The translations under genes were made by a program, and so were the position numbers. The notes beneath the pieces are model-generated. The model ran no database searches. It had not been told where the DNA came from and was given only the letters and a program-made list of their open reading frames with translations. A stretch of 64,000 nt of DNA, taken from positions 3,151,720-3,215,719 of the forward strand of contig OZ245030.1 of NCBI GenBank assembly GCA_965223985.1, given 5' to 3'. Below are positions 1 to 64,000 of the stretch, in pieces. The DNA is from Candidatus Poribacteria bacterium (lineage in GTDB: Bacteria; Poribacteria; WGA-4E; PCPOR2b). The stretch's first letter is position 1, and every line of letters starts with the position of its first letter.

Positions 1-12
1 CGTAGTAAAACA

Positions 13-960
13 TTGGTTGAAGGATATATGAATGAAGGGACGGAAGCGCATATTGACAGTGAAGAAGAATGGATAACCGCGCTAGCAGCCGATGAATCGA
101 AGTGCACTCAGATTGATGCGCTAAGCAACTGGCTGCGTCAGGTGTCACATCATGAACTCCTATCCCGGGAAGAGGAAATAGCGCTTGCCAAACGAATTGA
201 ACAAGCGGATGAGTCCGCTCGTAGTGAGTTGATTGAGGCGAACCTACGTTTAGTGGTTTCCGTAGCATCGAAATACCAAGGTCACAATGTTCCGCTGGAA
301 GATCTCATCCAAGAGGGCAATATCGGATTAATGAGAGCGGTGAATAAATTCGACTACCGCAGAGGCTTTAAGTTTAGCACATACGCCATTTGGTGGATTA
401 GACAAGCCATTTTGAGAACGTTAGACAACTGTTCACGTTCAATCCGGTTGCCTGCCTATATCGTTGCAAGAGTCAATAAAATTGACTCGACTTATGCGAA
501 CCTGAGTCAGGATTTGCAACGGGAGCCAACGGTTGAGGAGGTGTCCGAAACGCTCGAACTAACGGTCAAACAGGTCGAAGAAATTCTAGCATTCAACTCT
601 GCGATTCTTTCGTTAGAGTTGCCTTTGAGCGGTGAAAAAGACGCGAATAGCTTAGGAGATTTGATTGAAGATTCGGACGCGAACCCAGAAGTTGGATTGA
701 TTCCAGAGCTGATTGAACACGAACTGGTAGATTCGCTGCTAGGCAAATTAAAGGAAAGAGAGCGAGAAGTTATCCGGATGCGGTTTGGTCTTGGAGATGG
801 TGAAGAAAGGACTTTACGCGAAATCGGAGAGAAACTCAACGTTACAAGAGAGCGTATCCGCCAATTGGAAATGGAAGCAATCGCCCGACTTCAGCGTTTG
901 TATGACGAAAATGCCGAACTTCGTTCGCTGTCCAAACCTGCGAATAGGTCTGCGGCGTAG
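13..960 (+). CDS. RNA polymerase sigma-70 family factor (RpoD/RpoS-like)
   Basis: 315-aa ORF. Region 2 motif [37 protein letters not shown] and region 4 [30 protein letters not shown] are diagnostic of sigma-70 proteins. Confidence 0.85.
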
Positions 961-975
961 CGGTTCAGCCGTCAA

Positions 976-1012
976 AAGGAGGCGAATTTCTCGGCGGAAA
1001 TTCGCCTCCTCG
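976..1012 (+). terminator. Candidate intrinsic terminator after the sigma factor gene
   Basis: Perfect 14-bp inverted repeat aggaggcgaatttc / gaaattcgcctcct with a 6-nt loop, 16 nt after the stop codon, followed by a T-rich stretch (ttttctattt). Confidence 0.5.
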
Positions 1013-1086
1013 TCACGACAAGTTTTCTATTTGACCTCCCTTACATCGAAAGGAGACAGCGTTCTTTACGGAATGTTGCAAAGACA

Positions 1087-1719
1087 ATGAAGAATCTGCT
1101 TAACAAGCTAAGAATGAAACAACCCGAGGTAGGAGACGGTGAATTTTCTATTACAGTCACCGACGCTGCCAAGCAAAAGGTAAGATCCATTATTGACAGT
1201 CAAGACGTAGAAGTGGAAGGGCTTCGAATCAGAATTGAGGGACGTACAGCATCTGCATTCCAGTATGGGCTTGGGCTTGAGGAAACGGCAGCTCCGAACG
1301 ATGTCGTCATTGACTGCGGCGACTTCAAGGTCTTGATCGATCCAGATAGTGCTGAAGATCTAAAAGGCGCGACCGTCGACTATGTGGAAAACCTGAATTC
1401 GAGCGGATTTAATGTTGAGAACCCCAACACACCAACTTGGGATAACTCCAAAGCTCAAAAGATTCAGGAACTGATTGACGAACAGATTAATCCCGCTGTG
1501 GCGGGGCACGGTGGACATATTGACCTTCTGGACGTTAAAGATGATACAATCTACATACACATGGGCGGAGGATGTCAGGGCTGCGGCATGGCGAGTGTCA
1601 CTTTGAAGCACGGCATTGAATCTATGATCAAGGACGTATTCCCGGAGATTACTCAAATCATTGATAGCACGGATCACGCGGCAGGTACAAATCCCTACTA
1701 CGAACCGAGTAAAGGGTAA
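1087..1719 (+). CDS. nfuA: NfuA-like Fe-S cluster biogenesis protein (degenerate A-type carrier domain fused to an Nfu/NifU C-terminal domain)
   Basis: The N-terminal half resembles HesB/IscA (ITVTDAAKQKV...GLRIRIEG...DCGDFKVLID) but lacks the three carrier cysteines. The C-terminal half carries the Nfu motif HGGHIDLLDVKDDTIYIHMGGGCQGCGMASVTLKHGIESMI with a CxxC. Start may be the internal ATG at 1114. Confidence 0.7.
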   Translation: MKNLLNKLRMKQPEVGDGEFSITVTDAAKQKVRSIIDSQDVEVEGLRIRIEGRTASAFQYGLGLEETAAPNDVVIDCGDFKVLIDPDSAEDLKGATVDYVENLNSSGFNVENPNTPTWDNSKAQKIQELIDEQINPAVAGHGGHIDLLDVKDDTIYIHMGGGCQGCGMASVTLKHGIESMIKDVFPEITQIIDSTDHAAGTNPYYEPSKG

Positions 1720-2073
1720 CCTGTTAGAGTGGAAAATTTGTAACAGGACGACACACCAGCTTCACTCACAATTCTCCCCATCCATCCTATTTCTTCGCTC
1801 AACCGTTCATTACCGTCACGGCGGGACTGATAGCAGAGCGTCCACCGGGCTTCTTCAAGTTTTGCTCTTGCTCAGAAGGCGTCGTCAAATATCAGACCGC
1901 TATCGATCGGTAAATCCAACCCTTCTCTGCATCATGAGCCCACTCAATCGTTCGGAGCCGTAAACCGTCAATTTCTAACCGCGGCTATTCCTCCATTCCC
2001 CGATTACTGCAGAATCGTATCTCTTCCTACATCTCGTGTTACGAGATAAACAGAACACCGCAGAGGTTTGCTT

Positions 2074-2102
2074 GACATCCCTCAGAAGGTATATTATTAT
2101 TT
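2074..2102 (+). promoter_or_regulatory. Candidate sigma-70 promoter for the 2159 gene
   Basis: TTGACA, 17-nt spacer, TATTAT (cttgacatccctcagaaggtatattattat). Confidence 0.4.
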
Positions 2103-2158
2103 CAATTATGTTGTGTTGAGATAGCCTTATGAATGAACCAGGTTCGGGAGGGCTTGAC

Positions 2159-2989
2159 ATGAAAAGTGTGAGTGCTTTAGTTACGATTGGGATTGTGTTA
2201 TTGGTATCTGTTGGAGGGATTGGTTGCCTTTCGCAAATCATGCAAAAGGGTGCGGGCAGCAAGAAACTACTCGACTACGCCACCGCTGAAAACGGCGCCA
2301 CAGTCAGAGCTTCAATGGCGACGCCAGGGCATGAGGTCCGAGCCATAATCGATTCCACTCACGACTACGTCGAATCAGTCTTAACTTCAATGTCTACTCC
2401 AGGGCATGACGCTGAATCGACTATCAACGGTATCACGTCCTCAGGATACTGGGATAAGGGAGAAGGTTGGGAAGTTCAATTTGAACGGTTACACGCCGGC
2501 CAGATGTTCTTGAATCCTTTCGATGACCAGATACCCGGGGAAACACGCGGGTGTGCTTGGATTGAAGTGCATTTCTCCAAACCAGAACGGGTCAATCGAA
2601 TTGTGATACACACCCTAGATTCGTCCGAGTATCCCGCTTCAAGGTATGGCATTTATTCGGGAGTTCTCCGCGTTTGGCGCGAAAAACGGTGGGAAACCCT
2701 AGGCCGAATTAAGAACGGAAAGATAGAGTATACGACTCAGGCATCCTACGGAAAACCGGCTGGCGGCAAGATTGAGTTCAGGTTTTCCCCAATGACAATC
2801 ACTAAGGTTCAATTCGTCGTGTACCGCAGCAATGACCGAAGGGTTGTGGAAAGGACTTTTGGAGGGGTGATAGAAATGAGTACCGCCCGAATCGTCGAAA
2901 TCGAAGCAACTGGGTATGAATCTGTCGACGCAATCGCTGAAGCGCCGGGGCTCCCTGGTTTTGACGATGAGGTAAATCCACTTTTTTAG
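2159..2989 (+). CDS. Hypothetical membrane-anchored or secreted protein with a discoidin (F5/8 type C)-like jelly-roll region
   Basis: ATG at 2159 lies 6 nt after a GGGAGGG RBS and opens a hydrophobic N-terminus (MKSVSALVTIGIVLLVSVGGIGC). The C-terminal half has a discoidin-like pattern (IEVHFSKPERVNRIVIHTLDSSEYPASRYGIYSG...). The ORF track starts 30 nt earlier. Confidence 0.5.
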   Translation: MKSVSALVTIGIVLLVSVGGIGCLSQIMQKGAGSKKLLDYATAENGATVRASMATPGHEVRAIIDSTHDYVESVLTSMSTPGHDAESTINGITSSGYWDKGEGWEVQFERLHAGQMFLNPFDDQIPGETRGCAWIEVHFSKPERVNRIVIHTLDSSEYPASRYGIYSGVLRVWREKRWETLGRIKNGKIEYTTQASYGKPAGGKIEFRFSPMTITKVQFVVYRSNDRRVVERTFGGVIEMSTARIVEIEATGYESVDAIAEAPGLPGFDDEVNPLF

Positions 2990-3058
2990 GGCGGTACCCT
3001 TCCATTCTCTTCGCAGATTATCACGACTGCGTTTGAACGGTTTCTACTAAGCTCACCG

Positions 3059-3691
3059 TTATAGCAGTTCTTTTATCTTCTGCTCCATTGGCACTTCGGC
3101 ACCGGGACCAAAGCCATTCTCACGATAGCGTACAATGCCCTCCTTGTCAATATAATAGGTGCAAGGGATACTTTGGACGCCGTATGCCTGAAATTGTGCG
3201 CCTCCGTTAAAGAGGAGCGTATACGCGATTGGCGACTGCTCCACAAAACTTTTCAACTTGGAGTCCGTCTCATCGCTCACACCAATGACTACTAGCCCTT
3301 GCTCGTTGTATTTCTGGTAAAGCCTGTTTAGGTGCGGAACCTCCACACGACATGAGCCTCACCAAGTCGCCCAGAAATTCAGGACCACTGGCTTGCCCTT
3401 GAAATCTGCTAGGCTCACCTGATTGCCGTTTAAATCCTGCAGTGTGAAGGATGGAGCGGGTTGATTGGCGAGCGAAGCTTTTACGGTTTGGGAACTTGAT
3501 GGCGGATTTTGTTGAGCGAGCTTGCCCTTAATTCTCTCATTTCTCCGCTGTTGTGCCTGTTCTAGGGCTTCGCAGCCGATGAGCGAGAATACAATTACGA
3601 ACAAGACAGATTCAAGCATCCAATTCTTGTGAGGCCAGTTTCGCTTTTTCACTGTTTCTTTCTCCTTTTGGGTAAGATTGTTACGCGGCAA
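3059..3691 (-). CDS. Putative selenoprotein: TlpA/ResA-like thiol:disulfide oxidoreductase with a UxxC active site (in-frame TGA at 3359-3361 read as Sec)
   Basis: Two ORFs in the same frame are separated only by TGA. Joined, they read ...[40 protein letters not shown]..., which matches the TlpA/redoxin core WATWCxPCRxE(M)PxL...Y...G(V/L)VV(L/I)GVS with TGA at the first Cys of CxxC. The N-terminus has a TM/lipoprotein-like segment. Confidence 0.55.
3320..3358 (-). promoter_or_regulatory. Candidate bacterial SECIS hairpin immediately 3' of the in-frame UGA
   Basis: On the mRNA: UGA ggcucauguc GUGUGG-AGGUU-CCGCAC. A 6-bp stem (one G-U pair) with a 5-nt apical loop containing GGU starts 10 nt after UGA, the position expected for SelB-dependent SECIS elements. 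Confidence 0.35.
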
Positions 3692-3996
3692 AATATTCCA
3701 ATTAGTCTTGAAAAAAAATTCAAGCGATTTAGGTCAATATCTTGGACGTTTCGGCTAAAAGACTGTTTAGTAATGAGATTATTTTTTTTCAAGGAGAATC
3801 TGTGCTAAAATAGTTGAGAATTGGTCTTTACAAAATTTTGCGTACCTTTTCCTGTTTACGATTCATCTTAAATGGAGGAAGAGGAAACGCCCACATTCAA
3901 GATAAAAAGCATTCCAAACTGTTGACATACATCATACATACGCTCATCAAATATCAGAGGTTCGCCGAATAAAACCGTTGAAAGAAGGTCAAGGAC

Positions 3997-5724
3997 ATGC
4001 GTGCACCAGCAACCATACCAATCACTGAAGGGGTTTATGAGATTCGGGTAGTTCCTGACACACTCGATTTGGCGCACCGAGCCGAACTCGCGCTTAACGC
4101 CATCACGCGCAGCGTCAATCCACGACGGAATTACGACACATATTTTCGTGGCAATATCATTGTGAACCCGCCGCGAATCAGCCACACATGGGAGTCGGCA
4201 CAAGGGAAACTCGCGGAGCCGCTCGTGCTGAACCGACTGATGACAGGCAATCTAGCCAACATGGATGTTGATGCGGCGTGGATCGAATGGCTTCACGCAC
4301 TTCGGGACGGTATTGAACATCTGCACCCGGTGTATATGGGTCGCAGTCTATGCGCTATTGCTCTCCATTACCGACTCACGGGTGATCCAGCATGGCTGGA
4401 GACTGGAAAGCGCGTTGTCGAACGGCTTGACGCGATTTGTCCTCGGATAGATGATTACGCTTATATCCCTGCGAAATACGACTTGAATTATCGTCCAGCG
4501 ACACAATCGGGGAGACGCCCGGACTACATGGGCGTTGAACAAGCGAAAGGCTGGTCCGCGCGACACAGTGTCTATCTGCTTCAAGGGCTGTGCGCCTTCG
4601 TCCGGGAGACGAGCGATGACTCCGCATCGCATCTTGCCGGACGGCTTGCCCGGTTCATACGGCACCATGCGGAGTATTTCGACGAAGATGGTCGATTTCT
4701 AGCGCGCCACGAGGGCTACTTGGGTCCAAAATCTGCCATCCATTTCTACTGCCACGCAAATGGACTGCTCGTTCTCTCCGAATACGCCCTCGTTTCGGGC
4801 GAGCGAGCGTTCGCAGAGTTCGCGCGCAAGGGCTACGAATATGCCAGGACACACGGTACCCCAGAGATTGGTTTCTTCCCGGAGTATCTTGTGTGGCCGC
4901 AAGACCGCGGCGGCGTCATCAACTGCGAGGCGTGCGACACGGCAGCTATGACGGGGACCGCGCTTAAGCTGACTGAGGCGGGAATCGGCGACTATTGGGA
5001 GCACGTAGATTGTTACGTGCGAAATATGCTTACCGAGTGCCAGTTGACGAGTTCCCGATGGATAGAGGAAGCACTGGAATCCGTTCCAAGGTCGCCGATT
5101 GACCCGGAGGTGGATGAGATACATGAGGTTCCCGAACGGCTCGTCGGCAATTTTGCGGCTTGGGCAAGCCCCAACGAGTTCCGCGTCTGGAATCCGGGCA
5201 TCACTCAGTGCTGCGTTGCAAATTCGTCGCGTGCCCTCTACTTCGTTTGGTGTCGTATGCTTCACGAGGAACCGAGCCGCGTCACGGTCGAGCTGCTGTT
5301 GAACCGGGCGTCCGACTCAGCGGATGTAGCGAGTGACCTTCCATACGCGGGCAGGGTCAGAATCTCCATCAAGAAGCAGGTAAGCGTCCGCGTTCGGCGA
5401 CCGTCGTGGCTAGATCCCGGAACGTTGACAATCACGTCCCGATTGTCTGGCGAAAAGGTGGCTTTCAATCATGACGGGCCGTATGTATCTATTCCAAAGC
5501 CGTCAGTGGGGGATGAACTTCAGTTGACCTTCGATTTGCCCGAGCGGACGGTGCCGATGCGGGTGGGGCACATGGACGCGACTGTGACCTTCCGGGGCAA
5601 CGAGGTTGTGGACTTCGACCCGCCCGGAAAGGTCGGGCCGATGTGGCAAGACAAGCCGGTTCAAAACGGTGTATCGGAAGTCGTCCGGACCTATTTCATT
5701 CCGAATAAAGTGGTCCGCTGGTAG
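3997..5724 (+). CDS. Hypothetical protein (575 aa), possibly alpha/alpha-toroid glycosidase-like
   Basis: Long ORF with coding-like composition and no recognisable catalytic motif. The toroid-like assignment is weak. Confidence 0.55.
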   Translation: MRAPATIPITEGVYEIRVVPDTLDLAHRAELALNAITRSVNPRRNYDTYFRGNIIVNPPRISHTWESAQGKLAEPLVLNRLMTGNLANMDVDAAWIEWLHALRDGIEHLHPVYMGRSLCAIALHYRLTGDPAWLETGKRVVERLDAICPRIDDYAYIPAKYDLNYRPATQSGRRPDYMGVEQAKGWSARHSVYLLQGLCAFVRETSDDSASHLAGRLARFIRHHAEYFDEDGRFLARHEGYLGPKSAIHFYCHANGLLVLSEYALVSGERAFAEFARKGYEYARTHGTPEIGFFPEYLVWPQDRGGVINCEACDTAAMTGTALKLTEAGIGDYWEHVDCYVRNMLTECQLTSSRWIEEALESVPRSPIDPEVDEIHEVPERLVGNFAAWASPNEFRVWNPGITQCCVANSSRALYFVWCRMLHEEPSRVTVELLLNRASDSADVASDLPYAGRVRISIKKQVSVRVRRPSWLDPGTLTITSRLSGEKVAFNHDGPYVSIPKPSVGDELQLTFDLPERTVPMRVGHMDATVTFRGNEVVDFDPPGKVGPMWQDKPVQNGVSEVVRTYFIPNKVVRW

Positions 5725-5744
5725 ACTGGTCTTGGGGAGAATCT

Positions 5745-6860
5745 ATGTCAGACAAGCTCAGAGTCGGTATTATTGGAACAGGGCTCGTCGGCAGACGCCA
5801 TATTCATCGCTATCAATCAATGCATGACGATGTTGAGATTGTCGCTGTGGCGGATATCAATGTGGCTGACGCTCAGCGTATCGGTCAGGAAAACGGTATC
5901 CCCTACGTATTCTCGAATTACCGCGACCTGCTCAACATTGGCGCGATTGACAGCGTTGATGTCTGTCTCCCCAACTTCTTGCACGCGCCGGTTACGATTG
6001 CAGCCCTAGAAACTGGCAAGCATGTCTACTGCGAGAAGCCGATGGCGCCCACTTCTGCGGAAGCGCAAACGATGTATGACACCGCCCAGCGGACGGGAAA
6101 AAAACTGGCGGTACAACTGAGAACGCTCTTTAGTAAAGAGACGCGAACGGCAAAATATTTAATCGAGGAAGGCGCGCTGGGTCGAACGTACTATGCCAAG
6201 ACGAGTCGCTATCTCCGCCGCGCGCGGGTGTATGTGGATGGCTACGCCACTCCTCATTTTGTGCAGAAGGAGAAATCCGGCGGTGGCGCGCTGATAGACG
6301 TTGGGGTCTACCAGATAGCGAGAATGGTTTACCTGCTAGATAATCCTGAGATTGAGACTGTGACCGCGTCGACGTTTCAGTTGCTGGACATGGACGAAAA
6401 ACGCCGTCGAGAGAGCGGCTATAATGTAGAGGAGCTTGGCGCCGGCTTGGTCCGCTTCAAAGGCGACATCACAATGTTTGTAGAGACGGCATGGGCAGTG
6501 AATCTGGATGGCGGCGACGGAGATTGCATCATGGGATCTAAGGGAGGCCTGAGGTTAGAACCGTTGGCGTTCTACGTAGATACCAAGTCGGATGAAACTG
6601 CGCAGAAGCCGTTCACACTCTATACAGATGTTTACGGCATTGAGGCGGATGTGCACTTCAATATCGAAGCTTACGAAAGGCGGATGCGTTTACTCGGGTA
6701 TATGGGCGAGGGCTACGACGACCCGCAGCAGCATTTTGTTTGGGGGGTGTTGGGTCGGATTAAAATGATTGATACCGGCGCGATTGGTTTGACCGTGGTT
6801 AGTATAATAGAGGCGATGTATCGCTCTGCAGAAGAGCGGAGAGAAATTAATTTACGTTAA
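5745..6860 (+). CDS. Gfo/Idh/MocA family NAD(P)-dependent oxidoreductase
   Basis: N-terminal Rossmann signature LRVGIIGTGLVGRRH and the ...CLPNFLHAP...HVYCEKPMA motif typical of the family. Confidence 0.85.
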   Translation: MSDKLRVGIIGTGLVGRRHIHRYQSMHDDVEIVAVADINVADAQRIGQENGIPYVFSNYRDLLNIGAIDSVDVCLPNFLHAPVTIAALETGKHVYCEKPMAPTSAEAQTMYDTAQRTGKKLAVQLRTLFSKETRTAKYLIEEGALGRTYYAKTSRYLRRARVYVDGYATPHFVQKEKSGGGALIDVGVYQIARMVYLLDNPEIETVTASTFQLLDMDEKRRRESGYNVEELGAGLVRFKGDITMFVETAWAVNLDGGDGDCIMGSKGGLRLEPLAFYVDTKSDETAQKPFTLYTDVYGIEADVHFNIEAYERRMRLLGYMGEGYDDPQQHFVWGVLGRIKMIDTGAIGLTVVSIIEAMYRSAEERREINLR

Positions 6861-6867
6861 GTCTACA

Positions 6868-7302
6868 CTATTTGAGTTGCACGAACTCAATAAGGATTCC
6901 ATCGGGCGCCTTCACACAAGCCACTACAGCCTCTGGTGCGTCGACAGGGTCAGCCACAAGCTCCACTCCCTTCTGCTTCAATTCTTTCACGGTTTCGGCA
7001 ATGTCCTCAATGAGAATAGTGAACCAGCCCAATCCGGTGTCAAAGCCGTGATCGGCGGGCGGCGGCGGCGATTCAATATCCATCAGTTTAATCAGCGTGT
7101 TTCCCGCTTTCAAGCGGACTTGATGGAACCCGCGGGGCGCAAGTCCAATGTTTTTTGCCAATTCGTGCGAGGTGTCAACCTCCGTCACAATCTCGAATCC
7201 CAAGAGTTCATGGTAGAAGCGAAGCGACTCGTTGAAATTGCTGCAAGTTATCGCAATATCAACGATGGGGCGTGTCATTTTCAGCATCGTCATTAAACCC
7301 AA
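6868..7302 (-). CDS. VOC (glyoxalase/bleomycin-resistance/dioxygenase) family protein
   Basis: 144 aa with IVDIAITCSNFNESLRFYHELLGFEIV and C-terminal ...GVELVADP...PDGILIEFVQ, the paired beta-alpha-beta-beta-beta modules of the VOC fold. Confidence 0.75.
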   Translation of the reverse strand: MGLMTMLKMTRPIVDIAITCSNFNESLRFYHELLGFEIVTEVDTSHELAKNIGLAPRGFHQVRLKAGNTLIKLMDIESPPPPADHGFDTGLGWFTILIEDIAETVKELKQKGVELVADPVDAPEAVVACVKAPDGILIEFVQLK

Positions 7303-7350
7303 TTTGCAATTCGACTGGTTTTACGTTATAGCTTCGTAGTTTGACGTGTG

Positions 7351-7387
7351 AGCCCCGAAAGGTATTGGATGCCCTTCGGGGCTCAAA
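7351..7387. other. Perfect 11-bp inverted repeat hairpin between two minus-strand genes
   Basis: tgagccccgaa-(15 nt)-ttcggggctca; no adjacent U-tract. Confidence 0.4.
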
Positions 7388-7439
7388 GGGGAGAGACGGG
7401 GACCGAAGCCGTGTAACGCTTCGTCTTGAGAGCCTGCGC

Positions 7440-8219
7440 TCAAGGTCTTGTTTTCAGCGACGCCCATGCGGTTGCCAATTTCGCTTCTGGGGAGACAGCG
7501 AGAATACTTTGTATTCCCTGTTCGGCGATTTCTTCAATCTCCTTGACAGATAACGGGCGTGTCCAAAAAGCGACTTCGTCCAGAATGCCATCGAACCGCT
7601 GTTCTTTACCGAATTGCTGCCAGGGCATCCGGGTTCCGAAATACATGGGTCGACCGGTAACTGGCACAGGCCCATCTGGCCCCCCACCAACTTTTTCGCC
7701 GTTAAGATACACTTTACTGTCGCCCGGCTCGTGTGACCATGTCAAGTAAATCCATTTCCCCACCTGACCGAGTCCAGGGGCGAACCCAAAGGTGTTACCT
7801 ATCCCCCAATGGAGGCGTGTGTCATCGAGCAAGAACCATTGAATCCGCGCGCCATCGTTATCGGATTTATCCATCATAGCGCCGCGCCCCCGCTGTTTTG
7901 CCCAGTGCGCAATTGTGAACCCGTCGGGCAATTCATCTATGTCCTCTATGTGTTCGATGATTACAGATGAGTCTTTTTTCGGCGAGAAATCCAGCGCTGT
8001 TCCTTCCATGGCATCATCTGTCCAAGTAGCGCCGTCGATTTCTCCATGATGCTCCCCGATGGAATCTCCAGCCATTTTCCCTTCGCCTTCATCAAAGGTC
8101 CAGAAAGCTACTAGCCCATCTAGAATGTCAGCAGGGGCACTTAGATGAATGACTAGCGAACAAATGGCAATTGCGGTCAAATAAAACATCGGTTTCATCG
8201 TGAATAACCTCCTCATCAA
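7440..8219 (-). CDS. Secreted LamG/concanavalin-like domain protein (paralog 1 of 3)
   Basis: Signal peptide MKPMFYLTAIAICSLVIHLSAPA. Body has the LamG jelly-roll pattern (GLVAFWTFDEG ... ILDEVAFWTRPLSVKEIEEI). C-terminal tail is KLATAWASLKTRP. Confidence 0.7.
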   Translation of the reverse strand: MMRRLFTMKPMFYLTAIAICSLVIHLSAPADILDGLVAFWTFDEGEGKMAGDSIGEHHGEIDGATWTDDAMEGTALDFSPKKDSSVIIEHIEDIDELPDGFTIAHWAKQRGRGAMMDKSDNDGARIQWFLLDDTRLHWGIGNTFGFAPGLGQVGKWIYLTWSHEPGDSKVYLNGEKVGGGPDGPVPVTGRPMYFGTRMPWQQFGKEQRFDGILDEVAFWTRPLSVKEIEEIAEQGIQSILAVSPEAKLATAWASLKTRP

Positions 8220-8236
8220 ATTAGAAGCTCGGTAGA

Positions 8237-9073
8237 CTAAGGACGCTGCGCCTTGAGTTTGCCCCAGGTGATGGCGAGTTTGTTCTTCGGTTCGACTGCG
8301 ACAACCTCGCCCCGCATGACTTGGTTGACTTCATCTTCAGAGAGCGCGCGGTCCCACAGCATCACTTCATCAACGAGGCCGTTAAGGTAAGTCTTAGTGT
8401 CTAGGTTGTTATTTAGCCCTTGACTCATTCCCATGCGAATGGGCTGATCAGGGAAGAGCGCGTAGGGTGCGGCGAGAGTCTGCGGAACTTTACCGACACC
8501 GGCAGCACCGAGCCAAGTTTCGCCCGCGTGAGGCACTTCAACGAGTTCACCGTTAAAATAGGAGCGGAGTTCTTTACCGTCGGCGATTTGCGCCACGTGA
8601 ACCCAAGTTTGCAGATGGGGGTGTAGGGAATGATACCATCCTTCGGTATCTGCAGTACATGCTCCCCAGCCCATCAATTCCGGGTTCCTGTTTGCGAGGC
8701 TTACGATTTCAAACGTAAATCCAGCTGCCCAGCCAACTTGCCTTCCCTTCCAGACAATACCCACGAAATTGCCGGGCTCCCGGAAGAAGGCCCAGGCGGA
8801 GACGCTGAAAGCATTTTCGAGACCGTTCATTGAATCGCTGTGGGGAACTTCGACAAAGGCATCGACTCCGTTGAGATCGACCGCTTTGCCGCTCTGACCG
8901 TCCGAGAACGCCGCGTCACCCCTAAGTATGCCATCGTTACGACCAAGCGCGTCATTTGCGGATTCGTCGTCAAAGTTCCAGACTGAAACCAAGCCATCGG
9001 TAAGCGCGGCTGAAGCGAGGCTCGGCATGACCAAAAAGGCAATGACCATTATGATTGTGAAAAAACGAAACAT
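8237..9073 (-). CDS. Secreted LamG/concanavalin-like domain protein (paralog 2 of 3)
   Basis: ATG at 9073 is preceded by a GGAGG RBS and encodes signal peptide MFRFFTIIMVIAFLVMPSLASA. Body has LVSVWNFDDES ... VDEVMLWDRALSEDEVNQV. C-terminal tail is KLAITWGKLKAQRP. The ORF track extends further upstream. Confidence 0.75.
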   Translation of the reverse strand: MFRFFTIIMVIAFLVMPSLASAALTDGLVSVWNFDDESANDALGRNDGILRGDAAFSDGQSGKAVDLNGVDAFVEVPHSDSMNGLENAFSVSAWAFFREPGNFVGIVWKGRQVGWAAGFTFEIVSLANRNPELMGWGACTADTEGWYHSLHPHLQTWVHVAQIADGKELRSYFNGELVEVPHAGETWLGAAGVGKVPQTLAAPYALFPDQPIRMGMSQGLNNNLDTKTYLNGLVDEVMLWDRALSEDEVNQVMRGEVVAVEPKNKLAITWGKLKAQRP

Positions 9074-9297
9074 TGGAAACCTCCTTTTTTGCGAACTAGG
9101 TTCAATCGCAATGAGAGTCGATACGGTTTCTCGCCAACAATCTGGATTACGATTTCGGCTGAGAATCCGATACATTGAGGACAGATTCTAACATGGTGTT
9201 AGCCAATGGTAATTTAGATGCACAAGCGGAAGCCTATCAAAGCGGAAGTCAGAAATTATGTCAAGCAGTCATTCCTGTATGCCTAATATGCCAAAAC

Positions 9298-10239
9298 TCA
9301 GCGGCTAATCGATAAAGCCGCCTGTTCCCCGGCGTGGTAAGAGCTTCGCACCAGCGGGCCCGACTCAACATGGCGGTATCCCATGTCCATTCCCGCCGCC
9401 TTAAACGCATTGAATTCCTCCGGGGTGTAATACCGTTTAATCGGAAGGTGTCGTGTGGTTGGTGCTAGGTACTGTCCAATGGTCAAGATGTCACAATTGG
9501 CGTGGCGAATATTCTGCATGGTTTGCAATAACTCGGTATCGGTTTCGCCCAAGCCAACCATCAATCCTGATTTGGTGAGGATTGTTTTATCAACCTCTTT
9601 GCTGATGCGCAAGAGGTCTAAGGAGCGTTGATAGTCAGCCTGGGGACGCGCTCGGCGATAGAGGCGCGGTACCGTTTCAGTGTTATGATTGAGCACATCG
9701 GGTTTCGCCTGCACGATTACGGCTAATGCGTCCCAATTGCCTTCGAGGTCTGGGATAAGCACTTCAACGGTGCAATCGGGGTTATTGGCGCGCGCCTCTC
9801 GGATGCAAGCGGCGAAGATACTGGCACCTCCGTCCTCCTGATCGTCACGGTTGACTGAGGTGATGACGACATGCTTAAGTTTCAGATACGCGACTGCCTC
9901 CCCAATCCGGCGGGGTTCATCAAGGTCTACTCCCGTCGGTTTCCCTTTGGTGACCGCGCAAAACATACAGCGACGGGTGCAGACATCCCCCAAAATCATG
10001 AAGGTTGCAGTTCGATTTTCCCAGCATTCACCGATATTTGGACACCGTGCTTCCTCGCACACTGAGTGGAGCTCTAGGCCGCTCATCATCGCCTTGAGAT
10101 CTGCATAGTTTGGTCCCGCTGGAATCCGTGCTCGAATCCAAGGTGGATGGCGCTGTTTGGACGAGTACCGGACGGACGATTTACCTGTCGCACATGCCGA
10201 TTCATCGTCGCTTTCATATAAAGGAAGGGATTGAATCAT
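9298..10239 (-). CDS. lipA: Lipoyl synthase
   Basis: CEEARCPNIGECW plus the radical-SAM motif CTRRCMFCAV and the conserved C-terminal VESGPLVRSSYHA. Confidence 0.9.
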   Translation of the reverse strand: MIQSLPLYESDDESACATGKSSVRYSSKQRHPPWIRARIPAGPNYADLKAMMSGLELHSVCEEARCPNIGECWENRTATFMILGDVCTRRCMFCAVTKGKPTGVDLDEPRRIGEAVAYLKLKHVVITSVNRDDQEDGGASIFAACIREARANNPDCTVEVLIPDLEGNWDALAVIVQAKPDVLNHNTETVPRLYRRARPQADYQRSLDLLRISKEVDKTILTKSGLMVGLGETDTELLQTMQNIRHANCDILTIGQYLAPTTRHLPIKRYYTPEEFNAFKAAGMDMGYRHVESGPLVRSSYHAGEQAALSISR

Positions 10240-10448
10240 TCTGCATCAACCTCAATTATTTGTTGGGATACGTTATTCTAAGGCTTCCAATTGACGCAAG
10301 GAAAATCAGGAAACGCCCATCTAACCTCTGCGCAGCACCCCTTATTACTCCCCTTTACTGAGGTGGAGAGTCCTCGTATGGCGGGGAGGAGGGGCGCTGA
10401 CTGAAATTAAGGGAAAAGGCACCATCGACGCAAGTTGCAGTTTAACGA

Positions 10449-11417
10449 CTATCGTCGGCTTTGTATCCCACTTTTCTTGAGATACCTGAAGAGATCGCTA
10501 TCGGTCGACAAGAAGAGCGTGGTGTTCTCAGTAGTTGTTGTGCGGTAGGTATCCAAGGTCTGGAGAAATGCATAAAACTCAGAATCTCTGCCGTGTGCCT
10601 GCGCATAAATTTGTATGGCTTCGGCATCGGCGTTTCCTTTAAGCTCTTCAGCCTTCTTATAGGCTTCAGACTGAATGCGCTCCAGTTCTTTCTGTTTTTG
10701 ACCGTTGATATTCGCGGCTTCTCCTTCGCCTTCCGATCGATACTTTGCGGCGATTCGCTTCCGTTCGGAAATCATGCGGCCAAAGACTTTCTCTTGGACT
10801 TCCTTTACATAGTTAATCCGCTTAATCCGCACATCAATGAGTTCGATGCCGAATTTATCGGGTAAGCCCTGCTGCGCTTTCTCAAGGATCATTTGCGCAA
10901 CTTTTTCCCTTCCAACCACAATTGACTCTAGAGGTTCAGCAGTACCACCGCCCTCTTCTGCGTCCTGTTCTTCAAGATCCATTTCGATGACACGATTCGA
11001 ATCGCGCACAACTTCAATTAACAGTTGCCCCGTCACCAAATCACGGGCAGCCGAATCGATAATGTCGTCCAGACGGGATTGAGCGGAGTCTTCTGTGCCG
11101 AGGGCTTGGTAAAATGCGAGCGCATCATTGATGCGCCACCGCGCTGTGGTATCCAGCCTGATGAATCTTTTGTCCTTGGTCGTGATCTGGTTCGGTGAGC
11201 CGTCCCATTTGAGGATACGTCTCTGGAAACGGTGGACTTCCTGAATGAATGGGGTTTTCATTTTTAGACCAGCGCGGAAAATGGGTTCACCAATCGGACG
11301 ACCGAATTCAGTAATCACTGCCTGTTCACCTTCTTGGACAATATAGAACATTGATGGGGCGACTACAATTGCAATTACAGCGACTATGATTAGCGGTATC
11401 AAAAGTTTTACATTCAT
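10449..11417 (-). CDS. hflC: HflC (SPFH/band-7 protease modulator)
   Basis: N-terminal TM, SPFH domain (FYIVQEGEQAVITEFGRP...) and coiled-coil C-terminus. It lies immediately downstream of hflK on the same strand. Confidence 0.8.
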   Translation of the reverse strand: MNVKLLIPLIIVAVIAIVVAPSMFYIVQEGEQAVITEFGRPIGEPIFRAGLKMKTPFIQEVHRFQRRILKWDGSPNQITTKDKRFIRLDTTARWRINDALAFYQALGTEDSAQSRLDDIIDSAARDLVTGQLLIEVVRDSNRVIEMDLEEQDAEEGGGTAEPLESIVVGREKVAQMILEKAQQGLPDKFGIELIDVRIKRINYVKEVQEKVFGRMISERKRIAAKYRSEGEGEAANINGQKQKELERIQSEAYKKAEELKGNADAEAIQIYAQAHGRDSEFYAFLQTLDTYRTTTTENTTLFLSTDSDLFRYLKKSGIQSRR

Positions 11418-11500
11418 TGTGAAATTCCTTTCGTGAATTGTGTCGTGTGGCTGAGAATCAAATCGTGAAGATTATTGCGAATTTCAATCTTCTGATTTTC

Positions 11501-12475
11501 TCATTTCCCTGATTGTCCCAGTTGCAGAATGGGAATGGGGCTGTTCGTTTCATCATCAATGATATAAATCTCTTTGACTTTCGGCAGAATCTCGCTCATC
11601 GTTTCGAGGTAGAGTCTGCGTCGGGTCACATTTTTAGCACTTTGATATTCCTGTCGAATCGAGTTGAATCGATCCGCGTCCCCTGTTGCCTCATTCACAC
11701 GTTTCAGGGCATAACCCTCTGCCTCGGAAATCTGTTGTCGTGCGAGCCCGTTGGCTCTGGGAACGGATTCGTTGTAATCACGCAAGGCTTCGTTAATCAA
11801 CCGCTCCTTCTCTTGCTTCGCCTCATTGACTTCATTAAAAGCGGGTTTCACGGTTTCCGGCGGATTCACATCTTGCAAGGTGACGTTTTCAATGTATAAA
11901 CCGGTTTTGTAAAGGTCCAACAACTCTTGTAGATTTTTTTTGACGCCCATTGCGATCTCTTGGCGTCCGACGGTAAGCACCTCTGTGACAGTGCGGTCAC
12001 CGACAACAATGCTCATAACAGCTTCAGAGAGATCGCGCAAGGCTTGTTTCGCGTCACGGATTTCAAACAGGAATTTTTGGGGTTCAGCAATTCGATATTG
12101 AACCACCCATTCGACATCGGCAATATTGAGATCACCCGTTAACAGAACAGATTCGTGCGAATAATCTCGGGAATCATATTGAGTTCGGACGCCTGCTCGA
12201 AGCGTACGAAACCCGAATTCCTCTTTGAAAACTTTCCGCACCCGGACACCGGTTGCTTTTTCAATTCCGAACGGCGCCTTGAAGTGCAGTCCCGGCGGGA
12301 CAGATCTGACGTACTCTCCAAACCGGAGCACGACACCTTCCTCATCGGCTTCAACGGTGTAGAAACTCGTTGCGGCTGCAACGACGGCGATCAAAATAAG
12401 AACGAGCCAAAAAACACGTTTAGCGGTGATGAGCCGCATATACGGCTGCAAATCATCCCACGATTGCTGTTGCAT
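11501..12475 (-). CDS. hflK: HflK (SPFH/band-7 protease modulator)
   Basis: TM segment then SPFH domain (VVLRFGEYVRSVPPGLHFKAPFGIEK...). Sits in the canonical hflK-hflC arrangement. Confidence 0.8.
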   Translation of the reverse strand: MQQQSWDDLQPYMRLITAKRVFWLVLILIAVVAAATSFYTVEADEEGVVLRFGEYVRSVPPGLHFKAPFGIEKATGVRVRKVFKEEFGFRTLRAGVRTQYDSRDYSHESVLLTGDLNIADVEWVVQYRIAEPQKFLFEIRDAKQALRDLSEAVMSIVVGDRTVTEVLTVGRQEIAMGVKKNLQELLDLYKTGLYIENVTLQDVNPPETVKPAFNEVNEAKQEKERLINEALRDYNESVPRANGLARQQISEAEGYALKRVNEATGDADRFNSIRQEYQSAKNVTRRRLYLETMSEILPKVKEIYIIDDETNSPIPILQLGQSGK

Positions 12476-12536
12476 TGAACTTACTCCTTTCGGTGAACCG
12501 AATAAGAACTTCGGTAAAGTGTGGGGTTAATTGTGA

Positions 12537-14879
12537 CTAAAGCAAAAACAGCGAAATTCCGATATTTGTTCGTTTTTCCGAGCCGCCGACGGGTTCAAGA
12601 AAGCTTTGAATTGCGTAGTCGGAAGCGATTAAGAGCCCCATCTTCTGTCCGAAGACATCTCCCTGCAGCACAAGCTCCAAGAATCCGACGGTGCGGTTAA
12701 AATTATTCTGAGAATCGTTGAGGTCGCGCCACGTGAGAAACTGCGCACCGGCGCTTAATTGCAATTGTGCCGCAACTTGATGGGTTAAGGTCAAGATGTA
12801 GGCATTTCGGATGAAATCGACCGTCGATAGTTTGTCAAACGGGACGGTGTAACTAATTGTCCGGTCGCTCCGGAAAGCGGGTGCGACCGTGAGATCGTCG
12901 CGCACTTTATAGTCGTATCGAATCTGGTTAATCAAGGCGGTATCAATAACGTGCTGCCGACTGTGAAACAGCGCGTCACGCTGATATTTGAATTTACTGA
13001 CGATTGTGAGATTTTCGATGTTCTGGTAATCCACAATCATCGTGAAGATATTGCTCAGATAATTTTGGAGCGCCAAATTGTCCTCAATCTGCTCGCCTGT
13101 GCTGCGAATGACAACGTCATCGGTAATAATGTCGCGCGAGCGACGAAGCGTATGTCGGAACTTGACCGTTCCGAAGTGACGAATCCGATTCGGCGTGTAT
13201 GCAACTATATTATACCATCCTCTTGCACTCTTATGTTCGAGAATCAGATGTTTCGCATAATATCCGGGGATAACAGATAAACTTTCGGTGAATGGCAGAT
13301 CTACCTTAAAATAGGTGTGATGTCCGTAAGAGCCTCTGTCATAATCGTAGCGGTAGTTGGGTTTGTCGTCGTCTTCGAGATTATCCGGCTCGCCGTTGTT
13401 ATTAAAATCGATGGATTCACGATTGAGCCCTAAGCGGAATCTCGGCGGGTCTGCAAAGAAGAGCAGAAAATCGTCATCCCAATCTTTAATGCGATCGCCG
13501 TCGAGATCGTCCTTTGTATTTCCTGAAATCAATATCTCAGGTTCGCGCGAATCTGCGAATGGGTTATCATCGTCGTTGTCGTCCACGAAGTTATCCGCCG
13601 TATAAAAGGGATTAATCCGTGTATATTCGCTGCGCCAAGTCAGTGGCCCAAAGTTTCGATTGACATCAATGAACCATGCGCCGGCTGTTCGCTGTGTGCT
13701 TTGCCCACTCAGAATCGGATACTGCTTCGTCTGTGAATACCATGCACGCTCCGCCTCAATGGAGAAACCGAACAGTGTTGTGTGGAGATCGAAACCCATT
13801 GTCGTTTCATCTGTCAATACCCCGTAGTAAAATCTGTGTACCTGACGGTTCGATTCGTCTTTGACGTTGCCTGGGGCGCTGAGTTCCAATTGAAAGTCGC
13901 GATTGTTCGGTGACAATTCAACGCGATAGTCGTTGGCAATATCGACCTCAAAGCGCACGTTGTTGATGTCCTGTGAGTTGAACAGGAGAAATCGATACGT
14001 GAATGTCCCTTCGCCATCCGCCCTGCGTGACTCATGATCCCGCCGGCTCTTATGAGGTAGGAGCAGAACGCCCGGCGGCTCTCGCCCGCCGACAATCTCA
14101 TGCTCTAGGGCGCCGTCAATGTAGACGCGCACATGGAAAACTTTCGCGCCGCCGGGGTTTTCGGGCGAAGCGTCACTGAAACGGAGAAACAGCTCCGGCG
14201 GCGGATTAGCGATGGTGACCCCTCGAAACGGGTTGGTTGTACGAGTGAGGTCGTAGTTGGTAAAAAACCGATTGACATAGTTGATTCCGAGGCGAGGCAG
14301 AGGTAACGTAAATTCTGGCAACGTCCCCAGTCGGACGCCATGCGCCCCGAGATTCGCCTCCGCTCGGAACCCTGCCATGAACCAATCGGCGGTACTCGTA
14401 ATATCAATGTTTTCGATTGGTGAGGTGCGCTCTCCCAATATCTCAAAGGTGTTGTTGGTCACCCGTCCGATAAACGCTGAAACTCCTCCGTGTGCTTTAG
14501 GAATGGATATATTCCAGCGTGCGGCGTCGAACAGTTCCTTATTCAACGTAAAGCTGGAAAATTTTGTCGGAAAATTGCCGACAGTCAACTGATGACGGAC
14601 GTTCTCGCTGGGGATGTTGAAAGTGAAAAAGTTTCGATTGCTTGTCTTTTTCCGAAATTCCGAATCACGGCGCAGCGTCGAATCGCCTCCTAATACGCCA
14701 AAGGTTGCCTGAATTCTATAGAGCTCTTTTCCGCTCTTATCAAAGACGGGATTGCCCAGCGGATCCACCCGTTGCGCAAGCGCCGAACCCAGAAAGCGGT
14801 CAGAGATTAACAGGTACAAAATCATCAGGTGTAATGCGCAATGGATTAAGCGTGAAGCGTGAAGCGTGAATGCTCTCAT
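12537..14879 (-). CDS. Hypothetical large outer-membrane/secreted protein (about 780 aa) with an acidic Asp-rich segment
   Basis: ATG at 14879 lies 14 nt after an AAGGAG RBS. Signal-like N-terminus MRAFTLHASRLIHCALHLMILYLLISDRFLGSALAQ. Asp-rich calcium-binding-like region (DDNDDDNPFAD...DDLDGDRIKDWDDD). Last gene of the T9SS-cargo / PorV-like cluster. Confidence 0.5.
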   Translation of the reverse strand: MRAFTLHASRLIHCALHLMILYLLISDRFLGSALAQRVDPLGNPVFDKSGKELYRIQATFGVLGGDSTLRRDSEFRKKTSNRNFFTFNIPSENVRHQLTVGNFPTKFSSFTLNKELFDAARWNISIPKAHGGVSAFIGRVTNNTFEILGERTSPIENIDITSTADWFMAGFRAEANLGAHGVRLGTLPEFTLPLPRLGINYVNRFFTNYDLTRTTNPFRGVTIANPPPELFLRFSDASPENPGGAKVFHVRVYIDGALEHEIVGGREPPGVLLLPHKSRRDHESRRADGEGTFTYRFLLFNSQDINNVRFEVDIANDYRVELSPNNRDFQLELSAPGNVKDESNRQVHRFYYGVLTDETTMGFDLHTTLFGFSIEAERAWYSQTKQYPILSGQSTQRTAGAWFIDVNRNFGPLTWRSEYTRINPFYTADNFVDDNDDDNPFADSREPEILISGNTKDDLDGDRIKDWDDDFLLFFADPPRFRLGLNRESIDFNNNGEPDNLEDDDKPNYRYDYDRGSYGHHTYFKVDLPFTESLSVIPGYYAKHLILEHKSARGWYNIVAYTPNRIRHFGTVKFRHTLRRSRDIITDDVVIRSTGEQIEDNLALQNYLSNIFTMIVDYQNIENLTIVSKFKYQRDALFHSRQHVIDTALINQIRYDYKVRDDLTVAPAFRSDRTISYTVPFDKLSTVDFIRNAYILTLTHQVAAQLQLSAGAQFLTWRDLNDSQNNFNRTVGFLELVLQGDVFGQKMGLLIASDYAIQSFLEPVGGSEKRTNIGISLFLL

Positions 14880-14948
14880 CCTTATTTTCCGCTCCTTCTT
14901 TATATGTCCCAACCACGCATTCCACCCGACGTCCACCGCTCGGTTATA

Positions 14949-15905
14949 TCATAAATCATACACGATGCTGACTCGATGGCTGCCGTAGGTGTCTACAATG
15001 CCACCGATCGGAAAAGCGGAGCCGTAATCCATTCGGACGCTATTGCTCAAGCGATATCCTCCGCCGAGTGTCAGATTTGTGCCCCATGCGAGATTTTCCA
15101 ACCGAAACCCGCCGCGCAGCAGTACCTTCCCATCATGAAATTGATGTTCAATCCCAATCTTGACATCAGTTTGGTTACCGATAAAAACGAGGTCCATCCC
15201 CCATGTAGACCGCTCCCCCAAAATGCCGATGCCGAGCGTCACCTGCAGCGGCAACTCCTCCGTTATCTTCGAGGATTTCGAAGCGATGTTGGGGGTATTG
15301 ATATTCTGGACCGACAGCGCGATCGGAATATTCGCAGACGGCCGAAAAACCACGCCAGCGTCTAGGCTAAACCGACTGGAACCTGGCAAGTCCTCTACAA
15401 TCCCACCGTCTGTCCCAATTGTGGGTGCTGTATCCCAATTCAGCAGCTTGAACCCCGTTCCGACTGACAAGCGGCGTTCCTCTTCAGTTCCAAATGCGAA
15501 CCCTTTGCTAAACCCAACGACCAAGTAATTCTCCGAATACAGTTGGCTGACGTTCAACCGCTTCCAGAGCAACCCGAGCGAGCTTCTGAGAGGACCTGGG
15601 TTGGTATAGCTAATCAGGTGCTGTGCGATTGAAGTCTCGTCGGTCAAGCCGAGGTGAAGTCTTGCCATTGTTGCGGACAACTGCCGCGGGGTCGAAAGAT
15701 TTGAGATTGACGCCGGATTAACGAGCAGACCGTCGGATTCATTCGCAATAGCTGCGAACGCGCCTCCCATAGCGTATGCACGTGCGCCTGCGAACTGATC
15801 GTCGAATGCCGCGTGCGTCCGAGGAGAAAAACTGACCGCCCCCAAGCCAAATAAGAAGAGTAGGAGTGTGAATGGGTGGGCTGGCGCGAAGGAGTCAGTC
15901 TTCAT
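14949..15905 (-). CDS. FadL-family outer-membrane beta-barrel protein, PorV/PorQ-like (T9SS-associated)
   Basis: Signal peptide, then the FadL/PorV N-terminal hatch motif GARAYAMGGAFAAIANESDGLLVNPA, then beta-rich alternating sequence. Its start overlaps the stop of the upstream CTD-cargo gene by 4 nt. Confidence 0.6.
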   Translation of the reverse strand: MKTDSFAPAHPFTLLLFLFGLGAVSFSPRTHAAFDDQFAGARAYAMGGAFAAIANESDGLLVNPASISNLSTPRQLSATMARLHLGLTDETSIAQHLISYTNPGPLRSSLGLLWKRLNVSQLYSENYLVVGFSKGFAFGTEEERRLSVGTGFKLLNWDTAPTIGTDGGIVEDLPGSSRFSLDAGVVFRPSANIPIALSVQNINTPNIASKSSKITEELPLQVTLGIGILGERSTWGMDLVFIGNQTDVKIGIEHQFHDGKVLLRGGFRLENLAWGTNLTLGGGYRLSNSVRMDYGSAFPIGGIVDTYGSHRVSIVYDL

Positions 15906-17833
15906 TTTCCCACCACGATCACTCCGTTTCGGACGTCAGTCTGGGCATCGGATTGGAGTTGAATCTGATAGATATACGGTCCAATATCTACAATCCGCCC
16001 CGATCCGTCCCGACCGTCCCATTCGACACTCATGGCGTTCGAATTCATGACGGTCCGATTCATCAACGTTCTCACCAGTCTGTTGTTGAGATTAAAGATT
16101 TCAACGATGAGTTCGGTCTGTCCGAGCTGTGAAGTGCCGGGGTTAATTATTGTGAGTCGTGTTACGTCTGCGATACCGTTTCCGTCGGGTGAAAACGGGT
16201 TAAAATTCCATGTCGTCTGAATTTTAGATGTAACACCTTGGAACAACGCAAATTGGGCAAAATAGTTGAGTTCTAGACTAACGGTCTGGCGATCTAGGTC
16301 GATATCTCCACCTGCTAATTGCCACTCCTTGGCGAGTACGTCCCATGCGAAAATTCTAAGGTCGGCTTCTCGGCGTATATTCGCCGCGAGCAGATCGGAC
16401 GCGGTGTAACTCAATTCTAGAAGCGCCGGACGCTCAAGCAGAAACCGATCAGCTGCGACAAGCGGCACAAGCTTTGAGTCGGAAGCGTCAAAAAATTCGA
16501 CCTCGTTGATTTGAATGTTATTTTCCTGTTTGCTCTCCGTAATTTCGAGTCGGACATACCGGGCAGACGGTTGAGAAGGCAGCTCGATCGCGGTGGTTTT
16601 ATCGTCAAATGGCGAATATTCAAAGAGCTCAATGAAGCTCGTGCCATCATTGGACGCGAGTATTTTCGCCCTTTGCGGTCCAAAAGAACCGTTCTCGGCG
16701 ACATTTGAATGGACGACAATCCGGCTCAGCGCGTGAACCTCGCCGAGATCGACAGTAAGCGCGATAGGAAACGGGACTAACCCTGCGACCCATGTCGAAG
16801 GGGAATCCAGAATGCCGTCAACTGCGAGCGTCGGCGGCTGATCGCGTAGGAAGCTAGTCGCCTCCGCCGCGAATATGCCCTGCCTCAGCGTTTCAAATCG
16901 GTACACGACAACGGGAGCTGTGCCTTCAACAATCTGCGCGTTCCCTGAATAGGACAGAGAATCCAACTGCTCCCGCGGAACTGAATAGAACTGTAGTTTT
17001 TTAATTTTCTCATCGAAGGCGTCAACCGGAACCACTACCGTCGCGCGATCGCCATCGCTCAAGGTGTAATATCCCGCATCGGCGGCATCCGGCCGCAATT
17101 CTGAAATATAAAACAGTGTAATTGACGCCCGATCCGCAGTTTCAAACCGAACCTCGTCTGGCGGCGAGAGTGCGCTGGCGAACAGCGAGAGTCGATTCTC
17201 TCCCGCCTTGAGCAGCACCTGAATCGAAAACGGCGCCCGATTCTGATCCGTGAGATCTAACAGGATTGAAATGGACTCGATGCGGGCTTGTATAATCCGA
17301 TCGTTTATATCTAGGAATTCAACGGATTCGACGGCAATTCTATCCAGTTGCCAGCCTTCAAGCATCACAATCTGAACGAACCGTGCAGAAACGTCTATTG
17401 AAAAATCAACCACAGTCTGATTGAAGATTTTATCTACGCTGGAGGGTACATTTAGGCGTTGCCCATCGGAGAAGTCCGCGCCATCGTGCGCGAAATCCAT
17501 CTGCACCGTTCTCGGTCCCAACGGGAACTCAAGGTCAGGGACGGCACGAATTAAAGCCGCTTTGAGCTGGTGTGAACTTCCTAGGTCAAGAACAATAGCG
17601 TGGAGGGAATGCGCCAACTGCCCCAAATCAGGAACACCGGCGGGCGTGTTGGTCGAGACTACAACTTTTGTTGGAAATGAGGATTCAACAATTCCCTCAA
17701 TCGGTAACACCTGATTGTTTGTTGTAAAATCTGTCCGTGGACGTACAATCGACAGGTCAATTACGGCAAACAATCCCTTGGGGCTAATAACGAAAAACGT
17801 GATGGCGAGCGATATTACGATACGGAATAGCAT
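15902..17833 (-). CDS. Secreted discoidin-domain protein with T9SS-type C-terminal sorting domain
   Basis: Signal peptide MLFRIVISLAITFFVISPKGLFA. F5/8-type C domain (...RIVVHSNVAENGSFGPQRAKILASNDGTSFIELFEY...RYVRLEI). The C-terminal ~90 aa match the FlgD-Ig-like T9SS CTD (NPFSPDGNG...IFNLNNRLVRTL...WDGRDGSGRIVDIGPYIYQIQ...VVGK). Confidence 0.75.
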   Translation of the reverse strand: MLFRIVISLAITFFVISPKGLFAVIDLSIVRPRTDFTTNNQVLPIEGIVESSFPTKVVVSTNTPAGVPDLGQLAHSLHAIVLDLGSSHQLKAALIRAVPDLEFPLGPRTVQMDFAHDGADFSDGQRLNVPSSVDKIFNQTVVDFSIDVSARFVQIVMLEGWQLDRIAVESVEFLDINDRIIQARIESISILLDLTDQNRAPFSIQVLLKAGENRLSLFASALSPPDEVRFETADRASITLFYISELRPDAADAGYYTLSDGDRATVVVPVDAFDEKIKKLQFYSVPREQLDSLSYSGNAQIVEGTAPVVVYRFETLRQGIFAAEATSFLRDQPPTLAVDGILDSPSTWVAGLVPFPIALTVDLGEVHALSRIVVHSNVAENGSFGPQRAKILASNDGTSFIELFEYSPFDDKTTAIELPSQPSARYVRLEITESKQENNIQINEVEFFDASDSKLVPLVAADRFLLERPALLELSYTASDLLAANIRREADLRIFAWDVLAKEWQLAGGDIDLDRQTVSLELNYFAQFALFQGVTSKIQTTWNFNPFSPDGNGIADVTRLTIINPGTSQLGQTELIVEIFNLNNRLVRTLMNRTVMNSNAMSVEWDGRDGSGRIVDIGPYIYQIQLQSDAQTDVRNGVIVVGK

Positions 17834-18012
17834 GGATCACCACGGTACTATTTAGGCAAAGCGGAGCGTCGATCCGAGATGGGGAAGTTTAGCACATGCG
17901 TGGTGAGTCTGCAAGCGAAATGACGGCTAGTTCCCTGATATTAACAGGTGCGATGCACGCCGTACCGAGATGCAATCCGTGAGTTGTAGGTTGGGAAACA
18001 CATTTAAGACGA

Positions 18013-18402
18013 TTAGTCGTGACTTGCGCGAACGACCGTCTTCAGTCCGCCGCGAATATTGAAATCCCCCTCAACTTCAATATGGCGCGGTTTGCAAGCA
18101 GCCACAAAATCGTCCATGACCTTGTTGACGAGATGCTCGTGAAAGATTCCCACGTCACGAAAAGAGAGAAAATACTCCTTTAAGGACTTGAGTTCAACGC
18201 AGCATTCGTCCGGAACATAGGTAATTCGGATGGACGCATAATCGGGAAGTCCAGTCTTTGGGCAGATTGCCGTAAATTCTAGGATTGTAATTTCAATAGT
18301 GTAATCTCTGTCGCCGTATTCGTTCTTCCAAGTTTCGATTTTCGGTGTTTCCATCTGCCGGATATGGCATTGTAATCCATCGTAGGCGGATCGATTGCCC
18401 AT
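18013..18402 (-). CDS. queF: NADPH-dependent 7-cyano-7-deazaguanine reductase
   Basis: Type I QueF: catalytic Cys in EFTAICPKTGLPDYA and the QueF motif ELKSLKEYFLSFRD. Start may be the internal ATG at 18354. Confidence 0.85.
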   Translation of the reverse strand: MGNRSAYDGLQCHIRQMETPKIETWKNEYGDRDYTIEITILEFTAICPKTGLPDYASIRITYVPDECCVELKSLKEYFLSFRDVGIFHEHLVNKVMDDFVAACKPRHIEVEGDFNIRGGLKTVVRASHD

Positions 18403-18540
18403 TTAGACATCCTTCAGAGCGGTTAACATTCGGTTCTAATTCGGGTGTTAAAGCGTGTGCAACCGCGGATACGTGTTCTGTACGGTTGTTCTTAGGGTTG
18501 TGAGAGAGCCCAAAATCCGACACTGTGGACGGGGCGTGAA

Positions 18541-19818
18541 TTAAAGCAGTTCTTTGAGGGATTTAGAATAGACTGGATGGCGGAATTTGCGGAGGACTTC
18601 TTCTTGAATCTGGCGGACACGCTCACGGCTAATTCCCAATTCTCGTCCAATTTCAGCCAGCGTATATTCTGTGCCGTCAGTCAAACCAAAGCGGAGCTGA
18701 ATCACAACTTTTTCACGCCAAGTTAATGTGTCGAGCACCTTATCTAGCGACTCTCTCGCAGTGACATTAAGCACCTCCCTCTCGGGAGTAACGCTTGATT
18801 CGTCTGCTATCGTATCGGAAACGGTTGTGTCATTTGAATCAAACATTGGCGAATCGAGTGAAACGGTCCCTCTGCCACTTTGCAGAATTTCGACGACACG
18901 ACTTTCCGCCATATCCATCGCCAGCGATATCTCTTTGATGGTGGGTTCGCGATCGAGTTCTTTGTTGAGTCGGGCTTGGGCATCGGCGATCGATTGTCGT
19001 ATGGTTCCAATATAACATGGCAGCCGAATGGTACGGCTTTGCTGAGCTAAGGCACGCTGAACCGCTTGCATAATCCACCAATAAGCGTAAGTGCTAAATT
19101 TGCACTTCTTTCGAAGGTCGAACTTTTCGACGGCTTTCATCAAACCGATATTGCCCTCCTGCATCAAATCCAGCTGGGAGATTGACGCGGTGAAAGCGCG
19201 GTACTGCATCACCACGCTGGCAACGAGCAGCAGGTTTGCGCGTAAAATCTTCTCTCGTACGGTCGTCATCTCGTTGACCGCAGCGGTCAACTGATTCCAG
19301 ATCGTTTCCAAATCGTCTCGTTCGCCGGGGATTTCTTCGGTGTGCCCGTTCCGATACGCGGTAATCTCAGTCGAGATTAGCTCCAAGATTCCGCCAATCT
19401 CCATCGGCGTCCACCACCGGCGTACGAACTTCGATTTTGACTTCCGTCTACTCTGCGCTTGAGATTTGACGCATTCCAGTACCGAAGGCGGGAGTTTGTT
19501 GAATAGTTCTTCAACCCGCTGAGTATTGGCTGAAAACTGTTCAAAGAGTTGGGTTTCCTCGACGGGTGTGAGCAGGGGTGTTTTCGAAATTTGCCGCAGA
19601 TAAGGAGCCATACCATCCTCGACAGGGAAATCCGCATCAGCACTGGATCTAGCGGCGGGGATGAAACCCTCATCCTCGGCAAGAGGCAGTTGCTCTCCTT
19701 TATCTTCGCTGAATTCCTTAGTGGGTTCCCTTTGCAACGCTGCTTCGTCCGGATCTTCAACGTCACCTGTGAACTCGCCTTGAACCAAGTGATTTAGGAA
19801 TTGAAATCCATCGCTCAC
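18541..19818 (-). CDS. RNA polymerase sigma-70 family factor with an extended acidic N-terminus
   Basis: Region 2 [40 protein letters not shown] and region 4 TLAEIGRELGISRERVRQIQEEVLRKFRHP. This is the second sigma-70 paralog in the window. Confidence 0.8.
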   Translation of the reverse strand: MSDGFQFLNHLVQGEFTGDVEDPDEAALQREPTKEFSEDKGEQLPLAEDEGFIPAARSSADADFPVEDGMAPYLRQISKTPLLTPVEETQLFEQFSANTQRVEELFNKLPPSVLECVKSQAQSRRKSKSKFVRRWWTPMEIGGILELISTEITAYRNGHTEEIPGERDDLETIWNQLTAAVNEMTTVREKILRANLLLVASVVMQYRAFTASISQLDLMQEGNIGLMKAVEKFDLRKKCKFSTYAYWWIMQAVQRALAQQSRTIRLPCYIGTIRQSIADAQARLNKELDREPTIKEISLAMDMAESRVVEILQSGRGTVSLDSPMFDSNDTTVSDTIADESSVTPEREVLNVTARESLDKVLDTLTWREKVVIQLRFGLTDGTEYTLAEIGRELGISRERVRQIQEEVLRKFRHPVYSKSLKELL

Positions 19819-20008
19819 GTTTTTTTCCTCATTGTTAACGATGAAGTACTAATGATTTGGCGTCATTGCGCCAGCTTTTGTTCTGCTTCTAACGCGAACG
19901 GGCGATGTCGCCTGTTGACGGGCGAAGCCCCCCGCATCATAACAAGAGCGCCGATTCATAGTGCGGAATCGGCGCTCGACAAGTTAATTGATGGTCAAAC
20001 CGTGCGCG

Positions 20009-20302
20009 CTACCAACTGTTAAATCCGCCCCGTTGACGGTCTCTAGATTGATTTCGTTTCGGTTTTGGACGTGCCTCGTTCACTTTCAAAGTACGTCCCA
20101 TGAAATCGGTACCATCCAGTTCTTGTATGGCTTTTTTGCCTTCGTCTTGGTTTGGCATTTCGACGAATCCGAACCCTTTGGATCGCCCGTCGTACGTGTC
20201 GCGAATCACATTCACCGATTCTACAGTACCGGATTTTTCAAAAGCCTTCTGCAATTCGTCATCGGTGGCATCATACGACAAATTACCGACGTAAATATTC
20301 AT
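20009..20302 (-). CDS. RRM-type RNA-binding protein
   Basis: RNP-2 IYVGNL and RNP-1 KGFGFVEM with a Gly/Arg-rich tail. The likely start is MNIYVGNL; the ORF track starts 5 codons earlier. Confidence 0.85.
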   Translation of the reverse strand: MNIYVGNLSYDATDDELQKAFEKSGTVESVNVIRDTYDGRSKGFGFVEMPNQDEGKKAIQELDGTDFMGRTLKVNEARPKPKRNQSRDRQRGGFNSW

Positions 20303-20755
20303 TAAAATCTCCTTCAAATACTAAAATGTTTCGCACATCGCGGCATAAGTTGAGTCGGCAAACGACAGTCGCGCCATTCAATCGGCTGCGATGTAACTAC
20401 GGGTTGTCACCCGCCCGTCCGCCGCGAAAGCGGCGGAAAGACAGGCTAATATAATACCATAAAACGGGAGGTTTTGCCAGTTTGTGACAAGAAAATCTTC
20501 GGTGCGGTCGAATTTTCTGCAAGATAAAAGAGCAAACGACAAGCCCTCCTTACACGAGAGAAGCACCGTAATCTCATTTCTGAGTTTTTGGTTCTGTATA
20601 TTTGTGTGAATCAAATCGAATTTTACTCATCGCTTCGTGGATATGGTATAATTACCGCTCATGATTAGCGATTGTGTCGAACCGCGCGAGGAGAGAAAAC
20701 GACATTTTGCCAAAAAACTCTGTTTCCGCCAAGCGAGTAATCTTGAGGTAGTCTT

Positions 20756-22006
20756 ATGCAGAGAATAACGGGGGCGACGGTCAAAGCCTCTCATATCCGT
20801 CCTAACAGATTCCGGCGGCGCCGTGGCGTTATCCGCTACCTTTTAATTTGGCTGCTTCTGTGGTTGGGGTACAGTTTTCGGCACCTTCTGATCGATACAA
20901 CACCGCCTTCGCTTTATCTGACCGGGGTTGAAGTCGGGAAAACCTATCGCGGCAGCGTACCCGTCAATATCTCTGGAATCGACGATAGTTCGGTGCTCGG
21001 CACGCTCACGGTCCAAATCAATGATGACATTCCCGAACACCTTGGTCTTGATAAGGATGGCGAGAATCGTACCATCTGGACTCTGGATACGACAGTGCTG
21101 CCTGACGGCGAACACACGGTTACGGTTGCCGCGGCGGATGGGTCGTTTTGGAAAAATGCAAATCGGCATGAGTTGACGTTCTCCGTCGATAATACCCCGC
21201 CTCAAATCGAGCTCTCTCCGGAAATTCTAGACGTTCGGCAAGGCAAAACGTTGGGAATTTTTGTCCAGTCCGATGGACTTCTCGCTGAATTAGAGGGCAA
21301 AATTTTTAATCGGACTGTTCGGTTCTATCCGTTTAGATCGAAAAACGTGTACAGAGGTTTAATTGGTGTGAGTGTAACGCAGCCGGCAAAGCACTATGCG
21401 CTGGCGTTAGAGGCGAAGGATTCGGTTGGGCAGAAGACGAATCGGACCTTTCGTGTCACAGTGGGCAGGACGAAATTTGCGCAGGGCGGGCACATCGTGC
21501 TTTCGCCCAACAGACAGAAGGTTATGCGTGATAAATCTAAATCGCAGGAAGACAATGCGAAGCGCGTAAAAGCCTATCGGAACAGCGGGTCGACTCAGCT
21601 TTGGAAGGGGACGTTCGTCCAGCCGGCGGAGGGGCTGCTCACCTCACCGTTTGGCAAGTACCGAGAATATAACACCGGGGTTCGGCGCCACCACCTCGGC
21701 ACGGATATCGCGAATGACGTGGGTACACCCATTGATGCGGGCAACGATGGTGTTGTGACACTTGCCGAAAGGCTTCATCTTTACGGGAATGCCATCATCA
21801 TCGGTCATGGACAGGGTGTCTCGACAAGCTACAATCATCTCAGCGAAATCGGCGTGAACGTGGGCGACACGGTCAAAAAAGGACAACGCATCGGGCTGAT
21901 GGGTGCAACCGGTCAGGCCACGGGATCGCATCTTCACTGGGGCATGGTGGTCAACGGGTTTGCAGTCGATCCAGAGGAGTGGACGGAATCGGATTTCTCC
22001 CGCTAG
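20756..22006 (+). CDS. M23 family metallopeptidase (LytM-like)
   Basis: C-terminal M23 motifs HLGTDIA...GTPI ... GHGQGVSTSYNHLS ... ATGSHLHWG. N-terminal TM anchor. Confidence 0.8.
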   Translation: MQRITGATVKASHIRPNRFRRRRGVIRYLLIWLLLWLGYSFRHLLIDTTPPSLYLTGVEVGKTYRGSVPVNISGIDDSSVLGTLTVQINDDIPEHLGLDKDGENRTIWTLDTTVLPDGEHTVTVAAADGSFWKNANRHELTFSVDNTPPQIELSPEILDVRQGKTLGIFVQSDGLLAELEGKIFNRTVRFYPFRSKNVYRGLIGVSVTQPAKHYALALEAKDSVGQKTNRTFRVTVGRTKFAQGGHIVLSPNRQKVMRDKSKSQEDNAKRVKAYRNSGSTQLWKGTFVQPAEGLLTSPFGKYREYNTGVRRHHLGTDIANDVGTPIDAGNDGVVTLAERLHLYGNAIIIGHGQGVSTSYNHLSEIGVNVGDTVKKGQRIGLMGATGQATGSHLHWGMVVNGFAVDPEEWTESDFSR

Positions 22007-22048
22007 GTTGAGGATTATATTCCAGAGAAAACCAACGTGAGATGATTC

Positions 22049-23995
22049 ATGAATCAAACGAGCCCCATTGAAAACCCCAAGCGAGGCGGTGTCCGCCTTA
22101 GAGTTGTTGTCATCGGTCTAATATTGATGGCGCTCAATGCCTATTGGGTCGCAATCAATGATATCATCGTGGGACCGTTGCACAACTACATGTCGCTGTT
22201 CAGCAACGCGGTCTTTACGCTGTTTGCTCTGATTCTGCTGAACCTGATTGTCAAGAGACTGCTGCCGCGCGCATCGCTCAACAGATCCGACCTGTTCGTT
22301 ATCTATGTCATGGTCGTCACGGTGACAACCGTATCGGGACATCCGAGCATGAGCCATGTGGTCGGAATTCTCGCGCACCCGTACTGGTTCGCCACGCCGG
22401 AGAATGACTGGCGAAATCTGTTCTGGGGATATATCCCCGACTGGTTCACCACCCGCGACACAAACGCGCTCAGCGGTTTTTTCCTCGGCGAGACCTCCTT
22501 CTTCAGCCCGCAGTACGTCATACCTTGGCTGGCGCCGATTCTCTATTGGTCCGCGTTTATGTTCGTGCTCTACTTCGTTCTCATCTGTATCAACGTTATT
22601 CTGAGAAAGCAGTTCACCGAGCACGAACGGCTCACCTACCCTATCACGTGGATGCCCCTAGAGATGGGGCGAGACATCTCCGGCTTCCTGAGGAACAGGT
22701 TAATGTGGGCGGGCTTTGGGATTGCGGCGGGCATCAGTCTGCTGAATGGCTTGCATACCTTATACCCTTTCGTCCCCGCTGTGCCCGTGTGGTGGCAACG
22801 GGTCAGCTTCGTGGAAAAACCGTGGAGCTACGCGGGCGGCGTGCTGGTCTCCTTCCAGCCGTTTGTGATTGGGCTCTCATTTTTCATGCCGTTGGATCTG
22901 GCGTTTTCCGCTTGGTTCTTCTACATGCTACAGCTTCTGATACGGATACTGCTGGGCGCGGGGATGGGTATACGCAACCCGTACTTCGATGAACAGGCAC
23001 AGGGGGGTTGGATCGGGTTGGGGATTCTTGCGCTCTGGGTCGGTCGCCGACATCTCAAGCGCGTGTTCGTCCACACGTTCAGCGGCAAGGGCGGAATTGA
23101 CGACACGAGCGAGCCGATGCGGTATCGGACCGCAATCTTGGGAATTGTCGCAGGGCTGCTGTTCTTGCTTGGGTTTGCGTACAAAGCCGGGCTTGATGCA
23201 TGGGTGCTGATCGTGTTCTTGGCGTTATACTGTGCGATTGCGATCGGGGTGGCAAAACTCAGGGCGAGCTTGGGGGTGTCGATCCATCACATCATCTGGG
23301 TAGACCCGCAACGCACGATGGTGACTGCCTTCGGAACACGCGCCTTCGGAGCGCGGAACCTGACGGTGCTGACCTTTCTTTTTTGGCTGAATCGAGAGTT
23401 GGTCGCGCATCCGATGCCGAACCAGCTCGAAGCCTTCCGAATCGCCGAACAGACGGGTACGAACTATCGAAGAGTGTTGTGGGCGATGCTGATAACGCTA
23501 ATCGTCGGGATACCGGTGACCTTTGTGATATACCTCAGCCTTACGTATCACCACGGAGCCGGTAATTCCGCGTCACACATCGTGGGGATGGGGACGGACT
23601 ACTTCACACGTCGTCTCCAACCGTGGTTGAGCAATCCGCTCGAACCGGATTACCTGACAATGAGCATGATTGGTCTCGGGTTTGGGATAATGACCGTTCT
23701 GCTAGTCATGAAGATGCGGTTTCTGTGGTGGCAATTCCATCCGGTGGGGTACGTCATGGGAATTAGCCCGTCGGAGATGAGTTATATCTGGTGCCCGATG
23801 CTTGTTAGTTGGTTTCTCAAGTTCATCGTCTTACGGTATGGCGGATTGAAGGGGTATCGACGCGCCATACCATTTTTTGCGGGCTTGGTGCTCGGAGATT
23901 ACACGATGGGCTGCATTTGGAGCATCATTAGTGCGACCTTCAACGTCGTCACGTATAACATGGGGTGGCACGGACGTCCTAACATGATTCCCTAA
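22049..23995 (+). CDS. Polytopic membrane protein of unknown function (about 13 TM; paralog 1 of 3)
   Basis: 648 aa, highly hydrophobic, with conserved blocks NAYWVAINDIIVGPLHNYMSLFSNAVFTLF, HPYWFATPENDWRNLFW and ERLTYPITWMPLEM shared with ORFs at 60913 and 63626. Confidence 0.75.
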   Translation: MNQTSPIENPKRGGVRLRVVVIGLILMALNAYWVAINDIIVGPLHNYMSLFSNAVFTLFALILLNLIVKRLLPRASLNRSDLFVIYVMVVTVTTVSGHPSMSHVVGILAHPYWFATPENDWRNLFWGYIPDWFTTRDTNALSGFFLGETSFFSPQYVIPWLAPILYWSAFMFVLYFVLICINVILRKQFTEHERLTYPITWMPLEMGRDISGFLRNRLMWAGFGIAAGISLLNGLHTLYPFVPAVPVWWQRVSFVEKPWSYAGGVLVSFQPFVIGLSFFMPLDLAFSAWFFYMLQLLIRILLGAGMGIRNPYFDEQAQGGWIGLGILALWVGRRHLKRVFVHTFSGKGGIDDTSEPMRYRTAILGIVAGLLFLLGFAYKAGLDAWVLIVFLALYCAIAIGVAKLRASLGVSIHHIIWVDPQRTMVTAFGTRAFGARNLTVLTFLFWLNRELVAHPMPNQLEAFRIAEQTGTNYRRVLWAMLITLIVGIPVTFVIYLSLTYHHGAGNSASHIVGMGTDYFTRRLQPWLSNPLEPDYLTMSMIGLGFGIMTVLLVMKMRFLWWQFHPVGYVMGISPSEMSYIWCPMLVSWFLKFIVLRYGGLKGYRRAIPFFAGLVLGDYTMGCIWSIISATFNVVTYNMGWHGRPNMIP

Positions 23996-24252
23996 CCCCT
24001 TCGCGCCTAGACCCAATTCGCCGCGCAGCACACGAGCGGTGAAACGCGAATGGGCTTGATTCGACGGAGTAGGTGTGTTATGCTGTCTTCTTCTTAAGGT
24101 TTGCTGGGTTTCGCCGTGCGGCTCAACGTAACTGTCATAAATGCCTCCCCTGTTTTGGATACCGTGTAATGCTCGATATGCAGTAGCATTTATACAAAAC
24201 CTTTTAACGGATTTCAACGAAAAACTTGCGTTCGTCCAATGGGTGGTACCCG

Positions 24253-24951
24253 ATGGGGCATAAGCTCTCTATTGTGATTCCCGTTTATAATGAGGTCGGC
24301 ACGCTGGAAGAGATTCTCAGGCAGGTCCAAGCGGTAGAGATTGGGATTGAAAAAGAGATTGTCTTAGTGGACGATTGCTCAACTGATGGAGCGCGTGAGC
24401 TTCTCCAGCGGATTGAAGCGTCCGGCGACGCATCCATCCGTGTCTTCTACCACGACGTGAATCGCGGCAAAGGGGCAGCGCTGCGAACCGGGTTTCAGCA
24501 TGTGGACGGCGATATGACCCTCGTTCAGGATTCCGATCTGGAGTATGATCCGCGTGACTATCCCAAATTGATCGGTCCGATTCTGAGCGGCGCGGCGGAC
24601 GCGGTTTACGGCTCGCGCTTCAAAACGGGACGGGGTGATGCGCTGCTGTCGAGTTACGCCGCCAATCGGTTTCTGACCTCGTTCTCCAATCTGGTCACCG
24701 GCTTGAACCTGACGGATATTGAGACCTGCTATAAGGTGATAAAAACTTCGATTCTGCGGGAGATTCCGCTGCGGTCGGATCGATTCGGATTCGAGCCGGA
24801 GATTACCGCGAAGCTCGCCAAGCGGAAGTGCCGAATCTGCGAGGTGCCGATAACCTATCGCGGACGCGACTACCACGAGGGCAAGAAAGTGGGTTGGAAG
24901 GACGGGCTTGCCGCGATGTGTCATATTGTCCGTTTTCGATTCATGGACTGA
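24253..24951 (+). CDS. Family 2 glycosyltransferase (polyprenyl-phosphate sugar transferase-like)
   Basis: LSIVIPVYNEVGTLEEIL...VLVDDCSTDG...DLEYDP motifs of GT2 (DXD-type). The ORF track starts at a TTG at 24226. Confidence 0.8.
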   Translation: MGHKLSIVIPVYNEVGTLEEILRQVQAVEIGIEKEIVLVDDCSTDGARELLQRIEASGDASIRVFYHDVNRGKGAALRTGFQHVDGDMTLVQDSDLEYDPRDYPKLIGPILSGAADAVYGSRFKTGRGDALLSSYAANRFLTSFSNLVTGLNLTDIETCYKVIKTSILREIPLRSDRFGFEPEITAKLAKRKCRICEVPITYRGRDYHEGKKVGWKDGLAAMCHIVRFRFMD

Positions 24952-25027
24952 TGCGGCGCGGAATATCCCCGCCGCACGGAGTGCGCTAGCTGCTCCGACC
25001 GCTAGCCGGTTGCAATACGGCGTGATT

Positions 25028-26809
<1,782 letters not shown>

Positions 26810-26819
26810 AATAATACCC

Positions 26820-27015
26820 CCATGCCCCCTTGGTAAGGGGGGATGCTAGTAGAGTTTTCCCTCTTGATAAGGGGGAGGCGCTAATGGAGTTCTCCCTCTC
26901 GTTAAGGGTGGAGGAAAATAGGATTCGCGCCTTACTAAGGGGGCGCCGCCCAAATTTCTCCGGCTTTCTAAGGGGCACCCCGCACATTCTTCCTCTTGCC
27001 AAGGGGGAGTTAGAG
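26820..27015. repeat. Tandem array of about six ~35-bp units, each containing a short G/C-clamped hairpin (CCyTC-TTGNTAA-GGGGG)
   Basis: ccccttggtaagggggg (26826), ccctcttgataagggggagg (26859), ccctctcgttaagggtggagg (26894), gccttactaagggggcgcc (26929), ctttctaaggggcaccc (26964), cctcttgccaagggggag (26992). Single copies of the same hairpin occur at 46188-46215 and 34340-34380. Confidence 0.5.
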
Positions 27016-27059
27016 GGAGTCGAATTTTGGCGGCTATTGAAGAAGGGAGGACGTAAACA

Positions 27060-27776
27060 ATGACAAAGACAGCAGTTATTGCCGGTGTCGGCGCCGGTTT
27101 GGGCGCATCGCTGGCGAAGAAATTCGCGCAGGAAGGTTGCCGTGTGGGGCTTCTCGCGCGTTCGCCCAATTACATCAATACGCTGGCGGCGGAGCTGCGC
27201 CAAGCGGGCGCCATCAGTCTCGCTGTGCCCACGGACATCACCGACGCGCAGCAAATTGCGGGCAGTTTCTCGGCGGTGCGTGAGACGTTGGGACCGGTCG
27301 ATATTTTGGTCAACCACGCGGGAAATGCGGCGTGGGGCGATTTTTCTGAGTTGACGCCCGAGGCGTTTGAGCATTCTTGGCGAGTCTGCACGTTAGGGGC
27401 GTTCCTGTGCTCTAAGGAAGCGGTTCCCGATATGATAGGTCAGGGCGGCGGGACCATCCTCTTCACCGGCGCGACGTCTGCGATTCGCGGTCGAGCGGGG
27501 GCAATCGCGTTTAGCAGCGCCAAGTTTGCCGTGCGCGGTCTGGCGTGGGCGCTCGCACGCGAGGTCGGACGCAAAGGGATTCATGTCGCGCATATCATTG
27601 TCGATGGTATCATTGACACGCCGGATGTGCGTGCCCGATACCAACTGGACGACGATGAGCCGACCCTCGATCCGGACGAGATTGCCGAGACGTATTGGAG
27701 TCTCGTGCAGCAACCGCGCAGTTCATGGACCTTTGAGTTGGATGTCCGTCCGCATGATGAGGAGTTCTTTACGTAG
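27060..27776 (+). CDS. Short-chain dehydrogenase/reductase (SDR) family oxidoreductase
   Basis: N-terminal Rossmann motif TAVIAGVGAGLGASLAKKF...VGLLAR and NHAGNAAWG. Length is typical of classical SDRs. Confidence 0.8.
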   Translation: MTKTAVIAGVGAGLGASLAKKFAQEGCRVGLLARSPNYINTLAAELRQAGAISLAVPTDITDAQQIAGSFSAVRETLGPVDILVNHAGNAAWGDFSELTPEAFEHSWRVCTLGAFLCSKEAVPDMIGQGGGTILFTGATSAIRGRAGAIAFSSAKFAVRGLAWALAREVGRKGIHVAHIIVDGIIDTPDVRARYQLDDDEPTLDPDEIAETYWSLVQQPRSSWTFELDVRPHDEEFFT

Positions 27777-27848
27777 CTCAACCCAACCTACGTTGCTGCC
27801 CACCGTTTTTGTGGATGATTTTTCCGGTCTTATGCTACAATTTTGTAT

Positions 27849-28199
27849 ATGGGTTTACAACAGATAAAAATATATCGTACGCCGGAAAATCGTGAGCCCT
27901 TTACGGATTGGTTAAAGTCAATACGAAATCAGGAAACACGAAAACGAATTCTAGTCCGACTTGATCGGCTTCGGCATAGTAATTTTGGCGATTGCAAATC
28001 CGTTGGAGATAATGTCTTTGAACTCCGTCTCCAATTTGGTTCTGGTTATCGTATCTACTTTGGAAGAATAGCAGAAAACATTGTACTGTTACTATGCGGT
28101 GGTGACAAATCCTCGCAGAATAAAGACATTGAAAGTGCAAAATCCTATTGGCAAGAATACAAGGAGGCGAACCATGAGACAATTTCGGGATTATCATGA
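27849..28199 (+). CDS. Type II toxin, RelE/ParE superfamily (HigB-like addiction-module killer protein)
   Basis: Matches the killer-protein family pattern ...FTDWL...RIL.RLDRL...GDCKSVGDNVFELRLQFGSGYRIYFGR..NIVLLLCGGDKSSQNKDIESAK. Overlaps the downstream antidote gene. Confidence 0.7.
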   Translation: MGLQQIKIYRTPENREPFTDWLKSIRNQETRKRILVRLDRLRHSNFGDCKSVGDNVFELRLQFGSGYRIYFGRIAENIVLLLCGGDKSSQNKDIESAKSYWQEYKEANHETISGLS

Positions 28200-28422
28200 T
28201 TACCTCATTGAAGAGGAATTGTCAAATCCGAAGGAGGCATTGCTTTATCTCGAAGTCGCGTTTGAAGAATACCTTAAGGATGGTGACGCCACAGCGTTTA
28301 TGTTAGCACTTCGCAACATTGATGAAGCACAAGGCACCAACCTAAGCAACACTTTGAAGCTATCCGCGAAAGAGCCCCGTAAAATTGCGAAGCTGTTTCA
28401 ACGTGCAGCTTCCCCGCTCTAG
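28174..28422 (+). CDS. Type II antitoxin (HigA-like addiction-module antidote protein)
   Basis: ATG at 28174 lies 6 nt after an AAGGAGG RBS and overlaps the toxin's 3' end. LSNPKEALLYLEVAFEEYLKDGDATAFMLALRNIDEAQG matches the antidote family consensus. Confidence 0.6.
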   Translation: MRQFRDYHDYLIEEELSNPKEALLYLEVAFEEYLKDGDATAFMLALRNIDEAQGTNLSNTLKLSAKEPRKIAKLFQRAASPL

Positions 28423-28430
28423 ATCTAGTT

Positions 28431-28505
28431 TTCGTAGGTTGGGTTTCGGAGAAAACTATCGCCCTCGTTATTCACTCGGTTGATCTCTACCCAACCTACA
28501 AGAGC
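28431..28505. repeat. REP-like element cluster (GTAGGTTGGGT / ACTATCGCC...GTTGATC family)
   Basis: ttcgtaggttgggtttcg...aaactatcgccctcgttattcactcggttgatctctacccaacctacaag; the same words recur more than 50 times in the window. Confidence 0.6.
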
Positions 28506-28510
28506 TACGT

Positions 28511-29023
28511 TCAGAGCCGCCCGAACGGGAATGTGCCGGGCATTACATCTAAGCCTCGGTAGTGATTCGGTTTAATCATCGACGGGAGTCTCAGGTCCGG
28601 CAATTTAATCTCGGTGAGCCGATGGTTCTGTTCGGGTGTGAGCGCCGCTTTAATTTCATTGAGGAGCACGCCAATCTCCTTGAGATAGCCGTTGCGTTGT
28701 GTAATGAACTCCCTAATCTTTGTTCTGAGCGTGTTTCGTGCGCGCGCCGACTGTCGAGACATTCTCCGATTACCTTCGTACGGGCTCAATTGGTCCATCC
28801 GTGCTTCGCTGCGATAGCCCTGGTAGTGCGACTCTAGCACATCCTTGTCAAATTCGTAGTCTTCGACGATGTCCCGAATGATGGAGATTTTGGAGGTAAT
28901 CGTCTCCTGCTGTTCCGGAGAGAGGTTCAACGCGGCTGTGGATGTCGGGATGTCGATTAACTTTACCCCGCCGCAGGCGGAGGTTAATGCGACGTAGAAG
29001 AGGATGATGATGATCCGTATCAT
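28511..29023 (-). CDS. Hypothetical secreted/lipoprotein (170 aa)
   Basis: Signal peptide with a possible lipobox (MIRIIIILFYVALTSACGG); basic, helical protein with no recognised domain. Confidence 0.5.
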   Translation of the reverse strand: MIRIIIILFYVALTSACGGVKLIDIPTSTAALNLSPEQQETITSKISIIRDIVEDYEFDKDVLESHYQGYRSEARMDQLSPYEGNRRMSRQSARARNTLRTKIREFITQRNGYLKEIGVLLNEIKAALTPEQNHRLTEIKLPDLRLPSMIKPNHYRGLDVMPGTFPFGRL

Positions 29024-29434
29024 ATTCTTTCCTTAGTTGTTGAAAGAGACCTACACAAAACGTCGCTTGACCGCCGCTGTTGTGCTGGTGTTCGGCATTT
29101 TTTTGATTGCCAATTTTTAATTATTCCTTGCGGTTCGATTAGGTGAATTGGTTAAATAACGTTATTTGCCGTAGACCCGACTGCGCCGTTGTTGCAGGCT
29201 ACACTTACGGATAAACCCGCACAATCTGAATGAAGTTTCAATAAATATTCCGGTAATTCTACGAAAGATACGGTTCATTCAAGAAATCCATAATCAGCGA
29301 AATCTGTGTAATCCATATAATCCGTGATTCAGACAATTTCGCAGAAACCCGCATTCTGCGCAAGCCTATAGAGGCTTGCGGGACAATGCGAAGCAAACGG
29401 ACGCAGCAGCCCAAGCTTACATAATTAAAAAACC

Positions 29435-30409
29435 TCAACCGAAGGAGACACCTAATTTGACGCTCCGTTCAGGATGATTGTCCATCTCTATATAGGCTTC
29501 GACTGAATCTTCAAACGGCACCACCGGATCAACGACACCTTCACAATCAAATCTACCTTCAACAAGCCACTTCCAGCAGGTATCAACGATACGTCCGAAA
29601 TGCCAGCGCGGATGATCGCGGTTCGGATCGCTGTTGGCACGGGCAAAGATGATGTTCGGGATGTTGACATGCGCGACAGCACCGAGGTCAAGCCCGCCCG
29701 TACACGCTTTTGCGCGTCCAGCGTAGACGATTGTTCCTTCAAAAGCGACACTGCGAATTGCATCATCAAGGGCTTCGTACACTGCACTTGTTTCTACAGC
29801 CACATCAACGCCAAGCCCGCCAGTCGCTTCTTTGAGCACCTCGCCGGTATTAGAGGCAGTGGGATCGATAACAAGCTCCGCCCCCGTTTTTTCAGCGACC
29901 TTCCGCCGTCTTTCGAGCGGGTCTACGGCAGCGACGAAGTCAGCCCCTGCGATCCGTGCCATTTGCACCGTCATCAACCCAATGGCACCAAGCCCAAAGA
30001 CAGCCACCCGCTCACCAACGCGTACCTTTCCATCGCGAATTGCGGACATTGCAAAGTGGGCTGGATCATAGCAGACCGCTTCCTTCCACGTCATACTCTC
30101 AGGCATCCTGAGGACACCAGCCGCACGCCATGTATGCGTCTCCTTGAGGTGCCCGTGACTGGCGACGCGTTCCCCAATCGCGAAACCCTCAACCTCTTCC
30201 CCGATTTCAATAACTTTTCCGACGCACATATTTCCAAGTCCCATCGGAAAAGTTTCGCCGTCATATCCGTAATACGCTGTCAGTTCTGTACCACGCTTGG
30301 GCGCGCCGAATTCGACTTGAACCCGGACACTATCCGCGGGGACGGGACCATCTGCGTACTCTCTCAAGACGGGCTGCCGAAGGGCAACCGCGACCAATTC
30401 TCTTGGCAT
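29435..30409 (-). CDS. Zinc-binding medium-chain dehydrogenase/reductase (alcohol dehydrogenase family)
   Basis: GroES-like N-domain with GLGNMCVGKVIEIGEEV and the Rossmann motif VAVFGLGAIGLMTVQMARIAGA. Confidence 0.8.
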   Translation of the reverse strand: MPRELVAVALRQPVLREYADGPVPADSVRVQVEFGAPKRGTELTAYYGYDGETFPMGLGNMCVGKVIEIGEEVEGFAIGERVASHGHLKETHTWRAAGVLRMPESMTWKEAVCYDPAHFAMSAIRDGKVRVGERVAVFGLGAIGLMTVQMARIAGADFVAAVDPLERRRKVAEKTGAELVIDPTASNTGEVLKEATGGLGVDVAVETSAVYEALDDAIRSVAFEGTIVYAGRAKACTGGLDLGAVAHVNIPNIIFARANSDPNRDHPRWHFGRIVDTCWKWLVEGRFDCEGVVDPVVPFEDSVEAYIEMDNHPERSVKLGVSFG

Positions 30410-30430
30410 CTTTTTCTCCTTAAAGTAGTA

Positions 30431-30512
30431 GGTATACTACAAAAGCTACAGAAGACTATCGCCTTCGCTATCCGCTCAGTTGATCGCTCAGTTGATCGGT
30501 CGCTTGATTCCT
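30431..30512. repeat. REP-like element cluster
   Basis: aagactatcgccttcgctatccgctcagttgatcgctcagttgatcggtcgcttgattcctcgctatc. Confidence 0.55.
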
Positions 30513-30514
30513 CG

Positions 30515-31318
30515 CTATCTTTTAGCTTTGAGGTTGCCCCACGTGGTGGTGAGTTTTCCGTGCGGTTGAACGGCGAGAAATCCTCTCAAACCGCCGTCGA
30601 AGTGGGCTTCAACCTCCTCTTCGCTCAAGGCGCGCTTAACGATGAGGACTTCGTCGATCATACCGTTGAAAAAGAAGGGACCTTCTGACCAGCCGATGTT
30701 TAGCGCGTGGTCAATCTCTTCAGGGATGTTTACCTTGTCATCAACATCTCCGAACGGCTTACCGTCCAGATAATAGGTGTATTTTCTGCCTTCCTTAACA
30801 AGAAGCATCTGATACCACTGCTTCAAATCCGGATCCCACGGGTCGGAGTCGATCCAAGCGACGCCTGCGCCGCCGGCGGTATTGATGTGGAAGTCGATCC
30901 CGTTGCCGGAGTACCACCAAATCCATTTGTTTGTGGGACCGCCGCCCTCATCGTGTCCGAGCAGGGTAAAGCCCGAAGAACCACGGTTCCCCTTCGGCGG
31001 ATCTTCTTCGAAGTAAAGCCATAGTCCGATGGTGAAGTCGGTTTTGTGCAGGCTGAGGCTGTCGTCTTTCTCAATTTCGACTTGGTTCGTTCCATCGAGC
31101 CGAACCGCTTGCCCGAATTTTCCCTTTTCTCGTTTCGCCTTCTGTTCCAGTATGCCGTCGTTACCGTGCGGGGACACGTCCTTGGCGACTAGCCCCTTTT
31201 CTTCGTCAAACGAGATGGCGAGTACGACATCCTTGTCCACTTCGAGCGCCGCCGTATCTCGAAGTGCGAACGCGAGCGTCAAAGCGAAGATTAATGCGAT
31301 GGAAATCGTGTATTTCAT
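30515..31318 (-). CDS. Secreted LamG/concanavalin-like domain protein (paralog 3 of 3)
   Basis: ATG at 31318 with an AGGAG RBS and signal peptide MKYTISIALIFALTLAFALRDTAA. Body has VVLAISFDEEKG...IDEVLIVKRALSEEEVEAH. C-terminal tail KLTTTWGNLKAKR is shared with the 7440 and 8237 paralogs. Confidence 0.7.
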   Translation of the reverse strand: MKYTISIALIFALTLAFALRDTAALEVDKDVVLAISFDEEKGLVAKDVSPHGNDGILEQKAKREKGKFGQAVRLDGTNQVEIEKDDSLSLHKTDFTIGLWLYFEEDPPKGNRGSSGFTLLGHDEGGGPTNKWIWWYSGNGIDFHINTAGGAGVAWIDSDPWDPDLKQWYQMLLVKEGRKYTYYLDGKPFGDVDDKVNIPEEIDHALNIGWSEGPFFFNGMIDEVLIVKRALSEEEVEAHFDGGLRGFLAVQPHGKLTTTWGNLKAKR

Positions 31319-31339
31319 TTTTGTTCTCCTTTTTGGGTT

Positions 31340-31460
31340 TTGAGTTTCAGCCACATTATTATATACGATCAACTGAGCGGATAGCGAAGGCGATAGGTCT
31401 TGTAGGTTGGGTTTCGCTGATGGATTAACCCAACCCACATTCCGCATTACCCATTATACC
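31340..31460. repeat. REP-like element cluster abutting a truncated gene
   Basis: gatcaactgagcggatagcgaaggcgataggtcttgtaggttgggtttcgctgatggattaacccaacccacat. Confidence 0.55.
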
Positions 31461-31931
31461 TCATATATGTTGTATAGGGATACCGATTTTTGCGACAGTT
31501 GCGCCGGTGGCGACCATTGGGTATCCGGGGAAGCATCGGTTCATTTTCATCTGATCGACGGGGCTACAGGCTTGTTTCGCGTGGAATGCGTGGAAGTTGA
31601 CAATCGGGACCGCGATGATTCGACCGTTTAGTGAATCCGGGGAAATTTGGCGCAGCAATTCGTGGACAACGGCGATACCGTTGAGTTCGTCGCCGTCGCT
31701 TATTGATTGTAGGTATAGCGTACGTTTTCCACAGGTTCCGTTGATTAGCACGACGGGCAAACGCACGGGCGTCCCGTCGGGCATGGATCCGACGGTAATG
31801 TAGTCCTCAACCCGTTTTCCGGGTTTTGCGACGAGTGATCCAACGGTGAGGCTGTTGTTATTTATCCACATTTTATCCACATTTATTTGTACGTTAGGGT
31901 TTGTGTCACGGTATGGTTGTATTTGTGGCAT
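31461..31931 (-). pseudogene. Truncated succinylglutamate desuccinylase/aspartoacylase (AstE/AspA) family gene (N-terminal ~155 aa only)
   Basis: Contains the family motifs (...VVLINGTCGKRTLYL..., ...NRCFPG...), but the ORF stops after about half the normal length, exactly where the REP cluster at 31340-31460 begins. Confidence 0.45.
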
Positions 31932-32094
31932 TTTAAACGTCCGGGAAACGGACCGGTGAATGCCAACGCTAAGGACGATTGGAACAAGAAAAGCCGAATG
32001 CGCTATTCGGAAATTGGAGCGGAGTATTGTGTTTGGTTATGTGTTTGGTTGCCGGAGGTTTCAAAAGCGTTGGGTTTCGCTATCTCCAGCGAGT

Positions 32095-32300
32095 GTCGCA
32101 CGCAGTAAACCTACAAAGCGATTCGTTATAATGCACATGTTTCGGCATACCCGCTCTACCCAACCTACAAAGACTACAAAGACTACAAAGACTATCGCAG
32201 TCGCTATTCGCTCCTTTGATCCCTACCCAACCTACAAAGACTATCGCACTCACTATTCGTTCGCTTGATCGCTCAGTTGATCTACCCAACCTACGAAAGC
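32095..32300. repeat. REP-like cluster with a tacaaagac microsatellite
   Basis: ctacccaacctacaaagactacaaagactacaaagactatcgcagtcgctattcgctcctttgatccctacccaacctacaaagactatcgcactcactattcgttcgcttgatcgctcagttgatctacccaacctacg. Confidence 0.6.
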
Positions 32301-32974
32301 TACGAAATACGGGCGACCACGACCGCGACGGGTCCTTGTTGCCAGACGCATTCGGCGTCGAACCCTGCGGCGCGGGCGGCTTCGAGTTCCTCCTCAAGCG
32401 GGAAATACGTGTCTTCCTCCGCCCATTGCGTGAAATATTCCCGTGCACGCGGTTCATCAATTCCACGCGCGACCATATGATCAATCCAGTTTCGCCACGT
32501 TGCCTCGCGTTCAGGGGGCGCCGCTGGCATCGTTGCGTCCGCATTGACGAAGGCGCCGCCAGATCGGAGCGCGTCGTAAATCCGCCGGTAGAGTGCGCGT
32601 TTCGCATCCATTGTCGGTACATGGTGAAGCGCTAATGACGCCGCGACAGCTTTGCACGGCGGCAGCGGCATGTTGAACGACGATTCGGTGAAGCGAACCC
32701 GTCCGTCAAACCGCTCGAGCCGCGTTCGTGCTTGTACTAGCATCTCGGGGTCGATGTCGATGAGTTCCACAGTTCCAGAACCGTCCGCCGAGAGAATCGC
32801 CTCGGAGAGCGCGCCGGTACCCCCGCCGAGGTCGAGGGTCAAGCCCGGCGTTGTGCGGGCAATTTCGCGCGCAGCGACAGCTAGCATCGTCTCGTAGCCC
32901 GGAATGAAGCGGCGAATCGTTTCGTCGTAAGTGCGGATTTCAATGCCGAGGTGACGGTGTACGGAGTGGTTCAT
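32300..32974 (-). CDS. Class I SAM-dependent methyltransferase
   Basis: Motif I LDLGGGTGALSEAIL and downstream acidic motifs. The ATG at 32974 (MNHSVHRHLG...) was chosen because the ORF track's longer ORF reads through from the upstream RAYT remnant. Confidence 0.65.
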   Translation of the reverse strand: MNHSVHRHLGIEIRTYDETIRRFIPGYETMLAVAAREIARTTPGLTLDLGGGTGALSEAILSADGSGTVELIDIDPEMLVQARTRLERFDGRVRFTESSFNMPLPPCKAVAASLALHHVPTMDAKRALYRRIYDALRSGGAFVNADATMPAAPPEREATWRNWIDHMVARGIDEPRAREYFTQWAEEDTYFPLEEELEAARAAGFDAECVWQQGPVAVVVARIS

Positions 32975-33300
32975 GATTATTCGTTGCCGATTTCGGTGGA
33001 AGCTGGAGTGTTCCCAGAATCTGCGTTGCCAGAATGCGCGCTCCTGTTTGGTTTTGCGTGATGTTGCAGCGGCACGTTCAAATGTGGTTTGGCAATTACG
33101 GGTGAAGTAGCTTTTGATTTGCCGCCATCGGGTTGAGAAGTCGTGGTCGTCGTCGGGCAGTAGGACGAAGGCATCGACCTCCATTTTGGACGGCGTTCCA
33201 TCGTGGAGCGGAGTGCTTGGCGTAGGAGTTTCACGTTTTCCGGTTGGCAGAGAAAAGGTTTGCGGTCATGGGTCACGACGGTGAAGAAGTAGGTTGCGCC
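32975..33300 (-). pseudogene. Decayed REP-associated tyrosine transposase (RAYT) copy
   Basis: Near-identical at DNA level to the intact RAYT at 34857-35399, but with a frameshift after ...LRQALRSTMER and a 30-bp deletion that removes the HLHTIWTLPD (HxH) motif. Its reading frame runs directly into the methyltransferase ORF. Confidence 0.7.
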
Positions 33301-33334
33301 ATTGATTTTTGGCGCGGCGGTAGTGCATGGAGGT

Positions 33335-33400
33335 CGCACCATATATATACTGTATGTTTTTCGTTTGTTAGGTTGGGTTAAGATCAACCCAACCTACAAA
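33335..33400. repeat. REP-like elements
   Basis: ttaggttgggttaagatcaacccaacctacaaaacttc. Confidence 0.5.
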
Positions 33401-33404
33401 ACTT

Positions 33405-33686
33405 CTATCTCCGTTTGTTCGATCTCGTGATGGTTACAACGACTGCCGTATCCTTCCGGCGTTCGGCTTCCTGACAACTGATGAACCTACCTGTTTTTGC
33501 ATCGCGCCCGACCTTAATGGTAGTTTCACCATGTTTCCGCCCCGCCTCGCCACCACCGTGCTTGCGAAAAACGACCTTTTCTACAGCCTGTTGAACTTGT
33601 CTTTTTGTGAGCTTCCCACGTTTGGGCGGGTACTTAACGATTCTTTCTCTAGCCACTCTAATCACCTCCCTAGGACCGTGTTTCAA
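33405..33686 (-). CDS. Hypothetical small basic protein (93 aa), second gene of a REP-flanked two-gene cassette
   Basis: Starts 1 nt after the stop of the 208-aa ORF on the same strand. Lys/Arg/Gly-rich (KHGGGEAGRKHGETTIKVGRDAKTGRFIS); no confident family assignment. Confidence 0.5.
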   Translation of the reverse strand: MKHGPREVIRVARERIVKYPPKRGKLTKRQVQQAVEKVVFRKHGGGEAGRKHGETTIKVGRDAKTGRFISCQEAERRKDTAVVVTITRSNKRR

Positions 33687-34313
33687 TCAGCGGCTCGCAT
33701 AAGTCGTCAACCATTCCGCTAGCAAGCAAGTATAATCAAATAAAATCAGCTCTTCAACCGTTAATTGATTCACCTCAGCCAGCTGAGGCAAATCCCTCCT
33801 AAATTCTTGGTAACGTTCCCAAATGATGCTTCCACTTGGAATTTTCTTACGTCTTGATGCGGTGCTCAGCCAATTTCGTACAACTGTTACAACTTCTTCG
33901 GGATTGTTGTTATGAGCCTGAATATCTTGCCCTGCAATATCCGAAATAAATTGTTGATACCGATACCGTTCTTTATCCAGTATGAGACAATTTTTCCTTT
34001 TTTGTTCCTTCAGACCAAATTTCTTTGCGCCAATAAAAACCCCCAATTCCAAAGGCATATTGAATCGAGGAAAACGTGAAGTCTCGTCTAATTCCGTTCG
34101 CGATATATCGTGAATCCCATAACGACAAGCTGCAACAATGTTATAGATTTTATCAATCCGAACTTGGCTGGCGTCTTCTTCTTCGAGGGCACAACGGGCA
34201 ATAAATCCGCAATCGTGTACAGCAAAAACCATTGCATCAAACAAAGGTTTATAGGGCACATCAATGGGACAATTTAGAAAAACATTGTGATTATAGCTTT
34301 TGGGTGAACTCAT
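33687..34313 (-). CDS. Hypothetical protein (208 aa) with a Rossmann-like (possibly TIR/SLOG-like) N-terminal region, first gene of the REP-flanked cassette
   Basis: N-terminal pattern NVFLNCPIDVPYKPLFDAMVFAVHDCGFIARCALEEE...GIHDISRTELDE...MPLELGVFIGA resembles alpha/beta nucleotide-processing folds; the assignment is weak. Confidence 0.55.
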   Translation of the reverse strand: MSSPKSYNHNVFLNCPIDVPYKPLFDAMVFAVHDCGFIARCALEEEDASQVRIDKIYNIVAACRYGIHDISRTELDETSRFPRFNMPLELGVFIGAKKFGLKEQKRKNCLILDKERYRYQQFISDIAGQDIQAHNNNPEEVVTVVRNWLSTASRRKKIPSGSIIWERYQEFRRDLPQLAEVNQLTVEELILFDYTCLLAEWLTTYASR

Positions 34314-34339
34314 GATTTGCTATGTCTGTGTGTTTAAAC

Positions 34340-34800
34340 CCATCTTGCTCCCCCCTTTTTTAAGGCGGGACTGAGGGGGTAGTAGCGTGTGTCGCGATTC
34401 GGAGCAAGTTTTTGTAGGTTGGGTAGAGTCAACGGCGAAACCCAACGTTTTTGAAACGTCCGTTCAGCCGACCGGTTAACGGCAACACGAGAACGATGGG
34501 AACGACAAAAAGGAACAAAAGGCAATGACACTATACGGGATTTGTATGATTGTGTGGAAACGCGACGCGTTTTGGTGTTCGGGAGGTTTCAAAAACGTTG
34601 GGTTTCGCTCTGTCGAACAATTCTCGCACACAATTAACGAACAGACCGATTCGTTATAATGCACATGTTTCGGCATACCCACTCTACACCAACCTACAAG
34701 AACTACAAAGACTATCGCCTTCGCTATTCGCTCCTTTGATCCTAACCCAACCTACAAGAACTGTTTGTTTGATGCCTTCAGCGCAATACGATAAGCATTA
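34340..34800. repeat. Hairpin repeat plus MITE-like and REP-like elements
   Basis: gggactgagggggt hairpin relative; then cgaaacccaacgtttttgaaacgtccg...ccgggaggtttcaaaaacgttgggtttcgct inverted termini and ctacaccaacctacaagaactacaaagactatcgccttcgctattcgctcctttgatc. Confidence 0.6.
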
Positions 34801-34856
34801 TGCGCGGAATATTATGCCATATTTTAAGGACATATACCAACGAAAACCACAAAGAG

Positions 34857-35399
34857 TTATTCTTTGCCGATGTCGGGGTTGATGGGGATTCCTGCGCCTG
34901 TGCTCCAGTTCGCGTCGTATACGCCGGCTTGGACGTAGCGGTGGAAGCTGGAGTGTTCCCAATCCTTTGGGGCGGTAACTAAGCCGTGCTTGACGGGATT
35001 ATAGTGGATGTATTCAACGTGGTTGATATAGTCTTGAGTGTCTTTGACCGTGTGTTCCCAGAATCTGCGTTGCCAGAATGCGCGCTCGTTTTTGGTTTTG
35101 CGCGATGTTGAAGTAGCACGTTCAAATGTGGTTTGGCAGTGACGGGTGAAGTAGCTTTTGATTTGCCGCCATCGGGTTGAGAAGTCGTGGTCGTCGTCGG
35201 GCAGCGTCCAGATGGTGTGGAGGTGGTCGGGTAGCAGGACGAAGGCATCAATCTCGATCGGATGGCGTTCCATCGTGGAGCGGAGCGCTTGGCGTAGGAG
35301 TTTTACGTTTTCCGGTTGGCAGAGAAAAGGTTTGCGGTCATGGGTCACGACCGTGAAGAAGTAGGTTGCGCCATTGATTTTTGCACGGCGGTAGTTCAT
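34857..35399 (-). mobile_element. Intact REP-associated tyrosine transposase (RAYT; IS200/TnpA_REP-like), 180 aa
   Basis: MNYRRAKINGATYFFTVVTHDRKPFL..., the HxH motif LLPDHLHTIW and catalytic Tyr region YINHVEYIHYNPVKHGL. The gene is surrounded by REP sequences. Confidence 0.85.
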
Positions 35400-38260
35400 G
35401 GAGGTCGCACCATTGTATTATTATGTATATTAAGATGTGGGTTTTGTGGTATTCGGAGCATTATGCCATATTATTGGGACATATATCAACGAAAACCAAG
35501 AACAACGGAAGCCAACGATCAGCTGAGCGATCAAGCGAACGAATAGGGAGCGATCAAGGGAGCGAATAGCGACCGCGATAGTCTTCTCCGTTCAGCCGAC
35601 CGGTGAATATCGACACGAGAACGATCGGAACGCGAAAAAGGAACGGGGTTGTTCGGAGTTTGGGGCGGTGTATTGCGTTTGGTATTCATTTGGTGTTCCG
35701 GAGGTTTTAAAAACGTTGGGTTTCGCTCTGTCGAACAATTCTCGCACACAATTAACGAACAGACCGATTCGTTATAATGCACATGTTTCGGCATACCCGC
35801 TTTACACCAACCTACAAAGACTACAAGAACTACCCAACCTACAGAAGCTCTACCCAACCTACGGGTTGCACGGAGGATTTGTTTTTGTAGGTTGGGTAGA
35901 GCGGGTATGGCGAAACACACGCAGTTTATTGCGAGCGATTTATGTGTTGAGGTTGTTTGGTAAATGTTAAGGTGTAGCGAAACCCAACGTTTTTGAGACG
36001 TCCGGACATCAGACCGGTTAACGGCAATACCAAAGCAATCGGAACAAGAAAAAGCAAAGGGGTTGTTCGGAGTTTGGGACGGTGTATTGTGTTTGGTATT
36101 CATTTGGTGTTCCGGAGGTTTTAAAAACGTTGGGTTTCGCTCTGTCGACCAATTCTCGCACACAATTAACGAACAGACCGATTCGTTATAATGCACATGT
36201 TTCGGCATACCCACTCTACACCAACCTACAAAGACTACAAGAACTACCCAACCTACAGAAGCTCTACCCAACCTACGGGTTGCACGGAGGATTTGTTTTT
36301 GTAGGTTGGGTAGAGCGGGTATGGCGAAACACACGCAGTTTATTGCGAGCGATTTATGTGTTGAGGTTGTTTGTGGTAAATGTTAAGGTGTAGCGAAACC
36401 CAACGTTTTTGAGACGTCCGGACATCAGACCGGTTAACGGCAATACCAGAGCGATTGAAACAAGAAAAAGCAAGGGGTTGTTCGGAGTTTGGGACGGTGT
36501 ATTGTGTTTGGTATTCATTTGGTGTTCCGGAGGTTTTAAAAACGTTGGGTTTCGCTCTGTCGAACAATTCTCGCACACAATTAACGAACAGACCGATTCG
36601 TTATAATGCACATGTTTCGGCATACCCGCTCTACCCAACCTACAAAGACTAAGGGGTTGTTCGGAGTTTGGGGCGGTGTATTGCGTTTGGTAATTATTTG
36701 GGTTGCCGGAGGTTTCAAAAACGTTGGGTTTCGCTCTGTCGAACAATTCTCGCACACAATTAACGAACAGACCGATTCGTTATAATGCACATGTTTCGGC
36801 ATACCCACTCTACACCAACCTACAAAGACTACAAGAACTACCCAACCTACAGAAGCTCTACCCAACCTACGGGTTGCACGGAGGATTTGTTTTTGTAGGT
36901 TGGGTAGAGCGGGTATGGCGAAACACACGCAGTTTATTGCGAGCGATTTATGTGTTGAGGTTGTTTGGTAAATGTTAAGGTGTAGCGAAACCCAACGTTT
37001 TTGAGACGTCCGGACATCAGACCGGTTGACGGCAACACCAGAGCGATTGAAACAAGAAAAAGCGTAAGGCGTGGTTCGGAGTTTGGGGCGGTGTATTGTG
37101 TTTGGTAATTATTTGGGTTGCCGGAGGTTTCAAAAACGTTGGGTTTCGCTCTGTCGAACAATTCTCGCACACAATTAACGAACAGACCGATTCGTTATAA
37201 TGCACATGTTTCGGCATACCCACTCTACACCAACCTACAAAGACTACAAGAACTACCCAACCTACGGGTTGCACGGAGGATTTGTTTTTGTAGGTTGGGT
37301 AGAGCGGGTATGGCGAAACACACGCAGTTTATTGCGAGCGATTTATGTGTTGAGGTTGTTTGGTAAATGTTAAGGTGTAGCGAAACCCAACGTTTTTGAG
37401 ACGTCCGGACTCAGACCGGTTGACGGCAACACCAGAGCGATTGAAACAAGAAAAAGCGTAAGGCGTGGTTCGGAGTTTGGGGCGGTGTATTGTGTTTGGT
37501 AATTATTTGGGTTGCCGGAGGTTTCAAAAACGTTGGGTTTCGCTCTGTCGAACAATTCTCGCACACAATTAACGAACAGACCGATTCGTTATAATGCACA
37601 TGTTTCGGCATACCCGCTTTACCCAACCTACAAAGACTATCGCCCTCCCTATTCGGTCGGTTGATCTACCCAACCTACAAAGACTATACGGGATTTGTAT
37701 GATTGCGTGGAAACGCGACGCGTTTTGGTGTTCCGGAGGTTTCAAAAACGTTGGGTTTCGCTCTGTCGAACAATTCTCGCACACAATTAACGAACAGACC
37801 GATTCGTTATAATGCAGATGTTTCGGCATACCCGCTCTACACCAACCTACGGGTTGCACGGAGGATTTGTTTTTGTAGGTTGGGTAGAGCGGGTATGGCG
37901 AAACACACGCAGTTTATTGCGAGCGATTTATGTGTTGAGGTTGTTTGGTAAATGTTAAGGTGTAGCGAAACCCAACGTTTTTGAGACGTCCGGACATCAG
38001 ACCGGTTAACGGCAACACCAGAGCGATTGAAACAAGAAAAAGCTAAGGCGTGGTTCGGAGTTTGGGGCGGTGTATTGTGTTTGGTAATTATTTGGGTTGC
38101 CGGAGGTTTCAAAAACGTTGGGTTTCGCTCTGTCGAACAATTCTCACACACAATTAACGAACAGACCGATTCGTTATAATGCACATGTTTCGGCATACCC
38201 GCTCTACACCAACCTACAAGAACTCAACCCAACCTACAAAGGCAACGAAAATTACAGTTT
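35400..38260. repeat. Higher-order tandem array (at least 5 copies, ~420-580 bp period) of a composite unit: a MITE-like element with ~30-bp inverted termini plus a REP hairpin pair
   Basis: Unit termini are AGCGAAACCCAACGTTTTTGAgACgTCCGGA ... TCCGGAGGTTTtAAAAACGTTGGGTTTCGCT. A perfect REP palindrome ctctacccaacctac-N23-gtaggttgggtagag and a 33-nt REP (TGTTTCGGCATACCCGCTCTACCCAACCTACAA) occur in both orientations. The unit repeats at roughly 35640, 36065, 36470, 36660, 37075, 37490, 37700 and 38040. All ORFs here are repeat translations. Confidence 0.75.
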
Positions 38261-38510
38261 TTACAGTCTATAAAAAAAGGGGTGAATTACGAAACAAGAA
38301 TAATACGTTTTATATGAATTGGGGGAGGATGTCAAGGCGGGGGGATTTTATGATTTTTTTATGAAACCGGATTCGGGGGATTGCGTATTTTTGGGTACGA
38401 TGTCAGGTTTAGGATCTCGTTGTCGATTTCGGCAACTGGGTCATGCAGAGAAACCAAGTTTCTGACAAAAACTCGGTTTCCGGTATTCCGTGAAACCTGC
38501 GAAATAAGCA

Positions 38511-38546
38511 TTGACAGATGTTAAAATCTGTTGTACTATACAGCAG
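38511..38546 (+). promoter_or_regulatory. Near-consensus sigma-70 promoter P1 upstream of giant gene 1
   Basis: TTGACA, 17 nt, TACTAT (ttgacagatgttaaaatctgttgtactat). Confidence 0.5.
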
Positions 38547-38601
38547 GTTTCCGCGATGGATGCCGGGGACGAAAACCGCGAAACATGTCGGAAGAAAAGT
38601 C

Positions 38602-38636
38602 TTGACAAATTGCGGAATCTGTTATATTATGGTATT
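38602..38636 (+). promoter_or_regulatory. Near-consensus sigma-70 promoter P2 upstream of giant gene 1
   Basis: TTGACA, 17 nt, TATTAT (ttgacaaattgcggaatctgttatattat); leaves a ~350-nt leader before the ATG at 38990. Confidence 0.5.
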
Positions 38637-38817
38637 GTGTTGCGGCAGGATTGCGCGGCGAATATGTCTCGCGTTCGGTCTGCCGGCACGACTTACGGCT
38701 TCATTCTAGACAGCTATTCTCTAAGGGGATCAACAAATGAAACCCTCCAGAGACACGTTTTGAGTGAGGACAACATTTCAGTCAGTGTGTGGAGGGTGTT
38801 TCAACCCTCTCGAGTGA

Positions 38818-38860
38818 GTCCCGGAACCCGATGTGAGCGGTTTCGGGGTTTTGTTGATTC
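38818..38860 (+). promoter_or_regulatory. Leader hairpin with a motif shared with the giant gene 2 leader, followed by a U-run (possible attenuator)
   Basis: cccggaacccgatgtgagcggtttcgggg then ttttgttg; the motif CCG(A/G)AACCCG(C)ATGTGAGC(C/G)G also occurs at 46416-46436. Confidence 0.35.
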
Positions 38861-38989
38861 TGTTATGATTTAGGAAAGGAACAACTACCAATTATGGATA
38901 GTTCAACTAAGGCTTGCGAATCTGGCAAGCGAAACAAAATCAAATTCAATCCTTCAACATACAAACATGCAAGGAGGAAACATACAGTC

Positions 38990-41900
38990 ATGTTGAGTAG
39001 AATTTCGAAAATGAGTGTTTTCGGTATCGTTGCGCTCATGCTCGTTCTCGGGCTGGCGTCGGACGATGCGCAGGGACGGGATCCGGCAGCTGGAACATAC
39101 GTGGTAACAATGCAAACAGAACCATCTGTGCTGCGCGCAGCAGACACAGCTACGGTGACGTTTACCCTCACTGTCGACCTTCGGGAAAACAAGTCTACTC
39201 AAGACCCAATCCCGGAGGATCAGGCTAACGCTGATACGGCGGAGCGTACGGTCACCATTAACATTCCGGGAGGGTCGACAGGGTGGTCGCCCAACCCGGT
39301 TGCGTTATCCGGAGAGACTGCGGTGGACCCGGGCGAGGTGAGTTTCGCTAAAACTACTGTTATCACCGACAACACTCTCGCGTGGATTTCCGGGTCTAAC
39401 GCACGGAAGCTGAATATCAAAATTGTCGCAGGAATTGACGGTAATGGTGTATATACCATCGTATACGCAGCGGCGACTGTGCCTAACCGCAAAGGCGATA
39501 GCTACAGATTTTTAATTGACAACGCAGACACCAAAGACATTCCGTATAGCGTTGATTACGCGACGAGCGGATCGGGAACGGTCACGATGAGTCCGTACAG
39601 CCCGTTGGACGCGATTGTTGGCGGCGATGCTGATGATAAAAACGCTTGGAACGGCAAATATGTTTTCAATAGCAAGACGGCGTTAAGACCGTTGAAGTTT
39701 ACTTACAAAGCGGCGGGTTCTATGCCAAAGGATTCAACCGTTTCAATAGTTATGACGGGTGGATTCAGCCTTCATGGAAAGAGCAGTTCCGTAATTTCCG
39801 TGAGCGGTTCCGGTTCTCCAGAACTTTCTACTCCCGTAGATACCGTTGTAGTAGATGAAAGTACTACGGTAGTCGCTACAGTGAAGGCAGAGGGCGGGCT
39901 GGGAGCCGGCCAGTCGATAGCCATAACCATTAGGGAGCTTGTGATGCCGGAGGTCGTAGCGGCAGCCGATGCCCCGGATACGGATAATACCATTACAGTG
40001 ACTTCTACGTCGGGTACTACGAACTTTCAAGACGATGCCCGCCCGGTTGCTATTGACAATGCTGCTGGAGATGTCGACAAAGGTTTATTCGAGTTCTACA
40101 CGACTGCAGCGCCCGGGACCGGTGAAATGACGATTAATTCTGGCGGCGACCCGATTCAAAACATGCGCGTCGTGGAAGGCACTGACCTCGGGACATTGGT
40201 ATTTGGAATTACGGGCACGGACGGTATGGGACCGGACGCCAAATTTCAGATTAAGGTTCCGGGCGCCCCTTGGCCCGAGCCTATTAAGGCGTCCGGCACG
40301 ATTGGCGTTGTTGCCGATTCGGAAGCCGCCGGACACACGGCGAATGCGGAGATTGGCACTGGCGGTGCGGCTCGCACACTCAGCGGAAGCCTTACAACTA
40401 ATACACTTCAATCTGGTACAAATAATCCCGAGGCTAATGCAAATTTGAACGATACTGATAACGGCGGGATTACGTACCGAGCCGGCGCGATATCGGTACA
40501 CGGCAAGCATGAGTTCATGCTTTTGACCAGTTCCGGTCCGCACGGCGCCACATTGAAAGAGAGGACCGGCGGGGACGGGGCTGACGCGTACCCCCGGTAC
40601 ATTGAAGTCACCGCGAAGCACGAAAGCGGTACGTTCGTCGTTAGAGAGGGCGGATCGCCGTTAGTGCAGTCAAAACCCGCGAACGAGCACACGCTCCAGT
40701 TAGTCTTTAAAGCCACTGGCTACATGCCGGCAGGGATGGTTGTGTTTAGGTTCCCGGATAGATGGAAAAGTCCTCGCCGTGACGTCGCTCCGCCGTTTGA
40801 AGTGGGAGAGGTGAGGTTTAGCAATAACGCGACGTTTATTGTCAACACCGACGGGACCATCACTGCGACGGGGGACTGGCGAGATGAGGAAATTGTAGTT
40901 ACCTACAGAGGCATGGTTCCGGGCGAGGCGGGTACCCCGCCCGAGTCACACACTTTTACCGTGGATGCATCATCGTTCGGAGGTGATGCTAGCTTCCCGG
41001 CCCCGGCGGCCCGACCGGCTGCTTATTCCCATACGATTGGTCCCAATCTCGCGGCGGATGGCAGCGGCACACTCGCGATTGAGCCGAAGAATGCGAATGC
41101 CGGCGAGACGATTAATTTGAATATAACTTACACAGCCGCGGGCACGATGGAAGATGGATCAGTTGTTGAGGTTACCATCCCCGAAGGCTGGCCTGATCTT
41201 GATGCGCCTGGCACATCAGTCGAGATCGGCGCAGAGGGCATCGTGGCAACCTTGAATGAGTCGAAGAGGACGCTGACCGCTACAACTGTTGATGATATGG
41301 TCACTGATTCCAAACTCGTGTTCAACGTCACGGGCGTTACAGCGCCGGCTGTCGGCAGAGGTTACCAGTTCACCGCGCAATCAAAATCGCACGGAGAACT
41401 AAAGAGCCTTTCGTCAAGGCAAATCTCCGGTGCAGTCATCAATATCAGCAACGTGGCTGCTGGTTCCGCCCTGCTTACGCTAGTGAGGGAAGACGGAACG
41501 ATGGCGGAATCTGCCGAACCCCTGGATTCGTTTGAAACGGCCAAAATCACTTTTACGGTTGGCTTGGCGATGCAACCCGGGGCGGAGGTTAGGGTCACGG
41601 TTCCGGATGGCTGGACGAATGAACCTTTCCAGGACAACGGCATGCCGCGTACGAGCGGTGAGGTTACGCTTGAAGGGAAGGCGGATCTTAGCGTCGAGGG
41701 AAGCGTGCTGATCGCCAAGGCGAACGCTCAGATTAACCCTGGCGAAACAGTGACGTTCACCTACCATAAGCCGACCGCGCCTGAAGGCGAAACAACATCG
41801 TCTTTCGATACACAGGCGTCAATTGTTGAAGGCGGGGGTTTACTGGCGGTTGCAAATCAGCAAACAACTGTGGTCGTTAGAAGCAAGGTCACCGCGTTGA

Positions 41901-44900
41901 CGCTTACCGCCGAATCGGCGACGAGCGTGTTCGTAGGCGATCCGGTCAAACTCACCGTTAGCTCGGATGCGCGTGCTCCGGTTCGCGGTCTTGCGGTAAC
42001 GTTAGCGACCGATCCGGCTGATACAGGGATGTTCTCCCTGACCGAAGACGGGACAGCCACCACTTCGGTGACGATTGAGGATTCGGCTACTACGATGTCC
42101 ACCACGTTTTATTACATAGGCCCAAGTTCCATTGATACGGCATCTGTCGATGTCGAGTTGACGGCGACGGCTATGGTGGATGGCGAAGCCGTTGCATCTG
42201 ATCCCGTGGAAGTTAATGTCAGGTCCACGATTAGCATGCTGCAGGTTAACGGCATGCATGATGATCCGGAACCGGTGGAGGTTGGTGCCGCAATTACGGT
42301 GACAGCGATCGGTAAAGACGGCAGAGCCACCGTAACGGTAACTGACGCTGAAGAAGAGGCGGTCGAGTCACTAACAAATCTTGGACTTGATGTCGACTCC
42401 GATGCTACTGACGTACCGGCAGGTAGTGTTGCTTACAAGCGTAAAATTGAACTGCCGGACGATCTTGCCGAAGGCGATTACACCGTAACCGTGACTATTG
42501 ACGGCGTTTGGTTGCCAATAGAGATCAGTGTGGTGGCAGCCAGAGCACAGGTTACCGAATTGACGCTCACCGCGTCAGCGGATAATTTCTTCGCGGGCGA
42601 GTCAATCACAGTCACTGTTGCATCGGATGCTCGTGCACCCGTTGACGGTCTTGAGGTGACATTGTCGACAGATCCCGCAGATTCGGGAACGTTCTCCGAT
42701 CCCGAAAGCGAGGAGACCCTCAAGGGAGGGATGGTGACGATTGAGGATGCTGCGGATTCAATGTCTGCAGATGTTAATTACACCAACTCTGCGAGGGGGA
42801 CTTTCATGCTGACGGCGACAGCTATGGTTGATGGCGAGGCCGTTACATCTGACCCGTTGGAAGTTACGGTCAACCCCACGATTACCGTTCAGGTTAACGG
42901 CATGGACGCACCGGAAGCGGTGTTGCCCGGCGCCACAATTAGTGTGACGGCGAGCGGTAAAGCAGGCGGAGGCACCGTAATGGTAACCGACGCTGAAGGC
43001 GAAGCAGTCGAGTCATTAACAGGGCTTGGACTTAATGTCGACGCCGATGCTGCTGACGTTCCCGAAGGCAGCGTTGCCTACATGCGCGACATTGAACTGC
43101 CCGCGGATATTGCTGACGGCACTTACACAGTTACCGTGACAATTGGCAGCGAGTCGGTGCCAGTGATGTTGGAGGTCATGACACCCACAGAACCGGTCAC
43201 CGCTATCGCGATTGTACCGGATCCGACCAGCGTGTTTATCGGCGAGGACATTGCCGTCTCCGTGACGCTGTGGAGCGGTGCCGAAGAAGGGGCTGCCTCG
43301 GCAGCTATGGTCATCAACCTGACGGATGGCGAAGCCGGCGGTAGTTTCACCGATACCGAAGGCAATGCTATCACTTCGGTCACTATAGCCGTTGGAGGTT
43401 TCGACGCGTCTGCGAAATATAGCAATGCCAGCAGAGGCGAAATCACGCTGACCGCGACGGCAGCCGATGAGGCGTTGGAACTTGAGCCGGCAACCGCCGA
43501 TGTCACGGTCAAGCCCTCGATTTACAATTTTGAGGTTAACGGCACGGACGAGCTAGGCCCGCTGACGGCTGGCGTCACAATTACTGTGTCGGCGACCGGA
43601 AAAGAAGGTAAAGCCACCGTAACGGTAACTGACGCGGACGGCGAAGGGGTTGTGCCATCGAAAGGGCTTACAGGACTTGATGAAGAGCCCGATGAAGAGG
43701 GCAACGTTGATTACACGCGTAAATTTGACCTACCGGTCGTTCTTGCCGATGGCATTTACACAGTTACGGTTACCATTGCCGGCGAGACTGCCGCAATGGC
43801 AATCGAAATCATAAACGACCAATCAAAACCGGCGTTGAGCAACCAGAAGGTATTGCCCGACACGGTAGCGAGCGGCAGTGTGATTACGCTTAGAATCGAC
43901 GTGAGTTCTAATGTGCCTAATCCCGAGTTGTCAGTGATGGCGGATGTCAGCGAGATTGATGCCGACCAAGCCGCTGTTCAGTTGACGAAACTGCCCGGGA
44001 CGGAGAGCACCTATGCCAACATCTACGTGGTCAAAAACAGCGACCCGCAAGACGATGGCGAGAAGACCATCACGTTCATGGCGACTGATAGGATTGGCGG
44101 CGCAAGCGAAATGACTGTGTCCACGTCCTTGAAGAACGACGTTACGCCTCCGGTGCTGAGCGATCCGACCGCTATGCCTTCACCAGTGGTGAACGGTATG
44201 GACGTTACCATTTCGGTTAGCAGTGAATCCGGTCTCACGGTCACGGCAGATGCTTCCGAAATCGGCGGCGGCATGGTGACGCTGACCGAGGGTACGGTTG
44301 ACGACGGTATGGATGCCAACGGCAACGGTAATGGTATGGATGCCAACGGCAACGGTAATGGCATGGATGCCAACGGCAACGGTAATGGTATGGATGCCAA
44401 CGGCAACGGTAATGGCATGGATGCCAACGGTAACGGTAATGGCATGGATGAAGATATGGTCGGCACGGGCATGTATAGCAGCGACCCGATCACAGTCGCC
44501 GTTACTGAAGGTGGCGATCAGACCATCACCGTCAAGGCGACCGATGCCTCTGGTAACGAGGCTACCATAGACGTAACCGTCACGGTTGAGGTGCACGAGG
44601 TGACAAGCGTTACTTTCGTTCGCACGGGCGATACGGTTACGGTAACCACGATGGGCACCGCTGGATTGAAAGCGGAGTTCAGCGTCTTCAATGAAGCTAT
44701 GAAGATTATCGGTGAGAAGGCGATGACGGAATCGGATGATGGCGGAAGCTATACAGGCAGTTTCATCATTGTTGTAGACGCCCATCCCGCTGGTGAGTAT
44801 TGGATTTCTAGCAGCGTGGGTACTGCTGCCAGTATGACCGCAGAAGGTGCACTCACGATCGACCACGGGGCGCATTTCACCCTGTCAATCGGCGCGGGTA

Positions 44901-46102
44901 CGCATATAATCCATATCCCGTTAGATGTTAAGCAGATTAACGGCGAAGATGCGTTGATTGACACCGTCGGCGACCTATACGATGCGCTCGGCGAAGCGGT
45001 CAACTACATCATTACGGTCGGCGACGACGGTGGATGGAAGACTTACCTCGGCGATATGAGCGCGGGCACCGCAGCGGACGCGGCAATCGGCGACGATACC
45101 GGTTTGATTGTGGTGATGTCCGACGCTAAGACGCTTGAACTCGTTGGCGATGCGCTAGGTACCGCCGGCGCTTCACAAATTAACATTGACGTGGGGAACA
45201 ACCTCGTCGGTGTACCGCTTGATCCGGTGGTGGATATGATGATTAGCGCCGCGCTGGTCGAAGGTGTTAGTTCAATCTCGGTCTCCAAAGCCGATGGAAT
45301 GGGATTCCACACGATTAGGGAACCCGGCGACGACGGCGACGGTCCTGTCATAGGCGGCGTCGGCTATCTAGTTTCCTACATTGGAGCGGAACCAGCCAGC
45401 ATCCCGATATTCGGTTCAGCATGGGAGAACGACGGATCGGTTTCGGCAGCTCCTGCAATCGCCTTCAGCGGTTCGCAGACGCCGGTGCTGTATGTTGAGG
45501 GCGGCGTTATGGACGAGTTCGACATGTTGTCACGAGTTCCTGAACTCCGTGTCACTGTAAAGAACCTGTCTACAGGCGCTTCGCTCGACACCGTTCTCGG
45601 AACGGAGCAGTCTGCGACAGCGTACAGCGGTACGTTTGTTGAATTGAGCCGCCACGCAGCGAAGGCTGGCGATGTGCTGGAGATAGTAGCGCATTCACCG
45701 AACCCGTACGTTGGTGTTCGACCGGTTCAGCAGATTGTTGTTAGCGCGGAAGAGGTGTTGACGAGCCGTATCAGCTTGCCCGACCTGGAAGTCTACGAGA
45801 TTCCGTCGGAGAGCGAGCTGTTGGCTAACTACCCGAATCCGTTTAACCCTGAAACGTGGATTCCGTACCGGTTAGCGAAAGCTGCCGAAGTGACGTTGGA
45901 TATTTATGACACCAACGGACGCTTGGTACGGACCATTGATATCGGCTTCAAACCAGCCGCTGTGTACGAATCACGTGCATCAGCGATTTACTGGGATGGC
46001 CGCAACAACTACGGTGAACGCGTTGCCAGTGGCACGTACTTCTATCACTTAACTGCGGGCGATGATTATGCATCAACTCGCAGAATGGTGATCCTGAAGT
46101 AA
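38990..46102 (+). CDS. Giant secreted repeat protein (2370 aa) with Ig-like repeat modules and a T9SS-type C-terminal sorting domain
   Basis: AAGGAGG RBS then the ATG at 38990 (12-nt spacing) and signal peptide MLSRISKMSVFGIVALMLVLGLA. Four ~210-aa internal repeat modules (TALTLTAESATSVFVGDPVKLTVSSDARAPV... / TELTLTASADNFFAGESITVTVASDARAPV...). C-terminal CTD NYPNPFNPETWIPYRL...LDIYDTNGRLVRTI...WDGRNNYGERVASGTYFYHLTAG...MVILK. Confidence 0.85.
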   Translation: MLSRISKMSVFGIVALMLVLGLASDDAQGRDPAAGTYVVTMQTEPSVLRAADTATVTFTLTVDLRENKSTQDPIPEDQANADTAERTVTINIPGGSTGWSPNPVALSGETAVDPGEVSFAKTTVITDNTLAWISGSNARKLNIKIVAGIDGNGVYTIVYAAATVPNRKGDSYRFLIDNADTKDIPYSVDYATSGSGTVTMSPYSPLDAIVGGDADDKNAWNGKYVFNSKTALRPLKFTYKAAGSMPKDSTVSIVMTGGFSLHGKSSSVISVSGSGSPELSTPVDTVVVDESTTVVATVKAEGGLGAGQSIAITIRELVMPEVVAAADAPDTDNTITVTSTSGTTNFQDDARPVAIDNAAGDVDKGLFEFYTTAAPGTGEMTINSGGDPIQNMRVVEGTDLGTLVFGITGTDGMGPDAKFQIKVPGAPWPEPIKASGTIGVVADSEAAGHTANAEIGTGGAARTLSGSLTTNTLQSGTNNPEANANLNDTDNGGITYRAGAISVHGKHEFMLLTSSGPHGATLKERTGGDGADAYPRYIEVTAKHESGTFVVREGGSPLVQSKPANEHTLQLVFKATGYMPAGMVVFRFPDRWKSPRRDVAPPFEVGEVRFSNNATFIVNTDGTITATGDWRDEEIVVTYRGMVPGEAGTPPESHTFTVDASSFGGDASFPAPAARPAAYSHTIGPNLAADGSGTLAIEPKNANAGETINLNITYTAAGTMEDGSVVEVTIPEGWPDLDAPGTSVEIGAEGIVATLNESKRTLTATTVDDMVTDSKLVFNVTGVTAPAVGRGYQFTAQSKSHGELKSLSSRQISGAVINISNVAAGSALLTLVREDGTMAESAEPLDSFETAKITFTVGLAMQPGAEVRVTVPDGWTNEPFQDNGMPRTSGEVTLEGKADLSVEGSVLIAKANAQINPGETVTFTYHKPTAPEGETTSSFDTQASIVEGGGLLAVANQQTTVVVRSKVTALTLTAESATSVFVGDPVKLTVSSDARAPVRGLAVTLATDPADTGMFSLTEDGTATTSVTIEDSATTMSTTFYYIGPSSIDTASVDVELTATAMVDGEAVASDPVEVNVRSTISMLQVNGMHDDPEPVEVGAAITVTAIGKDGRATVTVTDAEEEAVESLTNLGLDVDSDATDVPAGSVAYKRKIELPDDLAEGDYTVTVTIDGVWLPIEISVVAARAQVTELTLTASADNFFAGESITVTVASDARAPVDGLEVTLSTDPADSGTFSDPESEETLKGGMVTIEDAADSMSADVNYTNSARGTFMLTATAMVDGEAVTSDPLEVTVNPTITVQVNGMDAPEAVLPGATISVTASGKAGGGTVMVTDAEGEAVESLTGLGLNVDADAADVPEGSVAYMRDIELPADIADGTYTVTVTIGSESVPVMLEVMTPTEPVTAIAIVPDPTSVFIGEDIAVSVTLWSGAEEGAASAAMVINLTDGEAGGSFTDTEGNAITSVTIAVGGFDASAKYSNASRGEITLTATAADEALELEPATADVTVKPSIYNFEVNGTDELGPLTAGVTITVSATGKEGKATVTVTDADGEGVVPSKGLTGLDEEPDEEGNVDYTRKFDLPVVLADGIYTVTVTIAGETAAMAIEIINDQSKPALSNQKVLPDTVASGSVITLRIDVSSNVPNPELSVMADVSEIDADQAAVQLTKLPGTESTYANIYVVKNSDPQDDGEKTITFMATDRIGGASEMTVSTSLKNDVTPPVLSDPTAMPSPVVNGMDVTISVSSESGLTVTADASEIGGGMVTLTEGTVDDGMDANGNGNGMDANGNGNGMDANGNGNGMDANGNGNGMDANGNGNGMDEDMVGTGMYSSDPITVAVTEGGDQTITVKATDASGNEATIDVTVTVEVHEVTSVTFVRTGDTVTVTTMGTAGLKAEFSVFNEAMKIIGEKAMTESDDGGSYTGSFIIVVDAHPAGEYWISSSVGTAASMTAEGALTIDHGAHFTLSIGAGTHIIHIPLDVKQINGEDALIDTVGDLYDALGEAVNYIITVGDDGGWKTYLGDMSAGTAADAAIGDDTGLIVVMSDAKTLELVGDALGTAGASQINIDVGNNLVGVPLDPVVDMMISAALVEGVSSISVSKADGMGFHTIREPGDDGDGPVIGGVGYLVSYIGAEPASIPIFGSAWENDGSVSAAPAIAFSGSQTPVLYVEGGVMDEFDMLSRVPELRVTVKNLSTGASLDTVLGTEQSATAYSGTFVELSRHAAKAGDVLEIVAHSPNPYVGVRPVQQIVVSAEEVLTSRISLPDLEVYEIPSESELLANYPNPFNPETWIPYRLAKAAEVTLDIYDTNGRLVRTIDIGFKPAAVYESRASAIYWDGRNNYGERVASGTYFYHLTAGDDYASTRRMVILK
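44306..44440 (+). repeat. Five near-identical tandem copies of a 27-bp unit (third-position T/C alternation) inside giant gene 1, encoding (MDANGNGNG)x5
   Basis: gg(t/c)atggatgccaacggcaacggtaat x5, in frame. Confidence 0.8.
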
Positions 46103-46116
46103 ATGTTCGCCGCAGA

Positions 46117-46165
46117 TTCACCCTTTAGCTGCTAGGCGGGCTCTGTACTGCTTAGCAGCTAATTT
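46117..46165 (+). terminator. Candidate intrinsic terminator of giant gene 1
   Basis: agctgctag-(15 nt)-cttagcagct stem followed by aattttttgtttt. Confidence 0.5.
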
Positions 46166-46187
46166 TTTGTTTTAGTTTGAAATCACC

Positions 46188-46215
46188 CCCCTCAGTCCCC
46201 CCTTGGTAAGGGGGG
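46188..46215. repeat. Copy of the CCCCCTTGGTAAGGGGGG hairpin repeat
   Basis: cccctcagtccccccttggtaaggggggagg; same family as the 26820-27015 array. Confidence 0.5.
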
Positions 46216-46269
46216 AGGAGAACAACAGTTCCAACTATTTAAAAAATTGCGGTACGAGAGAATAAACAA

Positions 46270-46305
46270 CTTTCAAACTGGTTGTTACTTGTGTTATAAT
46301 AGATA
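46270..46305 (+). promoter_or_regulatory. Candidate extended -10 promoter for giant gene 2
   Basis: tttcaaa ... TGtTATAAT (ctggttgttacttgtgttataatag). Confidence 0.4.
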
Positions 46306-46469
46306 TGTTTCGACGGCTTTATAAAACATAATTGGTCTGGTGTAAAATTTTTTGTTGTTTGTTTCATGAATTTGCTTTATGAAGTGTTTTGATTGGTCTT
46401 GGTCGGGCTCACTTTCCGAAACCCGCATGTGAGCCGAATTGATGAGCGAAATTTTTGGGAGGTTGAATA

Positions 46470-49400
46470 GTGTTTAACATCATGAGTAAGGGAAAACTCG
46501 TTTGGTTTCTGATTTTGGTTACACTTGCGAGTGGTTTGATGATGAGCGTAGCGCAGTCGGTCCACGCCCAATCGGTGAGCTTGTTCATATTGAATGGTAC
46601 GCTCACGGATGCGGATGGCGTTGCGCTGGTAGGGTACACCGTGGAGGCGCCAATTGCTGAAGAAAGCACATTTGGGAGCGGCGTATCTATAACAGACGAA
46701 CAAGGAAATTACTCGATCGAGTATAACGACTTGAGCGGAAGAGTCAGCGTTGGCGACTCAATTGAGGTAATTATCAAAGACCCTGACGGGAACGTTGTAG
46801 GGGAAACGTCGTATACCGTTACTTCTGCGGATATATCGCCTCGAATTGGACGGGCGACGCACGATATCGCAATTCAGATGTCAGGGCTGACGCTTGATTT
46901 GATTAACGTTCAGTTGCCTGCGGATGGCGAATCGACGGCGGAAATAACCGTTTCGATCGAGTCGGGCGATGGGCCGGTCATCGGTGACACGGTGACAATA
47001 ACGGCTGACATGGGCAGCGTCGGCGAGGTTACGGATAACGGCGACGGGACGTATACGGCTGTGTATACGGCGCCCGCGTTGGTTATTAATGAACCGGCGA
47101 CGGATACGATTACGGTGAGTTCTGACACAACAGGCGATTCGGTAACCGCGGTAATAACGTTGGAGCCGGTTCCGACGGACATTAGAGTATCGGTCGAGCC
47201 GAGCGCATTTATAGCGGGCTCGGGCGAGACTGGCGCCGTTTCGATTACAGTGAACCGCGGCGGCAACGCTGTGGTGGACGCAGACATTTCATTGGTAGTG
47301 AGACGCGCGGATGGCGGTGCCGACAGCGGCGCGGCTACTGATGTGACGAACAACGGTGACGGCACGTACAGCGCGACATTTACGGCTCCGAACACCGCGG
47401 GACAGATTGATTTTTCCGCAACGGACGCAGTTTCCGGCGCGAGCGGGATGGCGTCAGTTAATGTGAAGGCGGGACCTGCGGCGGCAATTTCGGTGACGGC
47501 AGCGCCCACGTCAGTTTCGAGCAACGGACGCGCAGTAATCACTGCAGCGGTCGCGGATGCATCGGGTAACGGTGTCGGCGGATTGACGCTTAGCCGTACG
47601 GCAGAGAGCGGCACGGTCGGCGAATTCAGCGAAGGGTCTACAGTTGGGAGTTACAGCGCGGCATATACCGCGGGTACGGTTGAGGCGGAAGGAGGGGATA
47701 CCGTAACCGTTAGCGTCGACGACCTATCCGGTCAGGTGACGATTAACCTTACACCGGTTCCGCCGAAGGCAGTAGAAATTCTTGTAATCACAGGCACAGT
47801 GAACAAGCAAGACGGTACGGGACCCGTCAGCGGGGTGAATGTAGAGGTTACAGTCGGCGACATGACGCAGCCACCGGCGCAGACGGACAGCAATGGAAAC
47901 TACACCGTCACCTTCTTCACTCCGGGCGGCGTTGCGGCACGCGAAGGCGAAAGCGTTACTGTTGTTGTCACGGACGACGCCGGCGAGGAACGCGGACGGG
48001 ACGAATCGGTATTGACGCGAGAGGAGCTAGGCGAGGGGAATTCCGCGGATATTGAGCGCAATGTGAATACCGATATTTTGGCGAGAACCACGTCGTTGGT
48101 GGTGACCGGTTCGGTGTTCCGCGAAGAGAGCGAGGTGCCGATTGACGACGTGTTTGAGATTACAGTGATGAACACGACGCGCGGGACGGAAATGTCCGGT
48201 ATGACGGACGAGAACGGAATGTATGTTCTCACCTTCTTCGGCACAGACGTTGTTGCTGAGACGGGAGACGAGATAGTAGTGACGGCTTCGAGAGAGGGAA
48301 GCGAATGGAGCAGTCCCCCGCATTCGTTGTCTTCGGAAGACGTTGAAGCGGGCAGAGCGATGGTGAACGTACCGACCGACATCAAGGCGTCAGCCCTAGC
48401 GCTTGTGGTGACGGGTAAGGTTCTCTTTGACGACGGGACCATTGCAGTTGGCGCCGGTGTGACCGTAACTTCGATTAACGATGGACGCGGACTGGAAGCG
48501 ACAGGCGAGACTAATGCAGATGGGATGTATTCCGTGACCTTCTTTACAGGTGATGTCGTTGCGGAAACTGGAGACGTGATTGTCGTCACAGCCGTGCACG
48601 ACGGCGACGCGGTCGGCAGCACGGAACGTACGCTCTCATCGGCTGAAGTGGACGCACAGCGCGCGGAAGGCGTGGATGTGGTTACCAGTATAAAAGCGTC
48701 AACGACGACGTTAGCGGTGACTGGTACGGCGTACTACGAAGGCAGCATGATCCCCGTCGGCGGCGGACAAACCGTGACTGTCGTGAACAACATGAACGGG
48801 ATGGAGTCCACCGGGACAACGGAGGAAGACGGTACGTTTGTCGTTACGCTCATAGCCATTGAGGGGGTTGCCGCGGAGACGGGCGACACGCTGACCATCA
48901 CGGTGACAAGCGAAGCGGACGGCAGCGGCAGCATTGAACATACGTTATCGGCGATGCAGATTGATGCGCAGCGCGCTATGGTTGATGTTCCGACGAACAT
49001 TAAGGCGACCTCATCAACGTTCGTTGTGTCAGGTACGGCATACCTTGAAGATGGGGTAAGCGGTGCGCCCCACGATTTGACCGTTAAAGTCATGAACGAA
49101 ACGCAGGGGATCAATGCGGAAGGCGTAACCGTTCCGGGCGGCGGATACATTGTGACGTTCTTGGAGACCGATGCAGCGGCTGTGAAGACTGCGGATGAGT
49201 TGACATTCGACGTGCTTGTAATGGCGGCAGACGAGACGCCCGTCGGGGAAACTTCCGTTACGCTCTCATCGGCTGATGTGGTTGCGCAGCGGATTGACGG
49301 CATAGATATCACGACGAGCCTCAGGGCTGACCCGACCAATGAGTTTGTCGTTTACGGTACGGTTCGAGATCCGTCGGGCAACATCGTTGGGGCGGGAGTA

Positions 49401-52400
49401 AAGGTGCGCGTCACCCTCGGCGAGCAGGCTGCGAGGGAACAGGAAACCGAAGCAGACGGTTCGTATCAGGAGACCTTCTTCATGCCGGGCGAAACGGATG
49501 CGAGCGTTTACGACACCGTGGTAATTCAGGCGGTCGACCGCAGCACCGGCGATTCGGCGTTTGAATCCATGCAGTTGGCTTCGCACCACGTGTTGGCGAA
49601 GCGTCTTATGTTTAACGTGATGCTGGTTCCGGACGATGAACCCCCGGTCGCCGTGGCAGCAGTGAGCCAGCGGTTCCTTGACACCGAAGAAGTCTCGACG
49701 TTCGACGCGAGCGGTTCAACCGACAACGTCTTTATTGACACGTACGTATGGGATTACGGAGACGGCACGAGCGGCAGCGGCGCGAAAACGACGCACGCTT
49801 ACGACCGAGCGGGACTGTATGTTGTAACGCTTACGGTTACCGACCTTGCCCGAAACGCGACTACGGTCTCACGCGAAATCTTTGTGAGCACGGTACGGCT
49901 CGGCGGAATTTCAATCAACACCCGGCACGCGCGAGAGGTTCTTGACCAAATCATCGGCTTGGCAATCGCTAAGACCGACCTTGCTCAGCAGATGGGAACG
50001 GAAGCGCTCTTGCAGATGATGCGCGCTAATCCGGCGATTCAAGCGGCTGTGGCTGAAGCGATTGGCGGGGCATTACCGCCCGGCTTAATACCTATGCAGC
50101 TACTCAGGGAAAATCTGCCGCTGATTTTCGAGCAGTACGAAAACATTGACTTGGAAAACTTCGGCAACGCAGTGACCGCACGTGTCGACGCGAGCGGCGG
50201 TATCCTGGGATCAGCAACTCCGGGATTCGGCAGAGTCGTGACCGGCGAGAAGTTGGACCTCTACCTTGCGACACCGCGTGCAGATGTTGGCAGTGTCACG
50301 TTTAGGTTCGACGAAGCTACAACCGATGCGGACGAGGTCATCGACAGTCTGCCGCACACGTTCCAGTTGGAAGAGGAGCAAGCGATTCTACTGCTGCCCT
50401 CATGGCCCGGCGTGCGGGATGGAATGGACGGCGTGTTCTCAACGGTGACGTTGATGTTGGCGTCTGAAGAGTTGCCGTCGGCATACCACAATCTAATTTC
50501 GAGAAATGCCTGGTCATACCGCGAAACGAGCGATTATCAGGCTGCGTCCATGAGTCCAAGGACGATTAACGGAAAGATTGTATGGGATGTCCAAGCGGAC
50601 ATTGAACCCGGAAAGATATATTACTACTATTACGCAGTCGAACTCGCGTATCCCGTCACACTGAATTTGGGCGAGGGTCAGGAGAGCATGGAACTCTCGC
50701 AGTACGCATTGCCAGACCCGCGCAACCTTCAAATTCAGGATCGCGGCATAGCTGAGGCGGTATTCACACCCGAGCTTCAGGAAGCGATTGCACCGCTGCT
50801 GAACCCGATACTTGCGGGCATTATCAGTGGACAAGCTGTTACGTTCGAGGATGTTATCGCGAGCGTGACGCCCGAAGCGTGGGTGAACCTGTTGGGCGCA
50901 GCATTGAATTCAGCAACTCCGCTTCTTGAAGAGATTTCAATGACGATGGATACGCAGATGATTTCCGTGTTCACCGTTCCGCTGGTGAACGAAGCGCAGT
51001 CGCTCTGGCACACGAGTATTGATTTATCAGTGTTCCCGGACGGCGTTCACACAATTGATGCGAACGCGTTTGATTCGCTTGGAATTCAGATAGATAACCG
51101 ACCGGTTTTCGGTAAGACCTTCACGTTGGATCGGACTGCACCAGTTTACGATGTGTCGGCTGCACCGGCTCAGAATTCGTCGATGTATATGCGCGACGAC
51201 GGCGTATTGATTGCGACAGGATTGCCGCCCGCTGGCGAGGGCAGCCCGATGGCGACGCTTCAACTGATGTCAAGCCCGAACGGCGATGTGAGCGATGCGG
51301 CTGAAGGGTTGTACCAGATTATTCGGCACAGCGATGACGCCGTTGAACAAGCGTCACAAACTTGGGTCAACATTTTCGCGAGCGAATTGGCACCGATGTT
51401 CCAAGGGCTAACGCCTGAAGACATCACCGCATTCTTGGTTACGTTCCCGAATCTAGCGACGTTGAACGCGCCTCTGAGTTTGGACGCGCCTGGGATTGAG
51501 ACGTTCCTTCCGGAACAGATGGAGATGTTGATTCGCGGTGCTAACAGCCAGCCCGAACTGATTGTCGGAGAATACGGGCTGCGTTTCATCGCACGGGATT
51601 CCGTATTTAATATGTCAACGGATACCGCGCCGATACGGTTGAACATTGTTCCACCGGATGCGGATACCGCGATGGTTGTGCGGATATCGCTCGGCGATTG
51701 TAACGGCGACGGCGACTCAGACGACCTGTATGAGACAGGCGCTCCTGCGGACATGATTCTGTTCTCGGACACGCCGAATGTGGTGTTGACCGCAGAGATT
51801 ATGAAACAGGTTCACCCGATAACCTCAATCCTGTTCCAGTATAGGATGGGGGATGAAGGCGAATGGATGGATGTCGGTACACTTGACGCAGATATGGTCG
51901 CCGGCGCTGCTGTCGGCTCACAGTATGATGCGGCTTGGAGCATTGACAACTTGGGCGCGATGATTCAGGCAGGTATGCCGGTAATGGTTCGCGCGGTTGT
52001 CACGAATGCACTCTCCATTTCTGATACTGAGGCTGGCGAAGCTGCAATAGCGGTGAAAGACCATCCGTGCCCGATCGAAACTGAAGTTCACGACCTTGCA
52101 CACAGCGTTACCGACCGTAACCCCGACAGCAACGCGCCGCTGGGCGCGATTATGCTTCAGGCAATCACCCGCGAGCTAACCTCACCTCCTTCGATGAGCG
52201 TAGTTTTTGAGGCGCGCCGTATGCAAGGTGAGGAGTGGATGTCAGTCGGCGAAACGGCGATAGCGGATAGCGTTGTCGAAGAGTCTATCACCGATGCACT
52301 TGAAGAGGTGTTGGAGGAGGTTATCGACGGCGAGCAGACCGCAGTGTTAGTTCCGACGCGGCGTGTATGGTCGTTTGAACTTGATAGCACAACACTAGAA

Positions 52401-55400
52401 GACACAATTGCGGTGGGAGACCCCGCTGAACGCGACGTGACGTTGGACGAGAACCCTTACGTGCTTCGTGCAGCCGCAGTTGACGAGAATGGCACACGAT
52501 ACGAATCGGTGGAGGCGCTCTCGCAGAGTTTCTCGGTCGATAACATTGACGATGTACCGCCGCTCACAGGAACGGCGATTCTTCAAGTTGCGGATGCCGC
52601 AGGCGTTATTGAGGCAATCGAGAGCATCTTTACCGTCGGCGGTATCGTTGACGAGAGCGTAGATGCGCCAGTTGCGATGGTGATGTCAATGCCAATTGCG
52701 GATCCGAACACGTACAGTCGGGTCGATTTGCTGATTAACCGCCGCAATGACGACGGCAGCCTGGGAGACTCTGTGGTTGAGACGGCGTTCGAGATGGGTG
52801 AGGAGAATTACACCACCACGGCTGATGTCTCAACGCTAGAGAACGGCGCGTATCTCTTCCAAGCACTGGCAATGGACGAGGTTGGGAATCAAGAGGTACG
52901 AGATCTCGTGTTAGCGATTTCGGTTGATGTTGCGAACTTCATTCCGCCGCCCGATATCGACCTCAATGGTCAGACGGTTGAGGCAGTCACGGAAGCGTAT
53001 CCGGACGGGTTCCCAATCGCTCGGACGTACGAGCTCGCTGTGACTGGCATTGCGCTTAACGCAGGAGACATCGACGTTCTCGTTGATGGGCGTTCCGCGA
53101 ACGAATTGGGCGCACTCACGGTTACTACGGTTGAGGAAGGGGCGTCGAGCACGTTCGGGCTGGCGATTGACACTACGCTGCTTGAGGAGGGCTTGCACGC
53201 ACTGGATCTACAGGTTACGAAACGCAACGGCAGCATCACGTTTGTTCTGGCGCCGCTGTTTGTAGATAACATCGCGCCCGAGTTGGCAGTGGCTTCGCCG
53301 ATAGCGAACGACGAGGTAAGCGCGTTGCCTTCGATTCATGCAGTATATAATGACGGCGCTGGTGCGGGCATTGAGCTCTCGACAGTGTTGATGAGCATGG
53401 TTCGACTGACGCCGCCGGATATGTCGGCGGTCGAGATTGATGTGAGCCAAGTTATGACAGATTTGACCGACCTGGTCCATACCCGCCGCGATATGCTGCC
53501 GGCTGGCGTATATCGGGTGAGCGTAACGGTGTCCGATATCGTAGACAACGTTAGCAACATGTCGGTTGACTTTACGGTCGTTACGACGTTGCCGTCAGTC
53601 TCAATCCTGTCACCGATGCCGGGTCAAATCCTTGACGTATCGTCGCCGTACATCAGCGCGGTTTACACAGGCATAGGCGCAACCATCACATCGTTCACGC
53701 TTGACGGAGCTGAAGTCGATGATGCGACGATGAGCGACAATCGTTTGGAGTATACGCCTGACGCCTTGGCGGATGGCGACCATACGGCAGCGATTGCAAT
53801 CACGGATGACGAAGGCAATACGATGAGCGACACTGTGAAATTCACGGTAAGGACAGCAGATACGACGCCGCCGCTGATAACGGAGGCGAGTCCGCAAGGA
53901 GTTGTGAAATCTGCGTCCGCTACGCTGTCCGTCGCAGCCTCCGATGAAGAATCCGGGATTGGTAGCGTGTCATACGCCATTGATGACGGTGCAGCGGTTG
54001 ACGGAACGACTCGAAACGTTAGCGGTTTGGCTCCAGGAACTCACACCGTTGCTGCGGTTGTGACAAATGGCGCCGGTCTGTCGAGCACGTTCAATTGGAC
54101 GTTCACCGTTGAATTGGATACGACGCCACCTGTGATTTCGACTGTTGCGCCGCAGGGCGTTATCAAAGAAGCCTCTACCACGGTTTCAGCCGCGGTCGGC
54201 GATGAACAATCGAGTGTCACGCGAGTCACCATGTCGGTAGACGGTGCTGCGGCTAGAACCGCGTCACTACGGGATGGGCGTGTAAGCCGCGTGGTGAGCG
54301 GACTTACCCCTGGAACGCACAATATTACCGTTTCTGCGACGAGCGCTGGCGGTACTGCGACGCATACTTGGAGATTTACGGTTGAACTGGATACCACACC
54401 GCCTGTGATTACCCGTGCTAGACCGCAAGGCGTTATCACGTCAACTTCTGTAACAATTGCGGCAGTGGTGACAGATGAGGAATCTAATGTCACAAGTGTT
54501 ACGATTGCCCTTGACGGCGGCAGAGCTACAGACGTGACACCAGCAGCGAACGGCCCGGTGAACCGTAGGGTGACAGACCTGAATCCCGGTCTGCACGGCA
54601 TAGAACTCGTCGCAACAAGCGCTGGCGGCACCGCGACGCATACTTGGACGTTTAATGTTGACTTGGATACGACCCCGCCGGAGGTTTCGAGTACATCTCC
54701 GCACGGCATTGTGCGCGTGGAACAGCCGCAAATCTCTGTGGCAGCGAGCGATGACCGCGGCGGTATCCTTGCAATCGACATCACCCTTAAAGACAGCGAT
54801 GGTAAAGAGCTCAGCGGTCGAACCGCAGCAAGTTCTGACACAACTTCAGCGACCTTTACACCGTCGGGACGCCTGACGGGGGGGACGTACTCAGTTGATG
54901 CCACCGTGAAAGATAGAAGTCAGAATACGGCATCCGCGAGTTGGAGTTTTACCGTCGAGTTCGATACGGTGCCACCCAGCATCACGGTTGTCGCGCCGCA
55001 GGGCGAGTCCCGGATCGGCGAGGAACGCAGACCGATAATTACGGCGAGCTACACTGATAATGCAGCCGGTGTTGACGCGGATTCCGTGGTACTGATGCTT
55101 GACGGAAACCCGGTCGTTCCGACGGCAGTGTCCACGAGTCAGGTAGTTTACACGCCGCCCGCGGACCTCGATTTCGGTCGGCACACCGTTCGGTTGGAGG
55201 TCTCCGACCTCGCAGCGCCGAACGTGAATACGGCGATGCACGAATGGAGTTTCGTCCTTGAGGACGGTAAGGGACCTGTGTTCCGCGGCGTGCTGCGGAA
55301 TTACCCGAATCCGTTCAAGGATAAAACGAGCGTTTCCTTCACCCTTGCACGTGAATCGACAGTATCCATCGAGATTTACGACATCACGGGTCGGCTTGTC

Positions 55401-55571
55401 AGGGTCTTGGCGCAAGACGAGGTTCGAGAAGCCGGTGGTAATGAATTTCCGTGGGATGGGAAGACATCGACAGGCGAGGTGCTGGCTCGCGGCGTTTACT
55501 TCGGTCAGATAATGGTGACTAGCGAACCGACGCCAGAGTTTATTGTGGTGAGAATGGCGCTGTTGCGCTAG
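46470..55571 (+). CDS. Giant secreted repeat protein (3033 aa): Big-1-like, Cna-B/transthyretin-like, PKD and Ig-like repeats, T9SS-type C-terminal sorting domain
   Basis: GGGAGG RBS then GTG at 46470 and signal peptide. Invasin-like Ig repeats (ADGESTAEITVSIESGDG...DNGDGTYTAVYTAP). About 8 repeats of GTV..DG..V.GV.V.V..........TD.NG.Y.VTFF. A PKD domain (FDASGSTDNVFIDTYVWDYGDGTSGSG...YVVTLTVTD). Six ~95-aa Ig-like repeats (DTTPPVI...PQGVI...). C-terminal CTD NYPNPFKDKTSVSFTL...IEIYDITGRLVRVL...WDGKTSTGEVLARGVYFGQI. Confidence 0.85.
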   Translation: MFNIMSKGKLVWFLILVTLASGLMMSVAQSVHAQSVSLFILNGTLTDADGVALVGYTVEAPIAEESTFGSGVSITDEQGNYSIEYNDLSGRVSVGDSIEVIIKDPDGNVVGETSYTVTSADISPRIGRATHDIAIQMSGLTLDLINVQLPADGESTAEITVSIESGDGPVIGDTVTITADMGSVGEVTDNGDGTYTAVYTAPALVINEPATDTITVSSDTTGDSVTAVITLEPVPTDIRVSVEPSAFIAGSGETGAVSITVNRGGNAVVDADISLVVRRADGGADSGAATDVTNNGDGTYSATFTAPNTAGQIDFSATDAVSGASGMASVNVKAGPAAAISVTAAPTSVSSNGRAVITAAVADASGNGVGGLTLSRTAESGTVGEFSEGSTVGSYSAAYTAGTVEAEGGDTVTVSVDDLSGQVTINLTPVPPKAVEILVITGTVNKQDGTGPVSGVNVEVTVGDMTQPPAQTDSNGNYTVTFFTPGGVAAREGESVTVVVTDDAGEERGRDESVLTREELGEGNSADIERNVNTDILARTTSLVVTGSVFREESEVPIDDVFEITVMNTTRGTEMSGMTDENGMYVLTFFGTDVVAETGDEIVVTASREGSEWSSPPHSLSSEDVEAGRAMVNVPTDIKASALALVVTGKVLFDDGTIAVGAGVTVTSINDGRGLEATGETNADGMYSVTFFTGDVVAETGDVIVVTAVHDGDAVGSTERTLSSAEVDAQRAEGVDVVTSIKASTTTLAVTGTAYYEGSMIPVGGGQTVTVVNNMNGMESTGTTEEDGTFVVTLIAIEGVAAETGDTLTITVTSEADGSGSIEHTLSAMQIDAQRAMVDVPTNIKATSSTFVVSGTAYLEDGVSGAPHDLTVKVMNETQGINAEGVTVPGGGYIVTFLETDAAAVKTADELTFDVLVMAADETPVGETSVTLSSADVVAQRIDGIDITTSLRADPTNEFVVYGTVRDPSGNIVGAGVKVRVTLGEQAAREQETEADGSYQETFFMPGETDASVYDTVVIQAVDRSTGDSAFESMQLASHHVLAKRLMFNVMLVPDDEPPVAVAAVSQRFLDTEEVSTFDASGSTDNVFIDTYVWDYGDGTSGSGAKTTHAYDRAGLYVVTLTVTDLARNATTVSREIFVSTVRLGGISINTRHAREVLDQIIGLAIAKTDLAQQMGTEALLQMMRANPAIQAAVAEAIGGALPPGLIPMQLLRENLPLIFEQYENIDLENFGNAVTARVDASGGILGSATPGFGRVVTGEKLDLYLATPRADVGSVTFRFDEATTDADEVIDSLPHTFQLEEEQAILLLPSWPGVRDGMDGVFSTVTLMLASEELPSAYHNLISRNAWSYRETSDYQAASMSPRTINGKIVWDVQADIEPGKIYYYYYAVELAYPVTLNLGEGQESMELSQYALPDPRNLQIQDRGIAEAVFTPELQEAIAPLLNPILAGIISGQAVTFEDVIASVTPEAWVNLLGAALNSATPLLEEISMTMDTQMISVFTVPLVNEAQSLWHTSIDLSVFPDGVHTIDANAFDSLGIQIDNRPVFGKTFTLDRTAPVYDVSAAPAQNSSMYMRDDGVLIATGLPPAGEGSPMATLQLMSSPNGDVSDAAEGLYQIIRHSDDAVEQASQTWVNIFASELAPMFQGLTPEDITAFLVTFPNLATLNAPLSLDAPGIETFLPEQMEMLIRGANSQPELIVGEYGLRFIARDSVFNMSTDTAPIRLNIVPPDADTAMVVRISLGDCNGDGDSDDLYETGAPADMILFSDTPNVVLTAEIMKQVHPITSILFQYRMGDEGEWMDVGTLDADMVAGAAVGSQYDAAWSIDNLGAMIQAGMPVMVRAVVTNALSISDTEAGEAAIAVKDHPCPIETEVHDLAHSVTDRNPDSNAPLGAIMLQAITRELTSPPSMSVVFEARRMQGEEWMSVGETAIADSVVEESITDALEEVLEEVIDGEQTAVLVPTRRVWSFELDSTTLEDTIAVGDPAERDVTLDENPYVLRAAAVDENGTRYESVEALSQSFSVDNIDDVPPLTGTAILQVADAAGVIEAIESIFTVGGIVDESVDAPVAMVMSMPIADPNTYSRVDLLINRRNDDGSLGDSVVETAFEMGEENYTTTADVSTLENGAYLFQALAMDEVGNQEVRDLVLAISVDVANFIPPPDIDLNGQTVEAVTEAYPDGFPIARTYELAVTGIALNAGDIDVLVDGRSANELGALTVTTVEEGASSTFGLAIDTTLLEEGLHALDLQVTKRNGSITFVLAPLFVDNIAPELAVASPIANDEVSALPSIHAVYNDGAGAGIELSTVLMSMVRLTPPDMSAVEIDVSQVMTDLTDLVHTRRDMLPAGVYRVSVTVSDIVDNVSNMSVDFTVVTTLPSVSILSPMPGQILDVSSPYISAVYTGIGATITSFTLDGAEVDDATMSDNRLEYTPDALADGDHTAAIAITDDEGNTMSDTVKFTVRTADTTPPLITEASPQGVVKSASATLSVAASDEESGIGSVSYAIDDGAAVDGTTRNVSGLAPGTHTVAAVVTNGAGLSSTFNWTFTVELDTTPPVISTVAPQGVIKEASTTVSAAVGDEQSSVTRVTMSVDGAAARTASLRDGRVSRVVSGLTPGTHNITVSATSAGGTATHTWRFTVELDTTPPVITRARPQGVITSTSVTIAAVVTDEESNVTSVTIALDGGRATDVTPAANGPVNRRVTDLNPGLHGIELVATSAGGTATHTWTFNVDLDTTPPEVSSTSPHGIVRVEQPQISVAASDDRGGILAIDITLKDSDGKELSGRTAASSDTTSATFTPSGRLTGGTYSVDATVKDRSQNTASASWSFTVEFDTVPPSITVVAPQGESRIGEERRPIITASYTDNAAGVDADSVVLMLDGNPVVPTAVSTSQVVYTPPADLDFGRHTVRLEVSDLAAPNVNTAMHEWSFVLEDGKGPVFRGVLRNYPNPFKDKTSVSFTLARESTVSIEIYDITGRLVRVLAQDEVREAGGNEFPWDGKTSTGEVLARGVYFGQIMVTSEPTPEFIVVRMALLR

Positions 55572-55671
55572 TAATCCGAAAGGATTCGTTGGTGATTATG
55601 GGAATGGGTAGATGCCATTCCCGTAATCACCATAATGAACAGTAGATACGCAATACGTTAAGGAGGAGAAC

Positions 55672-56610
55672 ATGTTTCAAGGGAAGCACAAGTTGTTTTA
55701 TAGCGGAGTAGCGTTTATGGCGCTCTTACTCGCCATAGCGCCGATGTGTCTCGCTAGCGGCAACGCCGCCCCATATCTACGCGATGGCGTTGGCGCACGG
55801 TCGATCGGTCTAGGCGGCGCTTTCACAGCCATCGCCGACGATGCAACCTCCACAATCTGGAATCCTGCGGGCTTACCGGCGACTGAGACTCTAGATTTCA
55901 CACTGTCACGGGTGCCTATGGCGTTCGATAGCACAAAGAACTTCATGGCGATCGTAAAAGGGTTAGGCGAGAAAAGCTCGATAGGTTTTTCGTGGATGAA
56001 TGTTGGCGTTGACGATATCATGGAGGTCAGCGCGGACAACGACATCACGGGTAGACGCTTTAACTACGATTCGAATGCGTTGGCGTTATCGTTCGGACAT
56101 GCGCTGGAGAGTTTTAATCTTGGGGCGAGTGTGCGCGTGCTATCCGATGCGGTTGGACTGGATGCCTTCGATGGTGTGACGAGTTTTGGCGGCGTGGATG
56201 TGGGTATGTTGGCGCGACCCGGTACATCGTTGAGCTACGGCTTGGCGGTAAGAAATATCGGCGGTACGGTCGGTGACGAGAGCGTTCCCATAATCGTGGG
56301 TGCTGGCGTTGCGTACCATCTGTTGCAAGGGGACCGTGCGACGGTTGCAGTTGATATCGAGCACGAAATCGGCATTTTGGATGAGAGTCCGACAAGCGTT
56401 CGTATGGGTACGGAATATCGAATTGCGCGAACCTTCGCGGTACGCGGCGGTACACAGGTGTCCAAAGATCGTCAAGCTCTGTTTGTTGGGTTTGGAGTTG
56501 ACGTTGGCGCGCTCCAGCTTGATTATGCGCTAAAAGCGGGCGAACGTGCGACTCGCAGCTTGCAAGACGCCGGCGAAACGCATTATATTTCACTGTCTTA
56601 CGGTTATTAA
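55672..56610 (+). CDS. FadL-family outer-membrane beta-barrel protein, PorV/PorQ-like (T9SS-associated), paralog of the 14949-15905 gene
   Basis: Signal peptide, hatch motif GARSIGLGGAFTAIADDATSTIWNPAGL, beta-strand-rich body ending with an aromatic residue (SLSYGY). Encoded 100 nt downstream of the giant CTD cargo gene. Confidence 0.65.
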   Translation: MFQGKHKLFYSGVAFMALLLAIAPMCLASGNAAPYLRDGVGARSIGLGGAFTAIADDATSTIWNPAGLPATETLDFTLSRVPMAFDSTKNFMAIVKGLGEKSSIGFSWMNVGVDDIMEVSADNDITGRRFNYDSNALALSFGHALESFNLGASVRVLSDAVGLDAFDGVTSFGGVDVGMLARPGTSLSYGLAVRNIGGTVGDESVPIIVGAGVAYHLLQGDRATVAVDIEHEIGILDESPTSVRMGTEYRIARTFAVRGGTQVSKDRQALFVGFGVDVGALQLDYALKAGERATRSLQDAGETHYISLSYGY

Positions 56611-56717
56611 ATCATTATTAGACGCAAGCGAATTTCATCGCAACTCGGCGTGAAAGGCGAGCTTACGTTTTTATATAACAAATCATTCAATGTATTCAAG
56701 CAAGAGGAGAAAGCCCG

Positions 56718-57614
56718 ATGAAGATGATGAGATCCACCTTTAGCTTGGCGCTTATTCTTTATCTTTGTGTTTTTTTGACGGGTGCGCCGTTCGTACTGAC
56801 CGCTACCGCAAAGATGACGCCGATAGACGTGGATGAAGCAACGATGATGTACGAGATTAAAAAGGGCGATACGCTCTGGCATCTCGCCAAGAATTATCGA
56901 AATGATGCGCTGTTGTGGATGGAATTTAAGAAATATAACATCTTTACTAATCCGGATCTGATTTATCCGAAAGAAATGCTGCAGGTTAAGAGCGGTTGGG
57001 GGTTCCCCGGCGACGAGCCGCCAATGATGGAAGAGGAGGAGACGGCAATGATGGAGGAGATGCCGTCCGAAATGGACCTCCTCAAGATGAGCATGGATGA
57101 GAAATTGGATTCATTGTCAAAGATGGTCATGAAACTCAAGCATAAGGCAGGTGAGTCGGACAAACATCACAAGATGGTTGGTGATAAGGTCAGTAAAATC
57201 AAGGGTATGCTTAAAGCGCATAACAAAGCGCATGACAAAGCGCTTAAAGGACTTAACGGCGCTATGATGTCGCACGCCGAAGAGACCAAGATGGGGCTGT
57301 CTAAGGTGAAGGGCAAAATTAAGGACTTGAACAAGGACCTGAACGCAAGGGCAGACAGGTTGCACGAGCACCAGGAAAAGACGATGAAGATGCTCGGTGA
57401 GACCACAGAAGCCATGAACAGCGAATTCGCAAAGAATGAAAAGCGAGTCAACGACCTCCAAGCGGGCGTGGATAAAATCGACTCGGAACTTCAGCAACGG
57501 AGTGGTGAATACAGGGATTCGACTAAGGCAGAGCGGACGTTGGGCGCACTAGCCGTCTTGGTTGGCGGGATAGCAGTGTTTACGCTGAATTCGCTCGGTG
57601 GGTCATTAGACTAA
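56718..57614 (+). CDS. LysM-domain coiled-coil protein with a C-terminal TM anchor
   Basis: Signal/TM, then a LysM motif (YEIKKGDTLWHLAKNYRNDALLWMEFKKYNIFTNPDLIYPKEMLQV), a Met/Glu-rich linker, a long Lys-rich coiled coil, and a terminal hydrophobic helix LGALAVLVGGIAVFTL. Confidence 0.65.
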   Translation: MKMMRSTFSLALILYLCVFLTGAPFVLTATAKMTPIDVDEATMMYEIKKGDTLWHLAKNYRNDALLWMEFKKYNIFTNPDLIYPKEMLQVKSGWGFPGDEPPMMEEEETAMMEEMPSEMDLLKMSMDEKLDSLSKMVMKLKHKAGESDKHHKMVGDKVSKIKGMLKAHNKAHDKALKGLNGAMMSHAEETKMGLSKVKGKIKDLNKDLNARADRLHEHQEKTMKMLGETTEAMNSEFAKNEKRVNDLQAGVDKIDSELQQRSGEYRDSTKAERTLGALAVLVGGIAVFTLNSLGGSLD

Positions 57615-57741
57615 AACGGAACCATTAAACCAGTTATAATAGGCAGGGACGGCGCACGAGAAATCCGTTATTGGATTTGTTCGGGCGCATTGTCCCTGCT
57701 TTTTTTTACCTATTGCGCGGCTCCAAGGTGAGAACGAAGCG

Positions 57742-58332
57742 ATGGATTCAGCAGGGATGCAGCGGACTATTGGCAAGTTTATCGAGCTCTACGGCGACCG
57801 CACGGGCAAGATGGGCGATGGGATTCACGGGGGGTTCGCGTGGGTGCGCGACGCAAAGTTCGTGTTGCTGGCGTCGCGCGGTACTGACGTCGGAAATGCG
57901 GGGGATTGGCGGCGACTCTCCCGGCTAGTGGGACTTGCCGGTCACCTTCACCGTCCGGTGCTTCTGTGGGATCTACCGCTCCAGATTGCCGCGTCGAAAT
58001 TGGAGCCCGATGCGTTGGAGATTAACGAGGCAATCCACAGCGGAAAATTGATGTTGTTAAAGGTGCGATTGCCCATCATTAGCGTGTTTGAAAGCCGTTT
58101 TCCGGTTCTACTCCAATCTGAGTTGGCGTTGGTGGAGGGTGCGGTAATTGTGTCTGACAATCCAGCTATTATTCCATCCATGGGGAATCCTCTGTCACCG
58201 ATCGCGGCTGTAAAGTCAGGGACGCATGACCTTAGCAAAACGATTTTGGCACTTCTTGACAGGGCTTCGCAAATCGCCGCCGACAATTTTGAACAGCGGC
58301 GCATTGAGCGAAGTCGGCAGATTACTATGTAA
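57742..58332 (+). CDS. Carboxyltransferase (AccA)-like domain protein, short and probably degenerate
   Basis: FIELYGDRTGKMGDGIHGGFAWVRDAKFVLLASRG parallels the AccA motif F.ELHGDR...DD.AIVGG.ARL.GRPV. At 196 aa it is shorter than AccA and no GGSGGAL-type oxyanion motif was found. Confidence 0.4.
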   Translation: MDSAGMQRTIGKFIELYGDRTGKMGDGIHGGFAWVRDAKFVLLASRGTDVGNAGDWRRLSRLVGLAGHLHRPVLLWDLPLQIAASKLEPDALEINEAIHSGKLMLLKVRLPIISVFESRFPVLLQSELALVEGAVIVSDNPAIIPSMGNPLSPIAAVKSGTHDLSKTILALLDRASQIAADNFEQRRIERSRQITM

Positions 58333-58428
58333 ATTGATTGATTTCCGGGGTCGTTTCTGTTACTCTAGTTGGCGAACTTCGAGCGACGTATACGAAATTG
58401 TAAAGGCGATGATGGTGGAATACCTCTC

Positions 58429-59064
58429 ATGCTAGAACGTAAGTTCCGAGGAAAGTTCAGCGCGTTTCTTGCGCTCGTTGCGCGGAAGTTGGTTTCGATC
58501 GGCGTTACGGCGAATATGATGACCTTGATTGGGTTTTGCGTTAATGTGGTTGCGGCAGTGTTTCTGGCGACTGGACGGTTGGTGCTGGCTGGGGTGCTTA
58601 TCCTGTTGGGCGGTATATTCGATATGATGGATGGCGCTGTGGCCCGCGTGGCGCCGAAGTCTAACGCGTCGGGCGCGTTGCTGGATTCGGTCATCGACCG
58701 CTACTCAGAGGGCGCGGTCTTTTTAGGGGCACTCATCTATTTTTATACCCACAGCAATTTATTTGGGGTTATCCTCGTCTTCGCCGCGATGATAGGTTCC
58801 ATCCTCGTGAGTTACGTCCGCGCCCGTGCGGAAGGGCTGCGAATCGAATGCAAGGTCGGATTCATGCAGCGACCTGAGCGGATTGCGCTCTTGGCGTTCG
58901 GTACGCTATTGCAGGGTGTGCTCAGCGTACATTTCGCCGTTGTCCAGTCTACCGCGTTGGTTCTCACCGGTGTTATTGCAATTCTCGCCATTACCTCCCA
59001 CATCACCGCCGTCCATCGGCTCGTTTTCTCTCTTTACGAATTGAGTAATCGTTCGCGCTTGTAG
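58429..59064 (+). CDS. CDP-alcohol phosphatidyltransferase family protein
   Basis: Signature D-G-x2-A-R-x8-G-x3-D-x3-D present as DMMDGAVARVAPKSNASGALLDSVIDRYSE; multiple TM helices. Confidence 0.75.
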   Translation: MLERKFRGKFSAFLALVARKLVSIGVTANMMTLIGFCVNVVAAVFLATGRLVLAGVLILLGGIFDMMDGAVARVAPKSNASGALLDSVIDRYSEGAVFLGALIYFYTHSNLFGVILVFAAMIGSILVSYVRARAEGLRIECKVGFMQRPERIALLAFGTLLQGVLSVHFAVVQSTALVLTGVIAILAITSHITAVHRLVFSLYELSNRSRL

Positions 59065-60900
59065 GTTTGGGCTGAGGGATGAATCCAGGGACTATCGCCT
59101 AACATCCCTATCGAGGTCGCTATCGTGCTCCCTTGATCTATTCGCTACTTTGATCCCTACCCAACCTACAAGTACTATGCACGCATCCCGGGCGGCGGAC
59201 CGAACAATCAGCGGTTGAATGTTTTTGAGATGTCCCGGGAGCCAATCGGCGAACATCAACAACAGAGCGATTGAAACATGAAAAGGCAAGTTTAGGATTT
59301 GGAACCGTGCAATGGTGTCAGAATTTGTTGGGAATGCGGGAGGTTTCAAAAACTACAAAAGCTACCCAACCTACAGTAACTTTATGAATTGAGAAATCGT
59401 TCACGCTTGGACATTGGGTGAAGCGGAGAAAGGAGGGACTATCGCCTTCGTTATTCACTCAGTTGATCCCTACCCAACCTACAAATACAAGAGGAGTGAC
59501 GGTGAAGAAGATAGGTCGAGTTATTGTAGGTTGGGTAGAGCGGATTTGATGTAATACAGGAAGTGTTTTGGAGCGGTCAGTGTGTTGACTTTGTTTGGTA
59601 AATGTTATGATGCAGCGAAACCCAACGTTTTTGAAAGGTCCGGACAGCCAACCGGCTCTAATGAACCCCACCAGCGTGGAAAACAAGAACAAAAGCCAAT
59701 AACAGCGGTTTATTGCGATTGGTATGTATTTGGATTGCGGGAGTGTTTTGTAGTTTTCGTTGAGGGATGAATCCAGGGACTATCGCCTAACATCGGTATG
59801 CAGAACTACAAAGACTATCGCAGTCGCTATTCGCTCCCTTGATCGCTCAGTTGTTCGTTGGCTTAACCCAACCTACACGAACTTTATGAATTGAGAAATC
59901 GTTAGCGCTTGTAGGTTTGGGTTGATGGATGAATCCAGGGACTATCGCCTTCGCTCATTGCTCAGTTGATCGCTCTACCCAACCTACAAGTACTATGCAC
60001 GCATCCCGGACGGCGGACCGAACAATCAGCGGTTGAATGTTTTTGAGATGTCCCGGGAGCCAATCGGCGAACATCAACAACAGAGCGATTGAAACATGAA
60101 AAGGCAAGTTTAGGATTTGGAACCGTGCAATGGTGTCAGAATTTGTTGGGAATGCGGGAGGTTTCAAAAACGTTGGGTTTCGCTCCGTGAACATTGCCAA
60201 GGTCATCGCTCGGAAATTAGGACGGTGTATGGGGACAGGAACGGTTTTGGAATTATCCGCTCTACCCAACCTACAAATACAAGAGGAGTGACGGTGAAGA
60301 AGATTGGTGGAGTTATTGTAGGTTGGGTAGAGCGGATTTGATGTAACACAGGAAGTGTTTTGAAGCGGTCAGTGTGTTGAATTTGTTTGGTAAATGTTAT
60401 GATGCAGCGAAACCCAACGTTTTTGAAAGGTCCGGACAGCCAACCGGCTCTAATGAACCCCACCAGCGTGGAAAACAAGAACAAAAGCCAATAAAAGCGG
60501 TTTATTGCGATTGGTATGTATTTGGATTGCGGGAGGTTGCAAAAGCGTTGGGTTTCGCTCCGCGAACATTGCCAAGGTCATCGCTCGGAAATTAGGACGG
60601 TGTAAGGGGGCAGGAACGGTTTTGGAATTATCCGCTCTACCCAACCTACAAAAGCTACCCAACCTACAGTAACTTTATGAATTGAGTAATTGTTCACGCT
60701 TGGACATTGGGTGAAGCGGAGAAAGCAGGGACTATCGCCTAACATCGGTATGCAGAATTACAAAGACTATCGCAGTCGCTATTCGCTCCCTTGATCCCTC
60801 GCTATTCGCTCAGTTGATCGCTACACAAACTACAAGAACTGCTTAACCCAACCTACAAAAGCTATAAAAGCTAAGTTGATTTTAACCCAAACTATGCAGC
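59065..60900. repeat. REP/MITE-like repeat cluster with a ~870-bp internal duplication, immediately upstream of membrane-protein paralog 2
   Basis: Repeated blocks ggatgaatccagggactatcgcc..., ctacccaacctacaagtactatgcacgcatcccgg...cgggaggtttcaaaaacgttgggtttcgct, gcagcgaaacccaacgtttttgaaaggtccgga...; 59083-59590 and 59950-60460 are near-identical. Confidence 0.7.
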
Positions 60901-60912
60901 GGGGCATTTTTT

Positions 60913-62847
60913 GTGAGTAAGTTTACGCCGACGACAAACAGGAAGCCCAGCGGGATTTCGATACGAACCTTGGCGTTCGGCATGTTCTTTGCTCTGGTTA
61001 ATGCCTATTGGGTATCGACAAACGATTTGCTGATCGGCTTAGTACACAATTACATGTCGCTGTTCAGCAACGCGGTTTTCACGCTGTTCCTGCTAGTTTT
61101 ACTGAATTTTCTTCTCAAGAAGTACGTTCCGACACTTGCGTTCACCGCCTCCGACCTATTGGTCATTTATGTGATGACCGTGATGGTTACGACCTTTTCG
61201 GGGAATCGAATGAATCGATTTGTCGGACTGCTCTCCCATCCCTATTGGTTTGCCACTCCCGAAAATGACTGGCGGAATCTGTTCTGGCGGTATATCCCGG
61301 CGTGGTTTACGGTCAACGACGAGAACGCACTGAGCGCCCTCTATCACGGCGAGACGACGTTTTTCAGCGGTGCGAATTTTTTGCCTTGGCTGCGCCCGAT
61401 ACTCTGCTGGTCGGCGTTTCTGTTTGTGCTGTACGTCGTCCTGCTTTGCATCAATACGGTGATACGTAAGCAATTCACGGAGCATGAGAGACTGACCTAC
61501 CCGATTACTTGGCTACCGCTGGAGATGGCGAAGGATATAACGGTTTTCTTGACGAATAGGCTGATGTGGGTCGGTTTTGGGATTGCTGCGGCGATAGGTC
61601 TTCTGAACGGTTTGAGCGTTTTATATCCGTCCATACCGGATATTCCGGTAGGGTGGACGTCGATTAACTTCCGAGACAAACCGTGGAGCTATATGGGCGG
61701 GACCCGGATTTCGTTCCAGCCGTTTGTGATTGGGCTCTCGTATTTCATGCCGCTAGACCTTGCGTTTTCGGCGTGGTTCTTCTATTTCTTGAAGAAATTC
61801 ACGCAATTGACGCTGGGAGCGACGATGGGCTGGCGTAACCTTTACTTCCCCGAACAGGCTCAAGGCGCATGGAGCGGCTTGGGAATCCTTGCGCTCTGGG
61901 TCGGACGCAGACATCTGAAACGGGTCTTCACACAGGTATTCACGGGTAAGCGGGTAATTGATGACTCGAAAGAACCGATGTCGTATCGGACCGCGATTAT
62001 TGGGATTGCCGCGGGTCTGATTTTTCTCCTTTTTTTCGCTCATAAAGCCGGGCTTTCGCTGTGGATTATTTTGGTGTTTTTTGTCATCTATGTTTGCAGC
62101 GCCATCGGTGTGAACAAGATTAGGGCGGGGCTTGGCGTTGCGGTGCATGAGTTGCTTTGGGTCGACCCCGGCGAGACGATGGTTACTTCAATGGGAACCC
62201 GGATGTTTGGCGCGCGAAACTTGACCGTACTTTCGTTCCTGTTTGTGCTGAATCGCGATCAGCCCGGTCATCCGATGCCGAACCAGCTGGAAGCTTTTCG
62301 GATAGGGGAGCAGGCGAATATTCACGCGAGAAAATTGGCTTGGGCGATGGTTCTGACGTTCGCCATCGGTATACCGGTGACCTTTGTGATATTCTTCAAC
62401 CATCTGTATCAACAAGGGGCTGAAAATTCGGGGACGATTTTCATGCCAATCGGACGGGAAGGGTTTTCGGGGCGGCTGCAGATATGGCTAACGAATCCGA
62501 CGGGGCGTGATTATACGGCGATGGGATTCATGGGGTTTGGTTTCGCCATGACTGGGTTTCTGTTAGTCATGAAGATGCGGTTTCTGTGGTGGCCGTTTCA
62601 CCCCGTCGGTTATGTGCTGGGCTCGAGTCCAGCGGAGATGATATATATTTGGGTGCCGGTGCTCATTAGTTGGTGTCTAAAGTTCGGCATCCTGCGGTAT
62701 GGCGGATTGCGGGCATACCGTACCGCGTTGCCGTTTTTTGTGGGGTTGATATTGGGTGATTATACGTTGGGATGCCTTTGGAGCATTATTGGGGCGGTGT
62801 TCAGGGTTCCGGTGTATAATATGGGTTGGCACCCTGTGACGTCTTGA
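60913..62847 (+). CDS. Polytopic membrane protein of unknown function (paralog 2 of 3; 644 aa)
   Basis: GTG start. Shares blocks NAYWVSTNDLLIGLVHNYMSLFSNAVFTLF, HPYWFATPENDWRNLFW and ERLTYPITWLPLEM and the same length with the 22049 gene. Confidence 0.75.
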   Translation: MSKFTPTTNRKPSGISIRTLAFGMFFALVNAYWVSTNDLLIGLVHNYMSLFSNAVFTLFLLVLLNFLLKKYVPTLAFTASDLLVIYVMTVMVTTFSGNRMNRFVGLLSHPYWFATPENDWRNLFWRYIPAWFTVNDENALSALYHGETTFFSGANFLPWLRPILCWSAFLFVLYVVLLCINTVIRKQFTEHERLTYPITWLPLEMAKDITVFLTNRLMWVGFGIAAAIGLLNGLSVLYPSIPDIPVGWTSINFRDKPWSYMGGTRISFQPFVIGLSYFMPLDLAFSAWFFYFLKKFTQLTLGATMGWRNLYFPEQAQGAWSGLGILALWVGRRHLKRVFTQVFTGKRVIDDSKEPMSYRTAIIGIAAGLIFLLFFAHKAGLSLWIILVFFVIYVCSAIGVNKIRAGLGVAVHELLWVDPGETMVTSMGTRMFGARNLTVLSFLFVLNRDQPGHPMPNQLEAFRIGEQANIHARKLAWAMVLTFAIGIPVTFVIFFNHLYQQGAENSGTIFMPIGREGFSGRLQIWLTNPTGRDYTAMGFMGFGFAMTGFLLVMKMRFLWWPFHPVGYVLGSSPAEMIYIWVPVLISWCLKFGILRYGGLRAYRTALPFFVGLILGDYTLGCLWSIIGAVFRVPVYNMGWHPVTS

Positions 62848-62849
62848 CC

Positions 62850-63620
62850 GTTTTTGTATGTTGGGTTGGGATCGAGCCATCGAAACGAGAAAAGGCAATG
62901 ATATCGTTTAGAATGTGGAACGGAGTGTTGAGTTTGGTATGTATTTGGTTTGACAGAGAAAACTATCGCCTAACATCGGTATGAAGAACCACGAAGACTA
63001 TCGCCTAACATCGGTGTGAATAACTACAAAGACTATCGCCTAACATCGGTATGAGGAACTACAAAGACTATCGCCTCACATCGGTATGAGGAACTACGAA
63101 GACTATCGCCTCACATCGGTGTGAAGAACTACAAAGACTATCGCCTAACATCGGTGTGAGGAACTACAAAGACTATCGCCTAACATCGGTGTGAAGAACT
63201 ACAAAGACTATCGCCTAACATCGGTATGAAGAACTACGAAGACTATCGCCTAACATCGGTATGAGGAACTACAAAGACTATCGCCTCACATCGGTATGAG
63301 GAACTACGAAGACTATCGCCTCACATCGGTGTGAAGAACTACAAAGACTATCGCCTAACATCGGTGTGAGGAACTACAAAGACTATCGCCTAACATCGGT
63401 GTGAAGAACTACAAAGACTATCGCCTCACATCGGTATGAAGAACTACGAAGACTATCGCCTAACATCGGTGTGAAGAACTACGAAGACTATCGCCTAACA
63501 TCGGTGTGAGGAACTACAAAGACTATCGCCTTCGCTATTCGCTCAGTTGATCGCTCAGTTGATCCTAACCCAACCTACAAGACCGTGATCTCAACCCAAC
63601 CTACAAAGACTGCTAGGGAT
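62850..63620. repeat. REP-like cluster containing a 35-bp tandem array (about 16 units, 62950-63530) with higher-order duplication
   Basis: Unit gactatcgcct(a/c)acatcggt(a/g)tga(a/g)gaactac(a/g)aa x about 16 without unique spacers; units 3-8 are re-duplicated as units 9-14. Ends in ...ctatcgccttcgctattcgctcagttgatcgctcagttgatcctaacccaacctacaag. Confidence 0.8.
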
Positions 63621-63625
63621 TACCT

Positions 63626-64000
63626 GTGAATCAATCCACCTCCATCGAAAACGGCAAGTCAAGTGGGATTCCTCTCAGAACCTTGGTCATTGGACTCATT
63701 GTGGTCTTCGTAAATGCCTATTGGGTTTCCGTCAATGAGTTTATAATCGGCCCAATTCACAACTATGTCTCACTGTTCAGTAATGCCGTTTTCACCCTGT
63801 TTGTGCTGGTTCTGCTCAATCTCCTTTTGGAGAAACTACTACCGAAATTGGCGTTGAAGACCGCCGACCTTTTGGTCATCTACGCTATGGTCGTCATGGT
63901 GACGACGGTGGCTGGATACCCAATGAACAGACTGGTCGGAACGCTCGCTCACCCATTCTGGTTCGCCACGGCGGAAAATGACTGGCGGAATTTATTTTGG
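63626..64000 (+). CDS. Polytopic membrane protein of unknown function (paralog 3 of 3), 5' partial at the window edge
   Basis: GTG start; VNQSTSIENGKSSGIPLRTLVIGLIVVFVNAYWVSVNEFIIGPIHNYVSLFSNAVFTLF...HPFWFATAENDWRNLFW is collinear with paralogs 1 and 2; the ORF runs off the end of the window. Confidence 0.6.
   Translation, partial: MNQSTSIENGKSSGIPLRTLVIGLIVVFVNAYWVSVNEFIIGPIHNYVSLFSNAVFTLFVLVLLNLLLEKLLPKLALKTADLLVIYAMVVMVTTVAGYPMNRLVGTLAHPFWFATAENDWRNLFW

Follow-up and report, generated by a model that had tools for sequence, protein, structure and literature searches.

The in-frame array of 27-bp units in giant gene 1 of the window (the whole 64,000-nucleotide stretch of Candidatus Poribacteria DNA that was analysed) is best explained, at a probability of about 0.65, as a coding minisatellite (VNTR) that lengthens one disordered loop of an Ig-like domain. 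Whole units or Asn-Gly (NG) pairs would be turned over in frame, with graded variation of an exposed loop. The array shows the properties of a coding minisatellite: its units are longer than 10 nt and arranged head to tail with high identity, they are in frame, and their copy number is polymorphic. The features on which this reading rests are collected in Table 1.

Table 1. Coordinates of the repeat array, of its host domain and gene, and of neighbouring genes in the window.
Feature	Position	Strand	Basis
Giant gene 1, 2370 aa	38990..46102	+	ORF and public protein record
Signal-peptide-like N-terminus MLSRISKMSVFGIVALMLVLGLASDDAQG	38990..39076	+	read by eye
Ig-like beta-sandwich domain NDVTPPVLS...TIDVTVTVE hosting the repeat	44135..44590	+	AlphaFold2 strands, alignment invariants
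Five complete 27-bp units ATGGATGCCAACGGYAACGGTAATGGY, each encoding MDANGNGNG	44309..44443	+	Tandem Repeats Finder and translation
Partial sixth unit ATGGATGA..., which runs into MDEDMVGTG	44444..44470	+	sequence
T9SS type A sorting domain / FlgD Ig-like domain, C-terminal	45830..46093	+	TIGR04183, PF13860, PF18962
Giant gene 2, 3033 aa; Invasin_D3, PKD, Big_13, Big_3_3 and a same-type C-terminal sorting domain	46470..55571	+	
PorV/PorQ-family outer-membrane protein gene	55672..56610	+	NF033709, 102.1 bits (cut-off 90)

Structure of the repeat array

Tandem Repeats Finder detected a period of 27 bp with 5.3 copies, 96% matches and no indels (score 263) at window positions 44309–44450. The array encodes the peptide G(MDANGNGNG)x5, with a Gly before it and MDEDM (MDEDMVGTGMYSS) after it, in the reading frame of the plus-strand ORF 38894/38990–46102; each unit equals nine codons. 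Five near-identical 27-mers in series far exceed what could arise by chance. The sequence-only reading had described five near-identical in-frame units at 44306–44440, and this was confirmed, its interval being the same array framed 3 bases earlier (GMDANGNGN x5). The alternation of T and C at third codon positions, which it had also pointed out, was borne out as well: the units of the window vary at two sites only, both synonymous third-codon T/C differences. At unit position 27, units 1–5 have T, C, T, C and C, respectively, and position 15 changes from C to T in unit 5 alone. Unit 1 is thus identical to unit 3 and unit 2 to unit 4; a recent duplication of 54 bp within the array would give this pattern. 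Three AAYGGY (Asn-Gly) hexamers sit in each unit, which nests one repeat inside another, and the five units together hold 15 Asn-Gly dipeptides. The partial sixth unit corresponds to the unexpanded, ancestral-type loop (GMDENMAGTGMYS / GMDADMAGTGMYS) of repeat-free homologous domains. An Rfam scan of the whole window gave no family at the gathering threshold and nothing pointing to an RNA element at the array.

Host gene and its neighbourhood

The start codon of giant gene 1 is an ATG that follows AAGGAGG. The product from this start has a residue-for-residue match in a public protein collection, in a record from a 4.69-Mb contig, and its 90%-identity cluster consists of itself and one fragment. 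The N-terminus, judged by eye only, has an n/h/c layout like that of a signal peptide. At the other end of the protein, TIGR04183 was found at residues 2281–2368 of 2370 with 38.8 bits (cut-off 23), and the last ~90 residues gave 35.1 bits with PF13860 and 29.0 bits with PF18962 (cut-off 27 for both). The gene order from giant gene 1 to giant gene 2 was also found in related contigs. The PorV/PorQ-family gene lies directly downstream of both cargo-like genes and two genes past giant gene 1; among the window ORFs scanned, no T9SS components beyond this family, such as PorK/L/M/N, Sov/SprA or PorU, were seen. No title or abstract found in a literature search brought Poribacteria and T9SS together. 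Domains and neighbourhood (TIGR04183, the PorV/PorQ neighbour, and Ig-like domains resembling adhesin extenders) make the earlier label of an adhesin-like T9SS cargo a reasonable one, and the product of giant gene 1 is probably a secreted, cell-surface Ig-repeat protein. The two 180-aa ORFs that lie upstream at 34857–35399 and 32080–32622 (minus strand) share no relationship.

Position of the repeat within the Ig-like domain

For structure prediction with AlphaFold2 we used a 320-aa stretch and 18 homologues, and obtained a mean pLDDT of 60.9. Strands were predicted at residues 81–89, 93–97 and 105–110 before a gap and at residues 169–173, 185–194 and 200–210 after it, and the 10-residue blocks that flank the gap had a mean pLDDT of ~87–88. 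Residues 114–166, within which the repeat occupies 116–161, had a pLDDT below 50 and lacked secondary structure. The repeat stretch is predicted to be disordered, with low pLDDT serving only as a proxy for disorder. It is placed in the loop between the strands MVTLTE and GMYSS (...NDVTPPVLSDPTAMPSPVVNGMDVTISVSSESGLTVTADASEIGGGMVTLTEGTVDDG-repeat-MDEDMVGTGMYSSDPITVAVTEGGDQTITVKATDASGNEATIDVTVTVE), and this loop has 72 residues here vs. ~20 in repeat-free homologues. In the predicted structure the repeat is a loop insertion inside one Ig-like beta-sandwich. The array had previously been taken for a linker between domains, and this reading fails: both the AlphaFold2 model and the domain alignments show it interrupting a single Ig-like domain, between two confident strands. 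No Pfam family covers the repeat-bearing domain. A Foldseek search against the PDB returned tandem Ig-like domains, the best being 6xi3, the extender region of a large adhesion protein (E = 2.8e-5), and the matches include the GhpA fragments 9flw and 9flp.

Copy number at the orthologous site

A protein search over 5.8 billion sequences gave 20 clear relatives, all of them fragments from ENA metagenome assemblies, and a scan in which each species was represented by a single genome gave five loci, each in a Candidatus Poribacteria MAG, with identity of up to 61%. For the JGI metagenomes, none of the 170 pattern matches from a domain-alignment scan was confirmed, and a degenerate two-unit DNA pattern had no matches. 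Copy number was compared at seven loci with alignable flanks, those of the window and of six metagenome contigs (L001–L006) from three assemblies. The array has 5 units in the window and 5 in L001 (2x coverage), 4 in L003, 3 in L004, 7 and one 16-bp truncated unit with an 11-bp deletion in L002 (14x coverage), 9 in L006, and at least 9 in L005, where it reaches the contig end; the related contigs are of low coverage (1x–14x by name) with many frameshifts, and one or two of these counts may be wrong. A second array of 3 units is present in a paralogous upstream domain of L004. In L007 (Candidatus Poribacteria OZ242351.1), the nearest complete genome, there are 0 units, and the site reads EGMDENMAGTGMYSS / LTEGMDENMAGTGMYSS. 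The upstream flanks of L001–L004 have 92–95% identity to that of the window, and every pair of contigs diverges by at least about 3–7% in at least one flank, so that they represent distinct lineages; L003 and L004 show 99.2% identity downstream and 92.5% upstream.

Copy number differs among lineages and the units are near-identical, contrary to the uniform number and degenerate units by which the sequence-only reading would have been refuted. The near-identity of the units, together with the variation of their number between lineages, supports the proposal of the sequence-only reading that the array is a substrate for replication slippage. The comparison indicates an array that changes length quickly between lineages. 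Two of the closest contigs stay near the count of the window, as L001 equals it and L003 is within one unit, and the turnover is therefore not extreme. L002 carries five consecutive identical interior units, which we regard as a sign of very recent expansion there. L001, L002 and L003 have a GGA variant in common in their first unit, and old edge units around a homogenised centre would fit the usual pattern of a slippage array.

The sequences next to the arrays have a mosaic composition. The ~45 nt immediately upstream of the window array (GGGMVTLTEGTVDDG) are almost an exact match to the paralogous upstream domain of L004, and the next 860 nt upstream match the orthologous domain of L004 at 93%. 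The proximal flank of that orthologous domain differs (GGDAAVALDEGMMAAGGNG) and is common to L005 and L006. Such flanks suggest that paralogous domains have undergone gene conversion near the arrays.

Constraint on the unit peptide and other copies of the loop

Constraint was assessed by counting 43 clean units from eight arrays. The peptide is MDANGNGNG in 41 of them and MAANGNGNG in the remaining two. Third codon positions make up six of the seven variable nucleotide sites, and a change of an Asn codon to Asp was seen in none of the 43 units, though one transition suffices for it. The unit peptide seems to be constrained. The pattern would fit purifying selection on the peptide, homogenisation (concerted evolution) between units, or both.

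The same loop was compared in homologous domains. It is short (19–25 aa) in 13 domain instances and long (47–93 aa) in at least nine, where it is built from other units: ANGNG, MDANG, MDANGMTNG, ATANGNG, TMAGNGNG, MPAxNGNGNG and AADTT. In P0012 and P0017, units with 1, 2, 3 or 4 NG pairs stand side by side in single arrays, and this coexistence points to slippage at the 6-bp level besides that at the level of the unit.

Proposed mechanism and alternative explanations

The mechanism that we propose is that the near-identical 27-bp units, with their nested AAYGGY hexamers, would misalign in replication or recombine unequally. Whole nine-residue units or single Asn-Gly pairs would then be gained or lost while the reading frame is kept. 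The outcome would be graded length variation of a flexible, hydrophilic, surface-exposed loop and no on/off switch, and the most likely benefit would come from variation, or from mere tolerance of it, in an epitope or contact surface that is exposed to phages or to the sponge host. We lean towards loop variation that may be used rather than tolerated, as this is favoured by the recurrent Asn-Gly expansion in one loop and by variation that is nearly all synonymous.

The main competitor is an expansion without function, in which a permissive loop tolerates an Asn-Gly insert whose length drifts without effect on fitness. We consider it possible, at rather low odds. The predicted disorder of the repeat, its absence from L007 and from the 13 homologous domain instances with short loops, and the difference in unit type between lineages are all in keeping with drift. 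However, the presence of one peptide in 41 of 43 units while six synonymous sites vary, and the lack of any Asn-to-Asp change, argue against it, although homogenisation could explain part of both; moreover, this one loop has undergone at least nine independent expansions, almost all of them with Asn-Gly-rich units, whereas the other loops of the domain have undergone none. Alternatively, the loop might be a dedicated hypervariable site of a lineage-specific Ig-like family in the giant surface proteins of Poribacteria, with nested Asn-Gly repeats (6-bp AAYGGY in 15–33-bp units) selected as a means of diversifying an exposed determinant in length and sequence. This is a speculative reading that we hold to be quite unlikely; if true, the loop would be the counterpart of a CDR loop, driven by repeats, and would bear on phage or sponge-host recognition. 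The array might also be a true contingency locus, where frequent and reversible length change in a clonal population would create surface heterogeneity for selection by phage or host, and we find this unlikely. Its units are near-identical, in a tract about as pure as such tracts get, its copy number is unequal in almost every pair of related contigs, its host gene product is surface-exposed or secreted, and the 11-bp-deleted unit of L002 (14x) frameshifts the gene and, if real, would represent an 'off' allele. Yet there are just five units, the variants compared belong to separate lineages with at least about 3–7% divergence in at least one flank, and the L002 frameshift is possibly an assembly error. 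Moreover, as the 27-bp unit is a multiple of three, ordinary slippage is unable to switch expression of the gene on or off; the earlier statement that copy-number change stays in frame therefore holds for this 2370-aa gene. On/off switching was not seen, since unit gain or loss is in frame and the only irregularities, of 1–2 bp or 11 bp, occur in low-coverage contigs. We treat the deletion in L002 and the 1–2-bp irregularities of other contigs as probable errors because the assemblies are of low coverage and their genes are fragmented throughout. The array is best filed with the variable coding minisatellites of surface proteins.

Two further explanations concern the chemistry of the repeat and the reliability of the array itself. 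DxDxDG is a calcium-binding loop pattern and RTX repeats are nonapeptides with a nine-residue period. By eye, D-A-N-G-N-G in each unit resembles DxDxDG, the unit period is nine residues as in RTX, and Foldseek matches the surrounding domains best to the adhesin extender 6xi3; the repeat might thus fold or stiffen on Ca2+ like Ca2+-dependent adhesin extenders, or its regularly spaced Met might bind Cu(I). We judge such metal binding improbable. No Pfam or NCBIfam calcium-binding or RTX match was found over the region, the hydrophobic position of the RTX nonapeptide (GGxGxDxUx) is absent, and the AlphaFold2 model has no beta-roll or other structure there, so membership in the RTX or DxDxDG calcium-binding repeats was rejected. 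DxNxNG is also not a conserved property of the loop, because the unexpanded loop and the ANGNG, AADTT and TMAGNGNG units of other lineages are without it. Asn-Gly is the most deamidation-prone sequence known, and the 15 Asn-Gly dipeptides could deamidate over time to Asp/isoAsp-Gly, which would turn DANGNGNG into a DxDxDG-like, acidic, Ca2+-binding stretch. Glycosylation sequons, which are D/E-x-N-x-S/T for N-linked and D-S/T-hydrophobic for O-linked sugars, were searched for in the sequence of the array and rejected, as D-A-N-G-N has no Ser/Thr and the array lacks a D-S/T-hydrophobic motif, a pattern matched solely by the AADTT units of L009, a different lineage. We give hardly any credence to an artefact of assembly or sequencing, or to a repeat that belongs to an opposite-strand ORF. 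Long-read assemblies can miscount repeats, but this array has 135 bp, far below long-read length, and an assembly artefact specific to the window is excluded because six independent contigs from three assemblies carry the array at the orthologous position. Minus-strand ORFs of 156 and 231 aa (44023–44493 and 44180–44875) do overlap the array, but we rejected them as spurious: the plus-strand 2370-aa ORF has homologues and recognised domains, and the unit differences are almost all synonymous in the plus frame.

Comparison with known repeat systems

Classical contingency loci of Haemophilus, Neisseria and Campylobacter have units of ~1–7 nt that shift the frame or the promoter spacing and switch genes on and off at measured high rates. 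Like them, the window array is a repetitive, slippage-prone substrate in a surface-protein gene, but its unit has 27 nt and is always in frame. Giant gene 1 resembles the T9SS giant adhesins SprB of Flavobacterium and GhpA of Aureispira in its very large size, its Ig-like beta-sandwich repeats and its type A C-terminal sorting domain. It differs from them in having no family match at the sequence level outside the C-terminal domain, and in its host, which belongs to Candidatus Poribacteria and not to Bacteroidota, with the PorV/PorQ family as the sole T9SS component among the window ORFs scanned.

The Ser-Asp (SD) repeats of ClfA and SdrC/D/E are likewise in-frame, low-complexity repeats of surface proteins with polymorphic copy number. 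Their number changes reversibly without frameshift, and repeats in the middle of the array are purer than those at its ends (PMC3324548). The SD repeats form a long stalk that joins the ligand-binding region to the cell-wall anchor and have an 18-bp unit in tens to hundreds of copies, whereas the window array consists of five 27-bp units with Asn/Gly chemistry in the loop of an Ig domain, in a diderm and in a protein with a T9SS-type C-terminal domain. In adhesin minisatellites, such as those of yeast FLO1/FLO11 and similar genes, length change results in a graded and not a binary phenotype (PMC3899988). These share with the window array a unit of more than 10 nt in a cell-surface gene, but they have ~100-nt units, encode glycosylated Ser/Thr-rich stalks and are eukaryotic, and an effect of length on function was shown for them.

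Significance for Poribacteria

Taken alone, the locus is an ordinary variable coding repeat in a surface protein. If the length of the loop varies within populations, it would serve as an inexpensive marker of strains in an uncultured sponge symbiont and would mark the part of the giant protein that is under diversifying pressure. The wider lead, which is the more useful one, is that across many Poribacteria Asn/Gly-rich units of different kinds have independently expanded the same Ig-domain loop. This recurrently expanded loop is a candidate for an exposed, functionally relevant surface of the giant proteins of the symbiont.

Putative surface and secretion genes around the giant genes

The gene immediately following the two giant genes, both of which carry T9SS type A sorting domains, encodes a PorV/PorQ-family protein (see table). 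The nearest relatives of the source genome are Candidatus Poribacteria MAGs, and a full-text literature search found no paper that names Poribacteria and T9SS together in its title or abstract. Putative surface or carbohydrate-binding proteins are abundant in the window. Two DUF6785 + DUF6784 paralogues were also detected, separated by approximately 37 kb.

Features annotated in the window outside the two giant genes
Feature	Position	Strand	Details
799-aa ORF	12537-14936		weak S-layer SlpA similarity
318-aa ORF	14949-15905		weak TraF_2 match
F5/8 type C domain protein	15902-17833		adjoins the 318-aa and 799-aa ORFs
Laminin_G_3 (concanavalin-like lectin) domain proteins, three	7440-9175 and 30515-31447 (minus strand)
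DUF6785 + DUF6784 paralogues, two genes	22049-23995 and 60913-62847		~645 aa; E = 1e-147 and 4.5e-145
IS200-like Y1 transposase ORF	34857-35399	minus	PF01797, 34.9 bits; amid the repeats upstream of giant gene 1
414-bp repeat	35624-36651		2.5 copies; upstream of giant gene 1
179-bp repeat	36472-36831		2 copies; upstream of giant gene 1
394-bp repeat	36858-37639		2 copies; upstream of giant gene 1
PorV/PorQ-family outer-membrane protein gene	55672-56610		NF033709, 102 bits (cut-off 90)
Tandem array, 35-bp unit	62962-63531		intergenic; 16.3 copies, 93% matches

Repeats outside the giant genes

Upstream of giant gene 1, the gene that bears the MDANGNGNG array, lies a long, mostly non-coding stretch (~31800-38900) that is dense in repeats. 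At least 10 sites carry an element of approximately 120 bp, with 95-97% identity to a copy in L001, a related metagenome contig. The Y1 transposase ORF contains the sequence YNPVKHGLV. The repeats and this ORF may together represent a REP-element/REP-associated transposase arrangement.

A further array, with the unit ACTATCGCCTAACATCGGTGTGAAGAACTACAAAG, is located downstream of the second DUF6785/DUF6784 gene and gave no match in Rfam. The motif at the end of its unit, CTACAAAG, also recurs elsewhere in the window in short 9-bp runs, e.g., at 32165, 35812, 36226, 36820, 37235, 59347, and 60853.

Variation within giant gene 1 and its relatives

The translation of giant gene 1 reveals a module of approximately 200 aa in three diverged copies (~41900-43900; ORF residues ~1000-1650), with the pattern T/VxxLTLTA...VTLATDPAD...VNGM...TVTVTDAEEEAVESLT...YTVTVTI. 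In the related gene of metagenome contig L004, a repeat-bearing Ig domain is interleaved between such modules.

In L002, the closest relative with decent coverage (14x according to its name tag), one unit of the counterpart of the 44309-44443 array is reduced to 16 bp (ATGGTACGGTAATGGC, L002 2774-2789). The shortened unit causes a frameshift inside the array, and the gene is called as two ORFs. Possible explanations are an error in the assembly, a pseudogene, and an 'off' allele.

We compared window positions 44264-44308, in the flank of the array, with L004 1960-2003 and 3334-3411. The 45 nt directly 5′ of the window array match a paralogous domain of L004; unlike this proximal segment, the body of the array-bearing domain matches the orthologous domain of L004. 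Such a mosaic flank suggests that Ig-like domains exchange sequence around the arrays by gene conversion.

Follow-up and report, generated by a model that had tools for sequence, protein, structure and literature searches.

In the genome of a member of Candidatus Poribacteria, a phylum whose members are known symbionts of sponges, a 35-bp sequence is repeated head to tail in front of a membrane-protein gene. What is this array, where does it come from and does its length matter for the gene that follows? An earlier note on this DNA had described the array, attributed a re-duplication of six of its units to recent unequal crossing-over and proposed that changes in its length would alter the spacing between an upstream promoter and the gene, making it a potentially phase-variable region. 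It had also called for a comparison across strains and for a check that the array is not an assembly artefact. Here, we analysed the whole 64,000-nucleotide stretch of DNA, referred to as the window, together with related contigs.

Genomic context and structure of the array

The array is flanked by two genes of the same family. Paralog 1 (60913-62847, + strand) encodes a DUF6785/DUF6784 membrane protein of 644 aa (Pfam PF20581, E=4.5e-145; PF20580, E=2.5e-33) with ca. 10 hydrophobic segments and ends directly upstream of the inserted DNA discussed below. Paralog 2 begins with a GTG codon and runs off the window (63626-64000, + strand; PF20581, E=3.8e-24). Its start at 63626 agrees with the gene calls in related contigs and with protein P0012, to which it is 94% identical; in the related contigs it encodes 640 aa and the full gene was found in L001 and L005-L015. 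A third DUF6785/DUF6784 paralog is located at 22049-23995. In the window, the gap between the co-oriented paralogs 1 and 2 measures 778 bp, and the neighbours of the array are these two DUF6785 genes and a gene encoding a hemocyanin domain. The closest named homologs belong to Candidatus Poribacteria, and nothing relevant was found in the literature on DUF6785. No exact record existed for the 644-aa protein of the window; related contigs were reached via the neighbouring 312-aa protein and members of 90%-identity clusters. In exact-protein look-ups, the locus was retrieved on long-read contigs, including circular ones, with lengths of 1.6-4.9 Mb; the array thus occupies a chromosomal gap between two co-oriented paralogs. 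The previous placement of the array upstream of a membrane-protein paralog was correct for the gene at 63626, which is a DUF6785 paralog, but left out that the array fills the interval separating this gene from a co-oriented paralog that ends at 62847.

Tandem Repeats Finder reported the array at 62962-63531 (period 35, 16.3 copies, 93% matches, 0% indels, score 951). Phased by unit, it spans 62961-63531 on the + strand and comprises 16 full units followed by an 11-bp partial unit, in good agreement with the approximately 16 copies noted before. The consensus of the unit, taken from the unit table, is GACTATCGCCTAACATCGGTGTGAAGAACTACAAA. A degenerate 24-mer of the unit matched 18 times in the window and not once in any of 100 dinucleotide-preserving shuffles. 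Sixteen of these matches make up the array, where they are spaced by exactly 35 bp, and the remaining pair, at 59778 and 60730, are solitary units whose positions had earlier been given as 59776 and 60733. Nearly all variation within the array falls on four biallelic columns (12 A/C, 21 G/A, 25 A/G and 33 A/G). Units 3 to 8 (63031-63240) and units 9 to 14 (63241-63450) differ at only 1 of 210 positions, and the self-identity of the array peaks at an offset of 210 bp (96.1% compared with 91.8-94.6% at other offsets). The higher-order duplication of six units that had been read from the letters is thus real and not a chance pattern, and it fits the proposed unequal crossing-over, or else slippage. 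A second, smaller repeat follows the array, namely a 12-bp microsatellite (CGCTCAGTTGAT; 63539-63564, + strand; 2.2 copies by Tandem Repeats Finder) whose copy number also varies by strain; for instance, the window has 2 copies, L001 has 3 and L008 has 6.

Neither coding capacity nor RNA structure could be assigned to the array. All six reading frames are closed across it, with a longest open stretch of 34 codons, and no hairpin was found in the 35-bp unit, which folds at -0.6 kcal/mol and no better than shuffles. Single units and three-unit concatemers, evaluated on both strands, folded no better than their shuffles (-0.4 to -4.1 kcal/mol, z +0.5 to +2.5), and the RNA fold of the whole gap likewise showed no excess structure (z -0.8 on the + strand and +4.0 on the - strand). 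An Rfam search of 58000-64000 at a permissive E-value returned only a chance miRNA match at E=0.24. We considered whether the array might nonetheless encode overlapping 12-codon mini-ORFs, M(R/K)NY(K/E)DYRLTSV ending in [A/G]TGA, or a structured RNA. Every unit does contain [A/G]TGA, such that stop and start overlap from unit to unit, and in that frame the variation is synonymous at two of the four columns. However, no Shine-Dalgarno sequence precedes the starts, the chain is broken by indel-bearing units in other strains, and there is neither an Rfam match nor structure beyond that of shuffles, making this reading extremely unlikely. Two further candidates were rejected. A CRISPR array can be dismissed since the start-to-start spacing equals the 35-bp unit, leaving no spacers, and Rfam gave no CRISPR match in 58000-64000. 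Iterons of a replication origin can be dismissed because the neighbouring genes include no initiator gene and no GC-skew reversal occurs near the array; cumulative GC skew rises near-steadily across the window with only small early dips, and the locus belongs to chromosomal contigs of 3.7-4.6 Mb.

Strain comparison

The array is present at the identical position in six other long-read contigs of the same species, which derive from five samples and whose flanking genes are 98.1-100% identical to those of the window. The number of 35-bp units differs widely, with 4 in L013, 7 in L007, about 7 in L008, 9 in L009, about 14 in L012, 16 in the window and about 23 in L001. Counts for L001, L008 and L012 are approximate due to units of irregular length, which may be consensus errors or reflect mixed populations. 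In all strains the units vary at the same few columns, while the order of the variants differs. The locus therefore shows both hallmarks of a minisatellite or variable-number tandem repeat (VNTR), that is head-to-tail copies of one unit of roughly 10-100 bp (here with a period of 35) and a copy number that differs among close strains at one locus (here in seven contigs).

Arrays of differing length at the same site in seven contigs show that the array is a genuine hypervariable non-coding VNTR and not an assembly artefact. A mis-collapsed repeat could account for the irregular units in the three related assemblies and for the short-read contig L010, which begins just right of the array and thus breaks at it. 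Yet the site and the flanks of the array are the same in all seven contigs, of which the six related ones originate from five samples; the arrays, at 150-820 bp, are far below long-read length; and the copy in the window is perfectly phased with no indels. The strain comparison called for in the earlier note has in this way effectively removed the artefact from consideration.

In every array-bearing strain, paralog 2 is intact at 640 codons and shows a dN/dS of 0.10-0.19 relative to the lineage that lacks the insert. The gene is under purifying selection and thus still in use whatever the length of the array.

Origin of the insert

A sister lineage represented by L005, L014 and L015 has only 34 bp between the two paralog genes, with the junction reading ...tcttga catcgctgtgaaatca gactgctagggattacctGTG. 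Paralog 1 of this lineage is ca. 91% identical to that of the window. The short gap in the sister lineage indicates that most of the 778-bp gap in the window is a derived insertion, and the ancestral 34-bp intercistronic distance suggests that the two genes formed a two-gene operon. The filled site does not correspond to a clean insertion with target duplication, as 16 bases of the empty site have been replaced.

The left part of the insert (62848-62960, + strand) is absent from the insert-free lineage. Its length is 113 bp in all of the seven insert-bearing contigs except L007 (116 bp), and its sequence is 100% identical in L001. Within it lies a REP-like arm, CGTTTTTGTATGTTGGGTTGGGATC (62849-62873, + strand), whose GTAG is intact in strain L013. 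The right end of the insert carries two inverted REP arms, GATCCTAACCCAACCTACAAG and GATCTCAACCCAACCTACAAAG (63561-63610, + strand), which contain CTAC, the complement of GTAG. Two inverted-repeat pairs, I1 and I2, connect the left part with 63561-63585 and 63587-63610 at 84-88% complementarity. The insert as a whole is bounded by the inverted arms CGTTTTTGTA(T/G)GTTGGGTTGGGATC and GATCCTAACCCAACCTACAAG, which are 24-35 nt long and 83-88% complementary. One side thus shows a GTAG with a stem after it and the other side a CTAC, with TTGTA(T/G)GTTGGGT and ACCCAACCTACAA in inverted orientation. These arms lie outside the array, 687-713 nt apart. A weak -10-like sequence, TAGAAT, was also observed at 62909-62914 in all displayed strain sequences (window, L001, L007-L009, L012 and L013).

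The repeat family and its probable transposase

The array closes with a module, AAGACTATCGCCTTCGCTATTCGCTCAGTTGATC (63519-63552, + strand), that corresponds to the ancestral zero-copy junction of a repeat family. The array end reads AAGACTATCGCC-TTCGCTATTCGCTCAGTTGATC and then continues to ...ACCCAACCTACAA. Further copies of the closing module are found at 30454, 34710, 59437, 59940 and elsewhere, amounting to at least 10 in the window on both strands, and those at 59437, 59940 and 34710 represent family copies without the 35-bp unit. Both single copies of the unit are flanked by the direct repeat GACTATCGC; one (59778-59812, + strand) is part of a mosaic repeat cluster and the other (60730-60764, + strand) lies upstream of paralog 1. 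For the word ACCCAACCTACA, 42 occurrences were counted in the window against an expectation of 0.14. Tandem arrays of family modules also exist elsewhere in the window, and those of other Poribacteria genomes have periods of 39-352 bp and 3.7-6 copies. REP arms at other places in the window build strong doublet hairpins, such as that at 60250-60342 with a folding energy of -23.8 kcal/mol (z -9.1). Repeated DNA accounts for 20.5% of the 64-kb window, much of it from this REP/BIME-like family. The 35-bp unit is thus a sub-module of a mosaic, REP/BIME-like family which is associated with a RAYT gene, described below, and makes up a large share of the intergenic DNA in the window, a relationship that the earlier note had not recognised.

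Outside the species, the family and the unit show different distributions. In other Poribacteria species, where the module is widespread, it is commonly found as the zero-copy junction GACTATCGCC-TTCGCTATTCGCTCAGTTGATC. Exact scans with the 35-bp unit gave 0 matches in 185,579 GTDB species genomes, in JGI metagenomes and in IMG/VR, and these exact scans thus revealed neither relatives of the unit outside this species nor a link to phages. Taken together, this marks the 35-bp unit as a lineage-specific derivative of an older module. A 20-mer of the family, GTAGGTTGGGTAGAGCGGAT, is found in many copies in four Poribacteria chromosomes and also in MAGs of Chloroflexota, Desulfobulbaceae, Anaerolineaceae and Chamaesiphon, followed each time by AGCGAAACCCAAC. 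GTAG-tagged repeats have been reported to be spread across phyla (PMC3733652), and the distribution of GTAGGTTGGGTAGAGCGGAT fits this description.

A gene for a REP-associated tyrosine transposase (RAYT or TnpA-REP; 180 aa) is encoded in the same window at 34857-35399 on the - strand. Its product was identified via NCBIfam NF047646, Pfam Y1_Tnp and PDB 4ER8, scoring 201.6 bits against the NF047646 equivalog (cutoff 80) and E=3.9e-40 against the E. coli TnpA-REP structure 4ER8, with the HUH motif and the region of the catalytic tyrosine aligned. The gene is bracketed by an inverted pair of modules, listed as pair I1 of the gene (34 nt, 91% complementary), with the left arm AAGACTATCGCCTTCGCTATTCGCTCCTTTGATC at 34708-34741 on the + strand and its right partner at 35552-35585 on the - strand. 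This pair, the nearest to the gene, is the same module that closes the array (AAGACTATCGCCTTCGCTATTCGCTC..TTGATC), and GTAG arms lie just outside it. In addition, a 3.2-kb cluster of tandem family units of 179-414 bp adjoins the gene. The layout matches REPtrons and RAYT-adjacent REPIN clusters as described (PMC3333891, PMC3116915), and the RAYT encoded at 34857-35399 is likely the cognate enzyme of the repeat family. Literature searches on repeats in Poribacteria and on the REP sequence words brought up nothing relevant, and no paper in the literature searched linked a RAYT-REP system with Candidatus Poribacteria.

The family shows several features that define REP/BIME repeats. It is present in high copy number, mainly between genes, its palindromes carry a GTAG/CTAC tag at their foot, inverted repeat copies flank a RAYT gene, and tandem copies vary in number by strain. 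The 35-bp unit itself is not the 20-40 nt imperfect palindrome that is reiterated in such systems, and the array is therefore classed as a minisatellite derived from the linker of a BIME-like element and not as a REP array.

Proposed mechanism of expansion

Based on the above, we consider the array to be, most likely, a hypervariable non-coding minisatellite inside a selfish REP/BIME-like element of the Poribacteria RAYT system, carried as a tolerated passenger. A composite element with inverted GTAG-type REP arms entered the 34-bp spacer of the DUF6785 paralogs. Its delivery by the RAYT system is suggested by co-occurrence in the same 64 kb and by shared modules. Some copies of the linker module are observed to contain a single 35-bp segment bordered by the direct repeat GACTATCGC(C), and the resulting 35-bp periodicity, GACTATCGCC...35...GACTATCGC, could seed slipped-strand mispairing and unequal recombination. 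Slippage or unequal homologous exchange would then expand and contract the segment in situ, with its length still changing today. The 6-unit duplication and the strain series are observed, and expansion by one of these routes is what we infer from them. Finally, the array would most likely be read through as a long unstructured intercistronic spacer and act as a tolerated passenger rather than as a switch.

A different route to the tandem copies would be their construction by the transposase, through RAYT-catalysed single-strand cleavage and strand transfer in place of slippage or unequal exchange. The window encodes a RAYT with aligned HUH and tyrosine motifs, and CTAC, which reads GTAG on the opposite strand, is retained in every 35-bp unit along with CT dinucleotides. 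TnpA-REP strand transfer assembles tandem BIME copies in vitro, and cleavage is possible away from the REP (PMC3333891). On the other hand, the unit lacks the hairpin required for TnpA-REP binding (PMC3333891, PMC8266576), and the 210-bp duplication and the variant maps shuffled between strains are of the kind that homologous exchange generates. We therefore regard transposase-built copies as rather unlikely.

Possible effects on the downstream gene

The proposal that array length switches paralog 2 by changing the distance to a promoter was not supported. No sigma-70-like promoter and no intrinsic terminator were detected in 62600-63800 on either strand, in a scan that used the consensus sigma-70-type promoter while poribacterial promoters are uncharacterised; the scan is relevant since the organism encodes a sigma-70-family factor. 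The array lies neither in a promoter spacer nor in a reading frame, the two positions in which phase-variable tracts act, the ancestral gap is only 34 bp long and paralog 2 is intact. Phase variation of paralog 2 by array length is accordingly unlikely.

The broader form of this idea is a contingency locus, in which array length would tune or switch paralog 2 via promoter distance, the length of the 5'UTR or intercistronic region, or mRNA stability. Several observations are compatible with it. The array ranges from 4 to about 23 units among conspecific strains and the adjacent 12-bp microsatellite is variable too, the array lies directly upstream of an intact and selected gene, and the weak TAGAAT is kept across the displayed strains. 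Moreover, REP/BIME elements have been reported to influence transcription and post-transcriptional regulation (PMC8266576). Against this, no promoter or terminator was detected in the scanned region, units of 35 bp are too long to work by altering -35/-10 spacing, the gap RNA shows no more structure than its shuffled versions, the ancestral state is an operon-type gap, and similar tandem arrays of family modules are present at many unrelated sites. Overall, a contingency locus appears doubtful; if true, it would provide heritable but reversible expression variants in the symbiont population.

A related and distinctly improbable option is that the array acts as a tunable intercistronic spacer. 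Here, the RAYT element would have split a DUF6785 operon, and the copy number (0, 4 ... 23) would set the expression ratio of the two paralogs, with changes in copy number being either RAYT-driven or slippage-driven. If true, this would create standing reversible expression diversity in a sponge symbiont, and a contingency locus would have arisen from a domesticated transposase system and a non-palindromic linker instead of REP hairpins.

The uniformity of the units invites yet another reading, namely a binding platform offering 16 phased sites to a DNA-binding protein, e.g. one involved in nucleoid structure, partition or regulation. Among more than 80 units from seven strains, 30 of the 35 positions show practically no variation, and BIME linkers can hold IHF sites (PMC3333891). 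However, such uniformity is explained by the concerted evolution of tandem repeats. Moreover, the unit has no dyad symmetry and its 35-bp period does not fit a whole number of helical turns, the number of copies shows no constraint (4-23, and none in the sister lineage), and no candidate gene for a binding protein lies beside the array. We consider this function very unlikely and retain the tolerated minisatellite as the preferred explanation.

Comparison with known systems

The best analogue of the array is a tandem, strain-variable BIME-2 or REPIN cluster. Like the Poribacteria locus, E. coli BIME-2 and atypical BIMEs are intergenic mosaics of GTAG-tagged inverted REPs and short linker motifs, their head-to-tail copies are well conserved within a locus and variable in number between strains, and the gene of the cognate Y1 transposase is flanked by the same repeats (PMC3333891). 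They differ in that the Poribacteria array reiterates a 35-bp linker without a REP hairpin, reaches copy numbers of up to 16-23, has its REP arms outside the array and resides in an uncultured symbiont. The non-palindromic nature of the amplified piece sets it apart from classical BIME-2 and counts against the analogy. In Pseudomonas fluorescens SBW25, inverted REP doublets form the mobile unit (REPIN), and REPIN clusters similarly consist of ordered, tandem, near-identical units, including flanking sequence, which adjoin a RAYT gene (PMC3116915). SBW25 repeats whole REPINs, with up to ca. 4 units and ca. 700 bp, whereas the Poribacteria array reiterates just 35 bp from within the spacer. Large REP clusters have also been described as reiterating units plus flanking DNA (PMC3733652).

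Bacterial VNTRs of the MLVA type share with the array a non-coding unit of tens of bp, a length polymorphism between close strains, shuffled variant units and higher-order duplications from unequal exchange. There is no difference in kind, the only particular being the origin of the array inside a RAYT-associated element. The contingency loci of Neisseria and Haemophilus resemble it in having a hypermutable tract beside a gene for a surface or membrane protein. However, their units are 1-7 bp long and located in the -35/-10 spacer or the reading frame, whereas the Poribacteria unit has 35 bp with no promoter detected, and the tract sits between two cistrons.

Conclusions

Strain-variable tandem arrays in REP, BIME and REPIN clusters are established for E. 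coli and Pseudomonas, and the array adds little to general biology in this respect. What is unusual is that a non-palindromic linker, and not a REP pair, has been amplified to 16-23 copies. The locus documents a RAYT-REP system in Candidatus Poribacteria. Short-read assemblies of such genomes are expected to break at loci of this kind, with L010 as an example. For the uncultured sponge symbiont itself, the array represents a high-resolution strain marker with 4-23 copies, and the gene pair, separated by 0, 4, 7, 9, 14, 16 or 23 units in different contigs, could serve as a natural series for studying the effects of REP insertions on an operon.

The insertion site and the DUF6785/DUF6784 genes

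Divergence between the insert-bearing and insert-free lineages shifts abruptly at the insertion site. We compared the two DUF6785/DUF6784 paralogs (60913-62847 and 63626 onward) among same-species contigs carrying the insert and array (L001, L007, L009, L012 and L013) and contigs of the insert-free sister lineage (L005, L014 and L015). Between lineages, dS was ca. 0.34 for the first paralog and ca. 0.07-0.09 for the second, and this jump suggests that recombination had a breakpoint at the intergenic insert or close to it. A third paralog of 648 aa (22049-23995, plus strand) resembles the pair at 60913-64000 in its DNA; this genome carries multiple copies of the family.

Upstream of the first paralog, comparison with contigs L002, L004, L005 and L007-L009 showed that a 1.85-kb repeat cluster (59065-60912) is also strain-variable in length and content. 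In L005 and L014 it contains an additional minus-strand gene instead, and several contigs (L002-L004) end within the cluster.

The 35-bp array (62961-63531) is adjoined by a second hypervariable tract (63539-63564), whose 12-bp unit, CGCTCAGTTGAT, includes a GATC. At the homologous sites of L001, L007-L009, L012 and L013, its copy number was found to vary by strain, with for example two copies in the window, three in L001 and six in L008. Since [A/G]TGA is present in every unit of the 35-bp array, the array allows a reading as successive 12-codon mini-ORFs, M(R/K)NY(K/E)DYRLTSV, linked into a chain by the overlap of each stop with the following start. No Shine-Dalgarno sequence is present for these mini-ORFs and indels interrupt the chain in other strains; it is probably meaningless.

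The RAYT gene and related repeats

An intact RAYT gene (REP-associated tyrosine transposase; 34857-35399, minus strand) lies in a REPtron-like setting: its flanks (34400-34760 and 35500-35930) hold a 34-nt inverted module pair together with inverted GTAG arms, and both bracket the gene. Our literature search found no paper linking Poribacteria with REP or RAYT. A repeat-rich block of 3.2 kb (35052-38241) starts within the RAYT gene and continues through the adjoining intergenic space, upstream of a gene encoding 2402 aa (38894-46102). Its tandem units of 414, 179 and 394 bp are each present in 2-2.5 copies with 95-98% identity, and repeated DNA makes up 20.5% of the 64-kb window. The 2402-aa gene itself holds an in-frame 27-bp tandem repeat (44309-44450; 5.3 copies, 96% identical).

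A distinct short hairpin repeat of type CCCCCTTGGTAAGGGGGAGG (26825-26914; 2.6 copies, 35-bp period) was found again in the related contigs L006 (3600-3713), L020 and L082 and may represent a second REP class. Another Poribacteria chromosome (L039, OZ242326.1) carries tandem arrays at 1191-1333 and 3699-3905 (39-40 bp period, 3.7-5.2 copies) whose unit, GCGCGGCAAGATGCCGCGC with CTAC after it, looks like a classical REP. Other Poribacteria species thus have REP arrays of short period.

Outside the Poribacteria, the exact 20-mer GTAGGTTGGGTAGAGCGGAT, followed 40-100 nt on by AGCGAAACCCAAC, also occurs in MAGs of Chloroflexota, Anaerolineaceae, Desulfobulbaceae, the FCB group and Chamaesiphon (GTDB genomes L026, L027, L044, L051, L053, L058, L060, L066 and L076). 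This cross-phylum identity hints that this REP/RAYT type has spread horizontally.
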